Positions 1 to 48,737 of a DNA stretch of 48,737 bases are shown here, piece after piece (positions within the stretch are counted from its first letter, which is position 1; each line of letters starts with the position of its first letter). The notes below the pieces were generated by a model. It saw only the letters and a list, made by a program, of their open reading frames with translations. It was not told where the DNA came from and searched no databases. Source of the DNA: a phage. The stretch lies in sequence record PZ452607.1; one strand, written 5' to 3'. The position numbers and the translations under genes are program-made.

Positions 1-15
1 ATGGGAGACTTAATC

Positions 16-1584
16 ATGATTCAATGGGAAGACCTTAACGCAACGCAGAAGTTAGCGATCAAGAAAATGAGCGAGGCCAATTTCGAAAAAATGATTCGGA
101 TCTGGTTCCAACTTATGCAGGCGCAGCAGTTCCAGCCTAACTGGCATCACCTTTACCTATGTCACGAAGTGGAGGAAATTATTGCAGGGCGGCGAGGGAA
201 TACAATCTTTAACGTCACACCAGGTTCCGGTAAAACTGAAGTGTTCTCAATTCACCTTCCGGTGTACGCAATGCTTAAGTGTAAGAAGGTGCGAAACCTT
301 AACGTGTCGTTTGCTGACAGCCTGGTTAAGCGTAACAGTAAGCGCGTCCGTGAGATTATCAGCAGCAACGAATTTCAAGAGCTATGGCCTTGCAAGTTCG
401 GTACATCGAAAGATGAGGAGATGCAGGTTCTTAACGAAGATGGAAAGGTTTGGTTTGAGTTGATATCCGCAGCGGCTGGCGGTCGTATTACTGGTTCGCG
501 TGGTGGCTACATGACGCCGGGATTCTCGGGGATGGTAATGCTAGACGATATCGACAAGCCTGATGATATGTTCTCAAAGGTTAAGCGTGAGCGTACGCAC
601 ATGCTATTGAAAAACACCATCCGTTCCCGTCGTATGCATAACGAGACGCCTATTATTGCAATTCAGCAGCGACTACATGCTCAGGATTCAACCTGGTTCA
701 TGATGAATGGCGGTATGGGTATTGAGTTTGACCAAATCTCAATACCGGCGCTGGTGACGGAAGAATACGGAAAGACACTTCCTGATTGGTTGCAGCCTTA
801 CTTTGAGCGTGATGTTTTATCGTCTGAGTATGTAGAATTGGATGGCGTTAAGCATTACTCTTTTTGGCCAAGCAAGGAAAGCGTTCACGACCTGTTGGCG
901 TTACGAGAAGCAGATCAGTATACCTTTGATTCTCAGTATCAGCAGAAACCGATCGCGCTGGGTGGCTCCGTGTTTAACTCAGAGTGGTGGACTTATTACG
1001 GCAGCAGTCTTGACGCTGACGAGCCAGATCCGGGTAAATATGATTACCGATTCATCACTGCCGATACCGCTCAGAAGACAGGCGAGCTAAACGACTACAC
1101 GGTATTTTGTTTGTGGGGCAAGAAGAATGATAAGGTTTACTTTATCGACGGCATTCGCGGAAAGTGGGAAGCGCCGGATATGGAGAGGCAATTTACAGCT
1201 TTCGTCAATCAGGCATGGAGGCACAATAAATCAATGGGGGTACTTCGTAAAATTTATGTGGAAGATAAGGCGAGCGGTACGGGCTTAATCCAGAACCTCA
1301 GGAAAAAGACCCCGATCTCAATCACTCCATTGCAGCGTAACAAAGACAAAGTTACCCGAGCTATGGATGCTCAGCCAGTTATTAAAGCCGGGCGCGTGGT
1401 TCTGCCAGAAGAGCACCCTATGCTTGCTGAAATTATCGCTGAACACAGTGCCTTCACTTACGATGACACCCATCCGCATGATGATATCGTCGATAACTTC
1501 ATGGATGCGGCGAACATCGAATTGCTGACCATTGATGATCCTATCGAGAGAATGAAGCGACTCGCCGGGATGGTTAAGCGGTAA
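16..1584 (+). CDS. terminase large subunit
   Basis: Long ORF directly after the putative small subunit and before portal; Walker A-like PGSGKT near N-terminus; RBS GGGAGA before ATG at 16 (track ORF starts at 1). Confidence 0.8.
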   Translation: MIQWEDLNATQKLAIKKMSEANFEKMIRIWFQLMQAQQFQPNWHHLYLCHEVEEIIAGRRGNTIFNVTPGSGKTEVFSIHLPVYAMLKCKKVRNLNVSFADSLVKRNSKRVREIISSNEFQELWPCKFGTSKDEEMQVLNEDGKVWFELISAAAGGRITGSRGGYMTPGFSGMVMLDDIDKPDDMFSKVKRERTHMLLKNTIRSRRMHNETPIIAIQQRLHAQDSTWFMMNGGMGIEFDQISIPALVTEEYGKTLPDWLQPYFERDVLSSEYVELDGVKHYSFWPSKESVHDLLALREADQYTFDSQYQQKPIALGGSVFNSEWWTYYGSSLDADEPDPGKYDYRFITADTAQKTGELNDYTVFCLWGKKNDKVYFIDGIRGKWEAPDMERQFTAFVNQAWRHNKSMGVLRKIYVEDKASGTGLIQNLRKKTPISITPLQRNKDKVTRAMDAQPVIKAGRVVLPEEHPMLAEIIAEHSAFTYDDTHPHDDIVDNFMDAANIELLTIDDPIERMKRLAGMVKR

Positions 1585-1601
1585 TAAATGAGATATAATT
1601 A

Positions 1602-1626
1602 GGGCTGTCAATTGACGGCCCTTTTT
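1602..1626 (+). terminator. hairpin plus T-run between terminase and portal (attenuator)
   Basis: GGGCTGTCAATTGACGGCCC then TTTTT. Confidence 0.45.
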
Positions 1627-1638
1627 ATTGGAGGAAAC

Positions 1639-2922
1639 ATGAAAATTGTTAAGCATGATGGATATAACGATATCTTTAACGGCGGCGCGGACGGATCGAC
1701 TAAGCCATTCTTTATGTCTGATGCATCATATCACGTCGGTTCTTTCTACAACGACAACGCAACCGCGAAGCGAATTGTGGATGTTATCCCGGAAGAGATG
1801 GTGACGGCTGGTTTTAAAATGTCAGGCGTTAAGGATGAAAAAGAGTTCAAGTCTTTATGGGATAGCTACAAACTTGATTCAAGTCTGGTGGATCTTCTTT
1901 GTTGGGCACGACTTTACGGTGGCGCGGCGATGGTGGCAATCATCAAAGACAACCGGATGTTAACCAGTCAGGCAAAGCCTGGAGCTAAACTTGAAGGCGT
2001 CCGAGTTTATGATCGATTTGCTATCACTGTTGAAAAGCGAGTCACCAATGCAAGATCTCCTCGCTATGGTGAGCCTGAAATTTACAAGGTATCCCCTGGC
2101 GACAATATGCAGCCGTACCTGATTCATCACTCAAGAGTCTTTATTGCTGATGGTGAACGAGTGGCGCAACAGGCAAGAAAGCAGAATCAAGGATGGGGAG
2201 CTTCGGTATTGAATAAGTCACTGATTGATGCAATCTGTGACTATGATTACTGTGAATCTCTGGCTACTCAGATCTTGCGACGTAAGCAACAGGCTGTATG
2301 GAAGGTCAAAGGTCTTGCCGAAATGTGTGATGATGATGATGCTCAGTATGCCGCGCGCCTGCGACTTGCTCAGGTAGATGATAACTCCGGCGTAGGCCGT
2401 GCGATCGGTATCGATGCTGAGACTGAGGAATATGACGTTCTCAACTCTGATATCAGCGGAGTCCCTGAGTTCTTATCAAGCAAGATGGACCGCATCGTCT
2501 CCCTATCCGGGATTCATGAGATTATCATCAAGAATAAGAACGTAGGCGGCGTATCAGCGAGCCAAAACACAGCGCTTGAGACTTTCTATAAGCTAGTCGA
2601 TCGCAAGCGCGAGGAAGATTACAGGCCGCTTCTTGAGTTCTTGTTGCCGTTCATTGTTGATGAGGAAGAGTGGTCGATCGAGTTTGAGCCTTTGTCTGTT
2701 CCGAGTAAGAAAGAGGAATCAGAGATCACGAAGAATAACGTTGAGTCAGTCACGAAGGCTATCACTGAGCAAATCATCGATCTGGAAGAAGCTCGCGACA
2801 CGTTGCGATCCATTGCCCCTGAGTTCAAACTCAAGGATGGTAATAACATCAACATTCGCGAACCGGAAGAAACAACCGAACCGGAGCCGGGATTAGGGGA
2901 GAAGTTAGAAGATGAAAATTAA
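1639..2922 (+). CDS. portal protein
   Basis: 427-aa ORF immediately after terminase; RBS GGAGGA before ATG 1639; acidic C-terminus; position in packaging module. Confidence 0.7.
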   Translation: MKIVKHDGYNDIFNGGADGSTKPFFMSDASYHVGSFYNDNATAKRIVDVIPEEMVTAGFKMSGVKDEKEFKSLWDSYKLDSSLVDLLCWARLYGGAAMVAIIKDNRMLTSQAKPGAKLEGVRVYDRFAITVEKRVTNARSPRYGEPEIYKVSPGDNMQPYLIHHSRVFIADGERVAQQARKQNQGWGASVLNKSLIDAICDYDYCESLATQILRRKQQAVWKVKGLAEMCDDDDAQYAARLRLAQVDDNSGVGRAIGIDAETEEYDVLNSDISGVPEFLSSKMDRIVSLSGIHEIIIKNKNVGGVSASQNTALETFYKLVDRKREEDYRPLLEFLLPFIVDEEEWSIEFEPLSVPSKKEESEITKNNVESVTKAITEQIIDLEEARDTLRSIAPEFKLKDGNNINIREPEETTEPEPGLGEKLEDEN

Positions 2923-3673
2923 TGGCGTTGCAACACAGTGGCGCTATCCTGAAATGAGCGAGCGCGCAATGTCGCGCTCCCTACAGGATGTTGCAGCCAA
3001 ACTAACTGAAAAAATGCGTGACGAATTAAAGCCGATGAAATTTGACGCTACCGACGAAGAGATAGATCAGACAGAGAGGTCATTGCTTGATTACGTCGAA
3101 TCACTCATCGCTCCGATTATTGGTTCTCTATCATCCGTTGCGCTCACGATCTATAAATTCAACTCTAAGCAGTGGCTGCGCATCGCTCGCAATGCTGGAG
3201 GTAAGAAGAATCAAGCCGTGATGCTACTTGCCCTGATTGGTCCTACCGCTGCCGAAAGCTGGTACTCAGGACAATATAATCTGTGGCGATCGCAGGTTGC
3301 TACTTCTATCAGGAAATTTGCCGCCAACATGGTTACTGATTTCACTGATAAACTTCGTGCGGCATCCGGTCAGGGTAAAAGCAAGGATTTTGTTGTTGAA
3401 CTTGCTAAGGAGCGATTTGGTATTTACCGGAACTGGGCCAAAAATAGAGCGTCGGGAATTGTCGGAACCTGGAACAGTAGACTGATGCGTCAGCGCATAA
3501 AAGACGCTGGTGTCTCTTACTATTTCTGGCGCGGGGTGATGGATTTACGCGAACGTGAAAAACATGTAAGATGGGAAGGTAAGCGCATAGCGGTAGATTC
3601 CGATCATGTATTCCCTGGTGAGGAATACAACTGCCGCTGTTGGGCTGTTCCAGACTTTTCTACAGGAGATTAA
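2912..3673 (+). CDS. minor head / head morphogenesis protein (Mu F / SPP1 gp7-like)
   Basis: Start overlaps portal stop; size and position typical of head morphogenesis protein. Confidence 0.5.
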   Translation: MKINGVATQWRYPEMSERAMSRSLQDVAAKLTEKMRDELKPMKFDATDEEIDQTERSLLDYVESLIAPIIGSLSSVALTIYKFNSKQWLRIARNAGGKKNQAVMLLALIGPTAAESWYSGQYNLWRSQVATSIRKFAANMVTDFTDKLRAASGQGKSKDFVVELAKERFGIYRNWAKNRASGIVGTWNSRLMRQRIKDAGVSYYFWRGVMDLREREKHVRWEGKRIAVDSDHVFPGEEYNCRCWAVPDFSTGD

Positions 3674-3675
3674 AA

Positions 3676-4788
3676 ATGAAGGCAAAGCAAAGATTCGATT
3701 CAGTAAAAATCAAGGCGCACTTTGATGATAACGGTTTTTTAGTTGACCGCCCAATCGTGGCGCGAATCGGCGCTCAGGTTTACAAAACGCCGCACGGCGA
3801 TCGAGTTGAGTTCCGTCCGGCGTCCGAAGTTTTCAAGCAAGACTCCTTGCAAAGTTTTGCGGGTAAGCCAATTACTGTCGGTCACGTAACGGTAACTCCG
3901 CAGAATGCTAAGAACGTTGTTGTCGGATCGTGTGCTGGCGCTGGTATTGCTTCAGGGGTTGGCGTTGAAGTTCCTTTGAGTATTTACAGCGACTACGCGA
4001 TCAGCAAGGCTAAAGCAAAAGAAGCAGGTGAATTATCTGTTGGTTATACTTCGGTTGATATTGATAAGCCTGGTTGGGGTTCAAATGAGACTGGAGAATA
4101 TATCTTCGAAGAGGATATGAAACAGGACGAAGCGCCGCCTGAAGGTTGGGTGAGATTCGACGCGGTACAAACTAATATCAAGGTCAACCATATTGCCCTA
4201 GTTTTTAAAGGTCGTGCGGGAATTGCTAAATTAAATCTTGATGCCGAACAGGAGTTCCCGTATGATAATAACGTTCAATTAACTAACGAGGACAAGCAAA
4301 TGAAAAAAATTAAGATCGACTCAGTTGATGTGGAAGTAACCGAAGACGTTGCGAACCATATCGAAAAATTAACCGCGCAGATTGCCACCATTCAGGGGAA
4401 AGCTGATGGCTTCGAAGCTGAGCGCGATGCGCTGAAGGTTAAGGTTGACTCTCTGCCGGAACTTGTGAAGGCCGAGGTAGAGAAGCAAAAAGCCGATGCC
4501 GCCGCACGCGCAGAAGTTACCGCAGTAGCAGAAACCGCAGGCGTCAAACATGATGGTCTTGATATCAAAGACGTCAAGATTGCCGTAGTTAAAGCCATGC
4601 TTGATAAAGATGTTAGTGAAAAATCAGACGCATATATCGACGCTATGTTTGATGTTGCTAAAGATTCTGATATCATGGCTATTCAGCGTAAAGCAGTAAA
4701 AGGCGACTCTATCGAAGGCGGTAAGCCGGAAGAGAAAAACGACGCCGCGCCTGTTACGCCAAATTCACGTTTAAGCAAAGTAATGTAA
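3676..4788 (+). CDS. putative scaffolding / prohead protein
   Basis: RBS AGGAG before ATG 3676; C-terminal charged coiled-coil-like segment; lies between head morphogenesis and capsid genes. Confidence 0.45.
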   Translation: MKAKQRFDSVKIKAHFDDNGFLVDRPIVARIGAQVYKTPHGDRVEFRPASEVFKQDSLQSFAGKPITVGHVTVTPQNAKNVVVGSCAGAGIASGVGVEVPLSIYSDYAISKAKAKEAGELSVGYTSVDIDKPGWGSNETGEYIFEEDMKQDEAPPEGWVRFDAVQTNIKVNHIALVFKGRAGIAKLNLDAEQEFPYDNNVQLTNEDKQMKKIKIDSVDVEVTEDVANHIEKLTAQIATIQGKADGFEAERDALKVKVDSLPELVKAEVEKQKADAAARAEVTAVAETAGVKHDGLDIKDVKIAVVKAMLDKDVSEKSDAYIDAMFDVAKDSDIMAIQRKAVKGDSIEGGKPEEKNDAAPVTPNSRLSKVM

Positions 4789-4799
4789 GGGGAAATATC

Positions 4800-5276
4800 A
4801 TGGCACAAATTAATGCATCTTATCAGCGAGATATGGCGATTGCGCTTCCGGGTATGGTTGCGGATACTTCAAAGTACAATATTGACGGCGCTTGTGTCGT
4901 TAATGAAGGTGATGTTCTTGTTGGCGCTGCCGTACAAGTTGTTCAAGCTCAGGCGGTTGATGGTCATAAGTTGGTTAAGGCTCTTACTACCGGAACCACT
5001 CCTTACGGCGTGGCAATCCGATCTCACTGGCAGACTGTTAACGCTCAAAATCAGATGATTTACGAAGATGGCGGCGCTATCAACGTGATGACTTCAGGCC
5101 GAGTATGGATGCTTTCCAAATCCACCGAAGCGCCAACTTTCGGCTCTGCCGTTAAACTTGATGTTGATGGTCAGGAAAAATCTGATGGCACGATCGAAAC
5201 AACCTGGACCTACGCTGGCGGTTGGACTAAATACAAAGATATTCAGCTTGTTGAGGTTCAGTTGCATCAACTGTAA
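4800..5276 (+). CDS. capsid-associated protein (paralogue of next gene N-domain)
   Basis: N-terminal region (YNIDGACV..G..VQVV) clearly similar to N-terminus of 5338..6105 product; followed by intrinsic terminator. Confidence 0.4.
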   Translation: MAQINASYQRDMAIALPGMVADTSKYNIDGACVVNEGDVLVGAAVQVVQAQAVDGHKLVKALTTGTTPYGVAIRSHWQTVNAQNQMIYEDGGAINVMTSGRVWMLSKSTEAPTFGSAVKLDVDGQEKSDGTIETTWTYAGGWTKYKDIQLVEVQLHQL

Positions 5277-5292
5277 TTAGCGTTTAATATGG

Positions 5293-5323
5293 GGACTATC
5301 CTTTTTTGGATAGTCCTTTTTTT
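5293..5323 (+). terminator. intrinsic terminator
   Basis: GGACTATCC / GGATAGTCC stem then T7. Confidence 0.6.
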
Positions 5324-5337
5324 ATGGAGAAATCATT

Positions 5338-6105
5338 ATGGCTTACGAAAATTTAATGTTGCGCCCGGCGTGTCCGGGAAATCTTTCTGATACTTCAACC
5401 TACAATATTGATGGCGCTTGCGTGGCTCAAGGTGACATTGAGTTCGGCTCAGCGGTTCAGGTTGTCGGCATCGTTGATGGTGTAAAAGTTGTTACGGCGC
5501 TTTCTGATGGTGGAACTCCTTACGGTATCGCTTTCCGTTCCCAATATGAACACCTGAGCGGTAAAATCCTCGACGGTGAAGTGTGCAACGTCGTTTCTCA
5601 CGGTCGCGTGTGGGCGCTTACTTCTCTTGATGAGGCTCCCAGCTTGTTCTCAAAGTTGCAGTTTGGATCTGGTGGGGTTGTTACTGGTGGATCTGGTTAC
5701 GCAGGATGGACCTTTGCTGGCGGCTTTGTTAAGCACGAAGATGGCTACATTATTGAGGTTCGGGTGAAACAAAATGCTTTCATCGTTCCACCGCCGCCGC
5801 CCCCTGTCGTTCTTGTTGAATCCGCTACAATCACCACTGACAAGGAAAGCCCTCAGCCAAACAACGTTACGATCCAGTGTGTAGCTAATGCTCTTCCGGC
5901 TAATGCAACTGATAAGACTGGCAAATGGTCAATCGACGCTACCAATATCGCCACTGTCAATCCGGACTCAGGTCTTGTAACTCCTGTTGGTGGAGAGGTA
6001 GTCGGTGATTTCAATATTACCTGGACGGCTAACGATGCCAGCAAGACGACGGCAACCATTGCTTATCGCGTAGAAGCAGTGCCAACGCCAGAGGTTGATG
6101 TATAA
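5338..6105 (+). CDS. capsid decoration-like protein with C-terminal Ig-like (Big_2-type) domain
   Basis: N-domain paralogous to 4800..5276; poly-proline linker PPPPPP; C-terminal Ig-like segment; followed by terminator. Confidence 0.5.
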   Translation: MAYENLMLRPACPGNLSDTSTYNIDGACVAQGDIEFGSAVQVVGIVDGVKVVTALSDGGTPYGIAFRSQYEHLSGKILDGEVCNVVSHGRVWALTSLDEAPSLFSKLQFGSGGVVTGGSGYAGWTFAGGFVKHEDGYIIEVRVKQNAFIVPPPPPPVVLVESATITTDKESPQPNNVTIQCVANALPANATDKTGKWSIDATNIATVNPDSGLVTPVGGEVVGDFNITWTANDASKTTATIAYRVEAVPTPEVDV

Positions 6106-6124
6106 CATAAAAACACTTTGACGC

Positions 6125-6144
6125 TTTAACAAAAAGTGCTATTA
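6125..6144 (-). promoter_or_regulatory. box copy, antisense orientation, late region
   Basis: Reverse complement reads AATAGCACTTTTTGTTAAAG; no convincing -10 at the usual spacing. Confidence 0.4.
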
Positions 6145-6150
6145 TTGAAG

Positions 6151-6175
6151 CCGTGAACATAATCACGGTTTTTTA
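6151..6175 (+). terminator. intrinsic terminator
   Basis: CCGTGA..TCACGG stem then T6. Confidence 0.6.
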
Positions 6176-6195
6176 TTAACTATGGAGAAGTAATC

Positions 6196-7155
6196 ATGAC
6201 TACTAAAAAATTTGATGAAGCAGATAAAAGCAATGTTGAAATGTATCTGATCCAGGCTGGCGTAAAACAGGATGCGGCCGCAACGATGGGTATCTGGACC
6301 GCTCAGGAACTACACCGCATCAAAAGCCAGTCCTATGAAGAAGACTACCCGGTCGGCTCAGCTTTACGCGTATTCCCGGTTACAACCGAGCTTTCTCCGA
6401 CCGACAAGACGTTTGAGTATATGACCTTTGATAAGGTTGGTACGGCTCAGATTATCGCAGACTACACCGACGATCTTCCGCTGGTTGATGCCCTGGGTAC
6501 TTCTGAATTTGGCAAGGTGTTCCGTCTTGGTAACGCGTACCTGATCTCAATCGACGAAATCAAAGCGGGTCAGGCAACTGGTCGCCCACTGTCAACCCGT
6601 AAGGCGAGTGCGTGCCAGTTGGCGCATGATCAGCTTGTTAACCGCCTGGTGTTCAAAGGTTCCGCGCCGCACAAGATTGTGTCCGTGTTCAACCATCCGA
6701 ATATCACCAAAATTACCTCTGGTAAGTGGATTGATGTATCTACTATGAAGCCGGAAACTGCGGAAGCTGAGCTAACTCAAGCGATCGAAACCATCGAGAC
6801 GATTACTCGTGGTCAGCACCGCGCAACCAACATCCTGATCCCGCCTTCCATGCGTAAGGTTTTGGCGATTCGTATGCCTGAGACAACCATGTCTTACCTG
6901 GACTATTTTAAGTCTCAGAACTCCGGTATCGAAATCGACTCTATCGCAGAGCTTGAGGATATTGACGGCGCAGGCACCAAAGGCGTACTGGTGTACGAAA
7001 AGAATCCGATGAACATGTCCATCGAGATCCCGGAAGCATTTAACATGCTGCCAGCACAACCGAAAGACTTGCACTTTAAAGTGCCTTGCACCTCTAAGTG
7101 TACTGGTCTTACAATTTATCGCCCGATGACTATTGTCTTAATCACTGGCGTGTAA
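6196..7155 (+). CDS. major capsid protein
   Basis: 319-aa ORF in head module bracketed by strong terminators; size and position fit major capsid subunit. Confidence 0.6.
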   Translation: MTTKKFDEADKSNVEMYLIQAGVKQDAAATMGIWTAQELHRIKSQSYEEDYPVGSALRVFPVTTELSPTDKTFEYMTFDKVGTAQIIADYTDDLPLVDALGTSEFGKVFRLGNAYLISIDEIKAGQATGRPLSTRKASACQLAHDQLVNRLVFKGSAPHKIVSVFNHPNITKITSGKWIDVSTMKPETAEAELTQAIETIETITRGQHRATNILIPPSMRKVLAIRMPETTMSYLDYFKSQNSGIEIDSIAELEDIDGAGTKGVLVYEKNPMNMSIEIPEAFNMLPAQPKDLHFKVPCTSKCTGLTIYRPMTIVLITGV

Positions 7156-7162
7156 TATTATA

Positions 7163-7190
7163 GGGGCTAACTTAGTTAGTCCCTTTTTTT
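7163..7190 (+). terminator. intrinsic terminator after major capsid gene
   Basis: GGGGCTAAC / GTTAGTCCC stem then T7. Confidence 0.6.
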
Positions 7191-7205
7191 ATTGGAGAAA
7201 TCAAA

Positions 7206-7493
7206 ATGGCTAAAGAAAAAACTGTTGTTATCGTAAACGTTGGTGTAGCTCTTCAGATGTTCCGTCTTGAAGATGGTTCATTTGCTAAAGTTCTTCCAGA
7301 TGAAGAGGTCACGCTTCCGGCGTCCGTTCTTGATTTACCTGGTCTGCGTTGCTTAATTGCTCGCGAAGAAATCGAAGTTAAAGACGACAGTGCAACCAAC
7401 CGCAAAATCCGCGCTGAAATGGCAAAGATCACGAAGCCAGATCCGTGGGATAAAATGAGCGTAAAAGAGCTTGAAGACGGCGGCGAATATTAA
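7206..7493 (+). CDS. hypothetical head-module protein
   Basis: 95-aa ORF with RBS GGAGAAA, flanked by terminators on both sides. Confidence 0.4.
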   Translation: MAKEKTVVIVNVGVALQMFRLEDGSFAKVLPDEEVTLPASVLDLPGLRCLIAREEIEVKDDSATNRKIRAEMAKITKPDPWDKMSVKELEDGGEY

Positions 7494-7498
7494 TCATC

Positions 7499-7524
7499 AA
7501 GGCGCTCATGTAGCGCCTTTTTTT
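7499..7524 (+). terminator. intrinsic terminator
   Basis: AAGGCGCT..AGCGCCTT stem then T7. Confidence 0.6.
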
Positions 7525-7537
7525 ATGGTGGTAAATT

Positions 7538-7948
7538 ATGAATCAAGAAACTTTAATTGCAGTTGTTGAGCAAATGCGAAAGCTGGTTCCGGCACTTCGT
7601 AAGGTTCCAGACGAAACGCTTTATGCGTGGGTAGAAATGGCTGAGCTTTTTGTATGCCAGAAGACCTTTAAAGACGCATACGTCAAAGCGCTCGCTCTTT
7701 ATGCATTGCACCTTGCTTTCCTTGACGGGGCGCTAAAAGGTGAAGATGAGGATCTGGAATCGTACTCACGACGAGTTACGTCATTCTCCCTGAGCGGTGA
7801 ATTTAGCCAGACTTTCGGAGAGGTTACAAAGAACCAGTCAGGAGACATGATGCTTTCGACGCCGTGGGGTAAGATGTTCGAACAGCTTAAAGCGCGACGC
7901 CGTGGTCGATTCGCATTAATGACAGGACTCCGTGGAGGATGCCACTAA
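7538..7948 (+). CDS. head-tail adaptor/connector protein
   Basis: Position after capsid genes; size typical of adaptor proteins. Confidence 0.4.
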   Translation: MNQETLIAVVEQMRKLVPALRKVPDETLYAWVEMAELFVCQKTFKDAYVKALALYALHLAFLDGALKGEDEDLESYSRRVTSFSLSGEFSQTFGEVTKNQSGDMMLSTPWGKMFEQLKARRRGRFALMTGLRGGCH

Positions 7949-8319
7949 TGAACTACTCACAGATTGAAAGGATGGCTCGCAAAGGTGTGGCTTTCTTCAC
8001 CGATCCGTCAAGACCTATGAACCTGATAAAGCAAGGTGAATACGGATATGATGAAAACGGATTCGAGATCCCACCGATGGAACAGGTTATTCCAATATCC
8101 GGCGCGACGCGAAGACCGAACGCGCGTGAGATTGACGGGGAAACCATCCGCGCCTCAGATATTTTGGGGATCTTCAATAATGATCATGAAATAAACGAAG
8201 GTGACTATATAGAGATTGATGGCATTCGTCATGTTGTCGTTGATGCTCGCCCGGTTCAGGCGTCACTGGAACCAGTTGCCTATCGTCCAGTATTGCGGAG
8301 GGTATCAGTCGGTGGCTAA
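7939..8319 (+). CDS. head closure / head-tail joining protein
   Basis: Overlapping start with previous gene; position in neck module. Confidence 0.4.
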   Translation: MPLMNYSQIERMARKGVAFFTDPSRPMNLIKQGEYGYDENGFEIPPMEQVIPISGATRRPNAREIDGETIRASDILGIFNNDHEINEGDYIEIDGIRHVVVDARPVQASLEPVAYRPVLRRVSVGG

Positions 8320-8755
8320 TTATCAGATTCGTAGATTTCAAGGCGAGATTGATGCGTGGATTAATGCCGCTGAAAGCACGTTAGAACATGCTATTGAGAT
8401 ATTCGTAAGGGATGTTCACGACGCTCTTGTTAGCCGCTCCCCTGTTGATACAGGTCGATTCAAGGGTAACTGGCAGATAACTTTTAACGAAATCCCTAAC
8501 CACGCATTAAACCGATACGATAAAACTGGCGGTGTCGTCAGGGGTGAGGAACAGGCAAAAACTTATGGCATGTTCAGCCGTGGCGGCGCGATAACATCCG
8601 TTCACTTTTCAAACATGTTGATTTATGCAAACGCTCTTGAGTACGGTCATTCACAGCAAGCACCGAGCGGCGTTGTCGGTCTTGTGGCGTTAAGGCTTAG
8701 ATCATATATGGCTGACGCAATCAAGCAGGCAAGGAGACAGCAAAATGCACTATGA
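8312..8755 (+). CDS. neck / tail completion protein (HK97 gp10-like)
   Basis: Motif RFKGNW and ..ALEYG.. remembered from HK97 gp10 family; probable GTG start at 8312 after GGAGG (track ORF extends to 8216); start uncertain. Confidence 0.4.
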   Translation: MANYQIRRFQGEIDAWINAAESTLEHAIEIFVRDVHDALVSRSPVDTGRFKGNWQITFNEIPNHALNRYDKTGGVVRGEEQAKTYGMFSRGGAITSVHFSNMLIYANALEYGHSQQAPSGVVGLVALRLRSYMADAIKQARRQQNAL

Positions 8756-9143
8756 GTTATCAGCGGCGGCGCGAGCCGCTTTTCTATCAAAGTACAGAGA
8801 CTTTCCTCACTACATGGAAAACAGAAATTTCACACCGCCGAAGGATGGCGGGATGTGGCTGAGGTTCAACTACATTGAAGGGGATACGCTTTATCTATCC
8901 ATTGACAGAAAGTGTAAATCTTACATCGCAATCGTTCAGATCGGCGTAGTGTTCCCTCCAGGCTCCGGCGTTGACGAAGCAAGATTGAAAGCAAAAGAGA
9001 TTGCTGATTTTTTCAAAGATGGTAAAATGCTTAACGTTGGTTATATTTTCGAGGGTGCAATCGTGCATCAAATTGTTAAACATGAAAGCGGGTGGATGAT
9101 TCCGGTTCGCTTTACAGTACGAGTAGACACAAAGGAGACTTAA
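8745..9143 (+). CDS. tail terminator-like protein
   Basis: ORF between neck protein and major tail protein. Confidence 0.35.
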   Translation: MHYELSAAARAAFLSKYRDFPHYMENRNFTPPKDGGMWLRFNYIEGDTLYLSIDRKCKSYIAIVQIGVVFPPGSGVDEARLKAKEIADFFKDGKMLNVGYIFEGAIVHQIVKHESGWMIPVRFTVRVDTKET

Positions 9144-9145
9144 TT

Positions 9146-9814
9146 ATGCACTTACCAAATGGCGCACAAATTTTCGTGGAAACCTCTCGCGGGGTAGAGG
9201 TTGAGGCAACCGCTATCACTAACGCAGAAAATCCTGTTGCTACAGTTGCATCTAAGGGTGACTTGGCAAAAGGTGATTACGTTATTGTAACTCAGTCAAC
9301 TTGGGCAAAGATGGTTAGTCGAGTGCTAATTGTTACTGACGCTCAGGAAACAAGTATCACTCTTGCTGGAATTGACACCTCCGATACTCTTGTTTTCCCG
9401 GCTGGCGGCACGATGAGCTTTGCAAAAATTACTGGCTGGACTGAGATCCCTTGCGTACAGGAGATTGGTCAGGACGGCGGCGAGCAGCAGTATTACACTT
9501 ATCAGTGTTTGTCCGACGATAAAGAGCAGCAGATCCCAACGTTTAAATCTGCGGTCTCGCTAACTTACACCTTCGCGCACGAATTTGATAACCCGATCTA
9601 CCCGATTCTGCGCAAGCTGGATTCGTCTGGTCAGGTAACAGCGGTTCGAATGTACGTTCCGAAAGCGAGCGAAATGCGCATGTGGGCTGGCATCTTGTCG
9701 TTTAACGATATCCCATCCACGCAGGTTAACGAAATGGAAACGGTGGAACTCGCCGTATCCCTGAAAGGTGACTTTACTTTCATCTCATCCACTCTGGCAT
9801 CGCCTGGTGCTTAA
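9146..9814 (+). CDS. major tail protein
   Basis: RBS AAGGAGAC before ATG 9146; directly upstream of chaperone/tape measure; followed by hairpin terminator. Confidence 0.55.
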   Translation: MHLPNGAQIFVETSRGVEVEATAITNAENPVATVASKGDLAKGDYVIVTQSTWAKMVSRVLIVTDAQETSITLAGIDTSDTLVFPAGGTMSFAKITGWTEIPCVQEIGQDGGEQQYYTYQCLSDDKEQQIPTFKSAVSLTYTFAHEFDNPIYPILRKLDSSGQVTAVRMYVPKASEMRMWAGILSFNDIPSTQVNEMETVELAVSLKGDFTFISSTLASPGA

Positions 9815-9826
9815 ATACCATCCACA

Positions 9827-9852
9827 GGGGGCTTGCACCCCCTTATTCATTT
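9827..9852 (+). terminator. probable intrinsic terminator after major tail protein
   Basis: GGGGG..CCCCC stem then T-rich tract. Confidence 0.4.
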
Positions 9853-9887
9853 CTGTAAAATCATCTTATCAACTTTATTCGATTAAC

Positions 9888-9907
9888 TTTTAACAAAAAG
9901 TGCTATC
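9888..9907 (-). promoter_or_regulatory. box copy, antisense orientation, late region
   Basis: Reverse complement reads ATAGCACTTTTTGTTAAAAG. Confidence 0.4.
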
Positions 9908-9927
9908 AACCAATCAGGAGAAACATC

Positions 9928-10245
9928 ATGGCTAAATTCAATTTCGTGTTGGGCCAGCTTCCAGACTTCAAACTTCCGGTGACGTTCACCATGCCAAACG
10001 GCGAGGATGCGACTATTATTTTTACAGTACGCCACCTTTCCAGTAAAGAAGTGCAAGATATGTATGCGAAGCAGGGCGAAATGAATGATAGCGATTTCAT
10101 CACTAAGATAGCATCAGGATGGAATCTGGAAGAAGAATTTAACGAAGAGAATACGCGTAAGCTGGTACAGTATTATCCTTCCGCAGCGTACAATCTGACG
10201 GCAACTTACATCAAGGCGCTCGCCGGACACCGCGCAAAAAACTAA
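9928..10245 (+). CDS. tail assembly chaperone (lambda G-like)
   Basis: Small ORF directly upstream of tape measure, ending at slippery heptamer A_AAA_AAC. Confidence 0.6.
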   Translation: MAKFNFVLGQLPDFKLPVTFTMPNGEDATIIFTVRHLSSKEVQDMYAKQGEMNDSDFITKIASGWNLEEEFNEENTRKLVQYYPSAAYNLTATYIKALAGHRAKN

Positions 10246-10562
10246 AAAGGGCGGTTTATCTGTTATATCAGAAACCGCCAACAGAAGAGCAATTAAGATC
10301 GGTTGGCCTCAGTCTTTCTGACTATGAAGACGAGGAACCGGAAACGATAATCGGCGATGCTGAAATGGTGAAGGCGTGGAATGTTTTTACGTCAATGCTC
10401 ACTCAGTGGAGAAGTTCAGGCGCTGGAGCTTATGGTCTTGACTATAATGTTTTGCCTATGTTGTTCAAAATCTATAAAATAGAAGATGAAGAACTGGCAT
10501 TGCAGGACGTTAGGATCATGGAAGCGAAAGCGCTTGAAATGATTGCTAAGCAAAACAACTAA
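9928..10562 (+). CDS. tail assembly chaperone frameshift fusion (lambda G-T-like), produced by -1 shift at 10236-10242
   Basis: -1 frame is open from 10236 through ORF 10365..10562 with no stop; conserved G/GT architecture of tailed phages. Confidence 0.55.
10236..10242 (+). other. -1 programmed frameshift slippery heptamer A_AAA_AAC with downstream stem-loop (10250..10279)
   Basis: Zero-frame codons GCA AAA AAC TAA; stem GGCGGTTT / AAACCGCC begins 7 nt downstream. Confidence 0.55.
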
Positions 10563-10583
10563 GCCGCCGTTTGGCGGTTTTTT
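10563..10583 (+). terminator. intrinsic terminator after chaperone T-domain
   Basis: CCGCC gttt GGCGG then T6. Confidence 0.5.
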
Positions 10584-10602
10584 CGTATATAGGGGGGGTT
10601 AT

Positions 10603-13476
10603 ATGGTTGATAAGGTAGCAGGTCTATCTCTTGACGTTGACGTGTCAACAGTTCAGCGCGCTGTCAAGTCACTGAAAGAGTTTTCAAAGGCCAACGATCA
10701 GGCCGCTGATTCTATGGGTTCTTTAATCAATGAGTCAGAGGTTGCAAAACAGAAGGCCAAAGAACACGCCGAACAACTCAGGCGCCAGAGAAAAGAGTAT
10801 GAGGCCGTGGAGAAGGCAATCGATCCTACAGTATCAAAAATGGAAAGGTTGAAGATTGCATCTCAGCAGCTTGATAAACTCTGGCAGCAGGGAGTCGTTC
10901 CAGATGAGACTTTTTTCCGTTTGGGTGAAATGCTGGATCTGCAAAACGCAAAACTTTCTCGCAGCCGGGCCATGCTGACAGAAGAAGGGCAGGCAGCATT
11001 GCAAGAGGCGAAAGCAAAAGAGCAGGCGGCAGTGCGTAGCAAGGCGTTCATGGATGCCCTGAATGGTCAAGTTAACGCGATCGGTAAGACTCATGCTGAA
11101 TTGATGGAACTGAAAGCGGCTGAGCTTGGTTTATCGAAAGAAGCAGAACCACTAATCGCAAAACTTAAAGATCAAGGCCGGGCTATGAATGCAGCAGGTA
11201 TTAGCGCCGGGGAATACAGACAGGCAATGCGAATGCTTCCTGCGCAGATCACAGATGTCGTAACATCTCTTGCATCCGGTATGCCAGTATGGATGGTTGC
11301 TATCCAACAGGGCGGTCAGATTAAGGATTCGTTCGGCGGGATCGGTAACACGTTTAAAGTGTTGCTGAGTTATATTAATCCGGTCACGGCAGGTGTTGGC
11401 GTTCTTGTTGGTTCGTTAGGTATTCTAGCGAAAGCTGGTTATGACTCTTACAAATCAATAACTGATATTCAGAATGCGCTTATTGAGACTGGAGGTTATG
11501 CAGGTGTTACGGCTGAAGAGCTTGATTCAGTGTCTAAAAAGATCGCGCAGACAAGCAACTCAACCATTGGGAGTATTCGCGAGATTGTAACGGAGTTGGC
11601 GAGTTCTGGTAAGTACACCCGCGAGCAGATCCAGAACATCACTAAGGCTACCGCAGAGTGGTCAGCGTCAACAGGAAAATCAGCAAGTCAAATTATTTCT
11701 GAGTTCGAAAAAATAGCAAGCGATCCGGTAAAAGGACTGAAGAAGTTAAACGAGCAATATAATTTCCTTGAAAAAGGGCAGCTTACCTATATCGATACAT
11801 TAAGCCGGACGAAAGGAGAAACTGAGGCTGTATCAGAGGCTACAAAACTATTCGCAGACGTAATGGAAAAGCGAATGAAGTCGATCGCGGATAACGCTAC
11901 TCCTCTGGAAAAGATGTGGAGCGATATTAAACAATGGGCTTCGGACGCGTGGGGATGGGTTGGTGATCATACACTCGGGGCACTAAACCTGATTATCGAC
12001 GTTGTTCAGGGTACAGTGATTCAGGTTAAAATGATTCTTGCGAAGGGTGATGAATACATCTCAAACTTTATCGCCTCAGCCATAAAGGCAACTCAGTCAC
12101 TGCCTGGAATGAGTGACTTCGGCGCTGATGTACTGAAGGAGCAGGAGAATATTGTAAAAAGTTCTCGCGACAACTACGATCAGTTAGCTTCAGATCTTGA
12201 CGCTATTAACGCTCGTGTAGAAAAAAGCGAGATGGGATACATTGAAGCAATGAGGCAGCGCCGCACCCTTGAAAAGCAGTACAGTGAGGAAACTAAGGAG
12301 GCAATAAGGAAAGAAGCAGAAGAGATCGAGAAGCGAAACCGAGAACGAAATAAGCAGTCGAAAATTGTACGATCACCGACAGAGCAATTCGACAAGGAGT
12401 TAATTTCACTCAGGGCTCAACTTAAGGTATTGCAGGAGCATAAGGAGATCGGTCAAAAACTATCAGCACAGAGAAAGGCGCTGTTTACAACTGAGGCTAC
12501 GATCGCTGTTCTTCGCGAAGCTAGTTCTAAGCGCCAGTTGTCTGCGGAAGAAAAAGCGTTGCTGGCAAGTCAGGAGAGAGTTATTGAGCTTGCGAAACAG
12601 AAGGCCGAGATTGGCGATCAGATTGTTAAGCAACAGCAGTTGAATGATCTTACCGATAAATCTCTGAAGTTTGTCAATGAGATGACGGCGGCGACGGAAC
12701 AGCTTAACGCGTCACGCGGTCTTAGTACTCGCGACATGGAACGACAAGCTGAACTAGCTAAAATCACCACTGATTACATCAACTCCGGCGGCAGCGAAGG
12801 AGACGAGAAACTTCAGAACATGATTAAGGCGCAAAATGATTACTACGCTGCGGAAGATGCCAAGCGAGCTGACTGGTTGGCAGGTGCTGAAAGTGCTTTT
12901 GCTGATTACGGTGATGCAGCAATGGATATGTACGGCAATGTTAACGAGATCGCGTCAAGTGCCCTTAACGGAATGTCAGATATGATGGTTCAATTTCTGA
13001 CCACAGGAAAAGCGAACTTTGAGGACTTTGCGAAAAATATCATCGGCATGATTATAAAGATGATTGCTCAGATGGTAATCTTCAATACGATCTCAGGCAT
13101 GATGGGCGGTAAGACGTGGAGCTTTGCTGGAGGGGCGTCGTCTGGTGCTTCTGCGGCATCACAGGCAACCCCTACACCTGCTGCTTCTGTTTTTAGATCT
13201 GTATCTTCCGGCGGGGCCGCTGTATCACTTGCTGCCGCAGCGGGTAGCGTGGCAACCTCTGGATTCAACGCATCAAACTCGGCGCCAAAGGTGGTAAACC
13301 ATTCAGGAGGTGGAACGGTCGTTGACGTTAGCGGAATGGAGGTGAAAGTTGACAACGGTTCAGATCCGAGGGGGATTTCTCAGGGCGTGGAAATGATGTT
13401 CAAAAAAATGATTCGTGAGTCTTGTTCGCAGGGCGGCGAGGTTTATAATTACATTCAGGAAAAAACAGGAGGCTAA
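10603..13476 (+). CDS. tail tape measure protein
   Basis: 957 aa, coiled-coil-rich, Gly/Ala/Ser-rich C-terminal segment; follows G/GT chaperone; RBS AGGGGGGG. Confidence 0.8.
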
Positions 13477-13478
13477 TA

Positions 13479-13832
13479 ATGGCGACACTTGACACTTTTG
13501 GTTGGTGTACGCAGGTTCAAGGGGGCGGTGGCTCCCTTACCACTACCAACAGCGACCGCTCTATTCAGTTCGGTAACGGGTACATGCAACTTGCATCATC
13601 TGGATTTAACACCACGCGGCGTGAATATTCAGTCGTCTATGCCGGGGAAGATTTCATGGCTGTTTACGACTTCTGCAACTCTCACCGCATTAAGCCGTTC
13701 GCATGGACGCCGCCGGACGGTAAGATCGGGATATGGGTAGTAAAGCCTAACAGTTTGGGAGCGAAGCCAGTATCGCGCGACGTGATGGAGATTAACGTCA
13801 CGTTTATGGAGCAATTTACATCTATGGAGTAA
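13479..13832 (+). CDS. minor tail protein (lambda M-like)
   Basis: Resembles lambda gpM (..YSV..WTPP.. region); gene order TMP-M-L-K-I-J. Confidence 0.65.
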   Translation: MATLDTFGWCTQVQGGGGSLTTTNSDRSIQFGNGYMQLASSGFNTTRREYSVVYAGEDFMAVYDFCNSHRIKPFAWTPPDGKIGIWVVKPNSLGAKPVSRDVMEINVTFMEQFTSME

Positions 13833-13848
13833 CGCCATATAACAAAAG

Positions 13849-13883
13849 CCCGCCTTGCGCGGGTTTTTTTGTAGCTGTAGAAT
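13849..13883 (+). promoter_or_regulatory. terminator hairpin with overlapping sigma70-like promoter (TTGCGC-17-TAGAAT)
   Basis: CCCGCCTTGCGCGGG then T7; -35 lies in hairpin loop; same cassette at 16028..16062. Confidence 0.5.
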
Positions 13884-13911
13884 GGTTGCAGGTAAACAAG
13901 AGGAAAAATCA

Positions 13912-14694
13912 ATGAGCGAAAACAAAAAACTTTATGATGAAGAAAGCGGAAAGAGCCTGTTTCACAACTGCCTTCAATCACTATATCCGGGAGAGATAAT
14001 CACTCTCATCGAAGTTGATGGTAGTAAGTTCGGCGCTCAGGTGTACCGATTCCACGGTGAGAATATCCAGTACACTCCAGAAGAAATCATGCAGGCCCAG
14101 CAAACTGGAACGCTACCGCCGAAGGAAATTACATTCCGTGGCGAGAAATACGGGGCGCGACCGTTCGGTATATCCGGGATCTCGTTTGACAGTTCCGGGA
14201 AGGCAACAAAACCACAATTAACGGTGGCAAACATTGATAGTCGCGTATCTGCGATGATTCGTGCATATAACGGACTAATGCAAGCTAAGGTGACTATCTG
14301 GATAACTCAGCGTGAGCTTATTAACTCCGATGGCTCAATCGCTGATGGAGCTTACCGTAAACTGGTATACTATATCGAGCGTCCGAACTATGTTGATAAA
14401 AGCGTTGCGCGGTTCGATCTCACATCACCTTACGATATGGACGGCATAATGATCCCGTCTCGACTCACGCAAAGCGTATGCTATTTTGCACAACGAGGGT
14501 GGTATAAAACAGGGAAAGGCTGCGGATACAACGGGCAAAATGGTTACTTCGATAAAGACAATAATCCTGTAGACGATCCGTCGCTGGATTTTTGCCCGGG
14601 AACGGTAACGGCCTGCCGCCTGAGATTCGGCGCAAACAATGAATTGGATTTTGGCGGTTGCGCTGTCGCTTCATTACAGAGGAAAAATCAATGA
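13912..14694 (+). CDS. minor tail protein (lambda L-like)
   Basis: PQLTVAN and C-terminal Cys-rich region with DFGG resemble lambda gpL; RBS AAGAGGA. Confidence 0.75.
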   Translation: MSENKKLYDEESGKSLFHNCLQSLYPGEIITLIEVDGSKFGAQVYRFHGENIQYTPEEIMQAQQTGTLPPKEITFRGEKYGARPFGISGISFDSSGKATKPQLTVANIDSRVSAMIRAYNGLMQAKVTIWITQRELINSDGSIADGAYRKLVYYIERPNYVDKSVARFDLTSPYDMDGIMIPSRLTQSVCYFAQRGWYKTGKGCGYNGQNGYFDKDNNPVDDPSLDFCPGTVTACRLRFGANNELDFGGCAVASLQRKNQ

Positions 14695-15425
14695 TTAGTG
14701 CAAAAATTAAACTTGAAATTATGACTCACGCTCAGGAAGAATACCCCCGCGAATGCTGCGGGGTAGTCACCCAAAAGGGCCGCGTGCAAAAATACCATCG
14801 CATTGATAATGTGCATCGTGATCCCGAGAATCATTTCATGATGGATGCTGTACAATACGCTTGCATTGAGGACGATGCGGAATCAACAACAATAGCAATT
14901 GTTCACAGCCACACAGGAGACGGGGCTACAACTCTACCAAGCGCTCACGATACGTGCATGTGCAACGAGATGGAAGTTACCTGGATTATTGTTAGCGTGC
15001 CGGAAGGGGATATGCGATTTGTGAAGCCGGAGAAATTGCCTCTGATTGGTCGTCCGTGGTCATTAGGATCATTCGACTGTTACGGTCTTGTTATGGCGTG
15101 GCACAAAGAGCACGGCGTAGAATTGCGCGATCGCCGATTGAATTTTGAATGGTGGAAACCTGAGTACGGAATTAATCTCTATCAGGATTATTACAAGCAG
15201 GATGGCTTCGTTGAGATTCCAGATCAGAATAATCCGTCATTCGGTGATATGGTAATCATGCAGATAGGGCAAAACGTTCCGGTATGGAACCATGCAGGGA
15301 TTTACCTGGGAGATAATCAGATCTTGCATCATGCCTTCGGCAAGCTATCTCGTCGTGATATTTATTCCGGATGGTATCAGGATCATACTGTTTTAATCGT
15401 TCGCCATAAGGATCTTAAATTATGA
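14691..15425 (+). CDS. tail assembly protein (lambda K-like; JAB/MPN plus NlpC/P60 domains)
   Basis: JAMM-like motifs (E..CCG, HSH) followed by NlpC/P60-like region; ATGA overlap with L-like gene. Confidence 0.75.
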   Translation: MISAKIKLEIMTHAQEEYPRECCGVVTQKGRVQKYHRIDNVHRDPENHFMMDAVQYACIEDDAESTTIAIVHSHTGDGATTLPSAHDTCMCNEMEVTWIIVSVPEGDMRFVKPEKLPLIGRPWSLGSFDCYGLVMAWHKEHGVELRDRRLNFEWWKPEYGINLYQDYYKQDGFVEIPDQNNPSFGDMVIMQIGQNVPVWNHAGIYLGDNQILHHAFGKLSRRDIYSGWYQDHTVLIVRHKDLKL

Positions 15426-16021
15426 ATGATGTAAAAGTAATTAAATTGTCAGGTTCACTTGGGAGACGCTTCGGCGTCTTTCACCGTTACGCTGTTGACT
15501 CTTACCCGGAAGCCATACGGGCGCTATCCAGTCAGGTTGACGGATTTAAAGAATACATGCAAAGCGAGGTAGGATCTCGTAGCAAGTTTGCAATATTTGT
15601 GGATGGCGTTAACGTGGGACACCATGAAGAGGAAAAATTCAAGTGCGCGAAAGAGATAAGAATCGTACCGATCCCTACTGGCTCTAAGACAGGAGGTCTA
15701 TTTCAGGTTGTATTGGGCGCGGCAATAATGGTTGCAGCATTCTATACTGGCGGCGCGTCTCTGGCTTTAATGGGCACAATGTCCTCGTCTCTGTTTATGA
15801 TGGGCGGCGCTATGGTGCTGGGCGGCGTGATGCAGATGATTTCACCGCAGCCGGGTGGCGCAAACTTTGAAGTTCAATCAAGCAAGAATAAACCTTCGTA
15901 CGCGTTCGGCGGTGCTGTCAATACGACGGCGGCGGGATACCCTCTCCCGGTCCCGTATGGATATCGCGCCGGAGGTGGGGCAACTTTCTCAGCAGGTTCT
16001 TATGCCGAGGATATGAGTTAA
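15422..16021 (+). CDS. tail assembly protein (lambda I-like)
   Basis: Overlapping start with K-like gene; hydrophobic Gly/Ala-rich C-terminus; position before J-like gene. Confidence 0.6.
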   Translation: MNDVKVIKLSGSLGRRFGVFHRYAVDSYPEAIRALSSQVDGFKEYMQSEVGSRSKFAIFVDGVNVGHHEEEKFKCAKEIRIVPIPTGSKTGGLFQVVLGAAIMVAAFYTGGASLALMGTMSSSLFMMGGAMVLGGVMQMISPQPGGANFEVQSSKNKPSYAFGGAVNTTAAGYPLPVPYGYRAGGGATFSAGSYAEDMS

Positions 16022-16027
16022 AATTAA

Positions 16028-16062
16028 CCCGCCTTGCGCGGGTTTTTTTTCGCCTGTATAAT
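16028..16062 (+). promoter_or_regulatory. terminator hairpin with overlapping sigma70-like promoter (TTGCGC-17-TATAAT)
   Basis: Identical hairpin CCCGCCTTGCGCGGG then T8 and TATAAT; upstream of J-like gene. Confidence 0.55.
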
Positions 16063-16073
16063 GAGTCCACCGA

Positions 16074-16097
16074 TAAATAGCACAAAAAGGTAAACAT
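16074..16097 (+). promoter_or_regulatory. degenerate box copy in leader of J-like gene
   Basis: ATAGCACAAAAAGGTAAAC; left half-site intact, right degenerate. Confidence 0.3.
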
Positions 16098-16098
16098 C

Positions 16099-19000
16099 AT
16101 GATTCAAAAAGTGATAAGCGGATCTAAAGGTGGGTCACAGAAGCCTCATAACCCAGTTGAGATGGAGGACAATCTAATCTCAATCAACAAAATCAAGATC
16201 CTGTTAGCTGTATCTGATGGTGAAATTGACGAAACATTCAGCCTGAAGCAGTTGATGTTTAACTCAGTCCCGGTGCAAAACGAGGATGGCTCATTTAACT
16301 TCGAGGGAGTAAAGGCAGAGTTCAGACCGGGGACGCAGACTCAGGAATATATCAAGGGAATGGAAGATAGCTCTAGTGAGGTAACTGTAAATCGTGAGGT
16401 TACTACCGATAACCCATACACAATCTCAGTAACCAACAAAACGCTGTCGGCAATCCGTATCAAAATGTTCATGCCTCGCGGCGTACGAATTGAAAGTAAC
16501 GGTGATAAAAATGGCGTAAGAGTTGAGTATGAGGTGCAACAAGCTGTTGATGGCGGCTCGTTTGAGACGGTGCTCACCGATGTAATCGAAGGCAAAACAA
16601 TGTCAGGTTACGATCGAAGCAGACGTGTAAACCTACCTAACTTCAACAATCAGGTGATATTCAGAGTGGTTCGGAAAACTCCAGACTCTAACGACTCGAA
16701 CGTTGTTGACGCGATTCAGGTAAAGAGCTATGCCGAGGTGATTGATGCCAAATTCCGTTATCCGCTGACTGGTCTTCTTTTTGTCGAGTTTGATTCGAAG
16801 ATGTTCCCAAACCAGTTACCTACGATCTCAATTCGTAAGCGCTGGAAGATTGTAAACGTTCCGTCAAACTATGATCCAGAATCACGAACTTATAACGGAA
16901 ATTGGGATGGAACTTTTAAGAAGGCATGGACGAATAATCCGGCCTGGGTGCTTTATGACCTGATGATTAATCAGCGTTATGGCTTGGATCAGAAAGAGCT
17001 TGGTATCGCTGTAGATAAATGGGCGCTCTACGAGGCTGCGCAATATTGCGATCAGATGGTTCCTGATGGGAAGGGCGGGACGGAACCTCGATACCTTTGC
17101 GACGTGATAATCCAGTCTCAGACTGACGCTTACAAGGTTATCCGAGATATTTGCTCAATCTTTCGTGGTATGAGCTTTTGGAATGGTGAGAGCATTTCGG
17201 TAATCATCGACAGGCCGCGTGAACCTGCGTACATCTTCACTAACGACAACGTTGTTAATGGTGACTTCTCCTACACGTTCGCAAGCGAAAAGAGCATGTA
17301 CACGACGTGTAATGTGATGTTTGATGATGAACAAAACATGTATCAGCAGGACGTTGAGCCAGTATTCGATCGTGAGGCTACTCTACGGTTTGGGAACAAC
17401 GTTACGAGCATTACAGCGATCGGTTGCACACGTCGAAGCGAGGCCAACCGACGCGGGAGATGGATTCTGAAAACTAACCTCCGCAGCACTACGGTAAACT
17501 TCGCTACCGGGCTTGAGGGCATGATCCCAACAATCGGAGATGTTGTGGCAATAGCTGATAACTTCTGGTCAAGTAACTTGACAATGAACCTGTCAGGGCG
17601 TTTGCTCGAAGTGTCTGGAAGTCAGATTTTCTTGCCGTTCCGGGTGGATGCACGCGCTGGTGACTTTATTATCGTAAATAAGCCAGATGGCAAGCCTGTG
17701 AAGCGCACAATCTCAAGTGTTAGTGCGGATGGTAAGACTATAGAGGTTAACATTGGCTTTGGCTTTCCTGTGAAGCCTAACACGGTATTCGCTATCGACC
17801 GCACCGACATTGCGTTACAGCAGTACGTCGTGACAAAAATCGATAAGGGCGATGATGATGAGGAATTTACCTACAAAATAACGGCGGTGGAGTACGATCC
17901 TAACAAGTATGATGAGATTGATTACGGAGTTAACATCGACGACCGACCGACGAGCATCGTTGAACCAGATCAGATCCCTAGACCGAAAAATGTGCAAGTA
18001 TCCTCAGAGTCGAGAATCGTCCAGGGGATGAGCGTAGAAACGATGATTGTTAGCTGGGATAAAGTTCCGTACGCTGTTTTCTATGACGTCCAGTGGCGAA
18101 AGGATAACGGTAACTGGCAAAATGTACCGCAGACAGCAAACAAAGAGGTATACGTTGAAGGTATTTACGCTGGCAACTATCAGGTTCGCGTTCGCTCAGT
18201 CGCTGGTTCGGGCACGACTTCAGGCTGGTCAAATATCGTCGCGGCAACGTTGACGGGTAAACAGGGTGAACCGGGCCGAACGATTAACCTCACAGCTACG
18301 GATGATGTTGTTTTTGGTATCCGTACAAAATGGGGGTTCTCTGATGGTTCTGGAGATACAGCCTATACAGAGTTGCAACAGTCACCGGATGGAACAGTGG
18401 ATAACGCAAGTTTGCTTTCTTTGATTCCGTATCCGCAGCATGAGTATTATCACTCACCAATGCCTGGAGGGAATATTGTTTGGTATCGGGTAAGGACGGT
18501 TGACAGGATCGGTAACGTGTCTCAGTGGACTGATTTTGTCAGAGGTATGGCATCAACAAACGTTGACGATATCATTGGGGAGATTTCTGTTGATATCGAA
18601 AACTCACCTGGTTACGAGTGGCTTGTTGATAACGCAACAGACAACGCGGCGCAGAACTCAGCTAACGCAGAGGCAGCAATAGAAAACGCGCTCGCCAATG
18701 ACAAAGACGCGATCTACATGAAGAAGGAGAACGGAAAACGAAAAGCTGAGTACACGAAATCACTGAAACTTATTGCTGATGAGACGCAGGCACGAGTGAC
18801 GGCGATCGAGCAATTGAAGGCAAGTTTTGGCGATCAGATTAGCGCTAGCAACAGCGAGCTGCGTGAGGTTATCGCAACCGAGACTGAAGCACTATCGCGT
18901 GAGATTGACCAGCTTAAGGCTCAGATTGGTGACGATATTCAGGCAAGTCTGACTGATATTCGGGAGGCTATCGCGAACGAGACTGAGGCTAGAACGCAAG

Positions 19001-19518
19001 CTGACTTAACACTTAGCGCGCGGCTTGGAAATAACGAGGCGGCACTTGCTCAAAAACTAGACTCGTGGAGTAACGCGGATTCTACTGGTGCAATGTACGG
19101 TGTCAAGTTGGGTCTGAAATACAACGGCCAGGAATACAGTGCAGGCATGGCTATGTCTCTAGTTGGTTCCGGAGCTGCGGTTAAGGCGCAGATTTTGTTT
19201 GAGGCGTCACGATTTGCCATCATGACTGGAATGAATGGTCAGACTCAGTACCCCTTCGTTGTTGAGAATGGTCAGGTTATTTTAAGTAGCGCGATTATCA
19301 AGAACGGATTCATCACCAACGCAATGATTGGAAACTTCATCCAGTCGAATAACTATGTATTTAACAAGTCCGGATGGAGGCTTGACAAGGGTGGAACATT
19401 CGAAAATTACGGAAGTGACGGTGAGGGTGCAATGAAGCAAACTAATACCACAATATCTGTTAGGGATGCGAGTGGTCGCCTGAGGGTTCAGATTGGCAGG
19501 TTGACTGGCTCATGGTAA
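16099..19518 (+). CDS. tail tip host-specificity protein (lambda J-like central fibre)
   Basis: 1139-aa ORF after K/I homologues with own promoter; coiled segment near C-terminus. Confidence 0.8.
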   Translation: MIQKVISGSKGGSQKPHNPVEMEDNLISINKIKILLAVSDGEIDETFSLKQLMFNSVPVQNEDGSFNFEGVKAEFRPGTQTQEYIKGMEDSSSEVTVNREVTTDNPYTISVTNKTLSAIRIKMFMPRGVRIESNGDKNGVRVEYEVQQAVDGGSFETVLTDVIEGKTMSGYDRSRRVNLPNFNNQVIFRVVRKTPDSNDSNVVDAIQVKSYAEVIDAKFRYPLTGLLFVEFDSKMFPNQLPTISIRKRWKIVNVPSNYDPESRTYNGNWDGTFKKAWTNNPAWVLYDLMINQRYGLDQKELGIAVDKWALYEAAQYCDQMVPDGKGGTEPRYLCDVIIQSQTDAYKVIRDICSIFRGMSFWNGESISVIIDRPREPAYIFTNDNVVNGDFSYTFASEKSMYTTCNVMFDDEQNMYQQDVEPVFDREATLRFGNNVTSITAIGCTRRSEANRRGRWILKTNLRSTTVNFATGLEGMIPTIGDVVAIADNFWSSNLTMNLSGRLLEVSGSQIFLPFRVDARAGDFIIVNKPDGKPVKRTISSVSADGKTIEVNIGFGFPVKPNTVFAIDRTDIALQQYVVTKIDKGDDDEEFTYKITAVEYDPNKYDEIDYGVNIDDRPTSIVEPDQIPRPKNVQVSSESRIVQGMSVETMIVSWDKVPYAVFYDVQWRKDNGNWQNVPQTANKEVYVEGIYAGNYQVRVRSVAGSGTTSGWSNIVAATLTGKQGEPGRTINLTATDDVVFGIRTKWGFSDGSGDTAYTELQQSPDGTVDNASLLSLIPYPQHEYYHSPMPGGNIVWYRVRTVDRIGNVSQWTDFVRGMASTNVDDIIGEISVDIENSPGYEWLVDNATDNAAQNSANAEAAIENALANDKDAIYMKKENGKRKAEYTKSLKLIADETQARVTAIEQLKASFGDQISASNSELREVIATETEALSREIDQLKAQIGDDIQASLTDIREAIANETEARTQADLTLSARLGNNEAALAQKLDSWSNADSTGAMYGVKLGLKYNGQEYSAGMAMSLVGSGAAVKAQILFEASRFAIMTGMNGQTQYPFVVENGQVILSSAIIKNGFITNAMIGNFIQSNNYVFNKSGWRLDKGGTFENYGSDGEGAMKQTNTTISVRDASGRLRVQIGRLTGSW

Positions 19519-19524
19519 TATCAA

Positions 19525-19550
19525 GGGCATCGAGAGATGCCCTTTTCTTT
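19525..19550 (+). terminator. intrinsic terminator after J-like gene
   Basis: GGGCATC gaga GATGCCC then T-rich tract. Confidence 0.55.
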
Positions 19551-19563
19551 TGGAGGATTTATT

Positions 19564-19869
19564 ATGGCGTACGGTATATCAACTTGGGACGCAAATGGCG
19601 TTTATAATAACTATGGAATTAAGCCTATTACGGTTGTTGGTTGGAACTTTTTGTCAGCAGGCCAGAATTCAGCATCGTTCAGCTATCAAGTGCCTCCTGG
19701 TATGCATGTGAACTACGTTATAAGCCTTGACGATGGCGCCATTAGTGGGCCTGGCAGGAAAATTATTGCTAGCGGTAATACGATAACAGTAACGCCAACA
19801 AACTCACCTGGGCCAAACGTGTACCCATCATCAAACTGTTACTTAATAGCATATCTGGAGAATGATTAA
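19564..19869 (+). CDS. hypothetical tail-associated protein
   Basis: RBS GGAGG; follows J-like gene; N-terminus resembles N-terminus of next ORF. Confidence 0.4.
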   Translation: MAYGISTWDANGVYNNYGIKPITVVGWNFLSAGQNSASFSYQVPPGMHVNYVISLDDGAISGPGRKIIASGNTITVTPTNSPGPNVYPSSNCYLIAYLEND

Positions 19870-20558
19870 TGTCATACGGTGCTTTTATAGATGTAAACGG
19901 AAACCCATTCATAACCCCGTTATCCACGCCATTCGCTTTATATGCGAGAGGGGAAATTCAATCAGTAAATGTTAGTGGTTCACAGGTTGCGGAGAGATAC
20001 GTTCGGATACCTACAGGTGTTCCGGTTATAGCTTTTTGCAAAACAACAAACACGCAGCAGGGGACCGCGCTTTCAGCCTTTACTTTCAGAAGCGGACCCA
20101 ATGTTGGAACTGTTTATATAAGGGGGACAAATCCAGCAAACCAATCATACACGCTAACATACTACATATTTGCCATATTTGAGCAGTCACTACCGAGATG
20201 GGGTATGGCAATATGGGATGCGACAGGAAAGCTAGTGCTGACAAATGAGACAAAAGTCCTTAGTGATTTGGTTACAATCGGCACTCCTGGATACGCTGGC
20301 GGTGGATTAAACATAGACACAACACTCAGCGGAAGCTACGCGGTTGTTCCAACTATACTTGGCAACTATCAAATTGTTATTGGAAGGTTGCCAACTGGGC
20401 AACCAATAATAGGAAACTCAACAGCAGGCAGTTCATGCAGGTACAACGGGAGCACAACGAGAATAAATGCAGCAGCAACCACTGCGGCAGGTCAGATAAT
20501 GAACACAGCGAATAATGGAAATATTATAACAGCAATCAAAACGGCAGCATACGACTAA
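19869..20558 (+). CDS. hypothetical tail-associated protein
   Basis: 229-aa beta-rich ORF; ATGA-type coupling with previous gene; followed by terminator. Confidence 0.4.
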   Translation: MSYGAFIDVNGNPFITPLSTPFALYARGEIQSVNVSGSQVAERYVRIPTGVPVIAFCKTTNTQQGTALSAFTFRSGPNVGTVYIRGTNPANQSYTLTYYIFAIFEQSLPRWGMAIWDATGKLVLTNETKVLSDLVTIGTPGYAGGGLNIDTTLSGSYAVVPTILGNYQIVIGRLPTGQPIIGNSTAGSSCRYNGSTTRINAAATTAAGQIMNTANNGNIITAIKTAAYD

Positions 20559-20576
20559 GCCCCTTGCGGGGCTTTT
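20558..20576. terminator. terminator hairpin between convergent genes
   Basis: GCCCC ttgc GGGGC then TTTT. Confidence 0.5.
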
Positions 20577-20579
20577 ATT

Positions 20580-20807
20580 TTATATCGAGCAATCGTGAGA
20601 TTTGAAGTTTTTCTCTGATACATAGTTGAAGGAGAATGGGTATCCAGCACGCAATACCATCTCCTTTCCGCGCATCTTAGATCCAAAAACGTAAACCGAG
20701 TACTCCGCGCCGCCTGATTCATAAATTGCCGTGCAAGTGCGCTCAGGCATCGATGAGCAACCAGTCAGGATGAATGCCGCAGCGATAATGGTGATTAACT
20801 TTTTCAT
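20580..20807 (-). CDS. small lipoprotein, candidate Cor/Llp-like superinfection-exclusion protein
   Basis: Signal peptide with lipobox LTGC; two later Cys; own sigma70-like promoter; adjacent to receptor-binding tail genes as for known exclusion lipoproteins. Confidence 0.45.
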   Translation of the reverse strand: MKKLITIIAAAFILTGCSSMPERTCTAIYESGGAEYSVYVFGSKMRGKEMVLRAGYPFSFNYVSEKNFKSHDCSI

Positions 20808-20836
20808 TTGTATGTCCTCGTCGTTAGTGTGATTGC

Positions 20837-20865
20837 ATTGTATGTCGCATTTACTTTTATTGCAA
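20837..20865 (-). promoter_or_regulatory. sigma70-like promoter for lipoprotein gene (TTGCAA-17-TACAAT)
   Basis: Hexamers read on minus strand with 17-nt spacer, about 30 nt upstream of ATG. Confidence 0.45.
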
Positions 20866-20886
20866 TAGAGCGATTACAATTTTTTT

Positions 20887-21170
20887 CGTGTAACAGGCGT
20901 ATATTTTTGTAACCGGAATGGGTGTTACAAAATCGCCTCCATCCGACCGCAGGGAGATATGATAAAAACTCTATATAATATATATAGATAGATAATATTT
21001 AATTTTAGCTTTATATATATAATTATTGTTGTGTAACAGTTGTATATCGTGTAACAGGTGATTTGATTGATTCGTCAAATTTCTATCATGTATGTTCAAA
21101 ATTTAATCAATCTGGATTCTATTTGTAGGTATCTCTGTATTTCTAATAAAAAGCGGTTACAAGTGTTACG
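20887..21170. repeat. GTGTAACA(G) / GTGTTACA motif cluster in AT-rich control region
   Basis: Copies at 20887, 20921 (inverted), 21031, 21049, 21164; same motif as inverted pair at 40261 and 40286. Confidence 0.5.
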
Positions 21171-21275
21171 CAATAGACAGCGCATAAAAATCTACTTAAG
21201 CCATTGATTCTGTTGATGCTGGTTGTAACTTGAGCAATATAGACACGCAATTACACACTGATTACATGTATTCGA

Positions 21276-21303
21276 TTGACTAAACGCTGTTAATGGCTAT
21301 AAT
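21276..21303 (+). promoter_or_regulatory. sigma70-like promoter for recombination module (TTGACT-16-TATAAT)
   Basis: Near-consensus hexamers about 30 nt upstream of ATG 21335. Confidence 0.55.
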
Positions 21304-21334
21304 GGATTCATCGTAAACGAAGGAGATAAACGCA

Positions 21335-22399
21335 ATGTTCCAGGTATTCACATCAAGCCAGCTTTCTAACGACGAGTATCATAGAAACGAAGGTTGGGCG
21401 TCAGAGTATGTAAGCGGATCGAGTCTTGCAGAAATTTATCAGACCTGCCCTGCTAACTGGAGATTCAAGAAGAACGAGACAACGAAAACTCTGGAGTTCG
21501 GTACTCAGTCGCACACCAACTTTGAGAGTCGAGATCTGTTTACTGCAACGTATGCTAGATGCCCTGCTCCGTCAGAGTTTAAGGATCTGATTACTTCGCA
21601 GGCGGCGCTGGCAGCAAAATTAAAATCATTCGGCCTGAAAGGTACATCCGGTAAGCAGTACCCGGACCTCATCAAAATGATGGTTGATTGTGGTGAAGAA
21701 CTCAACGTTCAATACCTGATTGAACTGATCGCAGAAGCTGAGGCCCGTGCTGAAGGAAAACAACTTGTTGACGCGGACAAATACGACGCTTGCATGAAGA
21801 TGAGAGCCATCCTTGAGCAGAATCCCGATCATGAAGCGTGCATCAACAGTGAAACGGCGCAGCGTGAGATTTCAATCTTCGGTGAGATATCCGGCGTAAA
21901 AGTTAAGGTTCGACTTGACCATCTGGACTACAAAGAGAATGTTCCAGGTCGTGTCCTGACTGGTTATGATGAGAATGGCGATCCGGTATTTGAAGACGTA
22001 ATTTTCCCGGAAGCACTGATTATCACAGATTTCAAAACTACGATGAGCGCCAACCCGTTAGAGTTCCCGAGACTGGCATACAATCACGGCTATTACCTGA
22101 AGATGGCATTGCAGCATGACCTGCTACGACGCGCAATCCAGGCTGGAGCTTTTGAAGGTAACTTCCCGGAAGACATTCCGATCGTGGTTCGATTGCTTGC
22201 GCAGGAGAAAAAAGAGCCTTATATCGCACTGGCTTACCGTATGACTATGGAGCAAATCAGGATAGGTCGTAACCAGTACATTAGCGTAGTCCACACTTAC
22301 AAGGCTTGCTCTGAAATGGATGTTTGGCCTGGGTACGCTGGCGACGCAAGCGAGATCGAACTTGAAACGCCATCATGGGTGCGTTACCAAAATAAGTAA
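21335..22399 (+). CDS. putative recombination exonuclease (RecE/YqaJ-like)
   Basis: First gene of module followed by Erf-like and SSB genes; strong upstream promoter TTGACT-16-TATAAT; family assignment from context. Confidence 0.45.
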   Translation: MFQVFTSSQLSNDEYHRNEGWASEYVSGSSLAEIYQTCPANWRFKKNETTKTLEFGTQSHTNFESRDLFTATYARCPAPSEFKDLITSQAALAAKLKSFGLKGTSGKQYPDLIKMMVDCGEELNVQYLIELIAEAEARAEGKQLVDADKYDACMKMRAILEQNPDHEACINSETAQREISIFGEISGVKVKVRLDHLDYKENVPGRVLTGYDENGDPVFEDVIFPEALIITDFKTTMSANPLEFPRLAYNHGYYLKMALQHDLLRRAIQAGAFEGNFPEDIPIVVRLLAQEKKEPYIALAYRMTMEQIRIGRNQYISVVHTYKACSEMDVWPGYAGDASEIELETPSWVRYQNK

Positions 22400-22473
22400 A
22401 CGGCATAAATAGCTAAACAAATAATTAATGAGGTGTTATAATGCACCTCATACACCAATCAGGAGAAGTTAAG

Positions 22474-23121
22474 ATGCAATTATCACCAGAAACAAACGAA
22501 ATCCTTCCCGCACTGTTCAATGCTCGCAATAAATTTGCTAAAGCAAAGAAGGACGCAAAAAACAATCACCTGAAAAATTCATACGCAACTCTTGATGCAA
22601 TGATGGCTGCGGTTAGTCCGGCGCTAACCGACAACGATATTATGATCCTGCAATCAATGCTGGACACCAGCACTGAAACAACCTTCCATCTTGAAACGAT
22701 GCTGATTCACAAATCCGGGCAGTGGGCCAAATTCTTCATGATGATGCCGATTGCAAAGCGCGATCCGCAAGGCGTAGGTTCTGCAATGACGTATGCTCGA
22801 CGTTACTCATTAGCCGCAGCGCTGGGGATTAGCCAGAGTGATGACGATGCTCAGCTTGCAGTGAAATCCGTCAAGGACTGGAAAAAAGAACTTGATGCGT
22901 GTGAAGACATCGAGTCACTGAAAGATGTATGGGCCAACGCTTACCGCCAGACTGACACGGCGAGCAAGTCAATCATTCAGGATCACTACAACGCATTGAA
23001 GGCTAAATTTGAGATCGGTAAAGCTCGCGGCATTCGCCCGGCGCAACCGGAACAGAAAAAACAGGTTGAAGCAACAAGCGCGAAGCCTGTACAATCCCAA
23101 TCAATCACCAACTTCGAATAA
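22474..23121 (+). CDS. Erf-like single-strand annealing protein
   Basis: N-terminal pattern (..KFAKAKKDAKNNHLKNSYATLD..) resembles Erf family; sits between exonuclease and SSB. Confidence 0.5.
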   Translation: MQLSPETNEILPALFNARNKFAKAKKDAKNNHLKNSYATLDAMMAAVSPALTDNDIMILQSMLDTSTETTFHLETMLIHKSGQWAKFFMMMPIAKRDPQGVGSAMTYARRYSLAAALGISQSDDDAQLAVKSVKDWKKELDACEDIESLKDVWANAYRQTDTASKSIIQDHYNALKAKFEIGKARGIRPAQPEQKKQVEATSAKPVQSQSITNFE

Positions 23122-23167
23122 TCATCAGGGCGGCTTAGGTCGCCCATAAAATTTAGGAGAGAAAAAC

Positions 23168-23590
23168 ATGCATATTATCACTGGCGAGATCCGCAAAGAA
23201 CCAAAGATTCTTGAACGTAACGGCGGCAATACTTATATTATCGAACTGGCAGAAAGCTATAAGCCTCGTGATGGCGATCGCGAATACACCAACTACACGT
23301 TCTTTTTTAGCGACGGTGGGAAGCCAGGCCTTGCTGACTGGTATCGTGAAGCGTTCCAAGTTGGTCGAGTTATCTCAGTATCGTGCGAGACGTTGAAGAT
23401 CTCATCACGCGAACACAACGGAATGATTTACAATTCATTGCAGGCGGCTGACTTCCCTAAACTAGTATTTAGTCAACGAGGTCAAAGCAACCAGCAACAA
23501 CGAGCGCCTCAGCAACAACAGCGTTCTCAGCAGCAATCACAACCACAACCAAATCAACAATCAACATTTGACGACGATATTCCATTCTAA
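23168..23590 (+). CDS. ssb: single-stranded DNA-binding protein
   Basis: OB-fold-sized N-domain, Gln/Pro-rich linker and acidic C-terminal tail ending DDDIPF. Confidence 0.7.
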   Translation: MHIITGEIRKEPKILERNGGNTYIIELAESYKPRDGDREYTNYTFFFSDGGKPGLADWYREAFQVGRVISVSCETLKISSREHNGMIYNSLQAADFPKLVFSQRGQSNQQQRAPQQQQRSQQQSQPQPNQQSTFDDDIPF

Positions 23591-23595
23591 AGAGA

Positions 23596-23619
23596 AGCCC
23601 CGCATTGCGGGGCTTTTTA
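23596..23619. terminator. bidirectional terminator between SSB and tail fibre genes
   Basis: AGCCCCGC attg CGGGGCT flanked by T-rich tracts on both strands. Confidence 0.55.
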
Positions 23620-23651
23620 TTACTTCATCTCAATTGCCTTCGGAAATGAGT

Positions 23652-25838
23652 CTACGTATTTTTTAAGCTTTCAACAAACTCTCCAGATACCATTCTTTCA
23701 TGATTTCTTTTGCACTCTTCAACCTTCTTGTTGTAAATCGAGTCATTAGGCATCTCAACTCGAACGCTAACAAAAACATCACTCGGAATGTCAATAGGAT
23801 CTCCGTCGCTATACCCATCCTTATGATTTCTTGCGAATGAAGGCGCGTTATCATGAGTTCTATGATAAGTCTTGATAACCAAAGACCCATCAGGGTTAAC
23901 ATCATAATCTACCCACAATATAGGCTGTCCGTTAATGTCTTTTGGTATCTCTATACCACCATTAACACCACCCCACGCTAGATCAGAATTTAGTGATAAA
24001 CACCCCCTTATCAAATACTCGCCAGTAGAAATCCTCTCAACTGTACAACCTTCGCTCTCGTCGTTTGTTCTATGGCTCCCGTTGCCAAAAATATCAACGA
24101 TGGGCGAGGCTCTTTTTATAAATCCGTTAGAGTCAACGGTTGTATTGCCTGTATTCCATATAACCTGGGTAGATTGCCATTGCCCCGCTCCTGTCTGTTT
24201 TCTGAGCCTCACATCCTTATAGTGTGGAGAGGTCATTGATGCGTCTTCAATAACAAAACCGAAAGCACTACCATCTCCTTGACCGTTTCTATGACGAACA
24301 GATATAGCTGTGACCCATCCAACAGAATTAACATTGTAACTTGCAAGGCTGCTAGGCTGAGATGATAAGGCGTTAACATAATCTACCCAGCTTGATTTCT
24401 CGTTAGATGCCGGACTTGATACAACGTTACCGGAAGAACTTGCCTGAAACGGTATCCACGGAGAAAACTTTGCATTATTGCCGTTTTTCATCCTTATGTA
24501 AAAAGTGCCGCGACCCGCTCTTGCGTATTCGTTTTGAGAATTTCCAGATTCTGGGTCAGTACCCAAATAAGTAAAAGGCGTAAATCTCTGAATGCAAGCG
24601 CTTGCACCGTTAGCTCCATTAGGAAGAACCTCAAGCATACCTGCCGTAGCCTCAGGATAGCCCCTACTAGCGGTAGCTAAAGCACTTGATGATTGCATAT
24701 ATATTCCAGGGCCATCACCTTCACCAGTTATTGAATCAAGATGTTTTTCCCCTAAGTTAGTTCTATCAAGTTTGTAAACCTTTAGGCTTGTCCTTGCCTG
24801 CTCCTCGGTAGTTCCACCAGTGCCACCAAAATTAACCCCTAGAGCCTTGTTTTCACTTCCATCATGAGTCATGGCGCCCCAGTCGCCGCTATCCTTGACT
24901 ATCAGCTTAAATCCGGTCCTATCGTCATTTGAATAGATTTCCGTTAAATCTCCGCGAGGTTGATTTAATCTATTTACTGCTAGATTTTTCTTTGATTGCT
25001 CCTTGTCAGCAAGGCCAGAAAGATTTCCGTCCTTAGTTAAAAGATTGTCAGCATTAACGCTATTTGCTGCGTCCTGAGCTTCCTGAGCACTTACCGCTGC
25101 CGCGTCTTTAGCGCTAACCGCCGCATCGCGTGCTGCCTGGGCATCGTTTTTTGCTGAGGTTGCAGTTTGCGCCGCAGTCTGAGCATCATTAACATAGCCA
25201 GATAGATCGCCTTTAGCGTCATTGATTGCCTGAATGGCCGCCGCCTCTTCAGAGTTAATATGCGTAACGGCTGAATTTTCTTTTTGCTGCACATTAGTGA
25301 TAGCCTTGTCTTTTGCTGCATTAATGCTACCAATAGCGCTATCTGAGATTTGCTGCGTCTGGTTTTTTATTGAGATAGACTCGTCACGCGCTGAATTAGC
25401 TGAGTCGCGAGCAAGCTCCGCTTGATTCTGCGCAGCTTCTGCGGCTGATTTGTTTGACTTAATTTCTTGAACGATATTGTTCAGGTTGTCCATATCAAGA
25501 TCGGCAATAATATCCAATGCCGATGCGATCTCAGTCTCTTTGCTCTGGTAGTACCGAAGCGTCTCAGCGACGTTTTGCGCAAGACCGTTAACGGTCAATG
25601 AATCGTTAAGCAAGATCACATACTTACCGTCAGCGGCAGTCTGACCATCCGTAGAGATAGCCTTTAGCTCTGTGTCGCTCACAATGTCGCTGATTACCGC
25701 CAGTTTAATTGGTTGCTCCAGGAATACGATAGTTGCACCGACTCGAATCAGAGCAAGCTGATCTTTCCATTTTGTATCGGTTCCGTGAACCGTACCGTCT
25801 GCATCCATTGATGCAGTACCGCGTCTATATAAAGCCAT
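23652..25838 (-). CDS. tail fibre protein
   Basis: 728 aa; Ala/Gln/Ser-rich repetitive fibrous middle region and Gly-rich C-terminal domain; own promoter. Confidence 0.6.
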   Translation of the reverse strand: MALYRRGTASMDADGTVHGTDTKWKDQLALIRVGATIVFLEQPIKLAVISDIVSDTELKAISTDGQTAADGKYVILLNDSLTVNGLAQNVAETLRYYQSKETEIASALDIIADLDMDNLNNIVQEIKSNKSAAEAAQNQAELARDSANSARDESISIKNQTQQISDSAIGSINAAKDKAITNVQQKENSAVTHINSEEAAAIQAINDAKGDLSGYVNDAQTAAQTATSAKNDAQAARDAAVSAKDAAAVSAQEAQDAANSVNADNLLTKDGNLSGLADKEQSKKNLAVNRLNQPRGDLTEIYSNDDRTGFKLIVKDSGDWGAMTHDGSENKALGVNFGGTGGTTEEQARTSLKVYKLDRTNLGEKHLDSITGEGDGPGIYMQSSSALATASRGYPEATAGMLEVLPNGANGASACIQRFTPFTYLGTDPESGNSQNEYARAGRGTFYIRMKNGNNAKFSPWIPFQASSSGNVVSSPASNEKSSWVDYVNALSSQPSSLASYNVNSVGWVTAISVRHRNGQGDGSAFGFVIEDASMTSPHYKDVRLRKQTGAGQWQSTQVIWNTGNTTVDSNGFIKRASPIVDIFGNGSHRTNDESEGCTVERISTGEYLIRGCLSLNSDLAWGGVNGGIEIPKDINGQPILWVDYDVNPDGSLVIKTYHRTHDNAPSFARNHKDGYSDGDPIDIPSDVFVSVRVEMPNDSIYNKKVEECKRNHERMVSGEFVESLKNT

Positions 25839-25857
25839 AGTATAAACTCCTTAAGTA

Positions 25858-25878
25858 AATAGCACGAATTGCTAAGCA
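25858..25878 (+). promoter_or_regulatory. box copy within tail-fibre leader
   Basis: AAATAGCACGAATTGCTAAGC; lies downstream of the minus-strand fibre promoter. Confidence 0.4.
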
Positions 25879-25881
25879 ATG

Positions 25882-25910
25882 ATTTTATCATTGTGATACC
25901 TGCCTTGCAA
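25882..25910 (-). promoter_or_regulatory. sigma70-like promoter for tail fibre gene (TTGCAA-17-TAAAAT)
   Basis: Hexamers on minus strand; box copy lies in the predicted 5' UTR. Confidence 0.5.
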
Positions 25911-25914
25911 TGGG

Positions 25915-25939
25915 CAATAAAAAACCGCCCGAAGGCGGT
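25915..25939 (-). terminator. intrinsic terminator of primase gene
   Basis: ACCGCC cgaa GGCGGT then T-run on minus strand. Confidence 0.5.
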
Positions 25940-26874
25940 TAGAGTAGGTCACTTGCTGAGAATAATTTGGCTTGCATTCCTGAGCGGTATCCTCCGGGAT
26001 TCGGTATGATTATTTTTAATTGTCTGTCGTCTGCCATGTACAAGGTATCCTTGTCTGAAGGTTCACACGCCACCCTTACCTCTCGATCACCTTTATACCT
26101 GTATGCAACCATTTCGAGGTTTTCAGGGGTGAAGCAGGCCCATACCTCTTGCTTTGTGTGAAATGCAATATGCTGAGCATCAATCCAGTTAAGGCATAAG
26201 TAGATCGCCTTTTCAGTTTTACCAGTCACGGCAACCGAGCAACTCGTGTATTTCTTCGCATAAAATGACTCTCTTCCTTCTTCATCAATAATCAAAATAT
26301 TGCAAAACTCATCATCAAGCCCATCCTCGTGCACAAGTTGACACGGTATAGTGTGAAATACGCTCTCTCTTCCATCCTCGCTACGCTTTATACCGACATC
26401 GAATGATTCGGTGGGTAGTGACTCAAACACGCTCAACGGCGTATTTACACGTTTCTCTGTGCGCTCCATAACCTTCATCACCGCCTCATGTTCAGCCATC
26501 ATGACATTGACACCTGACACCGGAGTCCGGCGCGCTTTCTTGTTTGCCTTGACGATGTATTCCTGCGGAACCTTTCCGAGAAATCTTCCCAGGATGTTTA
26601 CGCATTCGCTGTACGGCATACCAGTCAACTTCATCAGCCAGCCAATACCAGAGTCGTTACCGCATGAGTTGCAGATCGCACCGCCGTCGCCCGGGGTGTT
26701 CAGGTTATCAGTCCAGCGAAATCGGTCTTTACCGCCGCAGTTGGGGCAGGGTTGGTGCTTCTTATTAAAAACATTATTCGGCAATCCGCAGATTGATTGG
26801 AAAGCCTCGCGCCATAACCCCTTCATGTACGGTAAAACGTCCTCTTTCTGAAACATCATAAATTCTTCGTTCAC
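25939..26874 (-). CDS. DNA primase-like protein (Zn-ribbon plus probable TOPRIM)
   Basis: CPNCGG...CNSCG zinc ribbon near N-terminus; acidic-motif region; replication gene neighbourhood. Confidence 0.5.
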   Translation of the reverse strand: MNEEFMMFQKEDVLPYMKGLWREAFQSICGLPNNVFNKKHQPCPNCGGKDRFRWTDNLNTPGDGGAICNSCGNDSGIGWLMKLTGMPYSECVNILGRFLGKVPQEYIVKANKKARRTPVSGVNVMMAEHEAVMKVMERTEKRVNTPLSVFESLPTESFDVGIKRSEDGRESVFHTIPCQLVHEDGLDDEFCNILIIDEEGRESFYAKKYTSCSVAVTGKTEKAIYLCLNWIDAQHIAFHTKQEVWACFTPENLEMVAYRYKGDREVRVACEPSDKDTLYMADDRQLKIIIPNPGGYRSGMQAKLFSASDLL

Positions 26875-26935
26875 TTCCAGATCTCCAAAATAAAAAACGC
26901 GTAGAAGGATGTTAACCCGCTACGCGTCGTTTGTT

Positions 26936-27388
26936 TTAACTAAAAATGCTATTGGTCGTTCCGATATCTTCCCTCTTCACGACGCGCATAAATTTCTTGT
27001 TCTTGCATCGCTTCTCAAGGCACTTGCCGTTACCGTCAAACTTCAGGTCGAATCGCAACCATGCGGCCCTAAACCCTTTGCACCCCTGTCGGCGGTAAGC
27101 ACGATGCGCAGCTTCAGCGCCTTGCCATGAAATCATATTGCGTTCTTTCCAGCCTTGCACCGTCTGATTGCTAACCTTCAGAGCCTTTGCGCAGGCCGCC
27201 GGGCCGCCGTAATATTCGATAAGGGCATCAAGTCGCGCTCGCAGTCCGGCGCGCGTTTCTTCTTTATGAATATAGAACCCGCAACGCTGGCGAGGCTTTT
27301 TATCTTTACCGCGCCGTGTTCCGTTGTTACCATTGATGTGACGTTTATCGATTTCACCAGTTGACTCTGCGATACGTTGAATACTCAT
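26936..27388 (-). CDS. putative HTH DNA-binding protein
   Basis: Segment GGPAACAKALKVSNQTVQGWK resembles an HTH; basic protein; divergent from helicase gene. Confidence 0.4.
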   Translation of the reverse strand: MSIQRIAESTGEIDKRHINGNNGTRRGKDKKPRQRCGFYIHKEETRAGLRARLDALIEYYGGPAACAKALKVSNQTVQGWKERNMISWQGAEAAHRAYRRQGCKGFRAAWLRFDLKFDGNGKCLEKRCKNKKFMRVVKREDIGTTNSIFS

Positions 27389-27400
27389 CTTGATTCCCCT

Positions 27401-27444
27401 ATAGCACTTTTTGCTAAAAACGTTTACTTTATGCCGTGTATTAT
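27401..27444 (+). promoter_or_regulatory. box + hairpin + -10 element upstream of helicase
   Basis: ATAGCACTTTTTGCTAAAAAC, 22-nt spacer, TATTAT; inverted repeat AACGTTTAC/GTAAACGTT around -10. Confidence 0.5.
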
Positions 27445-27487
27445 AGCGTAAACGTTACAACGATTCAAAGGATTAATAGCCGTGACA

Positions 27488-29500
27488 ATGAACATTAAAA
27501 AACAGATTGCATTACTTGGCGATGACTATATAAAGAGAACTCAGGAGCGATTTACTGTTGGTGAGGTTGTTCCTTATCCGTACCAGGTTGTTGCTTATGC
27601 CGAGATCGCGAAACGCCTATCAAATTACGAGCATCCATTCTTCGTTAAAGCGTCTGTATCCGCAGGTAAGACAATCATCTTCGCTATGGTGGCAAAGCAG
27701 TGTCAGAAAATGGGCTTAAAAATGCTTGTCCTGGCTCGTCAGGGTGAGATTGTCGATCAGGATAGCGAAGAGATCGACAACTTTGGGGTAACGAACTCCA
27801 TCTTCTCAGCGTCACTTGGAATCAAGTCCTGCTACTTCCCGATCGTGGTTGGCTCAGAGGGTACTGTTGCAAATGGCCTCGACAATGAGTTAGCTGATTT
27901 CGTCCCGCATGTAATTGGGATCGACGAATGTCACCAGGTGGATTGGGAAGACCTTGCGCAAGCCATCGAGGGTAAGGAAACAATGGAACAAATGAGGGGC
28001 GAGAAAGGGAAAATTATCATGGACGGAGATATTCCCCTGATTGGTAATGATGGAAAGCCTTTGCTTGGAACTAAGCGCAGTCAGTACACGATCGTAATCA
28101 TGGAAATGATGCGGCGCTGTAAAAAGGTTCACGGTCACGATCTCAGAATATTTGGTATGACTGGATCTGAATTTCGTGGCGTAGTTCCTATTCTGGTAGA
28201 GAATCCGAAAGCATTGGGATTCTGGCGTGAGCGAGTAACTGATATCGACACAAACTATCTGATTGAGTTCGGCTCTGTCGTTCCGACTATATTCGGATCA
28301 ACAGACGGAGTTCATTACGATCTTGATAAGTTCAAGGCGTCTAGCGAGGACGGAGTGCAGGACTTTACAGAGAAAGACATGAAGGCTATGGAAGATGAGA
28401 TCCTTCATGATAAATCTCTGACTCAGCGAATCATGCAAATGGTCGCCAAAAAGGCAGAAGAACGCAATGCGGTCCTGATTACATGTGCTGGTGTGCGCCA
28501 CTGCAAAGAGGCAGCGGCAGCACTTCCTCCGGGAAGCACCTATGCAATTATTACTGGCGACACAGACAACAAAGCGCGCAAGAAGATTCTTGACGATGTA
28601 AGGGCCGGAAAAATTAAATACACCTTTCAGGTAATGGCGCTCACTACTGGCGTTAACGTTCCAAATTGGGATTTCAGTGTCATACTCCGCAAGATAGGAT
28701 CGCTCACTCTGTTGATTCAACTTTTGGGTAGGGGTATGCGACTGCTTAAATACTGGCAGGTTGCTGAAGGAATGGTTAAGCAGGACCATCTGGTATGGGA
28801 TTTTGCAGGTACGATGGATGAGCTGGGTCAGCTTTATTTCGATCCGATACTTGAGCAGGCGCAATTCCAGAAGCGTTTTGAAAACGGCAAAGATCCGAAA
28901 ACATGTCCGAAATGCGGTTGCGTAAATAGCTTCTATGCTCGACGATGCGTTAATGTCATTGATGGTGAGCGTTGCGATCATTTCTGGACTTCTCAGATTT
29001 GTGAGGACCAGGTTGACGAGCGAACCGGGAAAATCCTTGTTAAAGGATGCGGTGCAGAGAATGACGTTGTTGCGCGAGTCTGTCGTTGTTGTGATGCTTC
29101 TCTTGTCGATCCTAACCTGAAGTTATCCGGTAAGGCGTACACCAAGAATGACTGGTATGAAGTAAAGAATTTTGAGGTTACGCTAACCAAAAACCAGAAA
29201 GGCATAATATACAAATACACTCTGATTAACGACGATGGTGATGAGTTCAAGGCGTATGAAAAATTCTTCCCCGAGTCTGACTCTAAGATTTGCGGTACGC
29301 TATGGAAAACTAAAGGTGTACTTCCTCATGTGTCAGATCCTAAAATGCGCCGCTACTTTATCGGAATGAAGAACGCCATCAAGATTTTGCAATACTCACA
29401 TCATATTGCTCACCCGGTGCGCGTAACTCATCGTCGCAACCAGAAGAAAGAAGATATCATCTCACGCAAAGACTTCGGTATGGAGGATATCCCGGAATGA
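27488..29500 (+). CDS. superfamily-2 helicase with C-terminal Cys-rich zinc-binding region
   Basis: Walker A SAGKT, DECH box, later helicase motifs, C-terminal CxxC clusters; alternative GTG start at 27482. Confidence 0.7.
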   Translation: MNIKKQIALLGDDYIKRTQERFTVGEVVPYPYQVVAYAEIAKRLSNYEHPFFVKASVSAGKTIIFAMVAKQCQKMGLKMLVLARQGEIVDQDSEEIDNFGVTNSIFSASLGIKSCYFPIVVGSEGTVANGLDNELADFVPHVIGIDECHQVDWEDLAQAIEGKETMEQMRGEKGKIIMDGDIPLIGNDGKPLLGTKRSQYTIVIMEMMRRCKKVHGHDLRIFGMTGSEFRGVVPILVENPKALGFWRERVTDIDTNYLIEFGSVVPTIFGSTDGVHYDLDKFKASSEDGVQDFTEKDMKAMEDEILHDKSLTQRIMQMVAKKAEERNAVLITCAGVRHCKEAAAALPPGSTYAIITGDTDNKARKKILDDVRAGKIKYTFQVMALTTGVNVPNWDFSVILRKIGSLTLLIQLLGRGMRLLKYWQVAEGMVKQDHLVWDFAGTMDELGQLYFDPILEQAQFQKRFENGKDPKTCPKCGCVNSFYARRCVNVIDGERCDHFWTSQICEDQVDERTGKILVKGCGAENDVVARVCRCCDASLVDPNLKLSGKAYTKNDWYEVKNFEVTLTKNQKGIIYKYTLINDDGDEFKAYEKFFPESDSKICGTLWKTKGVLPHVSDPKMRRYFIGMKNAIKILQYSHHIAHPVRVTHRRNQKKEDIISRKDFGMEDIPE

Positions 29501-29913
29501 TTACAGACAAAGGTGATTATTTAGAATTTTACGAGAGAGACACAAGCGACACTCGAAAGGAGGATGCTCATCAGGTGGATTGTGTATCTTGGCTGAAATA
29601 CAATTTTCCTCACCTTCTATTTTGGCACACTGTCAATGAAGGTGAAAAAACAATCACATCGGCGCTCAGGGATGAGCAGGCAGGATTACTTAAAGGCGTG
29701 TCAGACTTCGTTATCCTGATTGGTGTTAACTCACGATACCCGTTTGCAGCAATCGAACTTAAGCGGGTTAATAAGTCAGGCAAAGGAAAGGCGTCACCAG
29801 TCAGCGACAAGCAAAGGGAATTTCTCCAAAAGGTCAGGGAGCGTGGCGGCTTCTCTGCCGTCGCATACGGATTCGGGCAATTCAAGATCGCAATTTACGA
29901 AATGATGAAATAG
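29497..29913 (+). CDS. VRR-NUC domain nuclease
   Basis: PD-(D/E)xK-like D..ELK core; overlaps helicase stop, a common helicase/VRR-NUC pairing. Confidence 0.55.
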   Translation: MITDKGDYLEFYERDTSDTRKEDAHQVDCVSWLKYNFPHLLFWHTVNEGEKTITSALRDEQAGLLKGVSDFVILIGVNSRYPFAAIELKRVNKSGKGKASPVSDKQREFLQKVRERGGFSAVAYGFGQFKIAIYEMMK

Positions 29914-29953
29914 CACTTTTTGTTAAAACTGCCGGGATGGAATCTGGCATTAT
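29909..29953 (+). promoter_or_regulatory. box + -10 element upstream of methyltransferase
   Basis: AATAGCACTTTTTGTTAAAAC, 22 nt, CATTAT; TAG of box is the stop of VRR-NUC gene. Confidence 0.45.
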
Positions 29954-29980
29954 TATCTCACCAAAACGAGAGGAATAAAA

Positions 29981-30694
29981 ATGAAAGACTTTAATGATAT
30001 CGAAACTATCGACTTTGCAGAAACTGGTTGCTCATTCACTCGCGAAGCAATAGCATCAGGCGGTTATTATCAGGCATTGAAAACGCCAACCTGTAAAGAG
30101 ATTTCAGGGCGTCGATACAAGGGGACAAATACCCCTGACGCTGTTCGTGATTTATGGTCAACTCCGCGAGAGGTTATTGCATACCTTGAGGGTCGTTATG
30201 GGAAATATGATCTCGACGCTGCGGCAAGCGAAGAAAATAAAGTTTGCGAGAAGTTTTACTCTCAGGAAACAAACTGCTTAAAACGTTGGTGGGGAAAGAA
30301 TAAGCACGTTTGGTTAAATCCTCCTTATAGCCGACCTGATATATTTGTCAAGAAGGCCATTGAGCAAATGGAGCACAACAATCAGATCGATATGCTTTTA
30401 CCTGCAGATAACTCTACTGCGTGGTTTACTGAAGCGCGGCAGAACGCAGCTGAAATAATCTGGATTGAAGCGGACTTGACTGAGGATATTGACGGCAATG
30501 AATACGCACGATCCGGTCGCCTGGCTTTCATATCCGGTGAAACTGGAAAGGCCGTAGACGGTAATAACAAAGGTTCGGTAATTTTTATTATGCGCGAACT
30601 TAAAGAAGGTGAGGTGCAACAGACTCACTACATCCCAATCACAAGCATTTGCCCTTCGGTGAAAAACAAACGAGCAAAGGTGAGGAAAGTATGA
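29981..30694 (+). CDS. DNA N6-adenine methyltransferase (Dam-type, NPPY motif)
   Basis: Catalytic NPPY motif and upstream SAM-binding-like region. Confidence 0.65.
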   Translation: MKDFNDIETIDFAETGCSFTREAIASGGYYQALKTPTCKEISGRRYKGTNTPDAVRDLWSTPREVIAYLEGRYGKYDLDAAASEENKVCEKFYSQETNCLKRWWGKNKHVWLNPPYSRPDIFVKKAIEQMEHNNQIDMLLPADNSTAWFTEARQNAAEIIWIEADLTEDIDGNEYARSGRLAFISGETGKAVDGNNKGSVIFIMRELKEGEVQQTHYIPITSICPSVKNKRAKVRKV

Positions 30695-30942
30695 TGAGCG
30701 AAAAAATGGTTCCTGTTAAATTAACTGAGCAAGGTTTATGGCTACTTTATCGAGCTACGTGCTGCGAAATTATGGAGCGAAACGGATTGACTCAGGATGT
30801 TATTGGTTGCGATCTGTGGGAGTTCACTAGTTCTCTTGATATGTCTTTCGATGAGATAAAAAATGAATACATAGAGAACTGGCCTTCAATCATACAGAAA
30901 GACGTGGAAGAACTTAAAGCTGATACAATCGTACAGCACTAA
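30691..30942 (+). CDS. hypothetical protein
   Basis: RBS GGTGAGGA; ATGA overlap with previous gene. Confidence 0.4.
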   Translation: MMSEKMVPVKLTEQGLWLLYRATCCEIMERNGLTQDVIGCDLWEFTSSLDMSFDEIKNEYIENWPSIIQKDVEELKADTIVQH

Positions 30943-30976
30943 TTGCTAAAACTACCCGGCGAAAGTCGGGTATAGT
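30935..30976 (+). promoter_or_regulatory. box + hairpin + -10 element
   Basis: AGCACTAATTGCTAAAAC, 22 nt, TATAGT; hairpin ACCCGGC gaaa GTCGGGT. Confidence 0.5.
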
Positions 30977-31008
30977 TATTTCATAGAAACGAAATGAGGA
31001 ATCAGAAG

Positions 31009-31218
31009 ATGGCACGCATTAACGCAAACTTTTTCAATATCGCTCAGCAGTCCGCAAAAATGGCTGTTCATATTACGAACAAGCAAGGCGGCAACTTCGA
31101 TTGGGATATTGCTATGAACTTCCTTAAAATGTCTTATTACCGTTGCTCAGTTGAAGAAGTCGAAGGCTTCATCTCTGACGTGGAGAAATTAACTAATGCT
31201 GATAAAAAAGCAAGGTAA
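31009..31218 (+). CDS. hypothetical protein
   Basis: RBS GAGGAA before ATG 31009; preceded by box/-10 element. Confidence 0.4.
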   Translation: MARINANFFNIAQQSAKMAVHITNKQGGNFDWDIAMNFLKMSYYRCSVEEVEGFISDVEKLTNADKKAR

Positions 31219-31468
31219 GCGCGAAGTGTGGGAGCACGCAAAGGAATGCGGCATCTCAGACGATATAGCATTAATTGCTAAATACTTTGATATAAAGGAT
31301 GTTAGCATTATATCAAACGGCAAGATTTCATTTATGGAAGGTATGCCGAGAAAAATGCAAAGAGTTCCAGCCACTCCATCACTTGAGTTTTACCGCGAAG
31401 AGGGAAAGAGAATTGAGCGAGAAAGAAAATCCACAAAAAACGGCAAGTCTTCCAGGCTTAAATATTAA
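31196..31468 (+). CDS. hypothetical protein
   Basis: ORF overlapping end of previous gene. Confidence 0.3.
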   Translation: MLIKKQGKREVWEHAKECGISDDIALIAKYFDIKDVSIISNGKISFMEGMPRKMQRVPATPSLEFYREEGKRIERERKSTKNGKSSRLKY

Positions 31469-31778
31469 TGCGGACGAATAACAGGCAATATGGATCGGGA
31501 AAAAGCAGGTTAAGCAAATCCCTTTCTCTGACTGGTTGCCACCTGACTTTGTTAATGTGCTTTGCACTATCGGTATTGAGCAGGAGTTGCATATAGGTTA
31601 CTACTCACCTGGCCGAAACAGTATGATGCTTGAGGTTGACGGAAAGCTCGTTGAGTTTAAATCTTCAGATCTAGGATTCTGGTTAAAGGCTGTGGCATGA
31701 AACTTTATTTTGCTGTAGTATTAACACCGCTAATTTCATTTTCAGTAATGTATTTCATTATCATGTAAGGATTAAAAT

Positions 31779-32912
31779 ATGTCACAAGCTAAAATCACTA
31801 CCGAGCAACTTATCGAAGAGCGCATGAGCGGCCTGACACTTCGCGAGATCGCGGAAAAGTACGGTATGCACATTCGCACTGTCGAGGCGCGTCACGCAAA
31901 ACTTGCAAAAGAAGGCCACTTCCACGGCAACGAGCATGTTGCTAAGATGGTTCCGGAAGGCTTCATGGTAAAAGGCACGTCAACCATGATTGACGCGGAA
32001 GGTAACGAGAAGATTCGTTGGGTTAAGACATCAGTTGATAATGAGCGCCTTGAGGTTCTAATGGAAAAAGCGCGTGAAGCATTCTGTTCAGAGTTGCCTA
32101 AGGCTATTCCATCTGAATCACCTGACGTTAGTTTTGATGAAGACACGCTTGCGATGTATCCAGTTTTTGATTTGCACATTGGTGCTCTTGCTCACAAACA
32201 TGAGTGCGGCGAAAACTACGACACAGCGACAGCAGAGAAGGTTATGAATGGGTTCTTTGACTACGCTGTAGATAAGGCGCCAAACTCAAAGAATGCCGTA
32301 TTGGTATTGGGTGGCGATTTCCTACATTACGACTCTTTGGAGTCTAAGACTCCAGCGTCAGGCCATTACTTAGATTCTGACAGTCGTTACGCTAAGCTTG
32401 TTTATGTCGCAATCCGATCAGTACGACGCGCAGTCTCTCGAATGCTGGAGAAGCACCAAGTTATTGATATTAAAGCAATAAGTGGGAATCACGACGAATC
32501 AGGGATGGTTTGGTTGCGCGCTGCGCTTGCTGCATTTTATGAAGATGAGCCGCGCGTAAATGTTGATGTTAGCCCTGCCGCAATGATGATGACCAGCTTT
32601 GGTAAGACCCTTATTGGATACACTCACGGGCATCAAATGCGAAAAGCAGATACTCGACTAAGTGTTATGGCAACTGATTTTCGTAAGTTGTTTGGTCAAA
32701 GTGATTACGTTTACACGCATAGCGGTCACTGGCACAGTCAAAAGATTACAGAAACAAACTTGGGTATTGATGAGGTTCATGGTCAGCTTGGAAGTCCTGA
32801 CGCATACTCTGCCAATGGCGGTTGGAGGTCTCAGCGTCAAGCTGCTGTGATTGTCTATCACAAGGAATTTGGTGAGGTTGGACGATTCATTTGTCGACCT
32901 GAAATGTTCTAA
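31779..32912 (+). CDS. calcineurin-like metallophosphoesterase with N-terminal HTH-like region
   Basis: Motifs DxH (DLHIG), GDxxD (GGDFLHYD), GNHD, GH, GHxH (HSGHWH) in canonical order. Confidence 0.6.
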   Translation: MSQAKITTEQLIEERMSGLTLREIAEKYGMHIRTVEARHAKLAKEGHFHGNEHVAKMVPEGFMVKGTSTMIDAEGNEKIRWVKTSVDNERLEVLMEKAREAFCSELPKAIPSESPDVSFDEDTLAMYPVFDLHIGALAHKHECGENYDTATAEKVMNGFFDYAVDKAPNSKNAVLVLGGDFLHYDSLESKTPASGHYLDSDSRYAKLVYVAIRSVRRAVSRMLEKHQVIDIKAISGNHDESGMVWLRAALAAFYEDEPRVNVDVSPAAMMMTSFGKTLIGYTHGHQMRKADTRLSVMATDFRKLFGQSDYVYTHSGHWHSQKITETNLGIDEVHGQLGSPDAYSANGGWRSQRQAAVIVYHKEFGEVGRFICRPEMF

Positions 32913-32956
32913 ATAGCACCTTTTGTTAAAACAGTACCCGCGAAAGCGGGTATTAT
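32913..32956 (+). promoter_or_regulatory. box + hairpin + -10 element upstream of HNH gene
   Basis: ATAGCACCTTTTGTTAAAAC, 22 nt, TATTAT; hairpin ACCCGC gaaa GCGGGT. Confidence 0.5.
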
Positions 32957-32984
32957 TGTTTTATAGAAACAAGAGGAGATTGCA

Positions 32985-33467
32985 ATGAACTGGCACGAGC
33001 ATTACGAATATAGGGATGGTGTTCTATATCACAAGGTAAAGCCATGCAGAAGGCATGATGTAAATATTGGGGATGTTGCTGGAAGGGTTGCCAAAAACGG
33101 CTATCACTATGTTGTTCACAAGAACAGGCCGTATAAGAGATCTCGAGTTATATGGGAGATGTTTAATGGTGAGATACCAGATGGTTTTGTTATAGATCAT
33201 CTGAATCACAATGCCACCGATGATAGGATCGATAACCTTGAGTGTAAGCCAAGAAGAGAGAATATGGTTAATGTTAAGTTAAGGATTGATAGCACGACCG
33301 GAGTAACTGGCGTATCAATAAAGAGGGATAACAAGTGGAGGGCGTACATAACAATTATGGGTAAGCAGAAGTGCAAGAGCTTTGACACGTTTGAGGAAGC
33401 TTGCGCGCAGAGGATTGAATGGTCAGTAACTCATGATTTTCACCCAAATCACGGTGGAACATACTAA
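32985..33467 (+). CDS. HNH homing endonuclease
   Basis: HNH core (DHLNHN..DDRIDNLE) plus AP2-like DNA-binding tail; paralogous to 37042..37581 and 45258..45752. Confidence 0.75.
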   Translation: MNWHEHYEYRDGVLYHKVKPCRRHDVNIGDVAGRVAKNGYHYVVHKNRPYKRSRVIWEMFNGEIPDGFVIDHLNHNATDDRIDNLECKPRRENMVNVKLRIDSTTGVTGVSIKRDNKWRAYITIMGKQKCKSFDTFEEACAQRIEWSVTHDFHPNHGGTY

Positions 33468-33485
33468 TAGCACCTTTTACCTAAC
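33466..33485 (+). promoter_or_regulatory. degenerate box copy
   Basis: AATAGCACCTTTTACCTAAC directly after HNH stop. Confidence 0.3.
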
Positions 33486-33539
33486 CCGCGCCACAGAAGT
33501 GCGGCATAGTAACCACATCGAAAACAGAGATGCTATATC

Positions 33540-33716
33540 ATGAAGATAGTCAAGTGCATCCGAAATGACTCCAAAACACTTCCATTCCGTGTAAATCAGA
33601 TCTATAGTGTTGGTTATGATTTCGGTGGGGGATTATTTGAGATTTACGACGGACGAGGTTCAGCAATCCAGACTCCTCTGAACGGTCACTACCTGGAATT
33701 TATTGAGATAGATTAA
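33540..33716 (+). CDS. small hypothetical protein (58 aa)
   Basis: Short ORF (not in track) followed by hairpin terminator; no strong RBS. Confidence 0.3.
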   Translation: MKIVKCIRNDSKTLPFRVNQIYSVGYDFGGGLFEIYDGRGSAIQTPLNGHYLEFIEID

Positions 33717-33737
33717 CAATAGCATTCATCACCTTAC

Positions 33738-33769
33738 AGGCTGGCATGATTTACATGCTGGCCTTTTTG
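33738..33769 (+). terminator. intrinsic terminator
   Basis: AGGCTGGCATG..CATGCTGGCCT stem (two wobble pairs) then T5. Confidence 0.45.
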
Positions 33770-33771
33770 CG

Positions 33772-33800
33772 TTGTGTCAAATAAATTTGAAGGTTAAAAT
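33772..33800 (+). promoter_or_regulatory. sigma70-like promoter for lysis cassette (TTGTGT-17-TAAAAT)
   Basis: Hexamers with 17-nt spacer about 35 nt upstream of holin ATG. Confidence 0.4.
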
Positions 33801-33834
33801 CGACTCACTTGTTCAAAAAATATATGGTGAGATT

Positions 33835-34050
33835 ATGAAAGAGTTTTTAACGGCTGCTACGTCAAGCACTGGCGGTGCTTCGTTGGTAGGGGCGGCGACA
33901 GGGCAACTTTATATTGCTGGCGCTACATTCATTTGCTTTCTGCTTTTTGGTGCCTGGGGAGCGTACTGGAAGTATCGTGATAGCAAGGCAATTCAGGAAG
34001 CGTTAAACGATGGCGATCTAAATAAGGCGCTTAAGATCAGGGGGAGATAA
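33835..34050 (+). CDS. holin
   Basis: 71-aa protein with hydrophobic TMD, immediately upstream of endolysin; RBS GGTGAG. Confidence 0.45.
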
Positions 34051-34538
34051 TGAGTTTAAAAAATAACGTTATAGGCGCATCAATCGGGGCCGCTTTGACG
34101 TTGACACCTACCCTACTGGAACGGATCGAAGGTATAGAATACGAGGTTTATTACGATATCGCCGGAGTCCCTACCGTATGCAGCGGAATAACCGGGCCTG
34201 ACGTCATACCTGGTAAGAAATACACTAAGCGAGAATGCGATGCATTGCTGATAAAACATATCGGCGTCGCTCAGCGATACGTTGACAAGAAGGTTAAGGT
34301 TGACATTCCGGTAACTATGCGCGCATCACTGTATAGCTTCACTTTCAACGTTGGGACTGGCGCTTTCGGATCGTCTACAATGCTTAAGCTAATCAATCAG
34401 CGCAAGCACAAAGAAGCGTGTAATCAGTTATGGCGATGGGTATACTACTACAACCCAAAAACCAAAAAGCGCGAAGTGTCGAGAGGGATCAAGAATCGGC
34501 GCGCTGAAGAATACGCATATTGCGTTAAGGAACTATAA
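34050..34538 (+). CDS. endolysin (lysozyme, GH24-like)
   Basis: Catalytic triad spacing E-x8-D-x5-T ([13 protein letters not shown]); ATGA overlap with holin. Confidence 0.7.
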
Positions 34539-34939
34539 TGAAACTTAAGAAAACGTGCATTGCAATTACGGTTGCTGTTGGTGTGATTTCTCTATCCGGT
34601 TGTTCGACGGCATCTGCTCTGAGTGGTTTACTTTCTGACTCCCCGGATGTTACGGCGCAGGTTGGCGCTGAGAACACAAAACAACTAGCAGGAGTAACAG
34701 CAAAGGCGGATGATAAGCGAGAAGTGAAGGTGAGTGATTCAAATATTGGCAAGATTGACTCATCCGTCAAGAAGTCCGTGGAGGTGTCAACCATTCAGGC
34801 CAACACGGTTAACGCTGAAAGCATCACAGTAACCAAATCTGGAAGCTGGTACGATCCTGTGGTTTGCTGGATTCTCGTTTTTATTGTCCTGTTGCTGTTT
34901 TATTTTTTAATTCGTAAGCACGAAAAAAAGGAGGCGTAA
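34538..34939 (+). CDS. unimolecular spanin (lipoprotein with C-terminal TMD)
   Basis: Lipobox LSGC at N-terminus and a single C-terminal TMD, the T1 gp11-type architecture. Confidence 0.6.
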   Translation: MKLKKTCIAITVAVGVISLSGCSTASALSGLLSDSPDVTAQVGAENTKQLAGVTAKADDKREVKVSDSNIGKIDSSVKKSVEVSTIQANTVNAESITVTKSGSWYDPVVCWILVFIVLLLFYFLIRKHEKKEA

Positions 34940-34954
34940 GCCTCCTTTCTTATT
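34922..34954. terminator. bidirectional terminator at end of lysis cassette
   Basis: AGGAGGC gta GCCTCCT flanked by A-run upstream and T-rich tract downstream; overlaps spanin stop. Confidence 0.5.
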
Positions 34955-35061
34955 TGTACCTTTTGACGTGAAGTAGCAACTCCCCATCCTGATCGCAAAG
35001 ATTGTGCTCACCGTCGTTATTGGCCCTCATCGAAGTGAGCAGTAGGCTAAGTAATCCTTGC

Positions 35062-35469
35062 TCAAATTCTTCTTTCGTAAGCTGGAGCCTTGCGCACAAT
35101 TCGACGTTCCGATCTATCAATGTTTCTACGTTCGCCAAACAAGTCTTCATCACTCATTTCTCCAATGTGCATCATTTCCCACGTATATCGATTGTTGTAG
35201 CCATCAATACACATCAGCTTCATCATTACCGGGCGCTTGATCTTTCCCTTGCACCAGTAAAATCCACCCTTGCAATCAAGATAACCCTCAGTCACGCAGC
35301 GTGCGCAAAACTCCTTAGACAGCGCGCTTGTAAATTCACGGCGAGTCATTCCGGCGGCCTTAGCAAATCGCTCACTTTCCTTGTGGGCGTATATAAATTT
35401 CGCTATGTGCTGTCGAGTGTATTTGTCGTAACCTTCGCAGAACCTGAACAGATCTAAAAGAAGAAGCAT
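35062..35469 (-). CDS. hypothetical protein
   Basis: 135-aa Cys-rich ORF downstream of ATPase gene; 3' end overlaps another frame (34950..35153). Confidence 0.35.
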   Translation of the reverse strand: MLLLLDLFRFCEGYDKYTRQHIAKFIYAHKESERFAKAAGMTRREFTSALSKEFCARCVTEGYLDCKGGFYWCKGKIKRPVMMKLMCIDGYNNRYTWEMMHIGEMSDEDLFGERRNIDRSERRIVRKAPAYERRI

Positions 35470-35473
35470 ATTA

Positions 35474-37042
35474 TTAACCCATCAGTCGAGGATTGATGAA
35501 AACAATATCATCAATCCGGCAAGTGTAGTTCATCTCTTCGAGCGTGATCAGCAGGCTGTCGATTCGCTCAGCTACTTTTTGTTGACCGTTGAACGGCGTA
35601 ACGTTACGGCACTTTGCAACAATGCTATGAATAGGTGCGCGACCTTTGTTCTTCTTTGCGATCTCAGTGATAACATCAATCAGCTTACGAGATTCAGCCT
35701 CATCACCAGCATACCCGGCGGCGCTGGCAGACGACAGATAGGTTCTGGAAAGCTCATTGAAAATCATGATCGCTTCCTGCATTGTTTCAAGGTCAATCTC
35801 ACGGTTGGAACGGTTCGGTGATTCACCCTCCCAGTTCTTGATTGTGTGAAGAACTGAAGCAATGCGCAAAGCGTGCTTATCGAACTTGCCGAGATGACCG
35901 CGTAGCATTGAGTGAGAGTATTTGCCCCCGGCTGCGAAATCCGGCTCCATAGCCTGGCGAGCAAGGTTTAATTCACGCATAGCATTACGGCTTACAGAGA
36001 GAACAACGTTGTCCTCCTTCATAATGTTGTGCACAAGTCGATAATATTTACTCACCAATCCTCGATCGACTTCCTTATACAGTGCATCACCATTTTCATC
36101 GCAAAGAATACGAGTGCCTAAAAGAGGTTCCTCGCGAACCAATAGGAAACGCTCAGATACACCGATACCGCGCTGGCCTGCGTCCATGATACCCTTGATT
36201 GTTTCATCCTGCGCAATGACGCAGATCGAACCGACCGGGCAAAGAGATAAGTTATTGTCCTGATTTGAACGCGCAACCTCCATATGGTTTTTATCCCACG
36301 CCTTGAGGATAAGCTCGCTGTTTGATTTCTTATCAGAACCGCCATAAGTCAGGCCAAGCAATGTATTTATTGCCGTTGCCTCATCAGAGATTACGGAAAA
36401 GTGGCCTTGAACAGCAGCTACTTTCGCAAGACCTTCCGGTGTAGGATCTGATACCGCGAAAACAATATCAGCCATCTTCTTGATCTTCTCTTCCAGTTTT
36501 TCCTTGTCCTCGTACAGCGCCGCCGTCGTGTTACCCTTCGGATCGTTTTTGATTTCCTTCTCGATCTGACGTAGCTGACTGGTTAAACGGATACGTTCCT
36601 TTTTGCGCTCTTCATTCAGTCTCTGAATCTCTGCGCGCATAGGTGTAATCGCCGCTGAGTTAATCGCGGATTTACCTGTTGATGGTGGCTGGCTAATCAC
36701 CATATAAAGAGCGGTCGGTTGTTCTTCTCCGTGATATTGCACCCAAAACTTCCCTAGCATCGCGGCTGAGATGCACCCAATGAAATGAGCGTACGCAGAC
36801 GAAACAGGAAACTGTACAGACTCAGCTTTTGCTTTTGCATATTCGAATACCAGGTTATCGCCACCTAACGAAATCAGCGGGAACTTATCGTTTCCACTGT
36901 TGATATCGATCGGGTCTTGCCAAAACGAAACTGAATCCCCGTAGCTGTTTTCACGAATTGCGATCGCCACCGGATTAACTCCAGTGCTATTTGCGATCTC
37001 AATAATCTGTTGGTAATTCAGTTTTGGCTTAATATTAAACAT
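35474..37042 (-). CDS. P-loop ATPase, putative replication protein (DUF3987-like)
   Basis: Walker A-like PPSTGKS and Walker B-like VIAQDE; RBS AAGGAG before ATG (minus) at 37042; track ORF has 21-codon N-extension. Confidence 0.45.
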   Translation of the reverse strand: MFNIKPKLNYQQIIEIANSTGVNPVAIAIRENSYGDSVSFWQDPIDINSGNDKFPLISLGGDNLVFEYAKAKAESVQFPVSSAYAHFIGCISAAMLGKFWVQYHGEEQPTALYMVISQPPSTGKSAINSAAITPMRAEIQRLNEERKKERIRLTSQLRQIEKEIKNDPKGNTTAALYEDKEKLEEKIKKMADIVFAVSDPTPEGLAKVAAVQGHFSVISDEATAINTLLGLTYGGSDKKSNSELILKAWDKNHMEVARSNQDNNLSLCPVGSICVIAQDETIKGIMDAGQRGIGVSERFLLVREEPLLGTRILCDENGDALYKEVDRGLVSKYYRLVHNIMKEDNVVLSVSRNAMRELNLARQAMEPDFAAGGKYSHSMLRGHLGKFDKHALRIASVLHTIKNWEGESPNRSNREIDLETMQEAIMIFNELSRTYLSSASAAGYAGDEAESRKLIDVITEIAKKNKGRAPIHSIVAKCRNVTPFNGQQKVAERIDSLLITLEEMNYTCRIDDIVFINPRLMG

Positions 37043-37581
37043 CACAATAAACTCCTTAGTTGACGGCGTGAATGATACACCGTCAATGGTACACGCGTTT
37101 TGCAAAAAGTGCTATTCGATCCGTGATTCTCATGAAAACCGTATAGCCTTTCCGCTTCCTTCCTTGCTTTAGCCGCTGCATCCAGCGTCATGAAGGTCCC
37201 TAAGTGTTTTGTCTTTTTATTTATGGTTATGTTTGCCGTGTATCTATTTGTTTTTTTATTCCAATACACTCCCATAACTCCTGTGTTTGATGACACTACT
37301 CCCTTGTTTCTTAGGTTGTCTTGCCTAGTTACTAGCCTGAGATTCTCAATTCTGTTATCGTCTCTTTCATGGTTTATGTGGTCTACATCCATTCCTTCTG
37401 GTATGTTTCCGTAGTGTATTTTCCATACTATTCGATGGGCGTATTCAAATACACCTCCTGGAAAACATATTGACCGATAACCTTTTTTATTAACAGTTCC
37501 GGCAAGTAGATTTCGTCTTCTTCCGATTCTCCACTCTTTCCAGTACAGTCTCCCGCTAACGTATTTCAGTTCATCTTTCAT
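37042..37581 (-). CDS. HNH homing endonuclease
   Basis: HNH core (DHINHERDDNRIENLRLV) plus AP2-like tail; C-terminal about 25 codons read through the promoter box of the downstream gene; stop overlaps next start (TGATG). Confidence 0.7.
   Translation of the reverse strand: MKDELKYVSGRLYWKEWRIGRRRNLLAGTVNKKGYRSICFPGGVFEYAHRIVWKIHYGNIPEGMDVDHINHERDDNRIENLRLVTRQDNLRNKGVVSSNTGVMGVYWNKKTNRYTANITINKKTKHLGTFMTLDAAAKARKEAERLYGFHENHGSNSTFCKTRVPLTVYHSRRQLRSLL
37072..37116 (-). promoter_or_regulatory. box + hairpin + -10 element upstream of ATPase gene (inside 3' end of HNH ORF)
   Basis: Minus strand AATAGCACTTTTTGCAAAAC, 22 nt, TATCAT; inverted repeat TTGACGGTG/CGCCGTCAA around -10. Confidence 0.5.
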
Positions 37582-37994
37582 AAGTATTTACTCTCAAAGG
37601 TTGTGCCGTCTGCGATACTAAAACCAACCTCTTCGCGGAATAAGGTCCAGCGGCAACCGTCCTCATCAAAGATGTAACCAGCTACGCCTCCAAGAGCGCG
37701 ACCGCTTTCTACCTGGTAACGCTTTCCAACCTTGAATGATTTTTTCATTGGGTTGCGATGGTCAAGTCCGGTGCACTTGAGCGTCTTTGTTTTCAACTCG
37801 GTGAACTTCGCGAAGAAGATTTCATCAGATCCGTGAATATGTAATTCATCATGCTTTTCAAGTTTTAAATACTTCCCGCATTTTAACTTTACTTCACGAG
37901 TATCATCATAGCGCTCACGACCTTTGTACAGATTGTTTACTTCGAATCCTGTGATTTTGTCTGCGGAAGTGCATTTAAGTTTGATTGATTTCAT
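37578..37994 (-). CDS. hypothetical protein
   Basis: 138-aa ORF with box/-10 element upstream. Confidence 0.4.
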   Translation of the reverse strand: MKSIKLKCTSADKITGFEVNNLYKGRERYDDTREVKLKCGKYLKLEKHDELHIHGSDEIFFAKFTELKTKTLKCTGLDHRNPMKKSFKVGKRYQVESGRALGGVAGYIFDEDGCRWTLFREEVGFSIADGTTFESKYL

Positions 37995-38030
37995 TGTGTT
38001 CGCTCCTGATTGGTTATCTTGAATAAGGCC

Positions 38031-38076
38031 ACTTTATCAAATGACCTTACGGCAATATTAACAAATCGTGCTATTT
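38031..38076 (-). promoter_or_regulatory. box + hairpin + -10 element
   Basis: Minus strand AATAGCACGATTTGTTAA, 22 nt, TAAAGT; box follows TAA stop of acidic-protein gene. Confidence 0.5.
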
Positions 38077-38284
38077 ACCAGGGAATATAATCGTCAACGT
38101 CCTCATTAATATCATCACCGGGTAACTCAAAGTTAGGATCGTATTCGCTTTCAGCATCCATATCCATATCACCAAGAGCCTCGTCAAGTGTGATTTCTTT
38201 ATATGCTACCTTGATGCACCATTCGGAACTAAGTCCGGCATCAAGCGCTGCAAAATAACGAGTCCAGAAATTATCTTGTTCCAT
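38075..38284 (-). CDS. small highly acidic protein (candidate DNA mimic)
   Basis: 69 aa; C-terminal half dominated by D/E (..DEALGDMDMDAESEYDPNFELPGDDINEDVDDYIPW). Confidence 0.4.
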   Translation of the reverse strand: MEQDNFWTRYFAALDAGLSSEWCIKVAYKEITLDEALGDMDMDAESEYDPNFELPGDDINEDVDDYIPW

Positions 38285-38287
38285 TAA

Positions 38288-38512
38288 TTAGCCCCACGAA
38301 TTAATGTAAATCGAGTTAGCCTCAAGCGTTGCACGAACATCCGCATCTGTTGCATTTATCAGTCGAGAGCCTGGCACGCTTCCGATAACACTATTTCCGT
38401 TACGCGTCTTAGTTACCGTCATTGAAATAAAGCCTGAAGACTTATCCATCTTGATAAATACACGGCCTTTTGCGTTCAGGTGCTTGATGATATTCTCAAC
38501 TTTAATGCTCAT
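38288..38512 (-). CDS. hypothetical protein
   Basis: RBS AAAGGA before internal ATG; box/-10 element upstream. Confidence 0.4.
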   Translation of the reverse strand: MSIKVENIIKHLNAKGRVFIKMDKSSGFISMTVTKTRNGNSVIGSVPGSRLINATDADVRATLEANSIYINSWG

Positions 38513-38545
38513 TTTTGATTCCTTTGTTTTGTTTGGTATGGGAGT

Positions 38546-38592
38546 AATATACCTTACTCCCCGATGTGTGTCTTTAGCAATTTGTGCTATCA
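38546..38592 (-). promoter_or_regulatory. box + hairpin + -10 element
   Basis: Minus strand GATAGCACAAATTGCTAAAG, about 22 nt, (G)TATATT; stem GGGGAGTA/TACTCCC. Confidence 0.45.
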
Positions 38593-38733
38593 GCACTCAG
38601 AAATTACTTTACACTCTTTGATCGTGCCGCCGAGAACTACCTTTTGCATCATTGCTTTTTGGCGACTATCGTAAACGCGAACATTTTTTACGCTGTTAAA
38701 CTTTCCTGTATAGAAAGTGTGAACATAAATCAT
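38590..38733 (-). CDS. small hypothetical protein (47 aa)
   Basis: ATGA overlap with upstream gene stop; own stop lies inside a box copy; not in ORF track. Confidence 0.3.
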   Translation of the reverse strand: MIYVHTFYTGKFNSVKNVRVYDSRQKAMMQKVVLGGTIKECKVISEC

Positions 38734-39050
38734 TTTTTACCGTCCCATGTTTGATATGCCGTAACCAGGTTAATGCTATGGTCGAACTCGTCAACGCTAA
38801 GCGATCCGATTCTAACAAGCTCTTTGTTGTGCTTAATGTCAACCATCCGGCTATATGGATGACCTGGCGCGTATTTAAATAGACGCTTGCTGTCGGCAAT
38901 GTCTGCGTTAATTCCGTAGAATCGGCCTACTGCCGCCTTAACGCGCTCCATGATGTTTTTTTCGTGGATTGCCGCCGCGTTATTTAGTGCCGCAACCGTA
39001 CTTCCGTTAATCTTCGGTGACTTCGTTGTGATTTTGTAAGTGTGGTTCAT
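38730..39050 (-). CDS. hypothetical protein
   Basis: RBS AGGGGGA before ATG (minus) at 39050; track ORF longer. Confidence 0.4.
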   Translation of the reverse strand: MNHTYKITTKSPKINGSTVAALNNAAAIHEKNIMERVKAAVGRFYGINADIADSKRLFKYAPGHPYSRMVDIKHNKELVRIGSLSVDEFDHSINLVTAYQTWDGKK

Positions 39051-39066
39051 TATTCCCCCTAACCAG

Positions 39067-39267
39067 TCAGGATAGCTTTCTAGCTTCATCAATGATAACA
39101 GGTTCGAGACGCTCAAGTCGAACGCGGAACGTGTTCATAAATCCCTCGTTATTCTTCAATAACTCGAAGGCGTCCGTAGCTTCAATGGCGCTACTACCCA
39201 TGTAAGCGATTACGCGCTTCTGTGTTTTTCGTGAGATCGCCACTACGCGGTAAATATTATCACTCAT
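39067..39267 (-). CDS. hypothetical protein
   Basis: RBS AAGGAGG before ATG (minus) at 39267. Confidence 0.4.
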   Translation of the reverse strand: MSDNIYRVVAISRKTQKRVIAYMGSSAIEATDAFELLKNNEGFMNTFRVRLERLEPVIIDEARKLS

Positions 39268-39631
39268 ACAATGCCTCCTTAACACGATCCGCTACGAATG
39301 AGTTAACGGTGATTGAATAGTCAGCCACGAAGCAAGGAGCAACACTGCCTGGCTCAGTGCGCATGAATGGTTTATTGAACTGAGTGATTACCTCGCCAGT
39401 ATCGTTATCAATTAAGCGAGACGCGCCTAAGCGGTCCACCACGCGCGTTACGCGGTCCACGCACTCCATTACATCACTTACGTCATAATAGGCGGTTAGA
39501 GCGGCTATCATTGCCTTCTCTTGCTTGTTGTGAATCTTACGCGCAATGTTCTCTATCGCAACGTGCACTTTCTCGTCAGTCTGGATTACCGAGCTGGCTG
39601 AGAAGTCCAGATCTGTGAACTGCTTAAACAT
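39260..39631 (-). CDS. hypothetical early protein (first gene of leftward early block)
   Basis: RBS GAGGAAAG; two tandem box elements upstream. Confidence 0.45.
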   Translation of the reverse strand: MFKQFTDLDFSASSVIQTDEKVHVAIENIARKIHNKQEKAMIAALTAYYDVSDVMECVDRVTRVVDRLGASRLIDNDTGEVITQFNKPFMRTEPGSVAPCFVADYSITVNSFVADRVKEALYE

Positions 39632-39663
39632 AATACTTTCCTCGTTTACTGTTGATGTGATGA

Positions 39664-39709
39664 ATCATACCCAGTAGACATGGATAAGTCGTTAGCAAAA
39701 AATGCTATT
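39664..39709 (-). promoter_or_regulatory. box + -10 element upstream of leftward early block
   Basis: Minus strand AATAGCATTTTTTGCTAACG, 23 nt, TATGAT. Confidence 0.45.
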
Positions 39710-39787
39710 CCAATAATTGCTCATTATTCCATCAATACTGGAATATCTGGAATAATCACTATCATGATTGATCTCTAATGATGAGAT

Positions 39788-39827
39788 GTGATTGTTGCAT
39801 GGTGTGCAACTGTTGATGTGATTGTTT
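39788..39827. repeat. direct repeats GATGTGATTGTT (third related copy near 39652)
   Basis: gatgtgattgttgca...ctgttgatgtgattgtttc; ctgttgatgtgatgaatca at 39650..39668. Confidence 0.5.
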
Positions 39828-39893
39828 CTTAGAATGCAATGATTGTGAGAGGGGGGATCTAGTGTTACCAGGTTCGCCTGGTAGTCATCTCCA

Positions 39894-39915
39894 TTTTTAG
39901 CAAAAAGTGCTATCG
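39894..39915 (-). promoter_or_regulatory. box copy, second (distal) copy upstream of leftward early block
   Basis: Minus strand GATAGCACTTTTTGCTAAAAAT followed by hairpin ACCAGG cgaa CCTGGT. Confidence 0.4.
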
Positions 39916-40190
39916 ATTACGATTACGCTTGATTGCGTGTTAATCATTGTATATGATTTGCCTAAATCGCAATCGTATACAAAATTACGCCAAATTACGC
40001 CTTATAATATACATATAGATATATGTATATATATAATATATAAGTGTTTTTTTTATTTATATATATAGATACTATTATTTGTAATATGGTTGTATAGCGT
40101 GTCTTTTATGTTAATCGTTGGATGCTCTGATTATGATGCTCATGTTTATATATACAGTAGTTTTATCGGCGCATATTTATTTAGGGAAAT

Positions 40191-40217
40191 CGATTAACAC
40201 GATTAACACGATTAACC
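40191..40217. repeat. tandem 9-bp repeat CGATTAACA x3
   Basis: cgattaaca cgattaaca cgattaacc; related copies CGATTACGATTACG at 39914..39927 and AAATTACGCC x2 at 39982..40001. Confidence 0.6.
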
Positions 40218-40260
40218 ACACTTAAAATCGCCCCGCAGACCTTGACACATGCGGGTCGTC

Positions 40261-40293
40261 GTGTAACACTACGATTAGAGACACGGTGTTACA
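40261..40293. repeat. inverted pair GTGTAACAC ... GTGTTACA upstream of first rightward early gene
   Basis: Half-sites about 17 bp apart, just downstream of a TTGACA hexamer at 40242. Confidence 0.5.
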
Positions 40294-40331
40294 TGTTAAT
40301 CATGGTGTATATTGAAACTAAGGAGAAAGCT

Positions 40332-40907
40332 ATGAGTTCTTACCAGTCAGACGCAGTACAGGCAGCAATCAAGGCAGCTTACGAGAAGGCCGGAGTAACG
40401 GTTGAGCAGCGACCGGAGGCAAAAGTGACCGATGTTATCCGGGCCGCCTGCGATCAGCTTTATGGTGATGGCGAGAATACCGAGTTCACATTCGACGCGA
40501 ATAAGATGGCTGAGGCCGCAGCAAGAAAGTCGATGCCAGACGCTGACGAACATGATGTTGCCAAAGGCGCCGAGTCCTGGTTGCTCGGGAAGACGGATGA
40601 GATTAACGAGAAGTTTAAATCCTCATTCATCACCCCGATCGTTTCTCGACACTTCTCCAAGATCGGCAAGTCGGTCAAGGTGAGCGTGACCATGAACGAT
40701 GAGAAGTTGCGAGTCGTTACTATCTCAGTGAGTGACGAAGAAGTTCCGGTGAAGAAGCGCCGCAGCCGGAAAAAAGTCAGCCTGGCTGATTGTCTGGATT
40801 CGTTTGTTCCTGATGTTGATGATCTTGAGAAAGGCGACGTTACTGTAAGCACCGTGCGCGACCTGGTTCGCCAGATGAAAGCGCATATCGAAAAATGTGG
40901 ACTGTAA
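40332..40907 (+). CDS. hypothetical early protein (first gene of rightward early block)
   Basis: RBS AAGGAGAAAG before ATG 40332; preceded by iteron-rich control region; basic C-terminal patch KKRRSRKK. Confidence 0.45.
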   Translation: MSSYQSDAVQAAIKAAYEKAGVTVEQRPEAKVTDVIRAACDQLYGDGENTEFTFDANKMAEAAARKSMPDADEHDVAKGAESWLLGKTDEINEKFKSSFITPIVSRHFSKIGKSVKVSVTMNDEKLRVVTISVSDEEVPVKKRRSRKKVSLADCLDSFVPDVDDLEKGDVTVSTVRDLVRQMKAHIEKCGL

Positions 40908-40919
40908 GGAGAAGTAATT

Positions 40920-41246
40920 ATGTTTAATATCAAACCATTAACAGAAGCAGAGAAACAGGCTCAGGCCAAGCAAACCGAAAACATCCAAGTGATCGCTGAT
41001 GCGCTGATTGGTAAGAGGTCAATCAAAATAAACCTCGACACTGTTGGTCAGTCATTTTTTACTAAAGGTTTGGATAAGTACGTTATAAATGTGAAGGCGA
41101 GAGACCTGGTGGCGAGAATTCAAAAGCTAAACAATCAAAAGCTAAAGCTCATCAAGGTCGAAGGCAACATGTGCGAAATTGAGAACCTCAGCGCACCAGA
41201 CCCGAATAAGTGGGAAATCACCGATGTCGAGTTTATCGTAGAATAG
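40920..41246 (+). CDS. hypothetical protein
   Basis: RBS AAGGAGAAG; stop TAG lies inside a box copy. Confidence 0.45.
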   Translation: MFNIKPLTEAEKQAQAKQTENIQVIADALIGKRSIKINLDTVGQSFFTKGLDKYVINVKARDLVARIQKLNNQKLKLIKVEGNMCEIENLSAPDPNKWEITDVEFIVE

Positions 41247-41286
41247 CACTTTTTGTTAAAACCGGATCGGGGTATCTTGCTATAGT
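41243..41286 (+). promoter_or_regulatory. box + hairpin + extended -10 element
   Basis: AATAGCACTTTTTGTTAAAAC, 22 nt, TGcTATAGT; stem GGGGTA/TACCCC. Confidence 0.55.
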
Positions 41287-41324
41287 TACCCCATCAAAAC
41301 GAGATACCAATCAGAGGAATCACC

Positions 41325-41555
41325 ATGTCAATCGTCAAGAACCAGCAAGCCATCGATTCAACCAATAACAACCGCTTTGCTATTTTCATCACTCGCGACA
41401 ACAAGCGCTTTGCAGTAAAGGCCGTACCAGGTGGATACAAAACCTACATGGAAGATAACGGAAAGTGGGTGCGGTGCGACAACCTCGCAAACTTCTTGGT
41501 CTGGAACGCAGACCTGCAGGGATTCGATGACATCAGCACTTTAATTGAGGAGTAA
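41325..41555 (+). CDS. hypothetical protein
   Basis: RBS AGAGGAA; box/hairpin/-10 element upstream. Confidence 0.45.
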   Translation: MSIVKNQQAIDSTNNNRFAIFITRDNKRFAVKAVPGGYKTYMEDNGKWVRCDNLANFLVWNADLQGFDDISTLIEE

Positions 41556-41560
41556 TAATC

Positions 41561-41788
41561 ATGCCACGTTACAGCAACCTAACTCAACTAACCCGCGTCA
41601 ACGGGCACATGATCCCGGCAAAATCCACTCACTACGCAATGGGAGCAAAGCACGGATTGTATTTCAAATGGCGCGGTCAATGGAACTTCACGGTTATTCG
41701 TAATTTCTACATTAGAGTTACAGGTGATGACCCGCAATCGGTCGTAGAGAACTCAATCGGCGACAACAAGATCGAGGTGCTGAAATGA
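41561..41788 (+). CDS. hypothetical protein
   Basis: RBS GAGGAG shortly after previous stop. Confidence 0.45.
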   Translation: MPRYSNLTQLTRVNGHMIPAKSTHYAMGAKHGLYFKWRGQWNFTVIRNFYIRVTGDDPQSVVENSIGDNKIEVLK

Positions 41789-41895
41789 ACTTCAACATAA
41801 TTGCTTTCTGGTCTGCCGTATGGTTCTTTTGCGTAGGTCATGTTGTGGTTGGAATCGTAATCATGTTGCTACTGTGTGCGGGAGCGTTCGAATGA
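41785..41895 (+). CDS. small hydrophobic membrane peptide (36 aa)
   Basis: ATGA overlap with previous gene; one predicted TMD; not in ORF track. Confidence 0.35.
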   Translation: MNFNIIAFWSAVWFFCVGHVVVGIVIMLLLCAGAFE

Positions 41896-42065
41896 TGCGG
41901 ATTCTGATTTGCATGATGGCGGCGGTCGCCATGGCTATCCTGGTAGTGTCCGGCTGCGGCGAGGCCAGGGATAGCTGTCATGAAACCGGGAGCCAGGTTA
42001 CTACTTTCGTGATGGTTGGCAACGTATTGCTACCAATAACATCAAATGAAATCACTTGCGAATAG
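41892..42065 (+). CDS. small lipoprotein (57 aa)
   Basis: Signal peptide with lipobox VVSGC; start overlaps stop of preceding peptide; stop inside a box copy. Confidence 0.4.
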   Translation: MMRILICMMAAVAMAILVVSGCGEARDSCHETGSQVTTFVMVGNVLLPITSNEITCE

Positions 42066-42105
42066 CACTTTTTGTTAAAACTCAACTCCGGGGTTGCGAT
42101 ATAGT
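42061..42105 (+). promoter_or_regulatory. box + hairpin + -10 element
   Basis: AATAGCACTTTTTGTTAAAAC, 22 nt, TATAGT; stem GGGGTT/AACCCC. Confidence 0.55.
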
Positions 42106-42136
42106 AACCCCATCGACAACGAACGAGGACGCAAAC

Positions 42137-42625
42137 ATGAAAATTAAATTACTTAGCAATGGCGGTTACAAGGGATTCACCCGCGACCTGGAAGCTGACC
42201 CTATCGTGGTTGACGCGGTTAAGTGCGACTCAAGTACTGGAGGCTACCGCGTTAAGGTTGATGACCTTGTAAAAGCTGGCGTGTACGATCTTGATTATGG
42301 CCTGTCGGTTAGCCCGGTATTTGGCCCAGCTGACTTCAACGAGAAAGACGGAACGATGTTCTTTTTTGATTGGGAAGTGAAGGCAAACATCAAGCCGCGC
42401 AAGGTTCGTCTTCTCAGCAATGGCGGCTACCCGATGCGACCAGGTTATGAGAATCGCACGTTCCCGGTTATCGTTGACTTCATTGGGACAACTGACAACT
42501 TGGTATACGTTAGCCATGAGCAACTTAAGGCAGTTGGATTCGTTGGCGGTATGAATAAAGAAGCGCTTTGCTTCTTCCATCGATGTCCAGAGCCGATCGG
42601 TATTGAGTGCGAGTTAGTATACTAA
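42137..42625 (+). CDS. hypothetical protein with internal duplication
   Basis: Two copies of K(I/V)(K/R)LLSNGGY motif about 100 residues apart; box/-10 element upstream. Confidence 0.45.
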   Translation: MKIKLLSNGGYKGFTRDLEADPIVVDAVKCDSSTGGYRVKVDDLVKAGVYDLDYGLSVSPVFGPADFNEKDGTMFFFDWEVKANIKPRKVRLLSNGGYPMRPGYENRTFPVIVDFIGTTDNLVYVSHEQLKAVGFVGGMNKEALCFFHRCPEPIGIECELVY

Positions 42626-42666
42626 GCACGAATTGTTAAAAGGGGATTTGGCCTGACTGGTATAAT
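42621..42666 (+). promoter_or_regulatory. box + hairpin + extended -10 element
   Basis: AAGCACGAATTGTTAAAAG, 22 nt, TGgTATAAT; stem GGGGATT/AATCCCC. Confidence 0.55.
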
Positions 42667-42696
42667 CCCCACATCAACCACTAATAGGAAAGCATC

Positions 42697-42894
42697 ATGT
42701 TAAAATTAAAAGATATTCAGTTCCCTGTAGTATTTAACACTATTAGCTGCGGTAAAATAACCTGCCACAGCAAAGATCGCGCAACAGATTCATCATTCAA
42801 TGAGTGCCACCCGTCTATTGTTGGTAATCTTATTGAGCTTCATAACAATCACAATCCTGATAACATCCCATCTCTTCCATATTATGTTGAGTGA
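42697..42894 (+). CDS. hypothetical protein
   Basis: Cys/His-containing 65-aa ORF downstream of box/-10 element with TATAAT. Confidence 0.4.
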   Translation: MLKLKDIQFPVVFNTISCGKITCHSKDRATDSSFNECHPSIVGNLIELHNNHNPDNIPSLPYYVE

Positions 42895-42984
42895 GTCGGG
42901 CCTGGTTGGAAGGTTGGTCGCTCCATCTTCCATGCAGCAAAGCCAGAAATCAAGCCAGCGCTACAATGCACTCAGATCGAGAAC

Positions 42985-43182
42985 ATGCCATTGAGCGCGA
43001 CACTAAAAGGTGTCCAACTTGATAGCGAATCCTGGATCGAGATTACCGCCACGCCTAAAACTATTGAGGTACATGATGATGTGGTGATTCTCCTGTTGCA
43101 TTACGGCAGCTTTAAGCACAAGACGGTATCAGGTGAAATCAGCATTAAGCGCGGAACTCTTGTCCGCTACGAGGTGAAATAA
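42985..43182 (+). CDS. hypothetical protein
   Basis: ORF with weak RBS. Confidence 0.3.
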   Translation: MPLSATLKGVQLDSESWIEITATPKTIEVHDDVVILLLHYGSFKHKTVSGEISIKRGTLVRYEVK

Positions 43183-43331
43183 TGACTGCATGGGTCTTGA
43201 TTATCTTGATGAGCAAAGGTCCGGATCACGTATACATGGAAAGTCAACAATCATGCAACAAGGCACGGGAAGTTATCGCAGAGAACAAGCCGTTCGGATA
43301 TGAAGTAAAAACTATGTGCGTTAAACGATAG
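43182..43331 (+). CDS. small hypothetical protein (49 aa)
   Basis: ATGA coupling with previous gene; N-terminal hydrophobic stretch; stop TAG inside box. Confidence 0.3.
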   Translation: MTAWVLIILMSKGPDHVYMESQQSCNKAREVIAENKPFGYEVKTMCVKR

Positions 43332-43371
43332 CACGAATTGCTAAACCTTCCGCAAGGCCATTTGATATAGT
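43327..43371 (+). promoter_or_regulatory. box + hairpin + extended -10 element
   Basis: GATAGCACGAATTGCTAAAC, 22 nt, TGaTATAGT; stem GGCCA/TGGCC. Confidence 0.55.
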
Positions 43372-43411
43372 GGCCTTATTGAAGCACGACAACCAACTGG
43401 AGGTAAAATTT

Positions 43412-43786
43412 ATGAAATTCGAATGTATCAGCGATAACACCAAAAAATTTACTGTTGGCAAAATTTACGATGTTCCGACTGAGCACACAGAGCAAACCGT
43501 AGCTCTGACCGACGACACGGGCCGCAACCGAATTGCAACCGTAACTCACAACGGTGAAGGTCTTCGCTGGAATAGCGGCGGCACTAAGTTCGCAACGTTC
43601 GACAAGAAGCGCAAGCGCACCTTCCGCGTCAACGGCAATGTTGCAGCTAACAAGATCCATAACGTCAAGCCGTCGGAAGTTGACCGCAAGCCAGCGCTGA
43701 AGTTTAAAGAGAAGGTGGATTTATTCAATCTTGCCGCCTCGCTTGTTCTCCTGGTCGCTGCTATTTCGCTGCTTTCCATCATGTAA
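43412..43786 (+). CDS. hypothetical C-tail-anchored membrane protein
   Basis: RBS GGAGG; soluble basic domain then one C-terminal TMD; followed by terminator. Confidence 0.45.
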   Translation: MKFECISDNTKKFTVGKIYDVPTEHTEQTVALTDDTGRNRIATVTHNGEGLRWNSGGTKFATFDKKRKRTFRVNGNVAANKIHNVKPSEVDRKPALKFKEKVDLFNLAASLVLLVAAISLLSIM

Positions 43787-43793
43787 TGCTAAT

Positions 43794-43828
43794 GGGGAAT
43801 CGACTCTGAACGGTTCCCCTTTCTTTTG
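43794..43828 (+). terminator. intrinsic terminator
   Basis: GGGGAA..TTCCCC stem then T-rich tract. Confidence 0.5.
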
Positions 43829-43934
43829 GAGAAAACACTATGCCAGACTTTTCTAACTGGAATAACGAGCCGCCATCATTTCAGGAGTTGCTATTCTGCC
43901 TCCTGGTCCTGACATTATCTCTTAAGGGTGTTTT

Positions 43935-44153
43935 ATGGCTACTATCATGACAGTAGAAGATGCAGCACGCGATGCAGTGGAAGGAATGCGCCCAAATACC
44001 TCCAGAATAGCACACTACTACAAATCTGAGGTGTCGGTAGTGCAATTGGTCCACGAAATTTTAAGGCTCCCACAAGTCGATTCAGCGCGCGTTGTGACGT
44101 GCTTAAAAAATTATTTTTGCATCACTATTAAAACGAATAGCACGAATTGCTAA
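43935..44153 (+). CDS. hypothetical protein
   Basis: 72-aa ORF; 3' end reads through box copy; overlaps a possible 36-aa hydrophobic ORF at 43840..43950. Confidence 0.3.
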   Translation: MATIMTVEDAARDAVEGMRPNTSRIAHYYKSEVSVVQLVHEILRLPQVDSARVVTCLKNYFCITIKTNSTNC

Positions 44154-44180
44154 AACCTATCAAGGGGAATACGCTATGAT
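44136..44180 (+). promoter_or_regulatory. box + hairpin + -10 element
   Basis: AATAGCACGAATTGCTAAAAC, 22 nt, TATGAT; stem GGGGAAT/ATTCCCC. Confidence 0.55.
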
Positions 44181-44210
44181 TCCCCTACACCAACAAACGA
44201 GGAAGCGATC

Positions 44211-44657
44211 ATGAAACACTTAATCTGCATTGAAGCGCCTAACGATCAATACACCCTGCATGGACTTGGTGTGTTCAAAGGTCACTACATTACCGCAGGA
44301 ACTTACGATGCTCGTCGCGGCGATGGCGACCTAATGATTACGTCAAAAGAAGTAAATCCGTACATCATGCAGAATCTTGGCAATAACGAATATATGGCCT
44401 ATGGCTGCAACGCGGTGTACAAGCACGTTAAGATCCGCAAGCGTGTTGTGCGTGCATTCAAGAAGATTGCAATTAAATACTGGAAAATGAGCAAGAAAGA
44501 TGCCGGACGTTGGGCGCGCAACGTTGCAGATTCATACTTCTATCGTAACGGCGAATCCTGCTACTTCCTGATCGATGAACTTATGGAAAACTACGGTGGC
44601 GACTTCAGCCAGGGTAGCTTTGATGACTGGGCCAACTATGAGATCAGTTGCTGGTAA
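44211..44657 (+). CDS. hypothetical protein
   Basis: RBS GAGGAAG; box/hairpin/-10 element upstream. Confidence 0.45.
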   Translation: MKHLICIEAPNDQYTLHGLGVFKGHYITAGTYDARRGDGDLMITSKEVNPYIMQNLGNNEYMAYGCNAVYKHVKIRKRVVRAFKKIAIKYWKMSKKDAGRWARNVADSYFYRNGESCYFLIDELMENYGGDFSQGSFDDWANYEISCW

Positions 44658-44700
44658 TAGCACGAATTGCTAAAACTTGCTCAAGGGCATTTGTTAGAAT
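44656..44700 (+). promoter_or_regulatory. box + hairpin + extended -10 element
   Basis: AATAGCACGAATTGCTAAAAC, 22 nt, TGtTAGAAT; stem AAGGGCATT/AATGCCCTT. Confidence 0.55.
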
Positions 44701-44740
44701 GCCCTTCGTTGAGTTAAGCAACCAATCAGAGGAATAAATC

Positions 44741-45271
44741 ATGGATAAAATCACAATTTGGGGCCAGACAATCAACCTGTTTCTCGGCACGCGCCGAGTG
44801 GCAATCTTTGACTTTGACGGGACACTTAGCGATGGATCTGGTCGACTTCACCTGCTGCCAACAAAGGATTTGCACTTGACTGAAAGCTGGTCTGAGTTTA
44901 ACCGAGCGGCAATATTTGATAACCCAATCCAGAGCACGATCGATGTGATGAACTCTATGTTTGCCGCTGGGTATCATGTGATCATTTTAACCGGGCGAAG
45001 TGATGAGGTGCGTTACGCATCTGAGTTATGGCTTAAGCATCACGGCGCTCGATATGATTACTTAGTCATGCGACCGCATACCGACAACCGCAAAGACACG
45101 GTAATGAAAGAAGAGGCAGTGCGCGCTATCGGCATTGATAACATTCTTGCGGCTTGGGATGACTCAGTGAATATAATAAAAAAATTCAGAGATCTAGGGA
45201 TAACCACATATCAGGTTTGTGAATATGCCTGTGATAGTCGAGAGGATTTAAATAGTCATGGTGTCGATTGA
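44741..45271 (+). CDS. HAD-superfamily phosphatase
   Basis: Motif I FDFDGT, motif II ILTGR, motif IV WDDS. Confidence 0.6.
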   Translation: MDKITIWGQTINLFLGTRRVAIFDFDGTLSDGSGRLHLLPTKDLHLTESWSEFNRAAIFDNPIQSTIDVMNSMFAAGYHVIILTGRSDEVRYASELWLKHHGARYDYLVMRPHTDNRKDTVMKEEAVRAIGIDNILAAWDDSVNIIKKFRDLGITTYQVCEYACDSREDLNSHGVD

Positions 45272-45752
45272 TAACAAATCAATGGTAAGAGAGTTATTTA
45301 CTTATTCTGACGGCGTTCTGTATTGGAAGGCCAAATCATCTAAATACAGTAGAACTAAAATAGGAGGCGCGGCAGGAAGCAAGGATAAAGACGGATACAT
45401 AATAATCAGAGTAAGAAACGAAACTAGAGGCGCTCACAGGCTTGTATGGATATACCATAATGGCAAGATACCTGATGGAATGGAGGTAGACCATATGGAT
45501 GGAGACATAACAAACAATAGAATAGAAAACCTAAGATTGGTAACGAGAACCATAAATAACAGGAATCAAAAAAAGAGATCTGATAACACAACCGGAGTAT
45601 CCGGTGTAACTTTCATGAAAGATAGAGGAAAGTATAGGGCGCAAGTTAGAAACAAGAGACTCGGGCAGTTCGACACAATAGAAGAGGCCGCCAAAGCAGT
45701 AAAGGATGAGCGGGATAGATTAGGTTTATTCACAAAAAGACACGGGGTGTAA
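45258..45752 (+). CDS. HNH homing endonuclease
   Basis: HNH core (DHMDGDITNNRIENLRLV) plus AP2-like tail; lies between phosphatase and kinase genes. Confidence 0.75.
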   Translation: MVSIDNKSMVRELFTYSDGVLYWKAKSSKYSRTKIGGAAGSKDKDGYIIIRVRNETRGAHRLVWIYHNGKIPDGMEVDHMDGDITNNRIENLRLVTRTINNRNQKKRSDNTTGVSGVTFMKDRGKYRAQVRNKRLGQFDTIEEAAKAVKDERDRLGLFTKRHGV

Positions 45753-45754
45753 AC

Positions 45755-46327
45755 ATGAAAACAGCTATCATTTTAAACGGCGCACCTGGTGCGGGAAAGG
45801 ACACTATCGGATGCATCCTGGCTGACACTTACGATCATGTAGCGCTACGCAGCTTCAAAGCGCCAATGTTTGAGATTGCCCGAGCAATCCTGGGTGAGAC
45901 TAATTTCGAGTATTTCATGTTCTTGTATGAGGACCGTCGCTATAAAGAAGAGCCAGCGTCAATCCTGAACGGTAAAAGCCCGCGCCAGTTTATGATCTGG
46001 ATTAGCGAGGAGGTCATCAAGCCGCAGTTCGGAAATCGCTTCTTCGGTATGCGAGCGGAAAGTAAGGTGAAAGAGTCGCATTCACTTTCGGTATTTACTG
46101 ACGGTGGATTCAAAGACGAGATCTTGCAGATGATTGAAGGTGACATCCAGGTCAAGCTGTGTCGAATCCATCGCAACGGTTGCAACTTTGACAACGACAG
46201 TCGCGACTATATCTATCTTGACGATATGATCGGGGTCAACGGTTATCAGGAGTGTGACTTCTTTTCTGTCGAAGGCCATCCAGAAATTACCGCTCAGCAC
46301 ATAGCCGCCACGTTCATCAATAAATAG
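45755..46327 (+). CDS. P-loop nucleotide/polynucleotide kinase
   Basis: Walker A GAPGAGKDT at N-terminus; size fits dNMP kinase or Pnk kinase domain. Confidence 0.55.
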   Translation: MKTAIILNGAPGAGKDTIGCILADTYDHVALRSFKAPMFEIARAILGETNFEYFMFLYEDRRYKEEPASILNGKSPRQFMIWISEEVIKPQFGNRFFGMRAESKVKESHSLSVFTDGGFKDEILQMIEGDIQVKLCRIHRNGCNFDNDSRDYIYLDDMIGVNGYQECDFFSVEGHPEITAQHIAATFINK

Positions 46328-46367
46328 CACGAATTGCTAAAACGTCGGTGTGGTGATTTGATATAGT
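46323..46367 (+). promoter_or_regulatory. box + extended -10 element
   Basis: AATAGCACGAATTGCTAAAAC, 22 nt, TGaTATAGT; TAG of box is the kinase stop codon. Confidence 0.55.
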
Positions 46368-46399
46368 TACCTCATCGACAACGAAGAGAGAAAATCGAA

Positions 46400-46609
46400 A
46401 TGATGGTATCAACTGATAAGTTTTTCACTTGCACCAAAACTTCTGAGGTATTCGAGCTGGTTCATACTGACAACGGTGATTTCATGCATGACGGTTGCGA
46501 CGCTTTCATTGAAGTGAAAGAAAGCGACTATGACGACGGAGTTTATTACAACCCTGCGGTTAACACGCAGTTTTTTACCCCGATCGAAGAGGAAGGAGAA
46601 GAGGCATGA
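46400..46609 (+). CDS. small acidic hypothetical protein
   Basis: 69 aa, acidic C-terminus (EEEGEEA); box/-10 element upstream. Confidence 0.4.
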   Translation: MMVSTDKFFTCTKTSEVFELVHTDNGDFMHDGCDAFIEVKESDYDDGVYYNPAVNTQFFTPIEEEGEEA

Positions 46610-46950
46610 TCACGATTAACCTGTCAGATAAACAAGCGCGTGAAATACTAGACACTATCGGAGAACAGCTTCACGTAAAAGGCGATACCGCTGAGATTCT
46701 TAACCAGATCGAAAGACAGCTAACCCCTGTGTCGACGAATCAAGCTGAGTTCGCAGCATGGAAAAGCGAACGCATCCTGCCAAATATCATCAAGGCATGG
46801 AAGCGCAAGCATAAAAAAGAAATCAACGTTGAGGATTTATTTACCGATGAATTAAGTCCTTCAAATGTTGCTCAATACCAGTTGCGATACATGGAGTCGG
46901 TTTGCAATCAGGTTTTAGGTGTAAGTTTTTCATTCAAAGGTGATAAATAA
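46606..46950 (+). CDS. hypothetical protein
   Basis: ATGA overlap coupling. Confidence 0.45.
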   Translation: MITINLSDKQAREILDTIGEQLHVKGDTAEILNQIERQLTPVSTNQAEFAAWKSERILPNIIKAWKRKHKKEINVEDLFTDELSPSNVAQYQLRYMESVCNQVLGVSFSFKGDK

Positions 46951-47180
46951 TGTTCGGTTTAAGCGAAGCGGAGTGGAATGTTGTAAAGCGTGCCGCGAAA
47001 GAATTAAACAAATTCGTCAGCGGAATGAAGAAAGAAGATCGGAAAAACGACAAGATTATGATTGACGTAATTTCGACTCACCATAAAAAGGTCGAACTAC
47101 TCATTGACCGCTACAAATTTGTCTGGACTGCCGGGTATATTGCAGGGCGCGTAGGTAACAAAGAGGGGGATTATGAATAA
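46950..47180 (+). CDS. hypothetical protein
   Basis: Overlap coupling. Confidence 0.4.
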   Translation: MFGLSEAEWNVVKRAAKELNKFVSGMKKEDRKNDKIMIDVISTHHKKVELLIDRYKFVWTAGYIAGRVGNKEGDYE

Positions 47181-47383
47181 TGGCCAATTTACCAAAGAAA
47201 GGCGATCAGGTTCGATGTGTCACTTCACGCAATGGTAATGCTTTATCGGCGGGGTGCTTGTACGACGTAGAAAAAGTCAGTAAGTCAAAGAGGCTTGTAT
47301 TCGTGTACGGCGACGATGGAAATCTGCATGAGATTGATTACCCGCAGGATGTAACTAATGGTCAATTCGAAATTAATGATTGA
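47180..47383 (+). CDS. hypothetical protein
   Basis: Overlap coupling. Confidence 0.4.
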   Translation: MANLPKKGDQVRCVTSRNGNALSAGCLYDVEKVSKSKRLVFVYGDDGNLHEIDYPQDVTNGQFEIND

Positions 47384-47409
47384 CCTAAATCCCTGAGCGG
47401 TGATAGTAT
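47380..47409 (+). promoter_or_regulatory. sigma70-like promoter (TTGACC-18-TAGTAT, TG-extended)
   Basis: Hexamers upstream of a structured leader and small ORF 47548..47709. Confidence 0.4.
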
Positions 47410-47547
47410 TAATCCCGTAGACAGACGAGGCGCAACTAAGCGCAACGCGTGAGACGATTCTCACACTTCCAGCTAACAAGCTCGGTTGCATAGTGGTTAA
47501 GCAACGCCGCAGACCCGTAAGCGGCAACAATTCAAGAGGATTGCATA

Positions 47548-47709
47548 ATGCAAAAAACTAAAGACGAATCAGTCAAAATTGAAATTAAAGTAACTCGCAA
47601 CGGTGAAACCACTCGTTATAAAAAACGATTAAATCCTGGCGAGGCTGTTATTGGTCGCATTGCTGGCGTTATGATTAAGGCGCAGGAAGATGAAGCGATT
47701 CAAAGTTAA
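47548..47709 (+). CDS. small hypothetical protein (53 aa)
   Basis: RBS AAGAGGA before ATG; preceded by structured about 140-nt leader; not in track. Confidence 0.3.
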   Translation: MQKTKDESVKIEIKVTRNGETTRYKKRLNPGEAVIGRIAGVMIKAQEDEAIQS

Positions 47710-47875
47710 ATTAATTATTCGAAAGATGGGAATGTTTTGCCAGTCGTGCAAGCAATCTTTCGAAGCTGAATTATCAGCAACCAGTCAGGATGAAGCCATC
47801 ACGAAAGCAAAAAAACTTTCCGGCGCTAACCTTGACACTCACAAAATAAATATTGAATTAATCAAGGAGATTTAA
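47690..47875 (+). CDS. hypothetical protein
   Basis: 61-aa ORF; start uncertain (internal Met at 47726). Confidence 0.3.
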   Translation: MKRFKVKLIIRKMGMFCQSCKQSFEAELSATSQDEAITKAKKLSGANLDTHKINIELIKEI

Positions 47876-47876
47876 C

Positions 47877-48104
47877 ATGACAATTTTTTTATTAATTATC
47901 GCTGGTGTCATTATTTTTGGTGCTGGTTTGTTTGCTGGCTTCGCACTTGTGGCGGCAGCAATTGCGATGGACGCGAAGGATAAAACTGGTGTATGGCTGA
48001 CCTACTCACCTAAGAAGGACCAATGGGAAATGACTGGCGACCTTGCTCACTGCTATTCTAAAGCTAAGACCCACCATAAAGGCATTAAACGACGATTGTC
48101 GTGA
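47877..48104 (+). CDS. hypothetical membrane protein
   Basis: N-terminal hydrophobic helix; followed by terminator. Confidence 0.4.
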   Translation: MTIFLLIIAGVIIFGAGLFAGFALVAAAIAMDAKDKTGVWLTYSPKKDQWEMTGDLAHCYSKAKTHHKGIKRRLS

Positions 48105-48114
48105 TGAACACTAA

Positions 48115-48156
48115 CCCGCTCCGGCGGGTTTTTTTATGCCTGCAATATGGTAAAAT
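48115..48156 (+). promoter_or_regulatory. terminator hairpin then extended -10 promoter (TGgTAAAAT) upstream of terminase small subunit
   Basis: CCCGC tccg GCGGG then T7 (same family as 13849/16028 hairpins); TGGTAAAAT at 48148..48156. Confidence 0.45.
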
Positions 48157-48174
48157 AGCACTAAATGTTAAACA
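48156..48174 (+). promoter_or_regulatory. degenerate box copy in leader of terminase small subunit gene
   Basis: ATAGCACTAAATGTTAAAC directly after the extended -10. Confidence 0.35.
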
Positions 48175-48188
48175 AAGAGGATGTATTT

Positions 48189-48713
48189 ATGAGTGAACCT
48201 AAGAACGCTCCCGTAGTCCAGGGTGGTAATTTCAAAGAGCTATACAAGAAAAAGTTTGGCACTGTACTCGCGAAAAACCGGGCTATGACGCCAGAGCAAC
48301 TATTCGATCTGTCAGTGAAGTATTTCGAATGGGCCGAGGACAATGCGATCAAGGCGTCAGAATCAGCCAGCTTTCAGGGTGGCGTTTATGAGTCGCTTGT
48401 CCATAAGCCGCGCGTCTTCACCTGGACCGGATACCGACTATTCATCGGTGCAAGCGAGGCTGCAATCATTAAGTGGAAGCGAGAGGAAGAATACAGCGAG
48501 GTTATGGAGTTTGTGGAATCGGTAATCAACGAGCAAAAATTCCAGCTTGCCGCCAACGGTGTTATTAATGCCTCCTTTATCGGTAAGGATCTCGGAATCG
48601 ATAAGCCAGCCTCAATCAATATCGAAAACTCGTCAGCTTCCGCATCGACAGTAGTCGCCACTACTGAGGATGCGATGAAAGAGGCGGTAAACAGCATTCT
48701 TGATATGCTTTAA
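48189..48713 (+). CDS. putative terminase small subunit
   Basis: RBS AAGAGGA before ATG 48189; directly precedes terminase large subunit across the window join; own terminator/promoter unit upstream. Confidence 0.5.
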   Translation: MSEPKNAPVVQGGNFKELYKKKFGTVLAKNRAMTPEQLFDLSVKYFEWAEDNAIKASESASFQGGVYESLVHKPRVFTWTGYRLFIGASEAAIIKWKREEEYSEVMEFVESVINEQKFQLAANGVINASFIGKDLGIDKPASINIENSSASASTVVATTEDAMKEAVNSILDML

Positions 48714-48737
48714 CTTTAGGGGCGCGAGAGCGCCCAC

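Follow-up and report, generated by a model that had tools for sequence, protein, structure and literature searches.

Box-associated cassettes of coliphage T1 interleave a predicted extended -10 promoter with a putative sense-RNA stem-loop

The window analysed here is the whole 48,737-nt stretch of coliphage T1 DNA (PZ452607.1). At the focal cassette, the upstream ORF (40920-41246) takes its stop codon from the TAG of a conserved box, and the two arms of an inverted repeat flank a -10 hexamer; the upstream stop codon likewise forms the box TAG or adjoins the box at 42063, 43329, 46325, 29911 and other sites, with an SD and ATG following some 60-75 nt downstream of the box. All ten inverted repeats of the original prediction were recovered at their predicted positions, several with longer stems than written, and further cassettes absent from it were identified at 46325, 38023 and 38540. 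In the list below, class 1 denotes a hairpin wholly upstream of the -10 and class 2 one with the -10 in its loop or 3' arm; MFE is given in kcal/mol and z relative to dinucleotide shuffles.

41244-41293, plus strand: focal cassette; box 41244-41260; arms GGGGTA 41269-41274 and TACCCC 41287-41292, the loop holding TGC and the hexamer TATAGT (41281-41286); predicted +1 an A at 41293; MFE -13.4, z -2.7
42063-42112, plus strand: cassette; box 42063-42079; arms GGGGTTGC 42090-42097 and GTAACCCC 42104-42111; -10 TATAGT 42100-42105; predicted +1 42112; MFE -14.9, z -3.9
42624-42673, plus strand: cassette; box 42624-42640; arms GGGGATT 42642-42648 and AATCCCC 42664-42670; TGG and TATAAT, hexamer 42661-42666; predicted +1 42673; MFE -15.8
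43329-43378, plus strand: cassette; box 43329-43345; arms AAGGCCATT 43354-43362 and AGTGGCCTT 43369-43377, longer than the GGCCA/TGGCC first predicted; TGA and TATAGT, hexamer 43366-43371; MFE -12.9, z -3.9
44138-44187, plus strand: cassette 5' of orf65; box 44138-44154; arms AGGGGAAT 44163-44170 and ATTCCCCT 44179-44186; -10 TATGAT 44175-44180; MFE -11.9, z -3.8
44658-44707, plus strand: cassette; box 44658-44674; arms AAGGGCATTT 44683-44692 and AGAATGCCCTT 44697-44706; TGT and TAGAAT, hexamer 44695-44700; MFE -13.8
46325-46379, plus strand: cassette; box 46325-46341; stem 46344-46358 / 46365-46379, 13-15 bp with several G.U pairs; -10 TATAGT 46362-46367
27402-27456, plus strand: box (27402-27418) and repeat; arms AACGTTTAC and GTAAACGTT at about 27419-27428 and 27447-27456, 20-nt loop; -10 TATTAT 27439-27444; MFE -9.6, z -2.0
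29911-29960, plus strand: cassette 5' of dam; weak class-1 hairpin, TGCCGG 29930-29935 and CTGGCA 29944-29949; -10 CATTAT/TATTAT at about 29948-29956; MFE -8.6, z -1.6
30934-30983, plus strand: class-1 cassette; arms TACCCGGC 30953-30960 and GTCGGGTA 30965-30972, GAAA loop, one G.U pair; -10 TATAGT 30971-30976, overlapping the end of the 3' arm; MFE -13.5, z -3.6
32914-32963, plus strand: class-1 cassette; stem 32933-32941 / 32946-32954, GAAA loop; MFE -14.9, z -4.8
37060-37114, minus strand: cassette; box 37114-37098; arms TTGACGGTG 37086-37077 and CGCCGTCAA 37069-37060, one U.G pair; -10 TATCAT 37077-37072; MFE -12.5
38023-38073, minus strand: cassette; box 38073-38057; 12-bp stem 38050-38039 / 38034-38023, one U.G in T1 being U-A in relatives; -10 TAAAGT 38036-38031; MFE -14.0, z -4.5
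38540-38589, minus strand: cassette; box 38589-38573; arms GGGGAGTA 38561-38554 and TACTCCC(C) 38547-38540; -10 TATATT at about 38551-38546; MFE -12.7, z -4.0
26896-26951, minus strand: degenerate box (26951-26935) and 9-bp hairpin 26928-26916 / 26908-26896, followed by a T-run

The 27402 site belongs to the divergent pir(orf23)/helicase region and has no upstream co-directional gene; the 37060 cassette falls within the 3' end of an HNH ORF (37042-37581, minus strand). The stem of the 32914 cassette is followed by TATTATTGTTTT, and its hairpin is annotated as a rho-independent terminator in GenBank AY216660 (T1 41978-42000); also annotated as such in GenBank is the 26896 hairpin, directly after the pir ORF.

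Alignment of T1-like phages on the box revealed a layout in which TTGYTA occupies -40 to -35 and is separated by an unconstrained gap of 22 nt from the -10 element, TGn-TATAAT, which spans -15 to -7 (hexamer -12 to -7) and is followed by a C-rich segment from -6 to -1, an A at the predicted +1 and a CA-rich leader. This layout is fixed across 274 instances, with the hexamer at positions 37-42 counted from the box (T34 45%, G35 77%, A38 82%, T42 80%, A49 76%), positions 19-33 and 43-47 carrying little information. The box itself has the 21-nt consensus aaATAGCACnnnTTGYTAAAA, is centred at about -42 and ends 22 nt from the -10. Extended -10 sigma70 promoters start at a purine 6-8 nt downstream of the hexamer and can dispense with a -35. 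Judged by sequence, the cassettes are promoters of this type, combining TGn, a TATAAT-like hexamer and a purine at the predicted +1; no -35 was found at 16-18 nt spacing in the cassettes, TTGYTA sitting 22 nt upstream instead. Standard sigma70 and terminator scans of 39600-48737 gave counts no higher than in shuffles and called none of the cassette promoters and no class-2 cassette hairpin, so that both promoters and class-2 hairpins lie off the standard consensus. Fragments that include the dam cassette or the orf65 cassette act as promoters in phage-free E. coli, where a 150-bp fragment upstream of orf65 drives GFP (PMC6737242). Our literature search found neither T1 transcript maps nor accounts of promoter-embedded hairpins in T1-like phages.

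Other readings of the box were considered and rejected. Compared with a sigma54 (-24/-12) promoter, TGGCAC-N5-TTGC, the box reads TAGCAC-N3-TTGY, with AG replacing GG and a spacing 2 nt short; sigma32 and sigma54 readings of the box and CCCCAT motif fail on spacing; and a possible RNA hairpin inside the box (UAGCA-N5-UGCUA, Y12 giving G-C or G.U) shows no compensation among the variant boxes of T1.

When folded as RNA, 14 of the 16 promoter-type boxes in T1 yielded hairpins with MFEs of -8.6 to -15.8 kcal/mol and z-scores of -1.6 to -4.8 relative to dinucleotide shuffles. The proposal of a hairpin at each box was slightly too broad: box 39691(-) has none (z +0.5 relative to dinucleotide shuffles), nor is there a convincing one at 9889(-) or at 48156(+), the latter lacking any -10. 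Across a sample of 94 non-redundant cassettes drawn from contigs of T1-like phages, MFE averaged -9.6 kcal/mol, compared with -4.6 for shuffles (p = 4e-18) and -6.4 for chimeras in which arms were swapped while position-specific composition was kept (p = 4e-9), and stems of at least seven Watson-Crick pairs occurred in 43% of the cassettes versus 3.9% of shuffles. Arm complementarity is under selection, as the original prediction had held. Two registers are favoured (i+j=57 and 73-76), each 4-10 times over partner-permuted controls. Stems measure 6-13 bp and loops 4-21 nt. About a third of the hairpins (22/61) belong to class 1; the predicted enclosure of the -10 by the stem therefore applies to class 2, whose 3' arms end mostly at -1, and fails for class 1. 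An Rfam search of the whole window at the gathering threshold gave no match.

At least six different complementary arm pairs were found to occur with an identical box and leader. Orthologous sites were gathered from related loci, whole genomes and a flank-anchored pattern scan, and revealed that covariation is strong among paralogous and distant copies and only moderate among close orthologues, in which 34 stem changes comprised 2 compensatory changes, 14 switches between Watson-Crick and G.U pairs and 18 pair losses, pairing being kept in 16 of the 34. For example, relatives possess a compensatory GTGG/CCAC version of the 42063 site, and phage SA32RD a compensated GGTGATT/AATCACC at the 42624 site. 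Furthermore, the rate of change at stem positions is about 2.2-fold below that of unpaired positions in the spacer. Position-by-position covariation in the box-aligned set reached z-scores of 4-5 at most, along the i+j=73 diagonal, a weak signal explained by the differing hairpin registers of the cassettes; with several registers present, no one consensus structure fits, and register-free tests (shuffle and chimera folding, pair-type counts and register counts) replaced the position-wise approach. The homologous-region comparison thus bears out the covarying stems originally claimed among paralogous and distant copies, does so in moderate degree among close orthologues, and does not do so for the 27419 repeat, whose core, CGTTT...AAACG, shows conservation instead of covariation and is kept in distant relatives. 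The membership of this repeat in the hairpin set is doubtful, and it may represent an operator instead of an RNA hairpin.

The structure had been suggested to form either in DNA or in read-through RNA from upstream, and strand signatures favour the latter. Within stems of the 94 cassettes, internal G.T pairs are about 3.6 times commoner than A.C pairs (32:9, versus 103:127 in shuffles). The sense fold is the stabler in 61 cases and the antisense fold in 31 (mean MFE -10.0 versus -8.5; Wilcoxon p = 4e-5), and for the 46325 stem the sense strand reaches -14.9 kcal/mol as RNA versus -1.8 kcal/mol for the antisense strand as DNA. GNRA and UNCG tetraloops account for 20 of 82, compared with 2 for their reverse complements, and under DNA parameters the hairpins attain no more than -2 to -7 kcal/mol. 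Such signatures indicate a hairpin acting in sense RNA, presumably produced by read-through, and not a cruciform or single-stranded-DNA promoter. A sense-strand bias is expected also of a hairpin in the non-template DNA strand.

Hairpin presence follows an upstream co-directional ORF and not the promoter itself. Among non-redundant cassettes, 79% of those preceded by a co-directional ORF of at least 40 codons possess a hairpin, versus 11% of the remainder (Fisher p = 1.2e-4); hairpin-less cassettes retain the same box and -10, and a comparison for a compensating hairpin 5' of their box showed no difference (p = 0.22). Several cassette hairpins are annotated as rho-independent terminators in GenBank AY216660 and OL960578. 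A T-rich tail (at least five T in the next 10 nt) follows only 11 of the 22 class-1 hairpins, the tail being the -10 itself, and class-2 hairpins are followed by A/C-rich sequence. As half of class 1 has such tails, and no T enrichment relative to hairpin-less cassettes was detected in the discriminator after class-1 stems, canonical intrinsic termination is not what has been selected. The canonical intrinsic terminator (GC-rich stem, loop of 3-8 nt, U-tract within 0-2 nt) describes a subset of class 1 only.

We consider it probable, from the combined analyses, that each cassette interleaves a sigma70-type extended -10 promoter with a sense-RNA stem-loop that would attenuate or terminate read-through, shield the upstream mRNA against 3'-exonucleases at its 3' end, or do both. 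The promoter would be of the host sigma70 type, with its box centred at about -42, TGn-TATAAT and an A at the predicted +1, while the stem-loop would form in sense RNA made by polymerases reading past the upstream gene, whose stop codon lies in or beside the box. The arms are confined to promoter-neutral places, the 22-nt gap and the 6-nt discriminator, which puts the -10 just past the 3' arm in class 1 and in the loop or 3' arm in class 2. As an outcome, each gene would be expressed mainly off its own promoter and with the same CA-rich leader. The T1 hairpin would thus most likely stop or cap the transcript of the upstream gene, a design known from the promoter-early stem-loops (PeSLs) of T4-like phages rather than a new mechanism; the original prediction overlooked this simplest reading, a composite promoter/terminator (attenuator) cassette. 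A more elaborate possibility, to which we assign little probability, is a hand-off in which RNA is released at the hairpin and the polymerase re-initiates at the next promoter without leaving the DNA. Because the class-2 3' arm ends at -1, a polymerase releasing its RNA would be left on the -10/+1 of the next promoter, and the 21-nt box might recapture sigma/RNAP. If true, every gene would receive a newly started transcript, bearing the common CA-rich leader, irrespective of traffic from upstream; such a device would make built-in use of post-termination RNAP recycling, and would explain why box, 22-nt gap and hairpin are conserved as one unit.

The best-surviving alternative to attenuation or 3'-end protection, though an unlikely one, is an RNA processing signal, in which RNase III would cut in the stem, or RNase E beside it, and split the polycistronic early RNA into mRNAs of single-gene size, as in T7. 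Consistent with this are a structure in sense RNA between cistrons, the conserved single-stranded CA/A-rich leader directly after the hairpin, and a leftover 3' hairpin that would stabilise the upstream fragment. RNase III sites, however, are about 20 bp of double-stranded RNA (two helical turns), often with an internal loop, and the 6-13 bp stems fall so far short that such a site is improbable. The stems also vary freely with no conserved cleavage motif, no Rfam family was matched, and a U-poor leader disfavours RNase E; processing of RNase E type, or a role in protecting the 3' end, may nevertheless apply.

Slightly less probable is a DNA-level device, in which the non-template strand or a cruciform would fold so as to hold the -10 single-stranded in the loop and aid or gate the open complex, making a supercoil-dependent or single-stranded-DNA promoter. 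Class-2 3' arms mostly ending at -1 with the -10 in the loop would suit such a device, as would the sense-strand bias if the non-template strand folds, and a 22-nt gap lacking a normally spaced -35 implies that something unusual may help initiation. Yet the 22/61 class-1 hairpins exclude the -10, stabilities of -2 to -7 kcal/mol, with loops of 6-20 nt, are low for DNA and lower still for a cruciform's antisense arm, UNCG loops stabilise RNA specifically, hairpin-less cassettes keep the same box and -10, and whether a hairpin is present depends on an upstream gene. Moreover, T1 lacks an N4-like virion RNA polymerase, the TLS/T1 literature reporting no phage RNAP. The cruciform or single-stranded-DNA promoter raised in the original prediction is therefore not upheld.

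Fainter again is the prospect that the inverted repeats owe their existence chiefly to the cassettes being hot spots at which modules are exchanged, as with PeSL mini-circles, the stems being by-products or substrates of recombination and not RNA signals. When T1 is compared with 17 relatives, breakpoints of homology blocks do fall in the cassettes (82/153 endpoints, in cassettes covering 9% of the region, or 9/30 distinct breakpoint clusters, the endpoints being phylogenetically non-independent), and an Eco_BIFF-like contig holds a chimeric cassette whose 5' arm is of type C and whose 3' arm is of type A. However, exchange in loops destroys complementarity, as in that very cassette; complementarity throughout the family, with its G.U and sense-strand signature, is not expected of a DNA-level by-product, and the 17-21-nt box and conserved leader suffice to explain shuffling. 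Least credible are operators for dimeric regulators (Pir/orf23, Orf65 or other HTH proteins) overlapping the -10: several T1-encoded HTH regulators act on these promoters (PMC6737242), and the 27419 repeat, with its conserved core, lies in the divergent pir/helicase region, but arms differ wholly between cassettes and between orthologous sites, which puts them beyond recognition by any one protein, tolerance of G.T and the GNRA/UNCG loops would be meaningless in duplex operators, and the idea applies at most to the 27419 site.

T1-like phages (Drexlerviridae) are abundant, used in therapy and classic laboratory contaminants, and their transcription signals are essentially unmapped. The present analysis places the 21-nt repeat a constant 22 nt from an extended -10 and finds a selected sense-RNA hairpin interleaved with the promoter, two results that together provide a testable model for the start and insulation of some 15-20 transcription units per genome. 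In practice, they allow promoters and terminators to be annotated better in hundreds of deposited genomes and supply compact insulating promoter parts for phage engineering.

Among known systems, the N4 virion RNA polymerase promoters and F plasmid Frpo share an inverted repeat at the promoter. Such systems possess either a hairpin that is conserved (stem of 5-7 bp, loop of 3 nt, specific bases) or a long structured ssDNA fold, recognised as DNA, and need a dedicated polymerase or ssDNA entry, whereas in T1 the hairpins differ from one another in sequence and position, have little stability as DNA and carry RNA-type signatures. Lambdoid nut/boxB sites comprise a conserved linear box and then a hairpin whose specific sequence is recognised by an N-like protein; this candidate was rejected for T1, where a conserved box is followed by hairpins that vary in sequence, loop and distance and no Rfam match was found. 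Ten early proteins were scanned against Pfam for a candidate RNA-binding protein or antiterminator, with nothing informative returned. Rho-independent terminators, including the U-tract-less 'I-shaped' ones of WebGeSTer, resemble the T1 hairpins in having GC-rich stems of 6-13 bp directly after a stop codon, and in the GNRA/UNCG tetraloops of class 1, but differ from class 2, with its loops of 4-20 nt and A/C-rich tail. Hairpins that stabilise 3' ends (REP, T4 intergenic CUUCGG/GNRA, RNase III-processed T7 ends) block 3'-exonucleases, and are likewise sequence-independent, sense-strand and between cistrons; the extra-stable tetraloops enriched in the T1 set would fit a putative stabilising role here, although the known examples are not interleaved with a promoter.

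The box itself corresponds to the 21-nt direct repeat aaATAGCACnnnTTGnTAAAA of phage TLS and other T1-like phages, which is co-oriented with transcription, lies about 76 nt 5' of start codons and occurs in A/T/G subtypes (PMC11447400). That study considered the repeat by itself, suggesting that it might serve as a stoperator, an enhancer site or a UP element, and describes neither the fixed -10 22 nt downstream nor the stem-loops; its 2024 re-annotation of TLS lists only three sigma70-like promoters and leaves the repeat unexplained (PMC11447400).

The closest parallel is with the PeSLs of the T4-like myoviruses RB49/phi1, PST and nt-1 (Arbiol et al. 2010, PMC2839356; Comeau et al. 2014, PMC4122927). 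Both are repeated intergenic cassettes, running from the stop codon of the gene upstream as far as the SD/ATG of the next gene and concentrated among small early ORFans, in which a host sigma70-type promoter is combined with a stable stem-loop, often of a G-run and a C-run with G-T pairs, between promoter elements or overlapping the -10; both also flank small variable genes and show homology breakpoints and chimeric cassettes indicative of modular shuffling. Unlike PeSLs, the T1 cassettes belong to Drexlerviridae siphoviruses, lack sequence homology to PeSLs and occur also in replication and lysis regions. The promoter part differs in design as well, since a -10 and TG are present with TTGYTA 22 nt upstream: PeSLs have a canonical -35 at 17 bp and an AT-rich UP region, compared with an extended -10 and a 21-nt box 22 nt from it in T1. 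Terminator and promoter function has been shown experimentally for PeSLs, one stem-loop lowering lacZ expression as strongly as rrnB T1 (PMC2839356), and it is by analogy with these that we infer a terminator function for the T1 stem-loops. The PeSL concept, a promoter-terminator cassette doubling as a recombination module, would thereby reach an unrelated siphovirus family, and its appearance in both T4-like myoviruses and T1-like siphoviruses suggests convergent evolution.

The sequence was identified as coliphage T1 (Tunavirus T1, Drexlerviridae), with 99.9% identity to AY216660/NC_005833 in circularly permuted form (to obtain window positions, 39793 is added to T1 coordinates at the left end and 9043 is subtracted from them elsewhere). 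It contains 23 copies of a box, TAGCACnnnTTGYTAAA, at no more than two mismatches (0.7 expected), which corresponds to the 21-nt direct repeat aaATAGCACnnnTTGnTAAAA of phage TLS. The study publishing that repeat also noted it in T1, Rtp and Rogue1, suggested roles as a stoperator, enhancer site or UP element, and listed only three sigma70-like promoters (PMC11447400). Scanning IMG/VR with the exact box pattern yielded 274 unique instances, and their ungapped alignment on the box revealed a fixed promoter layout. Counted from the box T, a TATAAT-like hexamer occupies positions 37-42 (A38 in 82%, T42 in 80%), preceded by the TG of an extended -10 (G35 77%, T34 45%) and followed by C-rich positions 45-48 and by A49 (76%), with C before it. 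If A49 is taken as the predicted +1, TTGYTA spans -40..-35 and the box is centred on -42; downstream follow a CA-rich leader (ATCGAAACGA), then SD and ATG. Near-zero information was found in the 22-nt gap from TTGYTA to the -10 and at -6..-2. The box-aligned promoters lack a -35 at 16-18 nt spacing, and a consensus sigma70 scan called none of the box-associated promoters. Fragments of at most 150 bp upstream of T1 dam and orf65 direct GFP expression in phage-free E. coli cells as well as in a cell-free extract (PMC6737242), and host RNA polymerase is therefore sufficient. These reporter-active regions contain boxes 29911 (dam) and 44138 (orf65).

The box itself is near-palindromic (TAGCA-N5-TGCTA; 41244-41260 and 22 other copies), and its centre, about 42 nt upstream of the predicted start, together with the lack of a normally spaced -35, gives class II activator geometry. 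Candidate readers are the host's alpha-CTD or sigma and phage HTH proteins, for example Pir or Orf65. The initial transcribed sequence, +1..+11 (e.g. 41293-41303 and 42112-42122), is also conserved across cassettes and phages beyond the needs of an SD spacer; its consensus, A-T-C-G-A-A/C-A-A-C-G-A, is poor in G and U, and could represent a translational enhancer, stability element or protein-binding site.

All ten inverted repeats of the original prediction were recovered at their predicted positions, including that of the focal cassette (box, gap, -10 and stem-loop):

41269-41274, + strand: 5' arm, GGGGTA
41281-41286, + strand: -10 hexamer, in the loop as TGC-TATAGT
41287-41292, + strand: 3' arm, TACCCC

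When the 38 nt 3' of each box were folded as RNA and compared with dinucleotide shuffles, 14 of 16 promoter-type T1 copies gave MFEs of -8.6 to -15.8 kcal/mol (z -1.6 to -4.8); the copy at 39691(-) gave no fold in this test. Equally good hairpins occur in three cassettes missing from the original list: 46325, 38057(-) and 38573(-). Across a non-redundant set of 94 cassettes (mutual identity <75% over the relevant 40 nt), mean MFE was -9.6 kcal/mol, compared with -4.6 for shuffles retaining the -10 (Mann-Whitney p 4e-18) and -6.4 for chimeras assembled from 5' and 3' halves of different cassettes (p 4e-9), the latter control retaining position-specific G-rich/C-rich composition. Stems with at least seven Watson-Crick pairs were present in 43% of cassettes and 3.9% of shuffles. 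Two hairpin registers are preferred, class assignment depending on a simple stem finder. In class 1, a tight hairpin lies wholly in the 22-nt gap, its 3' arm abutting or overlapping the first -10 bases (e.g. GCCCGGC-gaga-GTCGGGC-ATAAT); class-2 stems pair a 5' arm from the gap with a 3' arm from the discriminator, whose most frequent end point is precisely -1, the -10 falling within the loop or the 3' arm. The proposal that stems enclose the -10 therefore applies to about half of the hairpins.

That the stems covary, as also proposed, was borne out strongly among cassettes sharing the same flanks and modestly among orthologues. Most persuasive is a scan in which only box and leader were fixed and the 31 positions between them left free: identical flanks were found to enclose GGGGTT/AACCCC, ATGTGGTT/AACCACAT, GGGATAA/TTATCCC, GATGCGC/GCGCATC and GGCGCTGC/GTAGCGCC, as well as class-1 hairpins such as CCGGA-gcaa-TCCGG. 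Among Tunavirus relatives with flanks 75-95% identical, T1-defined stem positions vary approximately 2.2-fold less than positions in the same cassettes that are neither paired nor part of the promoter (0.12 vs 0.27 distinct changes/site, phylogenetically non-independent counts). The 34 distinct stem changes, likewise non-independent, comprise 2 fully compensatory, 14 Watson-Crick<->G.U and 18 pair-breaking changes, such that 16 (47%) preserve pairing against roughly 17-30% expected. Clear double changes include GGGG/CCCC to GTGG/CCAC at 42063 and GGGGATT/AATCCCC to GGTGATT/AATCACC at 42624.

Hairpin occurrence depends on gene context. Upstream genes usually end at the box, their stop codon being its TAG or adjoining it, and in the non-redundant set hairpins of -8 kcal/mol or lower were found in 79% of cassettes with an upstream co-directional frame of at least 40 codons (n=67) compared with 11% of those without (n=9; Fisher p 1.2e-4). 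Among T1 cassettes without such a gene, the hairpin is missing at 39691(-), 9889(-) and 6125(-) and atypical at 27402 and 39896(-). No compensating hairpin was found upstream of hairpin-less cassettes. The current T1 GenBank record annotates as rho-independent terminators a class-1 hairpin (32935-32957) and the hairpin after a degenerate box, 26935(-), and the phage SA32RD record so labels five class-2 hairpins via WebGeSTer/TransTermHP. A canonical intrinsic terminator was rejected: class-2 hairpins have A/C-rich tails, the 10 nt after the stem contain at least five T in only 11 of 22 class-1 cases, and discriminator T content does not exceed that of hairpin-less cassettes.

Judging from sequence statistics and analogy, we consider it probable that the hairpin acts in read-through sense RNA. 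Polymerases arriving from the upstream gene would transcribe box, gap and -10, and the nascent RNA would fold into a hairpin that attenuates or terminates the upstream transcript, blocks 3'-exonucleases, or both. The downstream gene would be transcribed from its own extended -10 promoter, its transcript bearing the standard CA-rich leader, unstructured and excluding the hairpin. Arms would be restricted to gap and discriminator because only those positions are free of promoter and leader constraint, which would explain both hairpin classes and the class-2 stems ending at -1. That the hairpin is instead an RNA processing site appears unlikely.

The original prediction left open whether the structure forms in DNA or in read-through RNA. 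With a stem finder scoring G.T and A.C equally, internal G.T and A.C pairs numbered 32 and 9 among non-redundant cassettes and 105 and 22 among all unique sequences (shuffles, 103 and 127). With special-loop bonuses off, the sense strand folds at -10.0 and its complement at -8.5 kcal/mol, sense being favoured in 61 vs 31 cases (Wilcoxon p 4e-5). Tetraloops in 82 unique hairpins include 16 GNRA and 4 UNCG and only 2 of reverse-complement types (4.7% expected by chance). Folded with DNA parameters, the cassette hairpins attain no more than -2 to -7 kcal/mol, and the G.U-rich stem at 46325 collapses on the antisense strand. The sense strand is therefore the one under selection, and the types of loop point to RNA as the folding molecule. 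These data exclude a symmetrical cruciform; folding of the non-template DNA strand may be an alternative, and a DNA-level hairpin or single-stranded-DNA promoter is, overall, quite improbable.

Cassettes also coincide with recombination boundaries. When T1 was compared with 17 relatives, cassettes, which make up 9% of the early region, contained 82 of the 153 endpoints of homology blocks (9 of 30 distinct clusters, phylogenetically non-independent). Stems arising as a by-product of recombination seem very unlikely; in one Eco_BIFF-like contig, recombination within the loop has joined a GGGATAA 5' arm to a TAACCCC 3' arm, breaking the stem. In comparisons of T1 with close relatives over 40100-47500, gene insertions and replacements start and stop at cassettes (e.g. 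41242-41244, 42059-42065, 43396-43403 and 44734-44741).

Several individual sites depart from this organization. The divergent control region of helicase and pir (orf23, a P22 C2-like repressor) at 27389-27481 combines a box with AACGTTTAC-N20-GTAAACGTT, whose core, CGTTT...AAACG, is conserved in Tempevirinae relatives; rather than forming an RNA hairpin, this repeat is a candidate operator for Pir. Inverted repeats serving generally as operators is highly improbable, being plausible only for this repeat, at 27419. Two perfect boxes, 9852-9905 (-) and 6085-6141 (-), face leftward, antisense to the late operon, in intergenic gaps 3' of ORFs 9092-9814 and 5338-6105. At 9889(-), the box is accompanied by an in-register TGA-TAAGAT and faces a + strand terminator hairpin, GGGGGcttgcaCCCCC; this copy is conserved in relatives and thus may be an antisense promoter or small RNA. 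A box can also exist without its promoter half: that at 48156-48172 (region 48113-48210) lacks a -10, is followed within 12 nt by the next ORF's RBS and ATG, and lies just downstream of a canonical terminator, AACCCGCtccgGCGGGTT plus TTTTT (48113-48130). Close to the T1 genome's physical left end, a perfect box at 39859-39912 (-), within the 600-bp non-coding region separating leftward and rightward early operons, has ACCAGG-cgaa-CCTGGT downstream at an unusual distance and no recognisable -10. Finally, the HNH endonuclease ORF 37042-37581 (-) spans the entire 37098(-) cassette (box, hairpin and -10), which is thus embedded in coding sequence, and overlaps the downstream ATPase gene start; a homing-endonuclease gene inserted beside the cassette would fit this arrangement.

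Our literature search found no description of promoter-embedded stem-loops in T1-like phages. The T1 cassettes have the same make-up as the promoter-early stem-loops (PeSLs) of T4-like phages, one of whose stem-loops matches rrnB T1 in lowering lacZ expression, and which mediate modular gene shuffling (PMC2839356, PMC4122927). Modular shuffling is common to both. The T1 cassettes differ in phage family, in their extended -10, and in placing a 21-nt box at 22 nt where PeSLs have a -35 at 17 nt.

Follow-up and report, generated by a model that had tools for sequence, protein, structure and literature searches.

Coliphage T1 is a classic phage, yet most of its presumptive early genes have been assigned no function, and two of the smallest among them, ORF73 and ORF72, raise the question of whether they form one functional unit at the envelope and what their products might do there. 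The 48,737-nt stretch of DNA that we analysed (hereafter, the window) is the T1 genome in rotated form, with 100% identity; placement of both genes in its early region is presumptive and follows the literature view of T1-like genomes. Our best explanation overall is that ORF73 and ORF72 are two independent accessory genes that would be co-expressed, with the lipoprotein gp72 excluding later phages, and we assign this reading a probability of about 0.35. The genes themselves are not new: AY216660 and MK213796 carry ORF73 (CPTT1_005, with the note 'single transmembrane domain') and ORF72 (CPTT1_006), both annotated as hypothetical, under the T1 genome paper cited in the record (PMID 14972552). 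A preliminary description remarked that the shorter frame was not in the track; this refers to that description's own track and not to GenBank, because both frames are annotated in these records. The literature that we searched contains no mention of gp73 or gp72.

Translational coupling would let the two genes be co-expressed; they close a four-gene unit, ORF75-74-73-72, which is flanked on either side by a copy of the repeated intergenic element of the phage (Table 1). ORF73 runs from its ATG to a TGA and encodes the 36-aa product MNFNIIAFWSAVWFFCVGHVVVGIVIMLLLCAGAFE; ORF72 runs from ATG 41892 to TAG 42065 and encodes the 57-aa product MMRILICMMAAVAMAILVVSGCGEARDSCHETGSQVTTFVMVGNVLLPITSNEITCE. 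They overlap in the ATGA at 41892-41895, and a second ATGA, at 41785-41788, joins the stop of ORF74 to the start of ORF73. Shine-Dalgarno-like sequences lie 5-7 nt 5' of both starts. That of ORF72 sits within the Ala-Gly-Ala codons of ORF73; that of ORF73 reads GAGGTG or GAGGTA in the 12 loci compared below, and a ribosome binding site is annotated for it in AY216660. The window contains 23 copies of the direct-repeat pattern of these flanking elements, where 0.44 would be expected, and the same 21-nt repeat has already been described for TLS and T1, with its function left unresolved (PMC11447400). The upstream element marks the 5' end of the unit and is a possible promoter or regulatory site, and the downstream element marks its other end.

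Table 1 Features of the ORF75-74-73-72 unit and other T1 genes discussed in the text (window coordinates)
Feature	Position	Strand	Basis
Cor	20580-20807	-	
Tail fibre J gene	16099-19518		
u-spanin	34538-34939		
Intergenic direct-repeat element: ATAGCACnnnTTGnTAAA, then a hairpin and a -10-like TATAGT	41242..41304	+	Repeat-family and hairpin scans
ORF75, 76 aa, opens the four-gene unit	41325..41555	+	ORF list; GenBank CPTT1_003; phrog_11449
ORF74, 75 aa, Pfam DUF7274 (E=7e-41)	41561..41788	+	ORF list, GenBank, Pfam
Shine-Dalgarno-like GAGGTG of ORF73, 5 nt 5' of ATG	41774..41779	+	Sequence
ORF73, 36-aa single-pass membrane peptide	41785..41895	+	ORF list; GenBank; phrog_25570
Shine-Dalgarno-like GGGAG of ORF72	41880..41884	+	Sequence; 12-locus comparison
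ORF72 signal peptide (predicted), residues 1-21	41892..41954	+	Sequence, conservation, AlphaFold2, lipobox scan
ORF72 mature lipoprotein (predicted), Cys22-Glu57, and stop codon	41955..42065	+	AlphaFold2, conserved cysteines, dN/dS
Next direct-repeat and hairpin element, before ORF71	42061..42123	+	Repeat and hairpin scans

Judging from how they vary between related phages, ORF73 and ORF72 are almost certainly real, translated genes. A 505-nt block aligns gap-free across 12 Tunavirus loci, and both reading frames are intact in 12/12 of them, as are the two ATGA junctions, including the overlap already pointed out in the preliminary description. In frame, dN/dS is 0.07 for ORF73 and 0.12 for ORF72 (0.14 for the mature part of ORF72 and 0.15 for ORF74), whereas the two off-frames give 1.06-3.5. 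Variable sites at codon positions 1/2/3 number 8/4/21 in ORF73 and 9/9/36 in ORF72. The gap-free alignment, the retained frames and junctions, the low dN/dS and the third-position variability together place this conservation beyond chance and indicate that both genes are under purifying selection, so that the earlier claim of two real small frames is borne out. The 36-aa genes of T1-like phages are thus real yet often missed by gene callers; the homologue in phage IME347 is unannotated.

The product of ORF73 has the hydrophobic character first attributed to it. It contains no Lys or Arg, has a GRAVY of 1.86 and is predicted by AlphaFold2 to form a helix over residues 5-31 (pLDDT 91), with a Gly-His in mid-helix that is invariant in the family alignment and, at the C terminus, AGAF with acidic residues after it. 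We propose that gp73 lodges in the inner membrane as one helix of 27 residues and may serve there as a separate small modulator. It matches phrog_25570 over its full length (1-36 of 36 positions, E=3e-26), and a PDB sequence-profile search gave no TonB, transporter or other meaningful match. ORF73-like peptides of 41-47% identity occur in Badaguanvirus-type phages, where unrelated genes occupy both flanks and those on the 3' side encode 66-aa and 65-aa proteins. The GCGGGAGC junction recurs in IME347 ahead of another downstream gene. The IME347 gene 5' of the ORF73-like peptide is unrelated to DUF7274, which rules out a conserved ORF74-ORF73 pair.

These observations bear on whether ORF73 is a mere coupling or leader frame that brings ribosomes to ORF72 while its peptide is functionless. 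The ATGA overlaps at both of its ends, the ORF72 Shine-Dalgarno inside its last codons and the reuse of the junction in IME347 would fit such a frame, but the low dN/dS extends over the whole peptide at a synonymous divergence of 0.40, the family is kept in another genus among other neighbours, and the Gly-His does not vary. We therefore disfavour the leader frame as very improbable.

As first proposed from its lipobox, gp72 is very probably a lipoprotein. Its conserved signal peptide, which AlphaFold2 models as a helix over residues 2-19, consists of an n-region MMR, a hydrophobic core ILICMMAAVAMAILV and the lipobox V-S-G-C22, and thus combines the positive N-terminus, uncharged hydrophobic core and lipobox of lipoprotein precursors. 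Of 1609 candidate starts in the window that open a frame of 30 aa or more, only 10 matched a PROSITE-style lipobox pattern, and the three of these in real genes were the u-spanin, Cor and ORF72. The lipobox cysteine is kept in 90% or more of the Tunavirus sequences, in four of the more distant relatives (P0030-32 and P0035) and in the Streptomyces phage relatives described below. The exceptions are P0019, P0033 and P0037, in which a hydrophobic anchor replaces it, and individual isolates that carry C22F or G21V. gp72 would accordingly leave the cytoplasm through Sec, receive its lipid at Cys22 and be processed by signal peptidase II, leaving a lipid-anchored periplasmic peptide of ~35 residues.

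This mature part is predicted to fold as a β-hairpin, with strands 29-42 and 45-56 and a hydrophobic tip, FVMVGNVLLPI. The conserved Cys29 and Cys56 lie at the base of the predicted hairpin and would probably close it with a disulfide. The AlphaFold2 model has a pLDDT of 69 as a whole, rising to 82 in the tip, with a shallow alignment behind it; we hold a cysteine-clamped hairpin to be reasonably likely. Sequence diversity in the hairpin is very low, and Gly43, Pro48 and Glu53 are invariant. Foldseek returned no match to the model in the PDB or BFVD at E<=0.001, the model being too small and too uncertain for a fold search, and PDB sequence-profile searches with the gp73 and gp72 families gave only chance matches (NusG, ankyrin). 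The residue at position +2 of gp72 is Gly. Since a Gly at this position normally permits Lol transport of lipoproteins to the outer membrane, the location of gp72 is uncertain.

The view that neither protein has an assignable family holds in the sense that its PHROG carries no function. Residues 1-57 of gp72 align to positions 6-65 of 66 in phrog_8628 (E=7e-29), with a weak second match to phrog_15073 (E=0.004); neither family, nor phrog_25570, has a functional annotation. Pfam, NCBIfam and PADLOC scans of gp73 and gp72 gave signal-peptide matches only, such as LptM (E=0.68). Across 1.8 billion proteins searched exhaustively with HMMER, relatives of gp72 proved sparse. Two of them (P0030 and P0031) match phrog_8628 as well as phrog_15073, the latter of which includes lipoproteins of Streptomyces phages. 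Direct comparison of the T1-like group with the Streptomyces phage group by hhalign gave a probability of 96.5% (E=1e-9), a link that is partly circular because the intermediates were found with the T1 profile. Distant relatives share C..C and G-x4-P-[IV] motifs. These similarities suggest that ORF72 is distantly related to the Streptomyces phage lipoproteins; the connection between the two families was made in this analysis and is absent from the library searched. Where the context is usable, relatives of gp72 lie among small genes in early or nucleotide-metabolism regions of phages. The annotated upstream gene is thyX in the Streptomyces phage Rowa, whose homologue is gp47, and encodes a 118-aa protein in Vanseggelen. 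Another relative (P0032) lies on a 91-kb contig with a GC content of ~56%, for which neither DNA nor protein comparison with the phage collection gave a match. The distribution is narrow, with essentially one genus per Escherichia-type family. The 281-nt ORF73-ORF72 region has no similarity in 5,426 complete E. coli genomes, and a prophage or moron origin was rejected.

Are the two genes a pair? The preliminary description treated them as one, and part of this view stands: ORF73 and ORF72 are always adjacent and ATGA-coupled in ~55 Tunavirus records, at a fixed offset of 107 nt. A fixed functional pair does not: either gene is also found where its partner is missing, so the pair reading holds only in part. 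On a divergent T1-like contig, a relative of ORF72 without a lipobox (P0019) lies directly 3' of ORF74, with no ORF73. Conversely, a 49.9-kb T1-like scaffold (L029) keeps ORF73 and has lost the ORF72 hairpin by natural deletion, which shows that the hairpin is not needed for propagation. ORF73 and ORF72 are therefore conserved yet dispensable accessory genes and not an obligate pair.

The strongest form of pairing, implied in the preliminary description, would be one two-component envelope complex of an inner-membrane peptide and an outer-membrane lipoprotein, perhaps a spanin-like device in miniature or one for exclusion. Constant adjacency and coupling in the Tunavirus records and the membrane targeting of both products speak for it. 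Against it stand the P0019 contig, the L029 scaffold, the Badaguanvirus-type loci, where unrelated proteins follow the ORF73-like peptide, and the Rowa and Vanseggelen annotations, in which no ORF of the 36-aa class precedes the gp72 relative. In addition, gp73 has essentially no extramembrane part with which to reach a periplasmic partner. We consider such a complex distinctly improbable.

Its spanin version invites comparison with Rz/Rz1, in which the gene of an inner-membrane protein and that of a small lipoprotein likewise occupy overlapping or adjacent frames. Unlike that system, gp73 has only 36 aa and no periplasmic coiled-coil domain, gp72 is not proline-rich and both genes lie outside the lysis cassette. 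The T1 lysis cassette already supplies a u-spanin of its own, which is of the unimolecular type (PMC13164509). The weak PHROG spanin matches span the signal peptide only. On size, location and the existing u-spanin, we reject a spanin. ORF73 and ORF72 are better treated as two separate genes.

What, then, would gp72 do as an independent accessory protein? The roles named in the preliminary description, exclusion, host membrane targeting and abortive-infection escape, are guesses for ORF73 and ORF72. gp72 most likely acts just outside the cytoplasmic membrane, because the same hairpin is found on transmembrane anchors in some relatives and in lipoproteins of Streptomyces phages. For the same reason, a target specific to the outer membrane, such as FhuA or TonB, is unlikely for the family, and the outer membrane is not the first place to look. 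In the mechanism that we propose, gp72 would alter the envelope of the infected cell such that later-arriving phages fail to complete entry. This superinfection exclusion would operate at the wall or at DNA entry through the inner membrane, after the logic of T4 Imm/Sp or Ltp, and would be separate from that of Cor, which blocks FhuA. Reasoning by analogy, a block of phage entry by gp72 is a tentative proposal, more doubtful than assured, and exclusion is just one of several uses to which phages may put small envelope proteins.

Because T1 requires FhuA and TonB (PMC13164509; PMC9586334), we considered mimicry, with TTFVMVG of gp72 acting as a TonB box and CVGHVVVG of gp73 as a TonB helix around His20. 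TonB would then be shut down after infection by a TonB-dependent phage. The TonB boxes of E. coli transporters and colicins are seven residues long and of the DTIVVTA type, opening with an acidic residue and Thr and having Val as the fifth residue. The motifs do bear a superficial resemblance to such boxes and to the TonB membrane anchor; yet TTFVMVG agrees with the consensus at positions 2 and 4 only, and the corresponding PTYVMAG, TTYVMVG and KTYYIQS of relatives, like TTFVMVG itself, have neither an acidic start nor a Val in fifth place. Neither protein matches TonB or a transporter in the PDB profile search, the gp72 anchor is replaceable by a transmembrane segment, and the hosts of the Streptomyces phages have no outer membrane. 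The motif misfit, the missing PDB match and the Streptomyces phage relatives lead us to reject this mimicry, which has next to no probability.

A role in host takeover, in which gp73, gp72 or both perturb the host envelope to favour phage development rather than to exclude other phages, is unlikely. Candidate targets would be membrane energisation, a transporter, cell-wall enzymes or division. The presumptive early position beside nucleotide-metabolism genes would suit takeover, as would the size and composition of gp73, which recall small hydrophobic regulators or toxins, and a family common to phages of Gram-negative and Gram-positive hosts would be compatible with a target in the wall or membrane. 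Against this, PHROG, Pfam, NCBIfam, PADLOC and PDB-profile searches found no homology to toxin, holin or regulator families, phages propagate after natural loss of the gp72 hairpin, and the distribution is narrow.

Small accessory genes of phage early regions often serve in counter-defence, and the patchy distribution seen here would suit an arms-race gene whose product neutralises a membrane-associated abortive-infection or exclusion system of the host. We rate this as a rather remote prospect: no PADLOC model or known anti-defence family was matched, and the hairpin, with its very low diversity, is under strong purifying and not diversifying selection.

The reading of gp72 as an entry-blocking accessory protein can be taken further. 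gp72 may belong to a new superfamily of ~30-residue cysteine-clamped hairpins, anchored by lipid or transmembrane segments outside the cytoplasmic membrane, that jam entry or passage through the wall; we regard this extension as improbable. If true, it would be common to T1-like coliphages and Streptomyces phages and would call for a target common to Gram-negative and Gram-positive hosts, candidates being the incoming tape-measure or wall-hydrolase apparatus or a universal membrane machine. It would also give T1 a second, Cor-independent layer of exclusion. Should gp72 block entry at a step other than FhuA, a very small, easily synthesised peptide scaffold would join the exclusion factors, and one domain would link coliphage and actinophage biology. 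At present ORF73 and ORF72 make an ordinary, if well-supported, case of small accessory membrane proteins.

Among known systems, gp72 resembles in appearance the early small lipoproteins Llp, Cor and Rtp45 of siphophages that target FhuA or LptD, which exclude superinfecting phages (PMC9586334; PMC12685063). Like them, it would be a small phage lipoprotein of lytic infection, predicted to be β-rich and exposed to the periplasm, and it has a presumably lipidated Cys, a second Cys a few residues on and a third near the C terminus, a layout that suggests an intramolecular disulfide. Unlike them, it has a mature part of ~35 residues instead of ~59-61. Llp adjoins pb5 and Cor lies near tail genes (PMC9586334; PMC13164509), whereas ORF72 is located in the early region, ~21 kb from the tail-tip genes and not beside a receptor-binding gene. 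The gp72 relatives that are transmembrane-anchored or come from Streptomyces phages are likewise ill-suited to an outer-membrane receptor. Homology to T1 Cor was rejected: the hhalign probability is 17.6% and covers the signal peptide and lipobox only, and the PHROG search gave gp72 no match to phrog_1119 (Cor). T1 Cor acts in exclusion at FhuA (PMC13164509), and the presence of Cor for this receptor speaks against an added exclusion role.

The second comparison is with proteins that act at the cytoplasmic membrane, to which gp72 has no sequence or fold similarity in PHROG, Pfam, PDB and BFVD searches. Ltp of TP-J34 is a streptococcal phage lipoprotein that sits on the outer face of the cytoplasmic membrane and blocks DNA entry; it is larger than gp72 and helical, as are Imm and Sp. 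In T4, Imm and Sp prevent the injection of DNA (PMC11436027). gp72 shares with all three the character of a small phage envelope protein, early or constitutive, a step at the wall or cytoplasmic membrane being proposed for it only by analogy, and the location of Ltp matches the one implied for the Gram-positive and transmembrane-anchored relatives of gp72.

The 2-kb stretch around ORF73 and ORF72 matches coliphage T1 at 100% identity (T1 position 1207 corresponds to window position 41000), and both genes are already known as annotations, carried in AY216660 and MK213796; the terminal repeat marked in MK213796, a 2.8-kb region, contains both. Neither the genes nor their PHROG and Pfam neighbours are mentioned in the literature searched. 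The sequence and the ORF list bear out what the preliminary description gave for the membrane peptide and the lipoprotein: their coordinates and translations, the ATGA by which they overlap, and the VVSGC lipobox. A second ATGA overlap forms the ORF74/ORF73 junction, and Shine-Dalgarno-like sequences precede the starts of ORF73 and ORF72.

Positions of the features discussed, in the window unless another record is named
Feature	Position	T1 position	Detail
ORF74	41561-41788		Pfam DUF7274
Shine-Dalgarno-like GAGGTG	41774-41779		ahead of ORF73 start
ORF73 (CPTT1_005)	41785-41895 (+)	1992-2102	36 aa; annotated 'single transmembrane domain'
Shine-Dalgarno-like GGGAG	41880-41884		ahead of ORF72 start
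ORF72 (CPTT1_006)	41892-42065 (+)	2099-2272	57 aa; annotated; predicted lipoprotein
21-nt repeat ATAGCACnnnTTGnTAAA	41243, 42062, 43328, 44137, 44657, 46324 and 17 more		both strands
ORF68	43412-43786		C-terminal transmembrane segment
ORF67	43840-43950		36-aa membrane peptide MPDFSNWNNEPPSFQELLFCLLVLTLSLKGVLWLLS
ORF66	43935-44153		start overlapped by ORF67
Cor	20580-20807 (-)		lipoprotein
Unimolecular spanin	34538-34939		lipoprotein
ORF73 homologue, Escherichia phage vB_EcoS_IME347 (MH051918)	L016 1750-1860		36 aa, MNPLAFGTAIFFLATGHFWLFIVTMILIGAGAFDDD; unannotated
Disrupted homologues, Shigella phage vB_SsoS_008	L015 2288-2790		ORF74, ORF73, ORF72
ORF72-ORF68 fusion, metagenome scaffold	L029 3001-3312		in frame
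63-aa acidic protein, Tunavirus locus	L009 3174-3370		MADFMHQMIAVFKGSDDEEVKECF...
Lipobox changes, contigs L011 and L013	homologue of 41952-41957		Cys22Phe; Gly21Val

Across 12 distinct Tunavirus loci (T1 and L004-L014 from IMG/VR), the 505-nt ORF74-73-72 block aligns without gaps at 85-89% nucleotide identity. Every locus has ORF73 and ORF72 intact and retains the two ATGA junctions as well as the two Shine-Dalgarno sequences. The dN/dS ratio is 0.07 in the annotated frame of ORF73 (pS 0.40) against 1.3 and 3.5 off-frame, and 0.12 in that of ORF72 against 2.1 and 1.06; ORF74 gives 0.15. Variable columns at codon positions 1/2/3 number 8/4/21, 9/9/36 and 19/14/44 in ORF73, ORF72 and ORF74, respectively. 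Together, the ratios and the codon-position pattern argue strongly that the two peptides are made and are under selection as proteins, and they rule out ORF73 as a mere coupling frame. Frame shifts disrupt all three homologues in Shigella phage vB_SsoS_008, which means either that the sequencing is in error or that the whole unit is decaying.

The two genes are narrowly distributed. By tblastn, 56 of 50,697 phage records carry gp72, all from Escherichia/Shigella T1-like phages bar one weak partial match (E=5); among 5.8 billion proteins, just 22 clusters match it. Complete E. coli genomes, 5,426 in all, contain no copy of the ORF73/ORF72 region. In those phage records gp73 is present with at least 75% identity, always directly upstream of ORF72. 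The preliminary description had presented the two as a coupled pair, and this stands for the Tunavirus records, in which they are adjacent and keep the ATGA overlap in 12 of 12 loci, but the pairing is not obligate, as each is found without the other. In Badaguanvirus-type phages a gp73-like peptide is flanked by unrelated genes on both sides: a 66- or 81-aa protein upstream, which is not DUF7274, and a 66-aa soluble protein (phrog_9181) and a 65-aa membrane protein (phrog_9755) downstream. Conversely, the divergent T1-like contig L017 lacks ORF73 and encodes, 4 nt after ORF74, a 58-aa gp72 relative (P0019, 57% identity) without the lipobox cysteine. A true two-protein gp73-gp72 complex, one of the main rivals to the function proposed below, would fit the constant adjacency in the Tunavirus records but sits less easily with these separate occurrences.

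A further separation is seen in L029, a 49,899-bp T1-like metagenome scaffold found in more than one assembly, and likewise in L030. ORF73 is intact in L029, whereas an in-frame deletion joins roughly the first 37 residues of ORF72 to the membrane-anchored C-terminal portion of ORF68, so that the hairpin of ORF72 is gone, as are ORF71-69. Such a fusion would yield a lipoprotein ending in a transmembrane segment, and if the assembly represents a viable phage, the gp72 hairpin is dispensable for propagation. The observation of the two genes itself is solid.

gp73 has no Lys or Arg, a single, C-terminal acidic residue and a GRAVY of 1.86, and its AlphaFold2 model is one continuous helix (residues 5-31, pLDDT 91). 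Its relatives form two groups, Tunavirus and, at 41-47% identity, the Badaguanvirus type, which includes an unannotated ORF of phage IME347; gene callers have overlooked the family in most records. All begin with MN, keep a Gly-His in mid-helix without exception and have AGAF and then acidic residues at the C terminus. Conservation of AGAF may be partly nucleotide-level, because its codons contain the GGGAG that serves as the ribosome binding site of the next gene in both T1 and IME347, where the next genes are unrelated. The IME347 homologue has an ATGA overlap with its upstream gene, and the next gene starts inside its 3′ end.

gp72 carries a textbook lipoprotein signal, with MMR, a hydrophobic core and V-S-G-Cys22. 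A lipobox scan of all reading frames with a PROSITE-style pattern matches 10 of 1609 candidate ORFs in the window, and among real genes only the unimolecular spanin, Cor and gp72, which suggests that T1 has exactly three lipoproteins. Gly follows the cysteine predicted to be lipidated, a residue that normally lets an E. coli lipoprotein pass to the outer membrane; where gp72 resides is therefore predicted rather than known. The AlphaFold2 model places a long β-hairpin (residues 29-42 and 45-56) after the signal helix (pLDDT 69, tip 82), with the conserved Cys29 and Cys56 predicted to lie opposite each other at its base. The hydrophobic tip, FVMVGNVLLPI, is nearly invariant, and the variable part is the short linker behind the lipid anchor. 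Two contigs, L011 (50,168 bp) and L013 (50,552 bp), each a single isolate, have lipobox changes that may be errors or tolerated loss of lipidation.

The window contains 23 copies of the 21-nt repeat ATAGCACnnnTTGnTAAA, where 0.44 would be expected; the repeat is known in phages TLS and T1, with its function unresolved there (PMC11447400). Two successive copies bracket ORF75-74-73-72, the first immediately ahead of ORF75 and the second immediately behind ORF72, and make these genes look like one unit. The unit is modular: other Tunaviruses have a gene for a 63-aa acidic protein between ORF72 and the repeat, which T1 lacks. It is seen in 8 of 11 other loci; the remaining L005, L006 and L011 share the same ~196-nt insertion, in which the first-ATG scan halted at an earlier out-of-frame ATG and left the 63-aa ORF unread. 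Most repeat copies are followed by a hairpin whose stems vary yet stay complementary (GGGGTT/AACCCC, AAGGCC/GGCCTT, GGGGAA/TTCCCC), and a -10-like hexamer (TATAGT, TATGAT or TAGAAT, often with TGn) lies within or just after it. Its spacing from TTGnTA is 22 nt in hand-counted copies, too long for a standard sigma-70 spacer; this hairpin and spacing were not found described in the literature searched. ORF74 has a weak NCBIfam match, far below cut-off (E=0.008), to the helix-turn-helix protein MAD1 of a methylation-associated defence system and may bind DNA. ORF67, unrelated to ORF73, overlaps ORF66 by 16 nt; with ORF68, it indicates several tiny membrane proteins in the T1 early region.

Searched exhaustively with a profile, 1.84 billion representative proteins yield three more small lipoproteins for the gp72 family (P0030-P0032, E 5e-4 to 9e-4), and a follow-up search adds P0033 and P0035, with P0036 and P0037 marginal. 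In the layout that the relatives share, 4-8 residues separate the lipid-anchor cysteine from the next one, the hairpin turns at G-[KN] and has an invariant Pro-[IV], and Glu-x-x-Cys comes near the end; P0019, P0033 and P0037 have a hydrophobic segment in place of the lipid anchor. Independent PHROG profiles confirm the kinship at sequence level: against phrog_8628, to which gp72 belongs, P0030 and P0031 score 2e-9 and 1e-6, and against phrog_15073 they score 3e-11 and 7e-10, while gp72 itself matches phrog_15073 at 0.004. The latter includes Streptomyces phage lipoproteins (Rowa gp47, 2.5e-17; a Vanseggelen protein, 2.6e-23). Profile-profile comparison of the T1-type alignment with the Streptomyces phage set gives a probability of 96.5% (E=1e-9), a partly circular result, as the T1 profile had itself brought in two of the four rows.

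The domain sits on a lipid anchor in some relatives and on a transmembrane anchor in others, and only some of the phages' hosts have an outer membrane; its site of action is thus most likely the wall zone or the outside of the cytoplasmic membrane. We propose, with a probability of roughly 30% and by analogy, that gp72 is an early factor, tethered to the membrane on the non-cytoplasmic side, where it would hinder later phages in crossing the wall or inner membrane; gp73 would act apart from it, as a small protein of the inner membrane. Ltp is one model for such entry-block logic. Another is that of T4 Imm/Sp (PMC11436027). Host takeover and counter-defence are the other main rivals to an entry block by gp72. 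The context of the relatives, where usable, is among short overlapping genes in early or nucleotide-metabolism regions of phages. That a cysteine-clamped hairpin superfamily blocks entry in both Gram-negative and Gram-positive hosts is improbable.

Anchor and host range speak against Cor/Llp-type action on FhuA and any TonB-specific idea. TonB mimicry by gp72/gp73 was dropped: the motif misfits the TonB-box consensus, searches of the PDB give no match and the family extends to Streptomyces phages. T1 Cor, encoded next to the tail genes (PMC13164509), has a three-cysteine layout in common with gp72 but no detectable homology, and gp72 departs from the Cor/Llp family in two traits that define it, being neither homologous nor encoded beside the receptor-binding gene. 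Known exclusion lipoproteins are twice its size, and it has none of the features of spanins; as a phage small lipoprotein, it is of a known kind.

Follow-up and report, generated by a model that had tools for sequence, protein, structure and literature searches.

A conserved pair of a Pnkp-family phosphatase gene and a T4 gp1-like kinase gene in T1-like phages, its probable role in nucleotide salvage, and an HNH homing cassette at its junction

The locus and its prior annotation

The window analyzed here, a stretch of 48,737 nucleotides (PZ452607.1), is the genome of coliphage T1. Its region 43900-46700 is 99.9% identical to AY216660, NC_005833, MK213796 and MN153797, and the window as a whole is a circular permutation of the T1 genome that starts at position 8945 of MN153797. 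An earlier note made from the sequence had described in it a HAD phosphatase gene and a P-loop kinase gene with an HNH endonuclease gene between them. The three open reading frames lie on the + strand exactly where that note had placed them, and the motifs which it quoted, namely FDFDGT, ILTGR and WDDS in the HAD protein and GAPGAGKDT in the kinase, are all present; the family matches of the three proteins, given below, are much too strong to be due to chance. The features considered below are the following:

31779..32912, + strand: metallophosphoesterase of phrog_704, annotated as "DNA repair exonuclease", 377 aa, a likely pathway partner (phrog_704 at 7e-155, with a weak Metallophos match)
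44741..45271, + strand: stand-alone Pnkp-family HAD 3'-phosphatase, 176 aa, T1 CPTT1_014 (profile matches, motifs)
45074..45837, + strand: tract near-identical to phage JMPW2 (1 mismatch in 764 nt), comprising the cassette and roughly 90 nt to its left and right, which we interpret as a co-conversion tract
45167..45752, + strand: mobile cassette, made up of a divergent HAD 3' tail (last 34 codons) and the HNH gene (identity drop, GC content)
45258..45752, + strand: free-standing HNH homing endonuclease, 164 aa, CPTT1_015, with HNH_3 and a weak AP2-like DNA-binding domain (profile matches)
45755..46327, + strand: P-loop kinase of the T4 gp1 family (phrog_139), probably a dNMP kinase, 190 aa, T1 CPTT1_016 (phrog_139 match, fold)

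The three genes and their labels are already known from GenBank and two recent papers. In AY216660, where annotated rho-independent terminators bound the block with CPTT1_014-016, these genes are named "polynucleotide kinase" (by HHpred to T4 Pnk, 5UJ0), "HNH endonuclease" and "deoxynucleotide kinase" (by HHpred to T4 DNK), respectively. The T1 map in PMC13164509 (2026) names the trio PNK, HNH and dNMP kinase, and the same paper mentions "occasional repositioning of HNH nucleases" in T1, KanT1 and phi2013; the 2024 re-annotation of phage TLS (PMC11447400) gives the orthologs the same names. Literature searches on PNK and the dNMP kinase of the T1 family, or on any link of theirs to anticodon nucleases, gave annotation-level statements only, and no biochemical work on either enzyme from a T1-like phage. 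To this picture we add the boundaries of the HNH cassette, its co-conversion tract, the replaced tail of the HAD gene and the recognition of "polynucleotide kinase" as a misannotation, along with two more modest additions, namely natural HAD-kinase fusions and a trio of exonuclease, HAD and kinase genes.

The HAD protein is a Pnkp-type phosphatase lacking a kinase domain

Profile searches place the HAD protein in the Pnkp phosphatase family and not among the sugar phosphatases, a placement that had been left to be checked when the gene was first noted. It matches the Pfam HAD_PNKP model (PF25109) with an E-value of 6.9e-17 (62 bits, against a curated cut-off of 27.6) and phrog_415 with an E-value of 1e-63, and its catalytic motifs I-IV are intact. 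Across 29 members of the family D24, D26, T28, R35, R86, K118 and D119 are invariant, while T84, D140 and D141 are conserved in at least 90%; the protein thus combines the DxDxT nucleophile motif of a HAD-type 3'-phosphatase with the Arg and Asp residues specific to Pnkp. PDB-wide searches place it nearest in structure to Pnkp1 and T4 Pnkp, both of them RNA-repair enzymes, and neither eukaryotic PNKP nor Tpp1 was among the top matches.

No kinase domain is found in this protein. Unlike T4 Pnkp (PseT; PDB 1LTQ, 5UJ0) and the Capnocytophaga Pnkp1 (4XRP), it consists of a phosphatase domain alone (176 aa), and it has neither a Pnk-type kinase domain nor an annotated partner ligase. A Pnk-type P-loop 5'-kinase domain was found neither in the same polypeptide nor in its partner, the adjacent kinase being from another family. 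For these reasons the database name "polynucleotide kinase" is a misnomer. A HAD 3'-phosphatase without a kinase domain has a precedent in yeast Tpp1, which is a stand-alone DNA 3'-phosphatase.

The adjacent kinase belongs to the T4 gp1 family

The second enzyme, in which GAPGAGKDT occupies residues 9-17, matches phrog_139 with an E-value of 1.1e-46 over profile positions 82-260. T4 gp1, which has been characterized experimentally, matches the same profile over an almost coincident range (positions 83-261, E-value 1.8e-65), and the two proteins hence belong to one remote-homology family. In a fold comparison the closest solved structure to the T1 kinase has the gp1 fold (1DEK), the closest folds overall being gp1 and phosphomevalonate kinase, and the GKDT signature of the P-loop is common to the T1 kinase and gp1. 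The relationship is a distant one: the T1 kinase is 12% identical to gp1 and 50 residues shorter, and it matches no Pfam or NCBIfam dNMP-kinase model above cut-off. An hhalign comparison of the kinase family with the single T4 gp1 sequence gave a probability of 78% over the N-terminal 74 columns only, with the match stopping where gp1 grows longer than the T1 kinase family. Single-sequence and HMM-profile searches of the PDB sequences with the kinase gave generic P-loop matches only and did not reach 1DEK, for which the fold comparison was needed. On the strength of the shared profile and fold the T1 kinase is probably a dNMP kinase of the T4 gp1 type, with a putative substrate specificity. 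The phosphorylation of hm-dCMP that is specific to gp1 does not apply to T1, as this phage lacks modified bases.

This kinase family is large, with 4,406 cluster representatives at E < 1e-3 and 1,431 phage records. We sampled the gene context of six loci from Vequintavirinae, Gordonclarkvirinae, Autographiviridae and Chaseviridae. The kinase gene adjoins those for thymidylate synthase and RNR in Vequintavirus, for dUTPase and DNA ligase in phiEcoM-GJ1 and for an anaerobic NTP reductase in PVN03, and it lies next to exonuclease genes in Kuravirus and two Autographiviridae phages. Its neighbors in all six loci being genes of nucleotide metabolism or replication, the family belongs firmly in nucleotide metabolism. 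As a side observation, the record of Vibrio phage Vp_R1 is one of Grimontviridae.

The HNH gene is part of a mobile cassette that includes a variant HAD 3' end

The HNH protein matches Pfam HNH_3 over profile positions 2-46 of 46 (E-value 2.1e-22), i.e. with an intact catalytic domain, and phrog_99 with an E-value of 1.5e-60; a match to AP2 (3e-4) falls below cut-off. The gene is tightly packed between its neighbors, its start overlapping the end of the HAD gene by 14 nt and its stop being followed after 2 nt by the ATG of the kinase. Two paralogous HNH genes with 39-41% identity are encoded elsewhere in T1, one of them directly after the phrog_704 exonuclease gene.

Comparison with relatives that lack the HNH gene fixes the boundaries of the cassette. 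The flanks are 86-97% identical between T1 and these relatives; still within the HAD coding sequence, identity drops to 54-58% in 45167-45257, and it resumes exactly at the ATG of the kinase. The GC content of the cassette is 38.9%, versus 48.4% and 47.6% in the flanks. Against JMPW2, which also carries the cassette, the tail and the HNH gene are 100% identical and the flanks 87-97%, with the mismatches distributed very unevenly: 38 in 44920-45073, 1 in 45074-45837 and 10 in 45838-45910. A recent homing event in which the flanks were co-converted would be expected to leave just such a distribution.

The affinities of the two parts of the HAD protein are opposed. The tail of the T1 version is 71% identical in amino acids and 76% in nucleotides to Nouzillyvirus TH21, versus 53% and 57%, respectively, to its own clade, whereas the N-terminal 142 residues show the reverse, with 59% identity to TH21 and 97% to their own clade. 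Therefore, the mobile unit brings with it a HAD 3' end of its own. The same HAD-HNH-kinase arrangement occurs in TH21, the HNH proteins being 62% identical.

The cassette is sporadic in its distribution. Nine of 120 matching phage records cover the region at 80% or more, and 8 of these (T1, JMPW2 and Eco_BIFF records) have the cassette; at high identity it is confined to these records, the other matching records lacking the HNH gene. An HNH gene at the HAD-kinase junction was seen only in T1, JMPW2 and Eco_BIFF (3 Tunavirus genomes) and in TH21, and among 80 IMG/VR loci with the kinase it lies between the two genes in 3, with one further remnant. We also considered vB_SsoS_008 as a decaying HNH site and set it aside; its HAD and kinase genes are fragmented as well, with damaged motifs, and the sequence may be of poor quality.

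In the relatives without the HNH gene the HAD protein has 177 or 203 aa, the longer form, as in LeonhardEuler, ending in VCNHEPSEPLPPFGEKICIKCKELLK with a CxH...CxxC pattern, and a 36-aa hydrophobic ORF lies between the HAD and kinase genes. Relative to these genomes the cassette has put a divergent sequence in place of the final ~105 nt of the HAD gene, and it has displaced both a 27-aa C-terminal extension of the HAD protein and the 36-aa ORF. The HNH gene is thus an intruder inside the pair, much as originally proposed; it did not, however, enter cleanly between two intact genes, as the tail of the first was exchanged and a small ORF was lost. In being an intergenic ORF between conserved genes, and in its sporadic occurrence, co-conversion tract, divergent flanking target gene and low GC content, it resembles other free-standing phage homing endonucleases (e.g. 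T4 Seg and Mob, and the HNH enzymes of T1-like phages). It differs from them in that the cassette supplies a functional substitute for the last 34 codons of the upstream gene and has deleted 27 codons and the 36-aa ORF; its cleavage specificity is putative. We infer that the target of the HNH enzyme is the HAD 3' end or the junction in genomes with an empty site, with the divergent tail conferring immunity.

The HAD and kinase genes form a conserved pair with natural fusions

The linkage of the two genes was examined in the 80 IMG/VR loci, in which the kinase is 42-100% identical to that of T1. The HAD gene lies upstream of the kinase gene on the same strand in 74, always in this order, with a gap of 3-6 nt in about 25 of the 74 and of 115-2171 nt in the rest. 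No HAD gene was seen in the other 6, over the upstream sequence covered (up to 4 kb; ~470 nt in one). The two genes also remain paired where their genomic position differs: the T1 clade has them before terS, other clades after the exonuclease gene. HAD and kinase are hence a conserved, co-oriented pair in Drexlerviridae.

An exhaustive profile search further recovered two proteins, P0218 (403 aa) and P0231 (461 aa), in each of which an N-terminal HAD_PNKP domain is joined to a C-terminal kinase; they have a conserved linker motif in common. P0218 occurs on three contigs; the two places shown are from two different samples, one of them on a 60.7-kb phage contig where the gene neighborhood differs from that of T1. 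We accordingly regard P0218 and P0231 as genuine fusions, and they support functional coupling of the HAD and kinase domains. The claim that the HNH gene sits within a functional pair is thereby strengthened as regards the pair, which is genuine and conserved, with natural fusions in the same order.

A third gene is drawn in by this analysis. The phrog_704 exonuclease gene is located ~13 kb from the pair in T1, but exonuclease, HAD and kinase genes are contiguous in that order in 22 of the 80 loci, in agreement with the description in PMC13164509. A phrog_704 homolog (E-value 2e-149) is also encoded directly downstream of a fusion gene (L088). An RNA ligase was sought beside the fusion gene, and its 386-aa neighbor turned out to be this exonuclease instead.

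Outside Drexlerviridae the picture changes: no HAD_PNKP gene was found within 3.5 kb of the kinase gene in 7 of 7 loci from other phage families. As the kinase occurs there without a HAD partner, the pairing is lineage-restricted and in part inherited synteny. The kinase is clearly able to work alone, and the pairing is not universal.

Host-DNA breakdown and nucleotide salvage as the best explanation

The host DNA that T1 degrades serves it as a source of nucleotides; the phage lacks a DNA polymerase, and its degradation genes are still unassigned (PMC11447400). We favor, with a probability of roughly 0.6, the reading that the HAD phosphatase and the dNMP kinase together recycle host DNA into nucleotides and that the HNH cassette invaded their junction. 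The locus thus holds three separate elements next to one another, in a single T1 transcription unit whose small genes are located upstream of terS. As the host chromosome is being degraded by T1, the phosphatase would most likely act on DNA ends, oligonucleotides or 3'-phosphorylated nucleotides and strip them of their 3'-phosphates, and by unblocking such ends it would allow exonucleases to finish the degradation. Among these the Mre11/SbcD-like phrog_704 enzyme would release 5'-dNMPs. The gp1-type kinase would turn the dNMPs into dNDPs and so return them toward dNTPs for the host replication machinery that T1 borrows. The cassette, for its part, arrived with its own divergent and presumably cleavage-resistant HAD 3' end and removed the C-terminal extension and the small ORF, and the tight packing of the three frames would preserve expression of the pair.

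This reading is close to an alternative already mentioned in the earlier note, that of a nucleotidase and a dNMP kinase acting in nucleotide metabolism. Of the two readings in that note, this alternative is the one that the evidence favors. A role of PNK and the dNMP kinase in enhancing nucleotide supply has also been proposed independently in PMC13164509. Several observations sit less comfortably with salvage. A phosphatase and a dNMP kinase do not catalyze consecutive steps, and the logic of their fusion is therefore not obvious; the kinase is remote from gp1 and lacks a curated model match; the exonuclease gene is distant from the pair in T1; the kinase occurs without the HAD gene outside Drexlerviridae; and the order of domains in the fusions is that of eukaryotic PNKP, which leaves room for a role in end healing.

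Alternative explanations

A serious rival, which we nonetheless hold to be unlikely, is DNA-end repair by the phosphatase and the exonuclease in the service of repair, recombination or counter-defense. A Tpp1-like HAD enzyme and the phrog_704 nuclease would clean blocked phage ends, for instance after attack by host nucleases, and so allow recombination-dependent replication, with the kinase as a mere replication-support neighbor. The membership of the HAD protein in the Pnkp phosphatase family, the adjacency of phrog_704 both to the HAD gene (22/80) and to a fusion gene, and the recombination system of T1, consisting of an exonuclease, an Erf-like recombinase and an SSB, are all consistent with this. 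It leaves the kinase-phosphatase fusions unexplained, however, and the adjacency of HAD and kinase (74/80) is steadier than that of HAD and exonuclease (22/80).

The fusions would be accounted for if the gp1-like kinase of Drexlerviridae had been recruited as a polynucleotide 5'-kinase, yielding a non-canonical analog of Pnkp for end healing. In eukaryotic PNKP the phosphatase precedes the kinase, the latter being of the Pnk type. The T1 gene order and the fusions have the same succession, a likeness which we draw from domain order, whereas the kinase of the T1 family is of the gp1 and not of the Pnk type. The conserved linker of the fusions and the constant order of HAD and kinase speak for such a recruitment, and 12% identity to gp1 would permit a change of substrate. 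Against it, the enzymes with the closest folds, gp1 and phosphomevalonate kinase, phosphorylate a phosphomonoester and not a hydroxyl, the GKDT signature is retained, and members of the kinase family (30-45% identity) occur alone in nucleotide-metabolism clusters of many phages. We consider this pairing very improbable. In its broadest form the idea would be that, in Drexlerviridae and some other phages, a Pnkp-type phosphatase and a gp1-like kinase make up an unrecognized bifunctional end-processing enzyme, at times a single polypeptide, whose kinase acts on polynucleotide 5'-OH groups and which heals or processes DNA ends during infection together with the phrog_704 nuclease; this we regard as quite improbable.

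Highly improbable, in our judgment, is the reading foremost in the earlier note, that of a split Pnkp for tRNA or RNA repair, in which the HAD enzyme would heal the 2',3'-cyclic or 3'-phosphate ends and the kinase the 5'-OH ends of tRNAs cut by anticodon nucleases, to be resealed by a ligase. The HAD protein is indeed a true Pnkp-family phosphatase nearest in structure to RNA-repair enzymes, and its gene is coupled to, and sometimes fused with, that of a kinase. Yet the kinase is of the wrong family and the neighboring genes are those of DNA metabolism and not of RNA repair. An RNA ligase is, moreover, absent from the two T1 annotations consulted, in which all proteins of at least 300 aa are otherwise assigned, and the lack of an annotated ligase in itself makes tRNA repair unlikely. 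On these three counts repair of the polynucleotide kinase/phosphatase type is not upheld.

Just as improbable is the absence of any functional pair, i.e. of independent accessory genes adjoining through inherited Drexlerviridae synteny only, which would fit the kinases without a HAD gene (7/7 loci of other families and 6/80 in the upstream sequence covered) and the spacers of 3 to 2171 nt, but not the fusion of the domains in at least two distinct proteins, one of them in a neighborhood unlike that of T1, nor the persistence of the pair at two genomic positions.

Implications

The value of these results is mostly corrective, in that hundreds of T1-like genomes name a HAD protein without a kinase domain "polynucleotide kinase", thereby inviting an unsupported reading in terms of tRNA repair. 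The HNH cassette for its part offers a clean and datable case of homing and co-conversion in a classic phage, with boundaries placed to a precision of a few bases and with natural alleles that have an empty site (e.g. those of SH6 and LeonhardEuler). Finally, linkage and fusions nominate three genes, encoding an exonuclease, a 3'-phosphatase and a dNMP kinase, as candidates for the breakdown and reuse of the host chromosome by T1.

The locus with and without the HNH cassette

In Tunaviruses that lack the HNH endonuclease gene a hydrophobic ORF of 36 aa sits between the HAD phosphatase and kinase genes, and in some of these phages the HAD protein carries a 27-aa C-terminal extension with a CxH...CxxC pattern, which could be a zinc binder. 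Phage LeonhardEuler (L002) illustrates both:

L002:2342-2953, HAD gene with the 27-aa C-terminal extension
L002:2950-3060, small hydrophobic ORF, 36 aa

Neither the 36-aa ORF nor the HAD extension is present in T1 between window positions 45271 and 45755; acquisition of the HNH cassette cost this phage both elements.

The same locus is disrupted in Shigella phage vB_SsoS_008, where the kinase is broken into three ORFs and the HAD protein has lost intact motifs. A composite ORF here joins parts of the small hydrophobic reading frame to the HNH fragments AHRLVWIY, ENLRLVT, NNRNQKKRSDNTTGVS and DERDRLGLFTKRHE:

L005:1657-1881, composite ORF of vB_SsoS_008

Two readings fit this locus: a homing site in decay, or an assembly of poor quality. 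Compared with T1, Eco_BIFF has an insertion of about 200 nt directly 5' of the HAD start codon (at about window position 44737 in the alignment).

Architectures and neighbors of the kinase family

The kinase has fusion partners besides HAD, because other family members bear unrelated N-terminal extensions: that of P0347 shows a weak winged-helix match, that of P0267 is a Cys-rich region, and a third occurs in Kuravirus DE5:

L093:3189-4082, N-terminally extended "dNMP kinase" of Kuravirus DE5, 297 aa

In the phage contig encoding a HAD-kinase fusion (L088), the fusion gene and an exonuclease are followed by two further genes:

L088:10647-11609, PAPS-reductase-like gene
L088:11729-12436, Dam-type methyltransferase

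Proteus phage 309 encodes two kinases separated by a lone 93-nt ORF, a near-adjacency that hints at a split in substrate specificity:

L095:2433-3416, "deoxynucleotide monophosphate kinase", 327 aa
L095:3501-4043, T1-family kinase

Other HNH genes

Two further HNH genes of T1 are paralogs of the one at 45258-45752, with 39-41% amino acid identity to it:

32985-33467, + strand, HNH gene
37042-37569, - strand, HNH gene

The former lies immediately 3' of the phrog_704 exonuclease gene (31779-32912), a slot occupied by the HAD-kinase pair in many other Drexlerviridae. In phiEcoM-GJ1, HNH genes break up a cluster of exonuclease, DNA ligase, kinase and dUTPase genes:

L096:2230-2754, HNH endonuclease gene
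L096:5328-5819, HNH endonuclease gene

This phage is a further case of HNH genes settling among replication and nucleotide-metabolism genes beside a kinase of the T1-type family.
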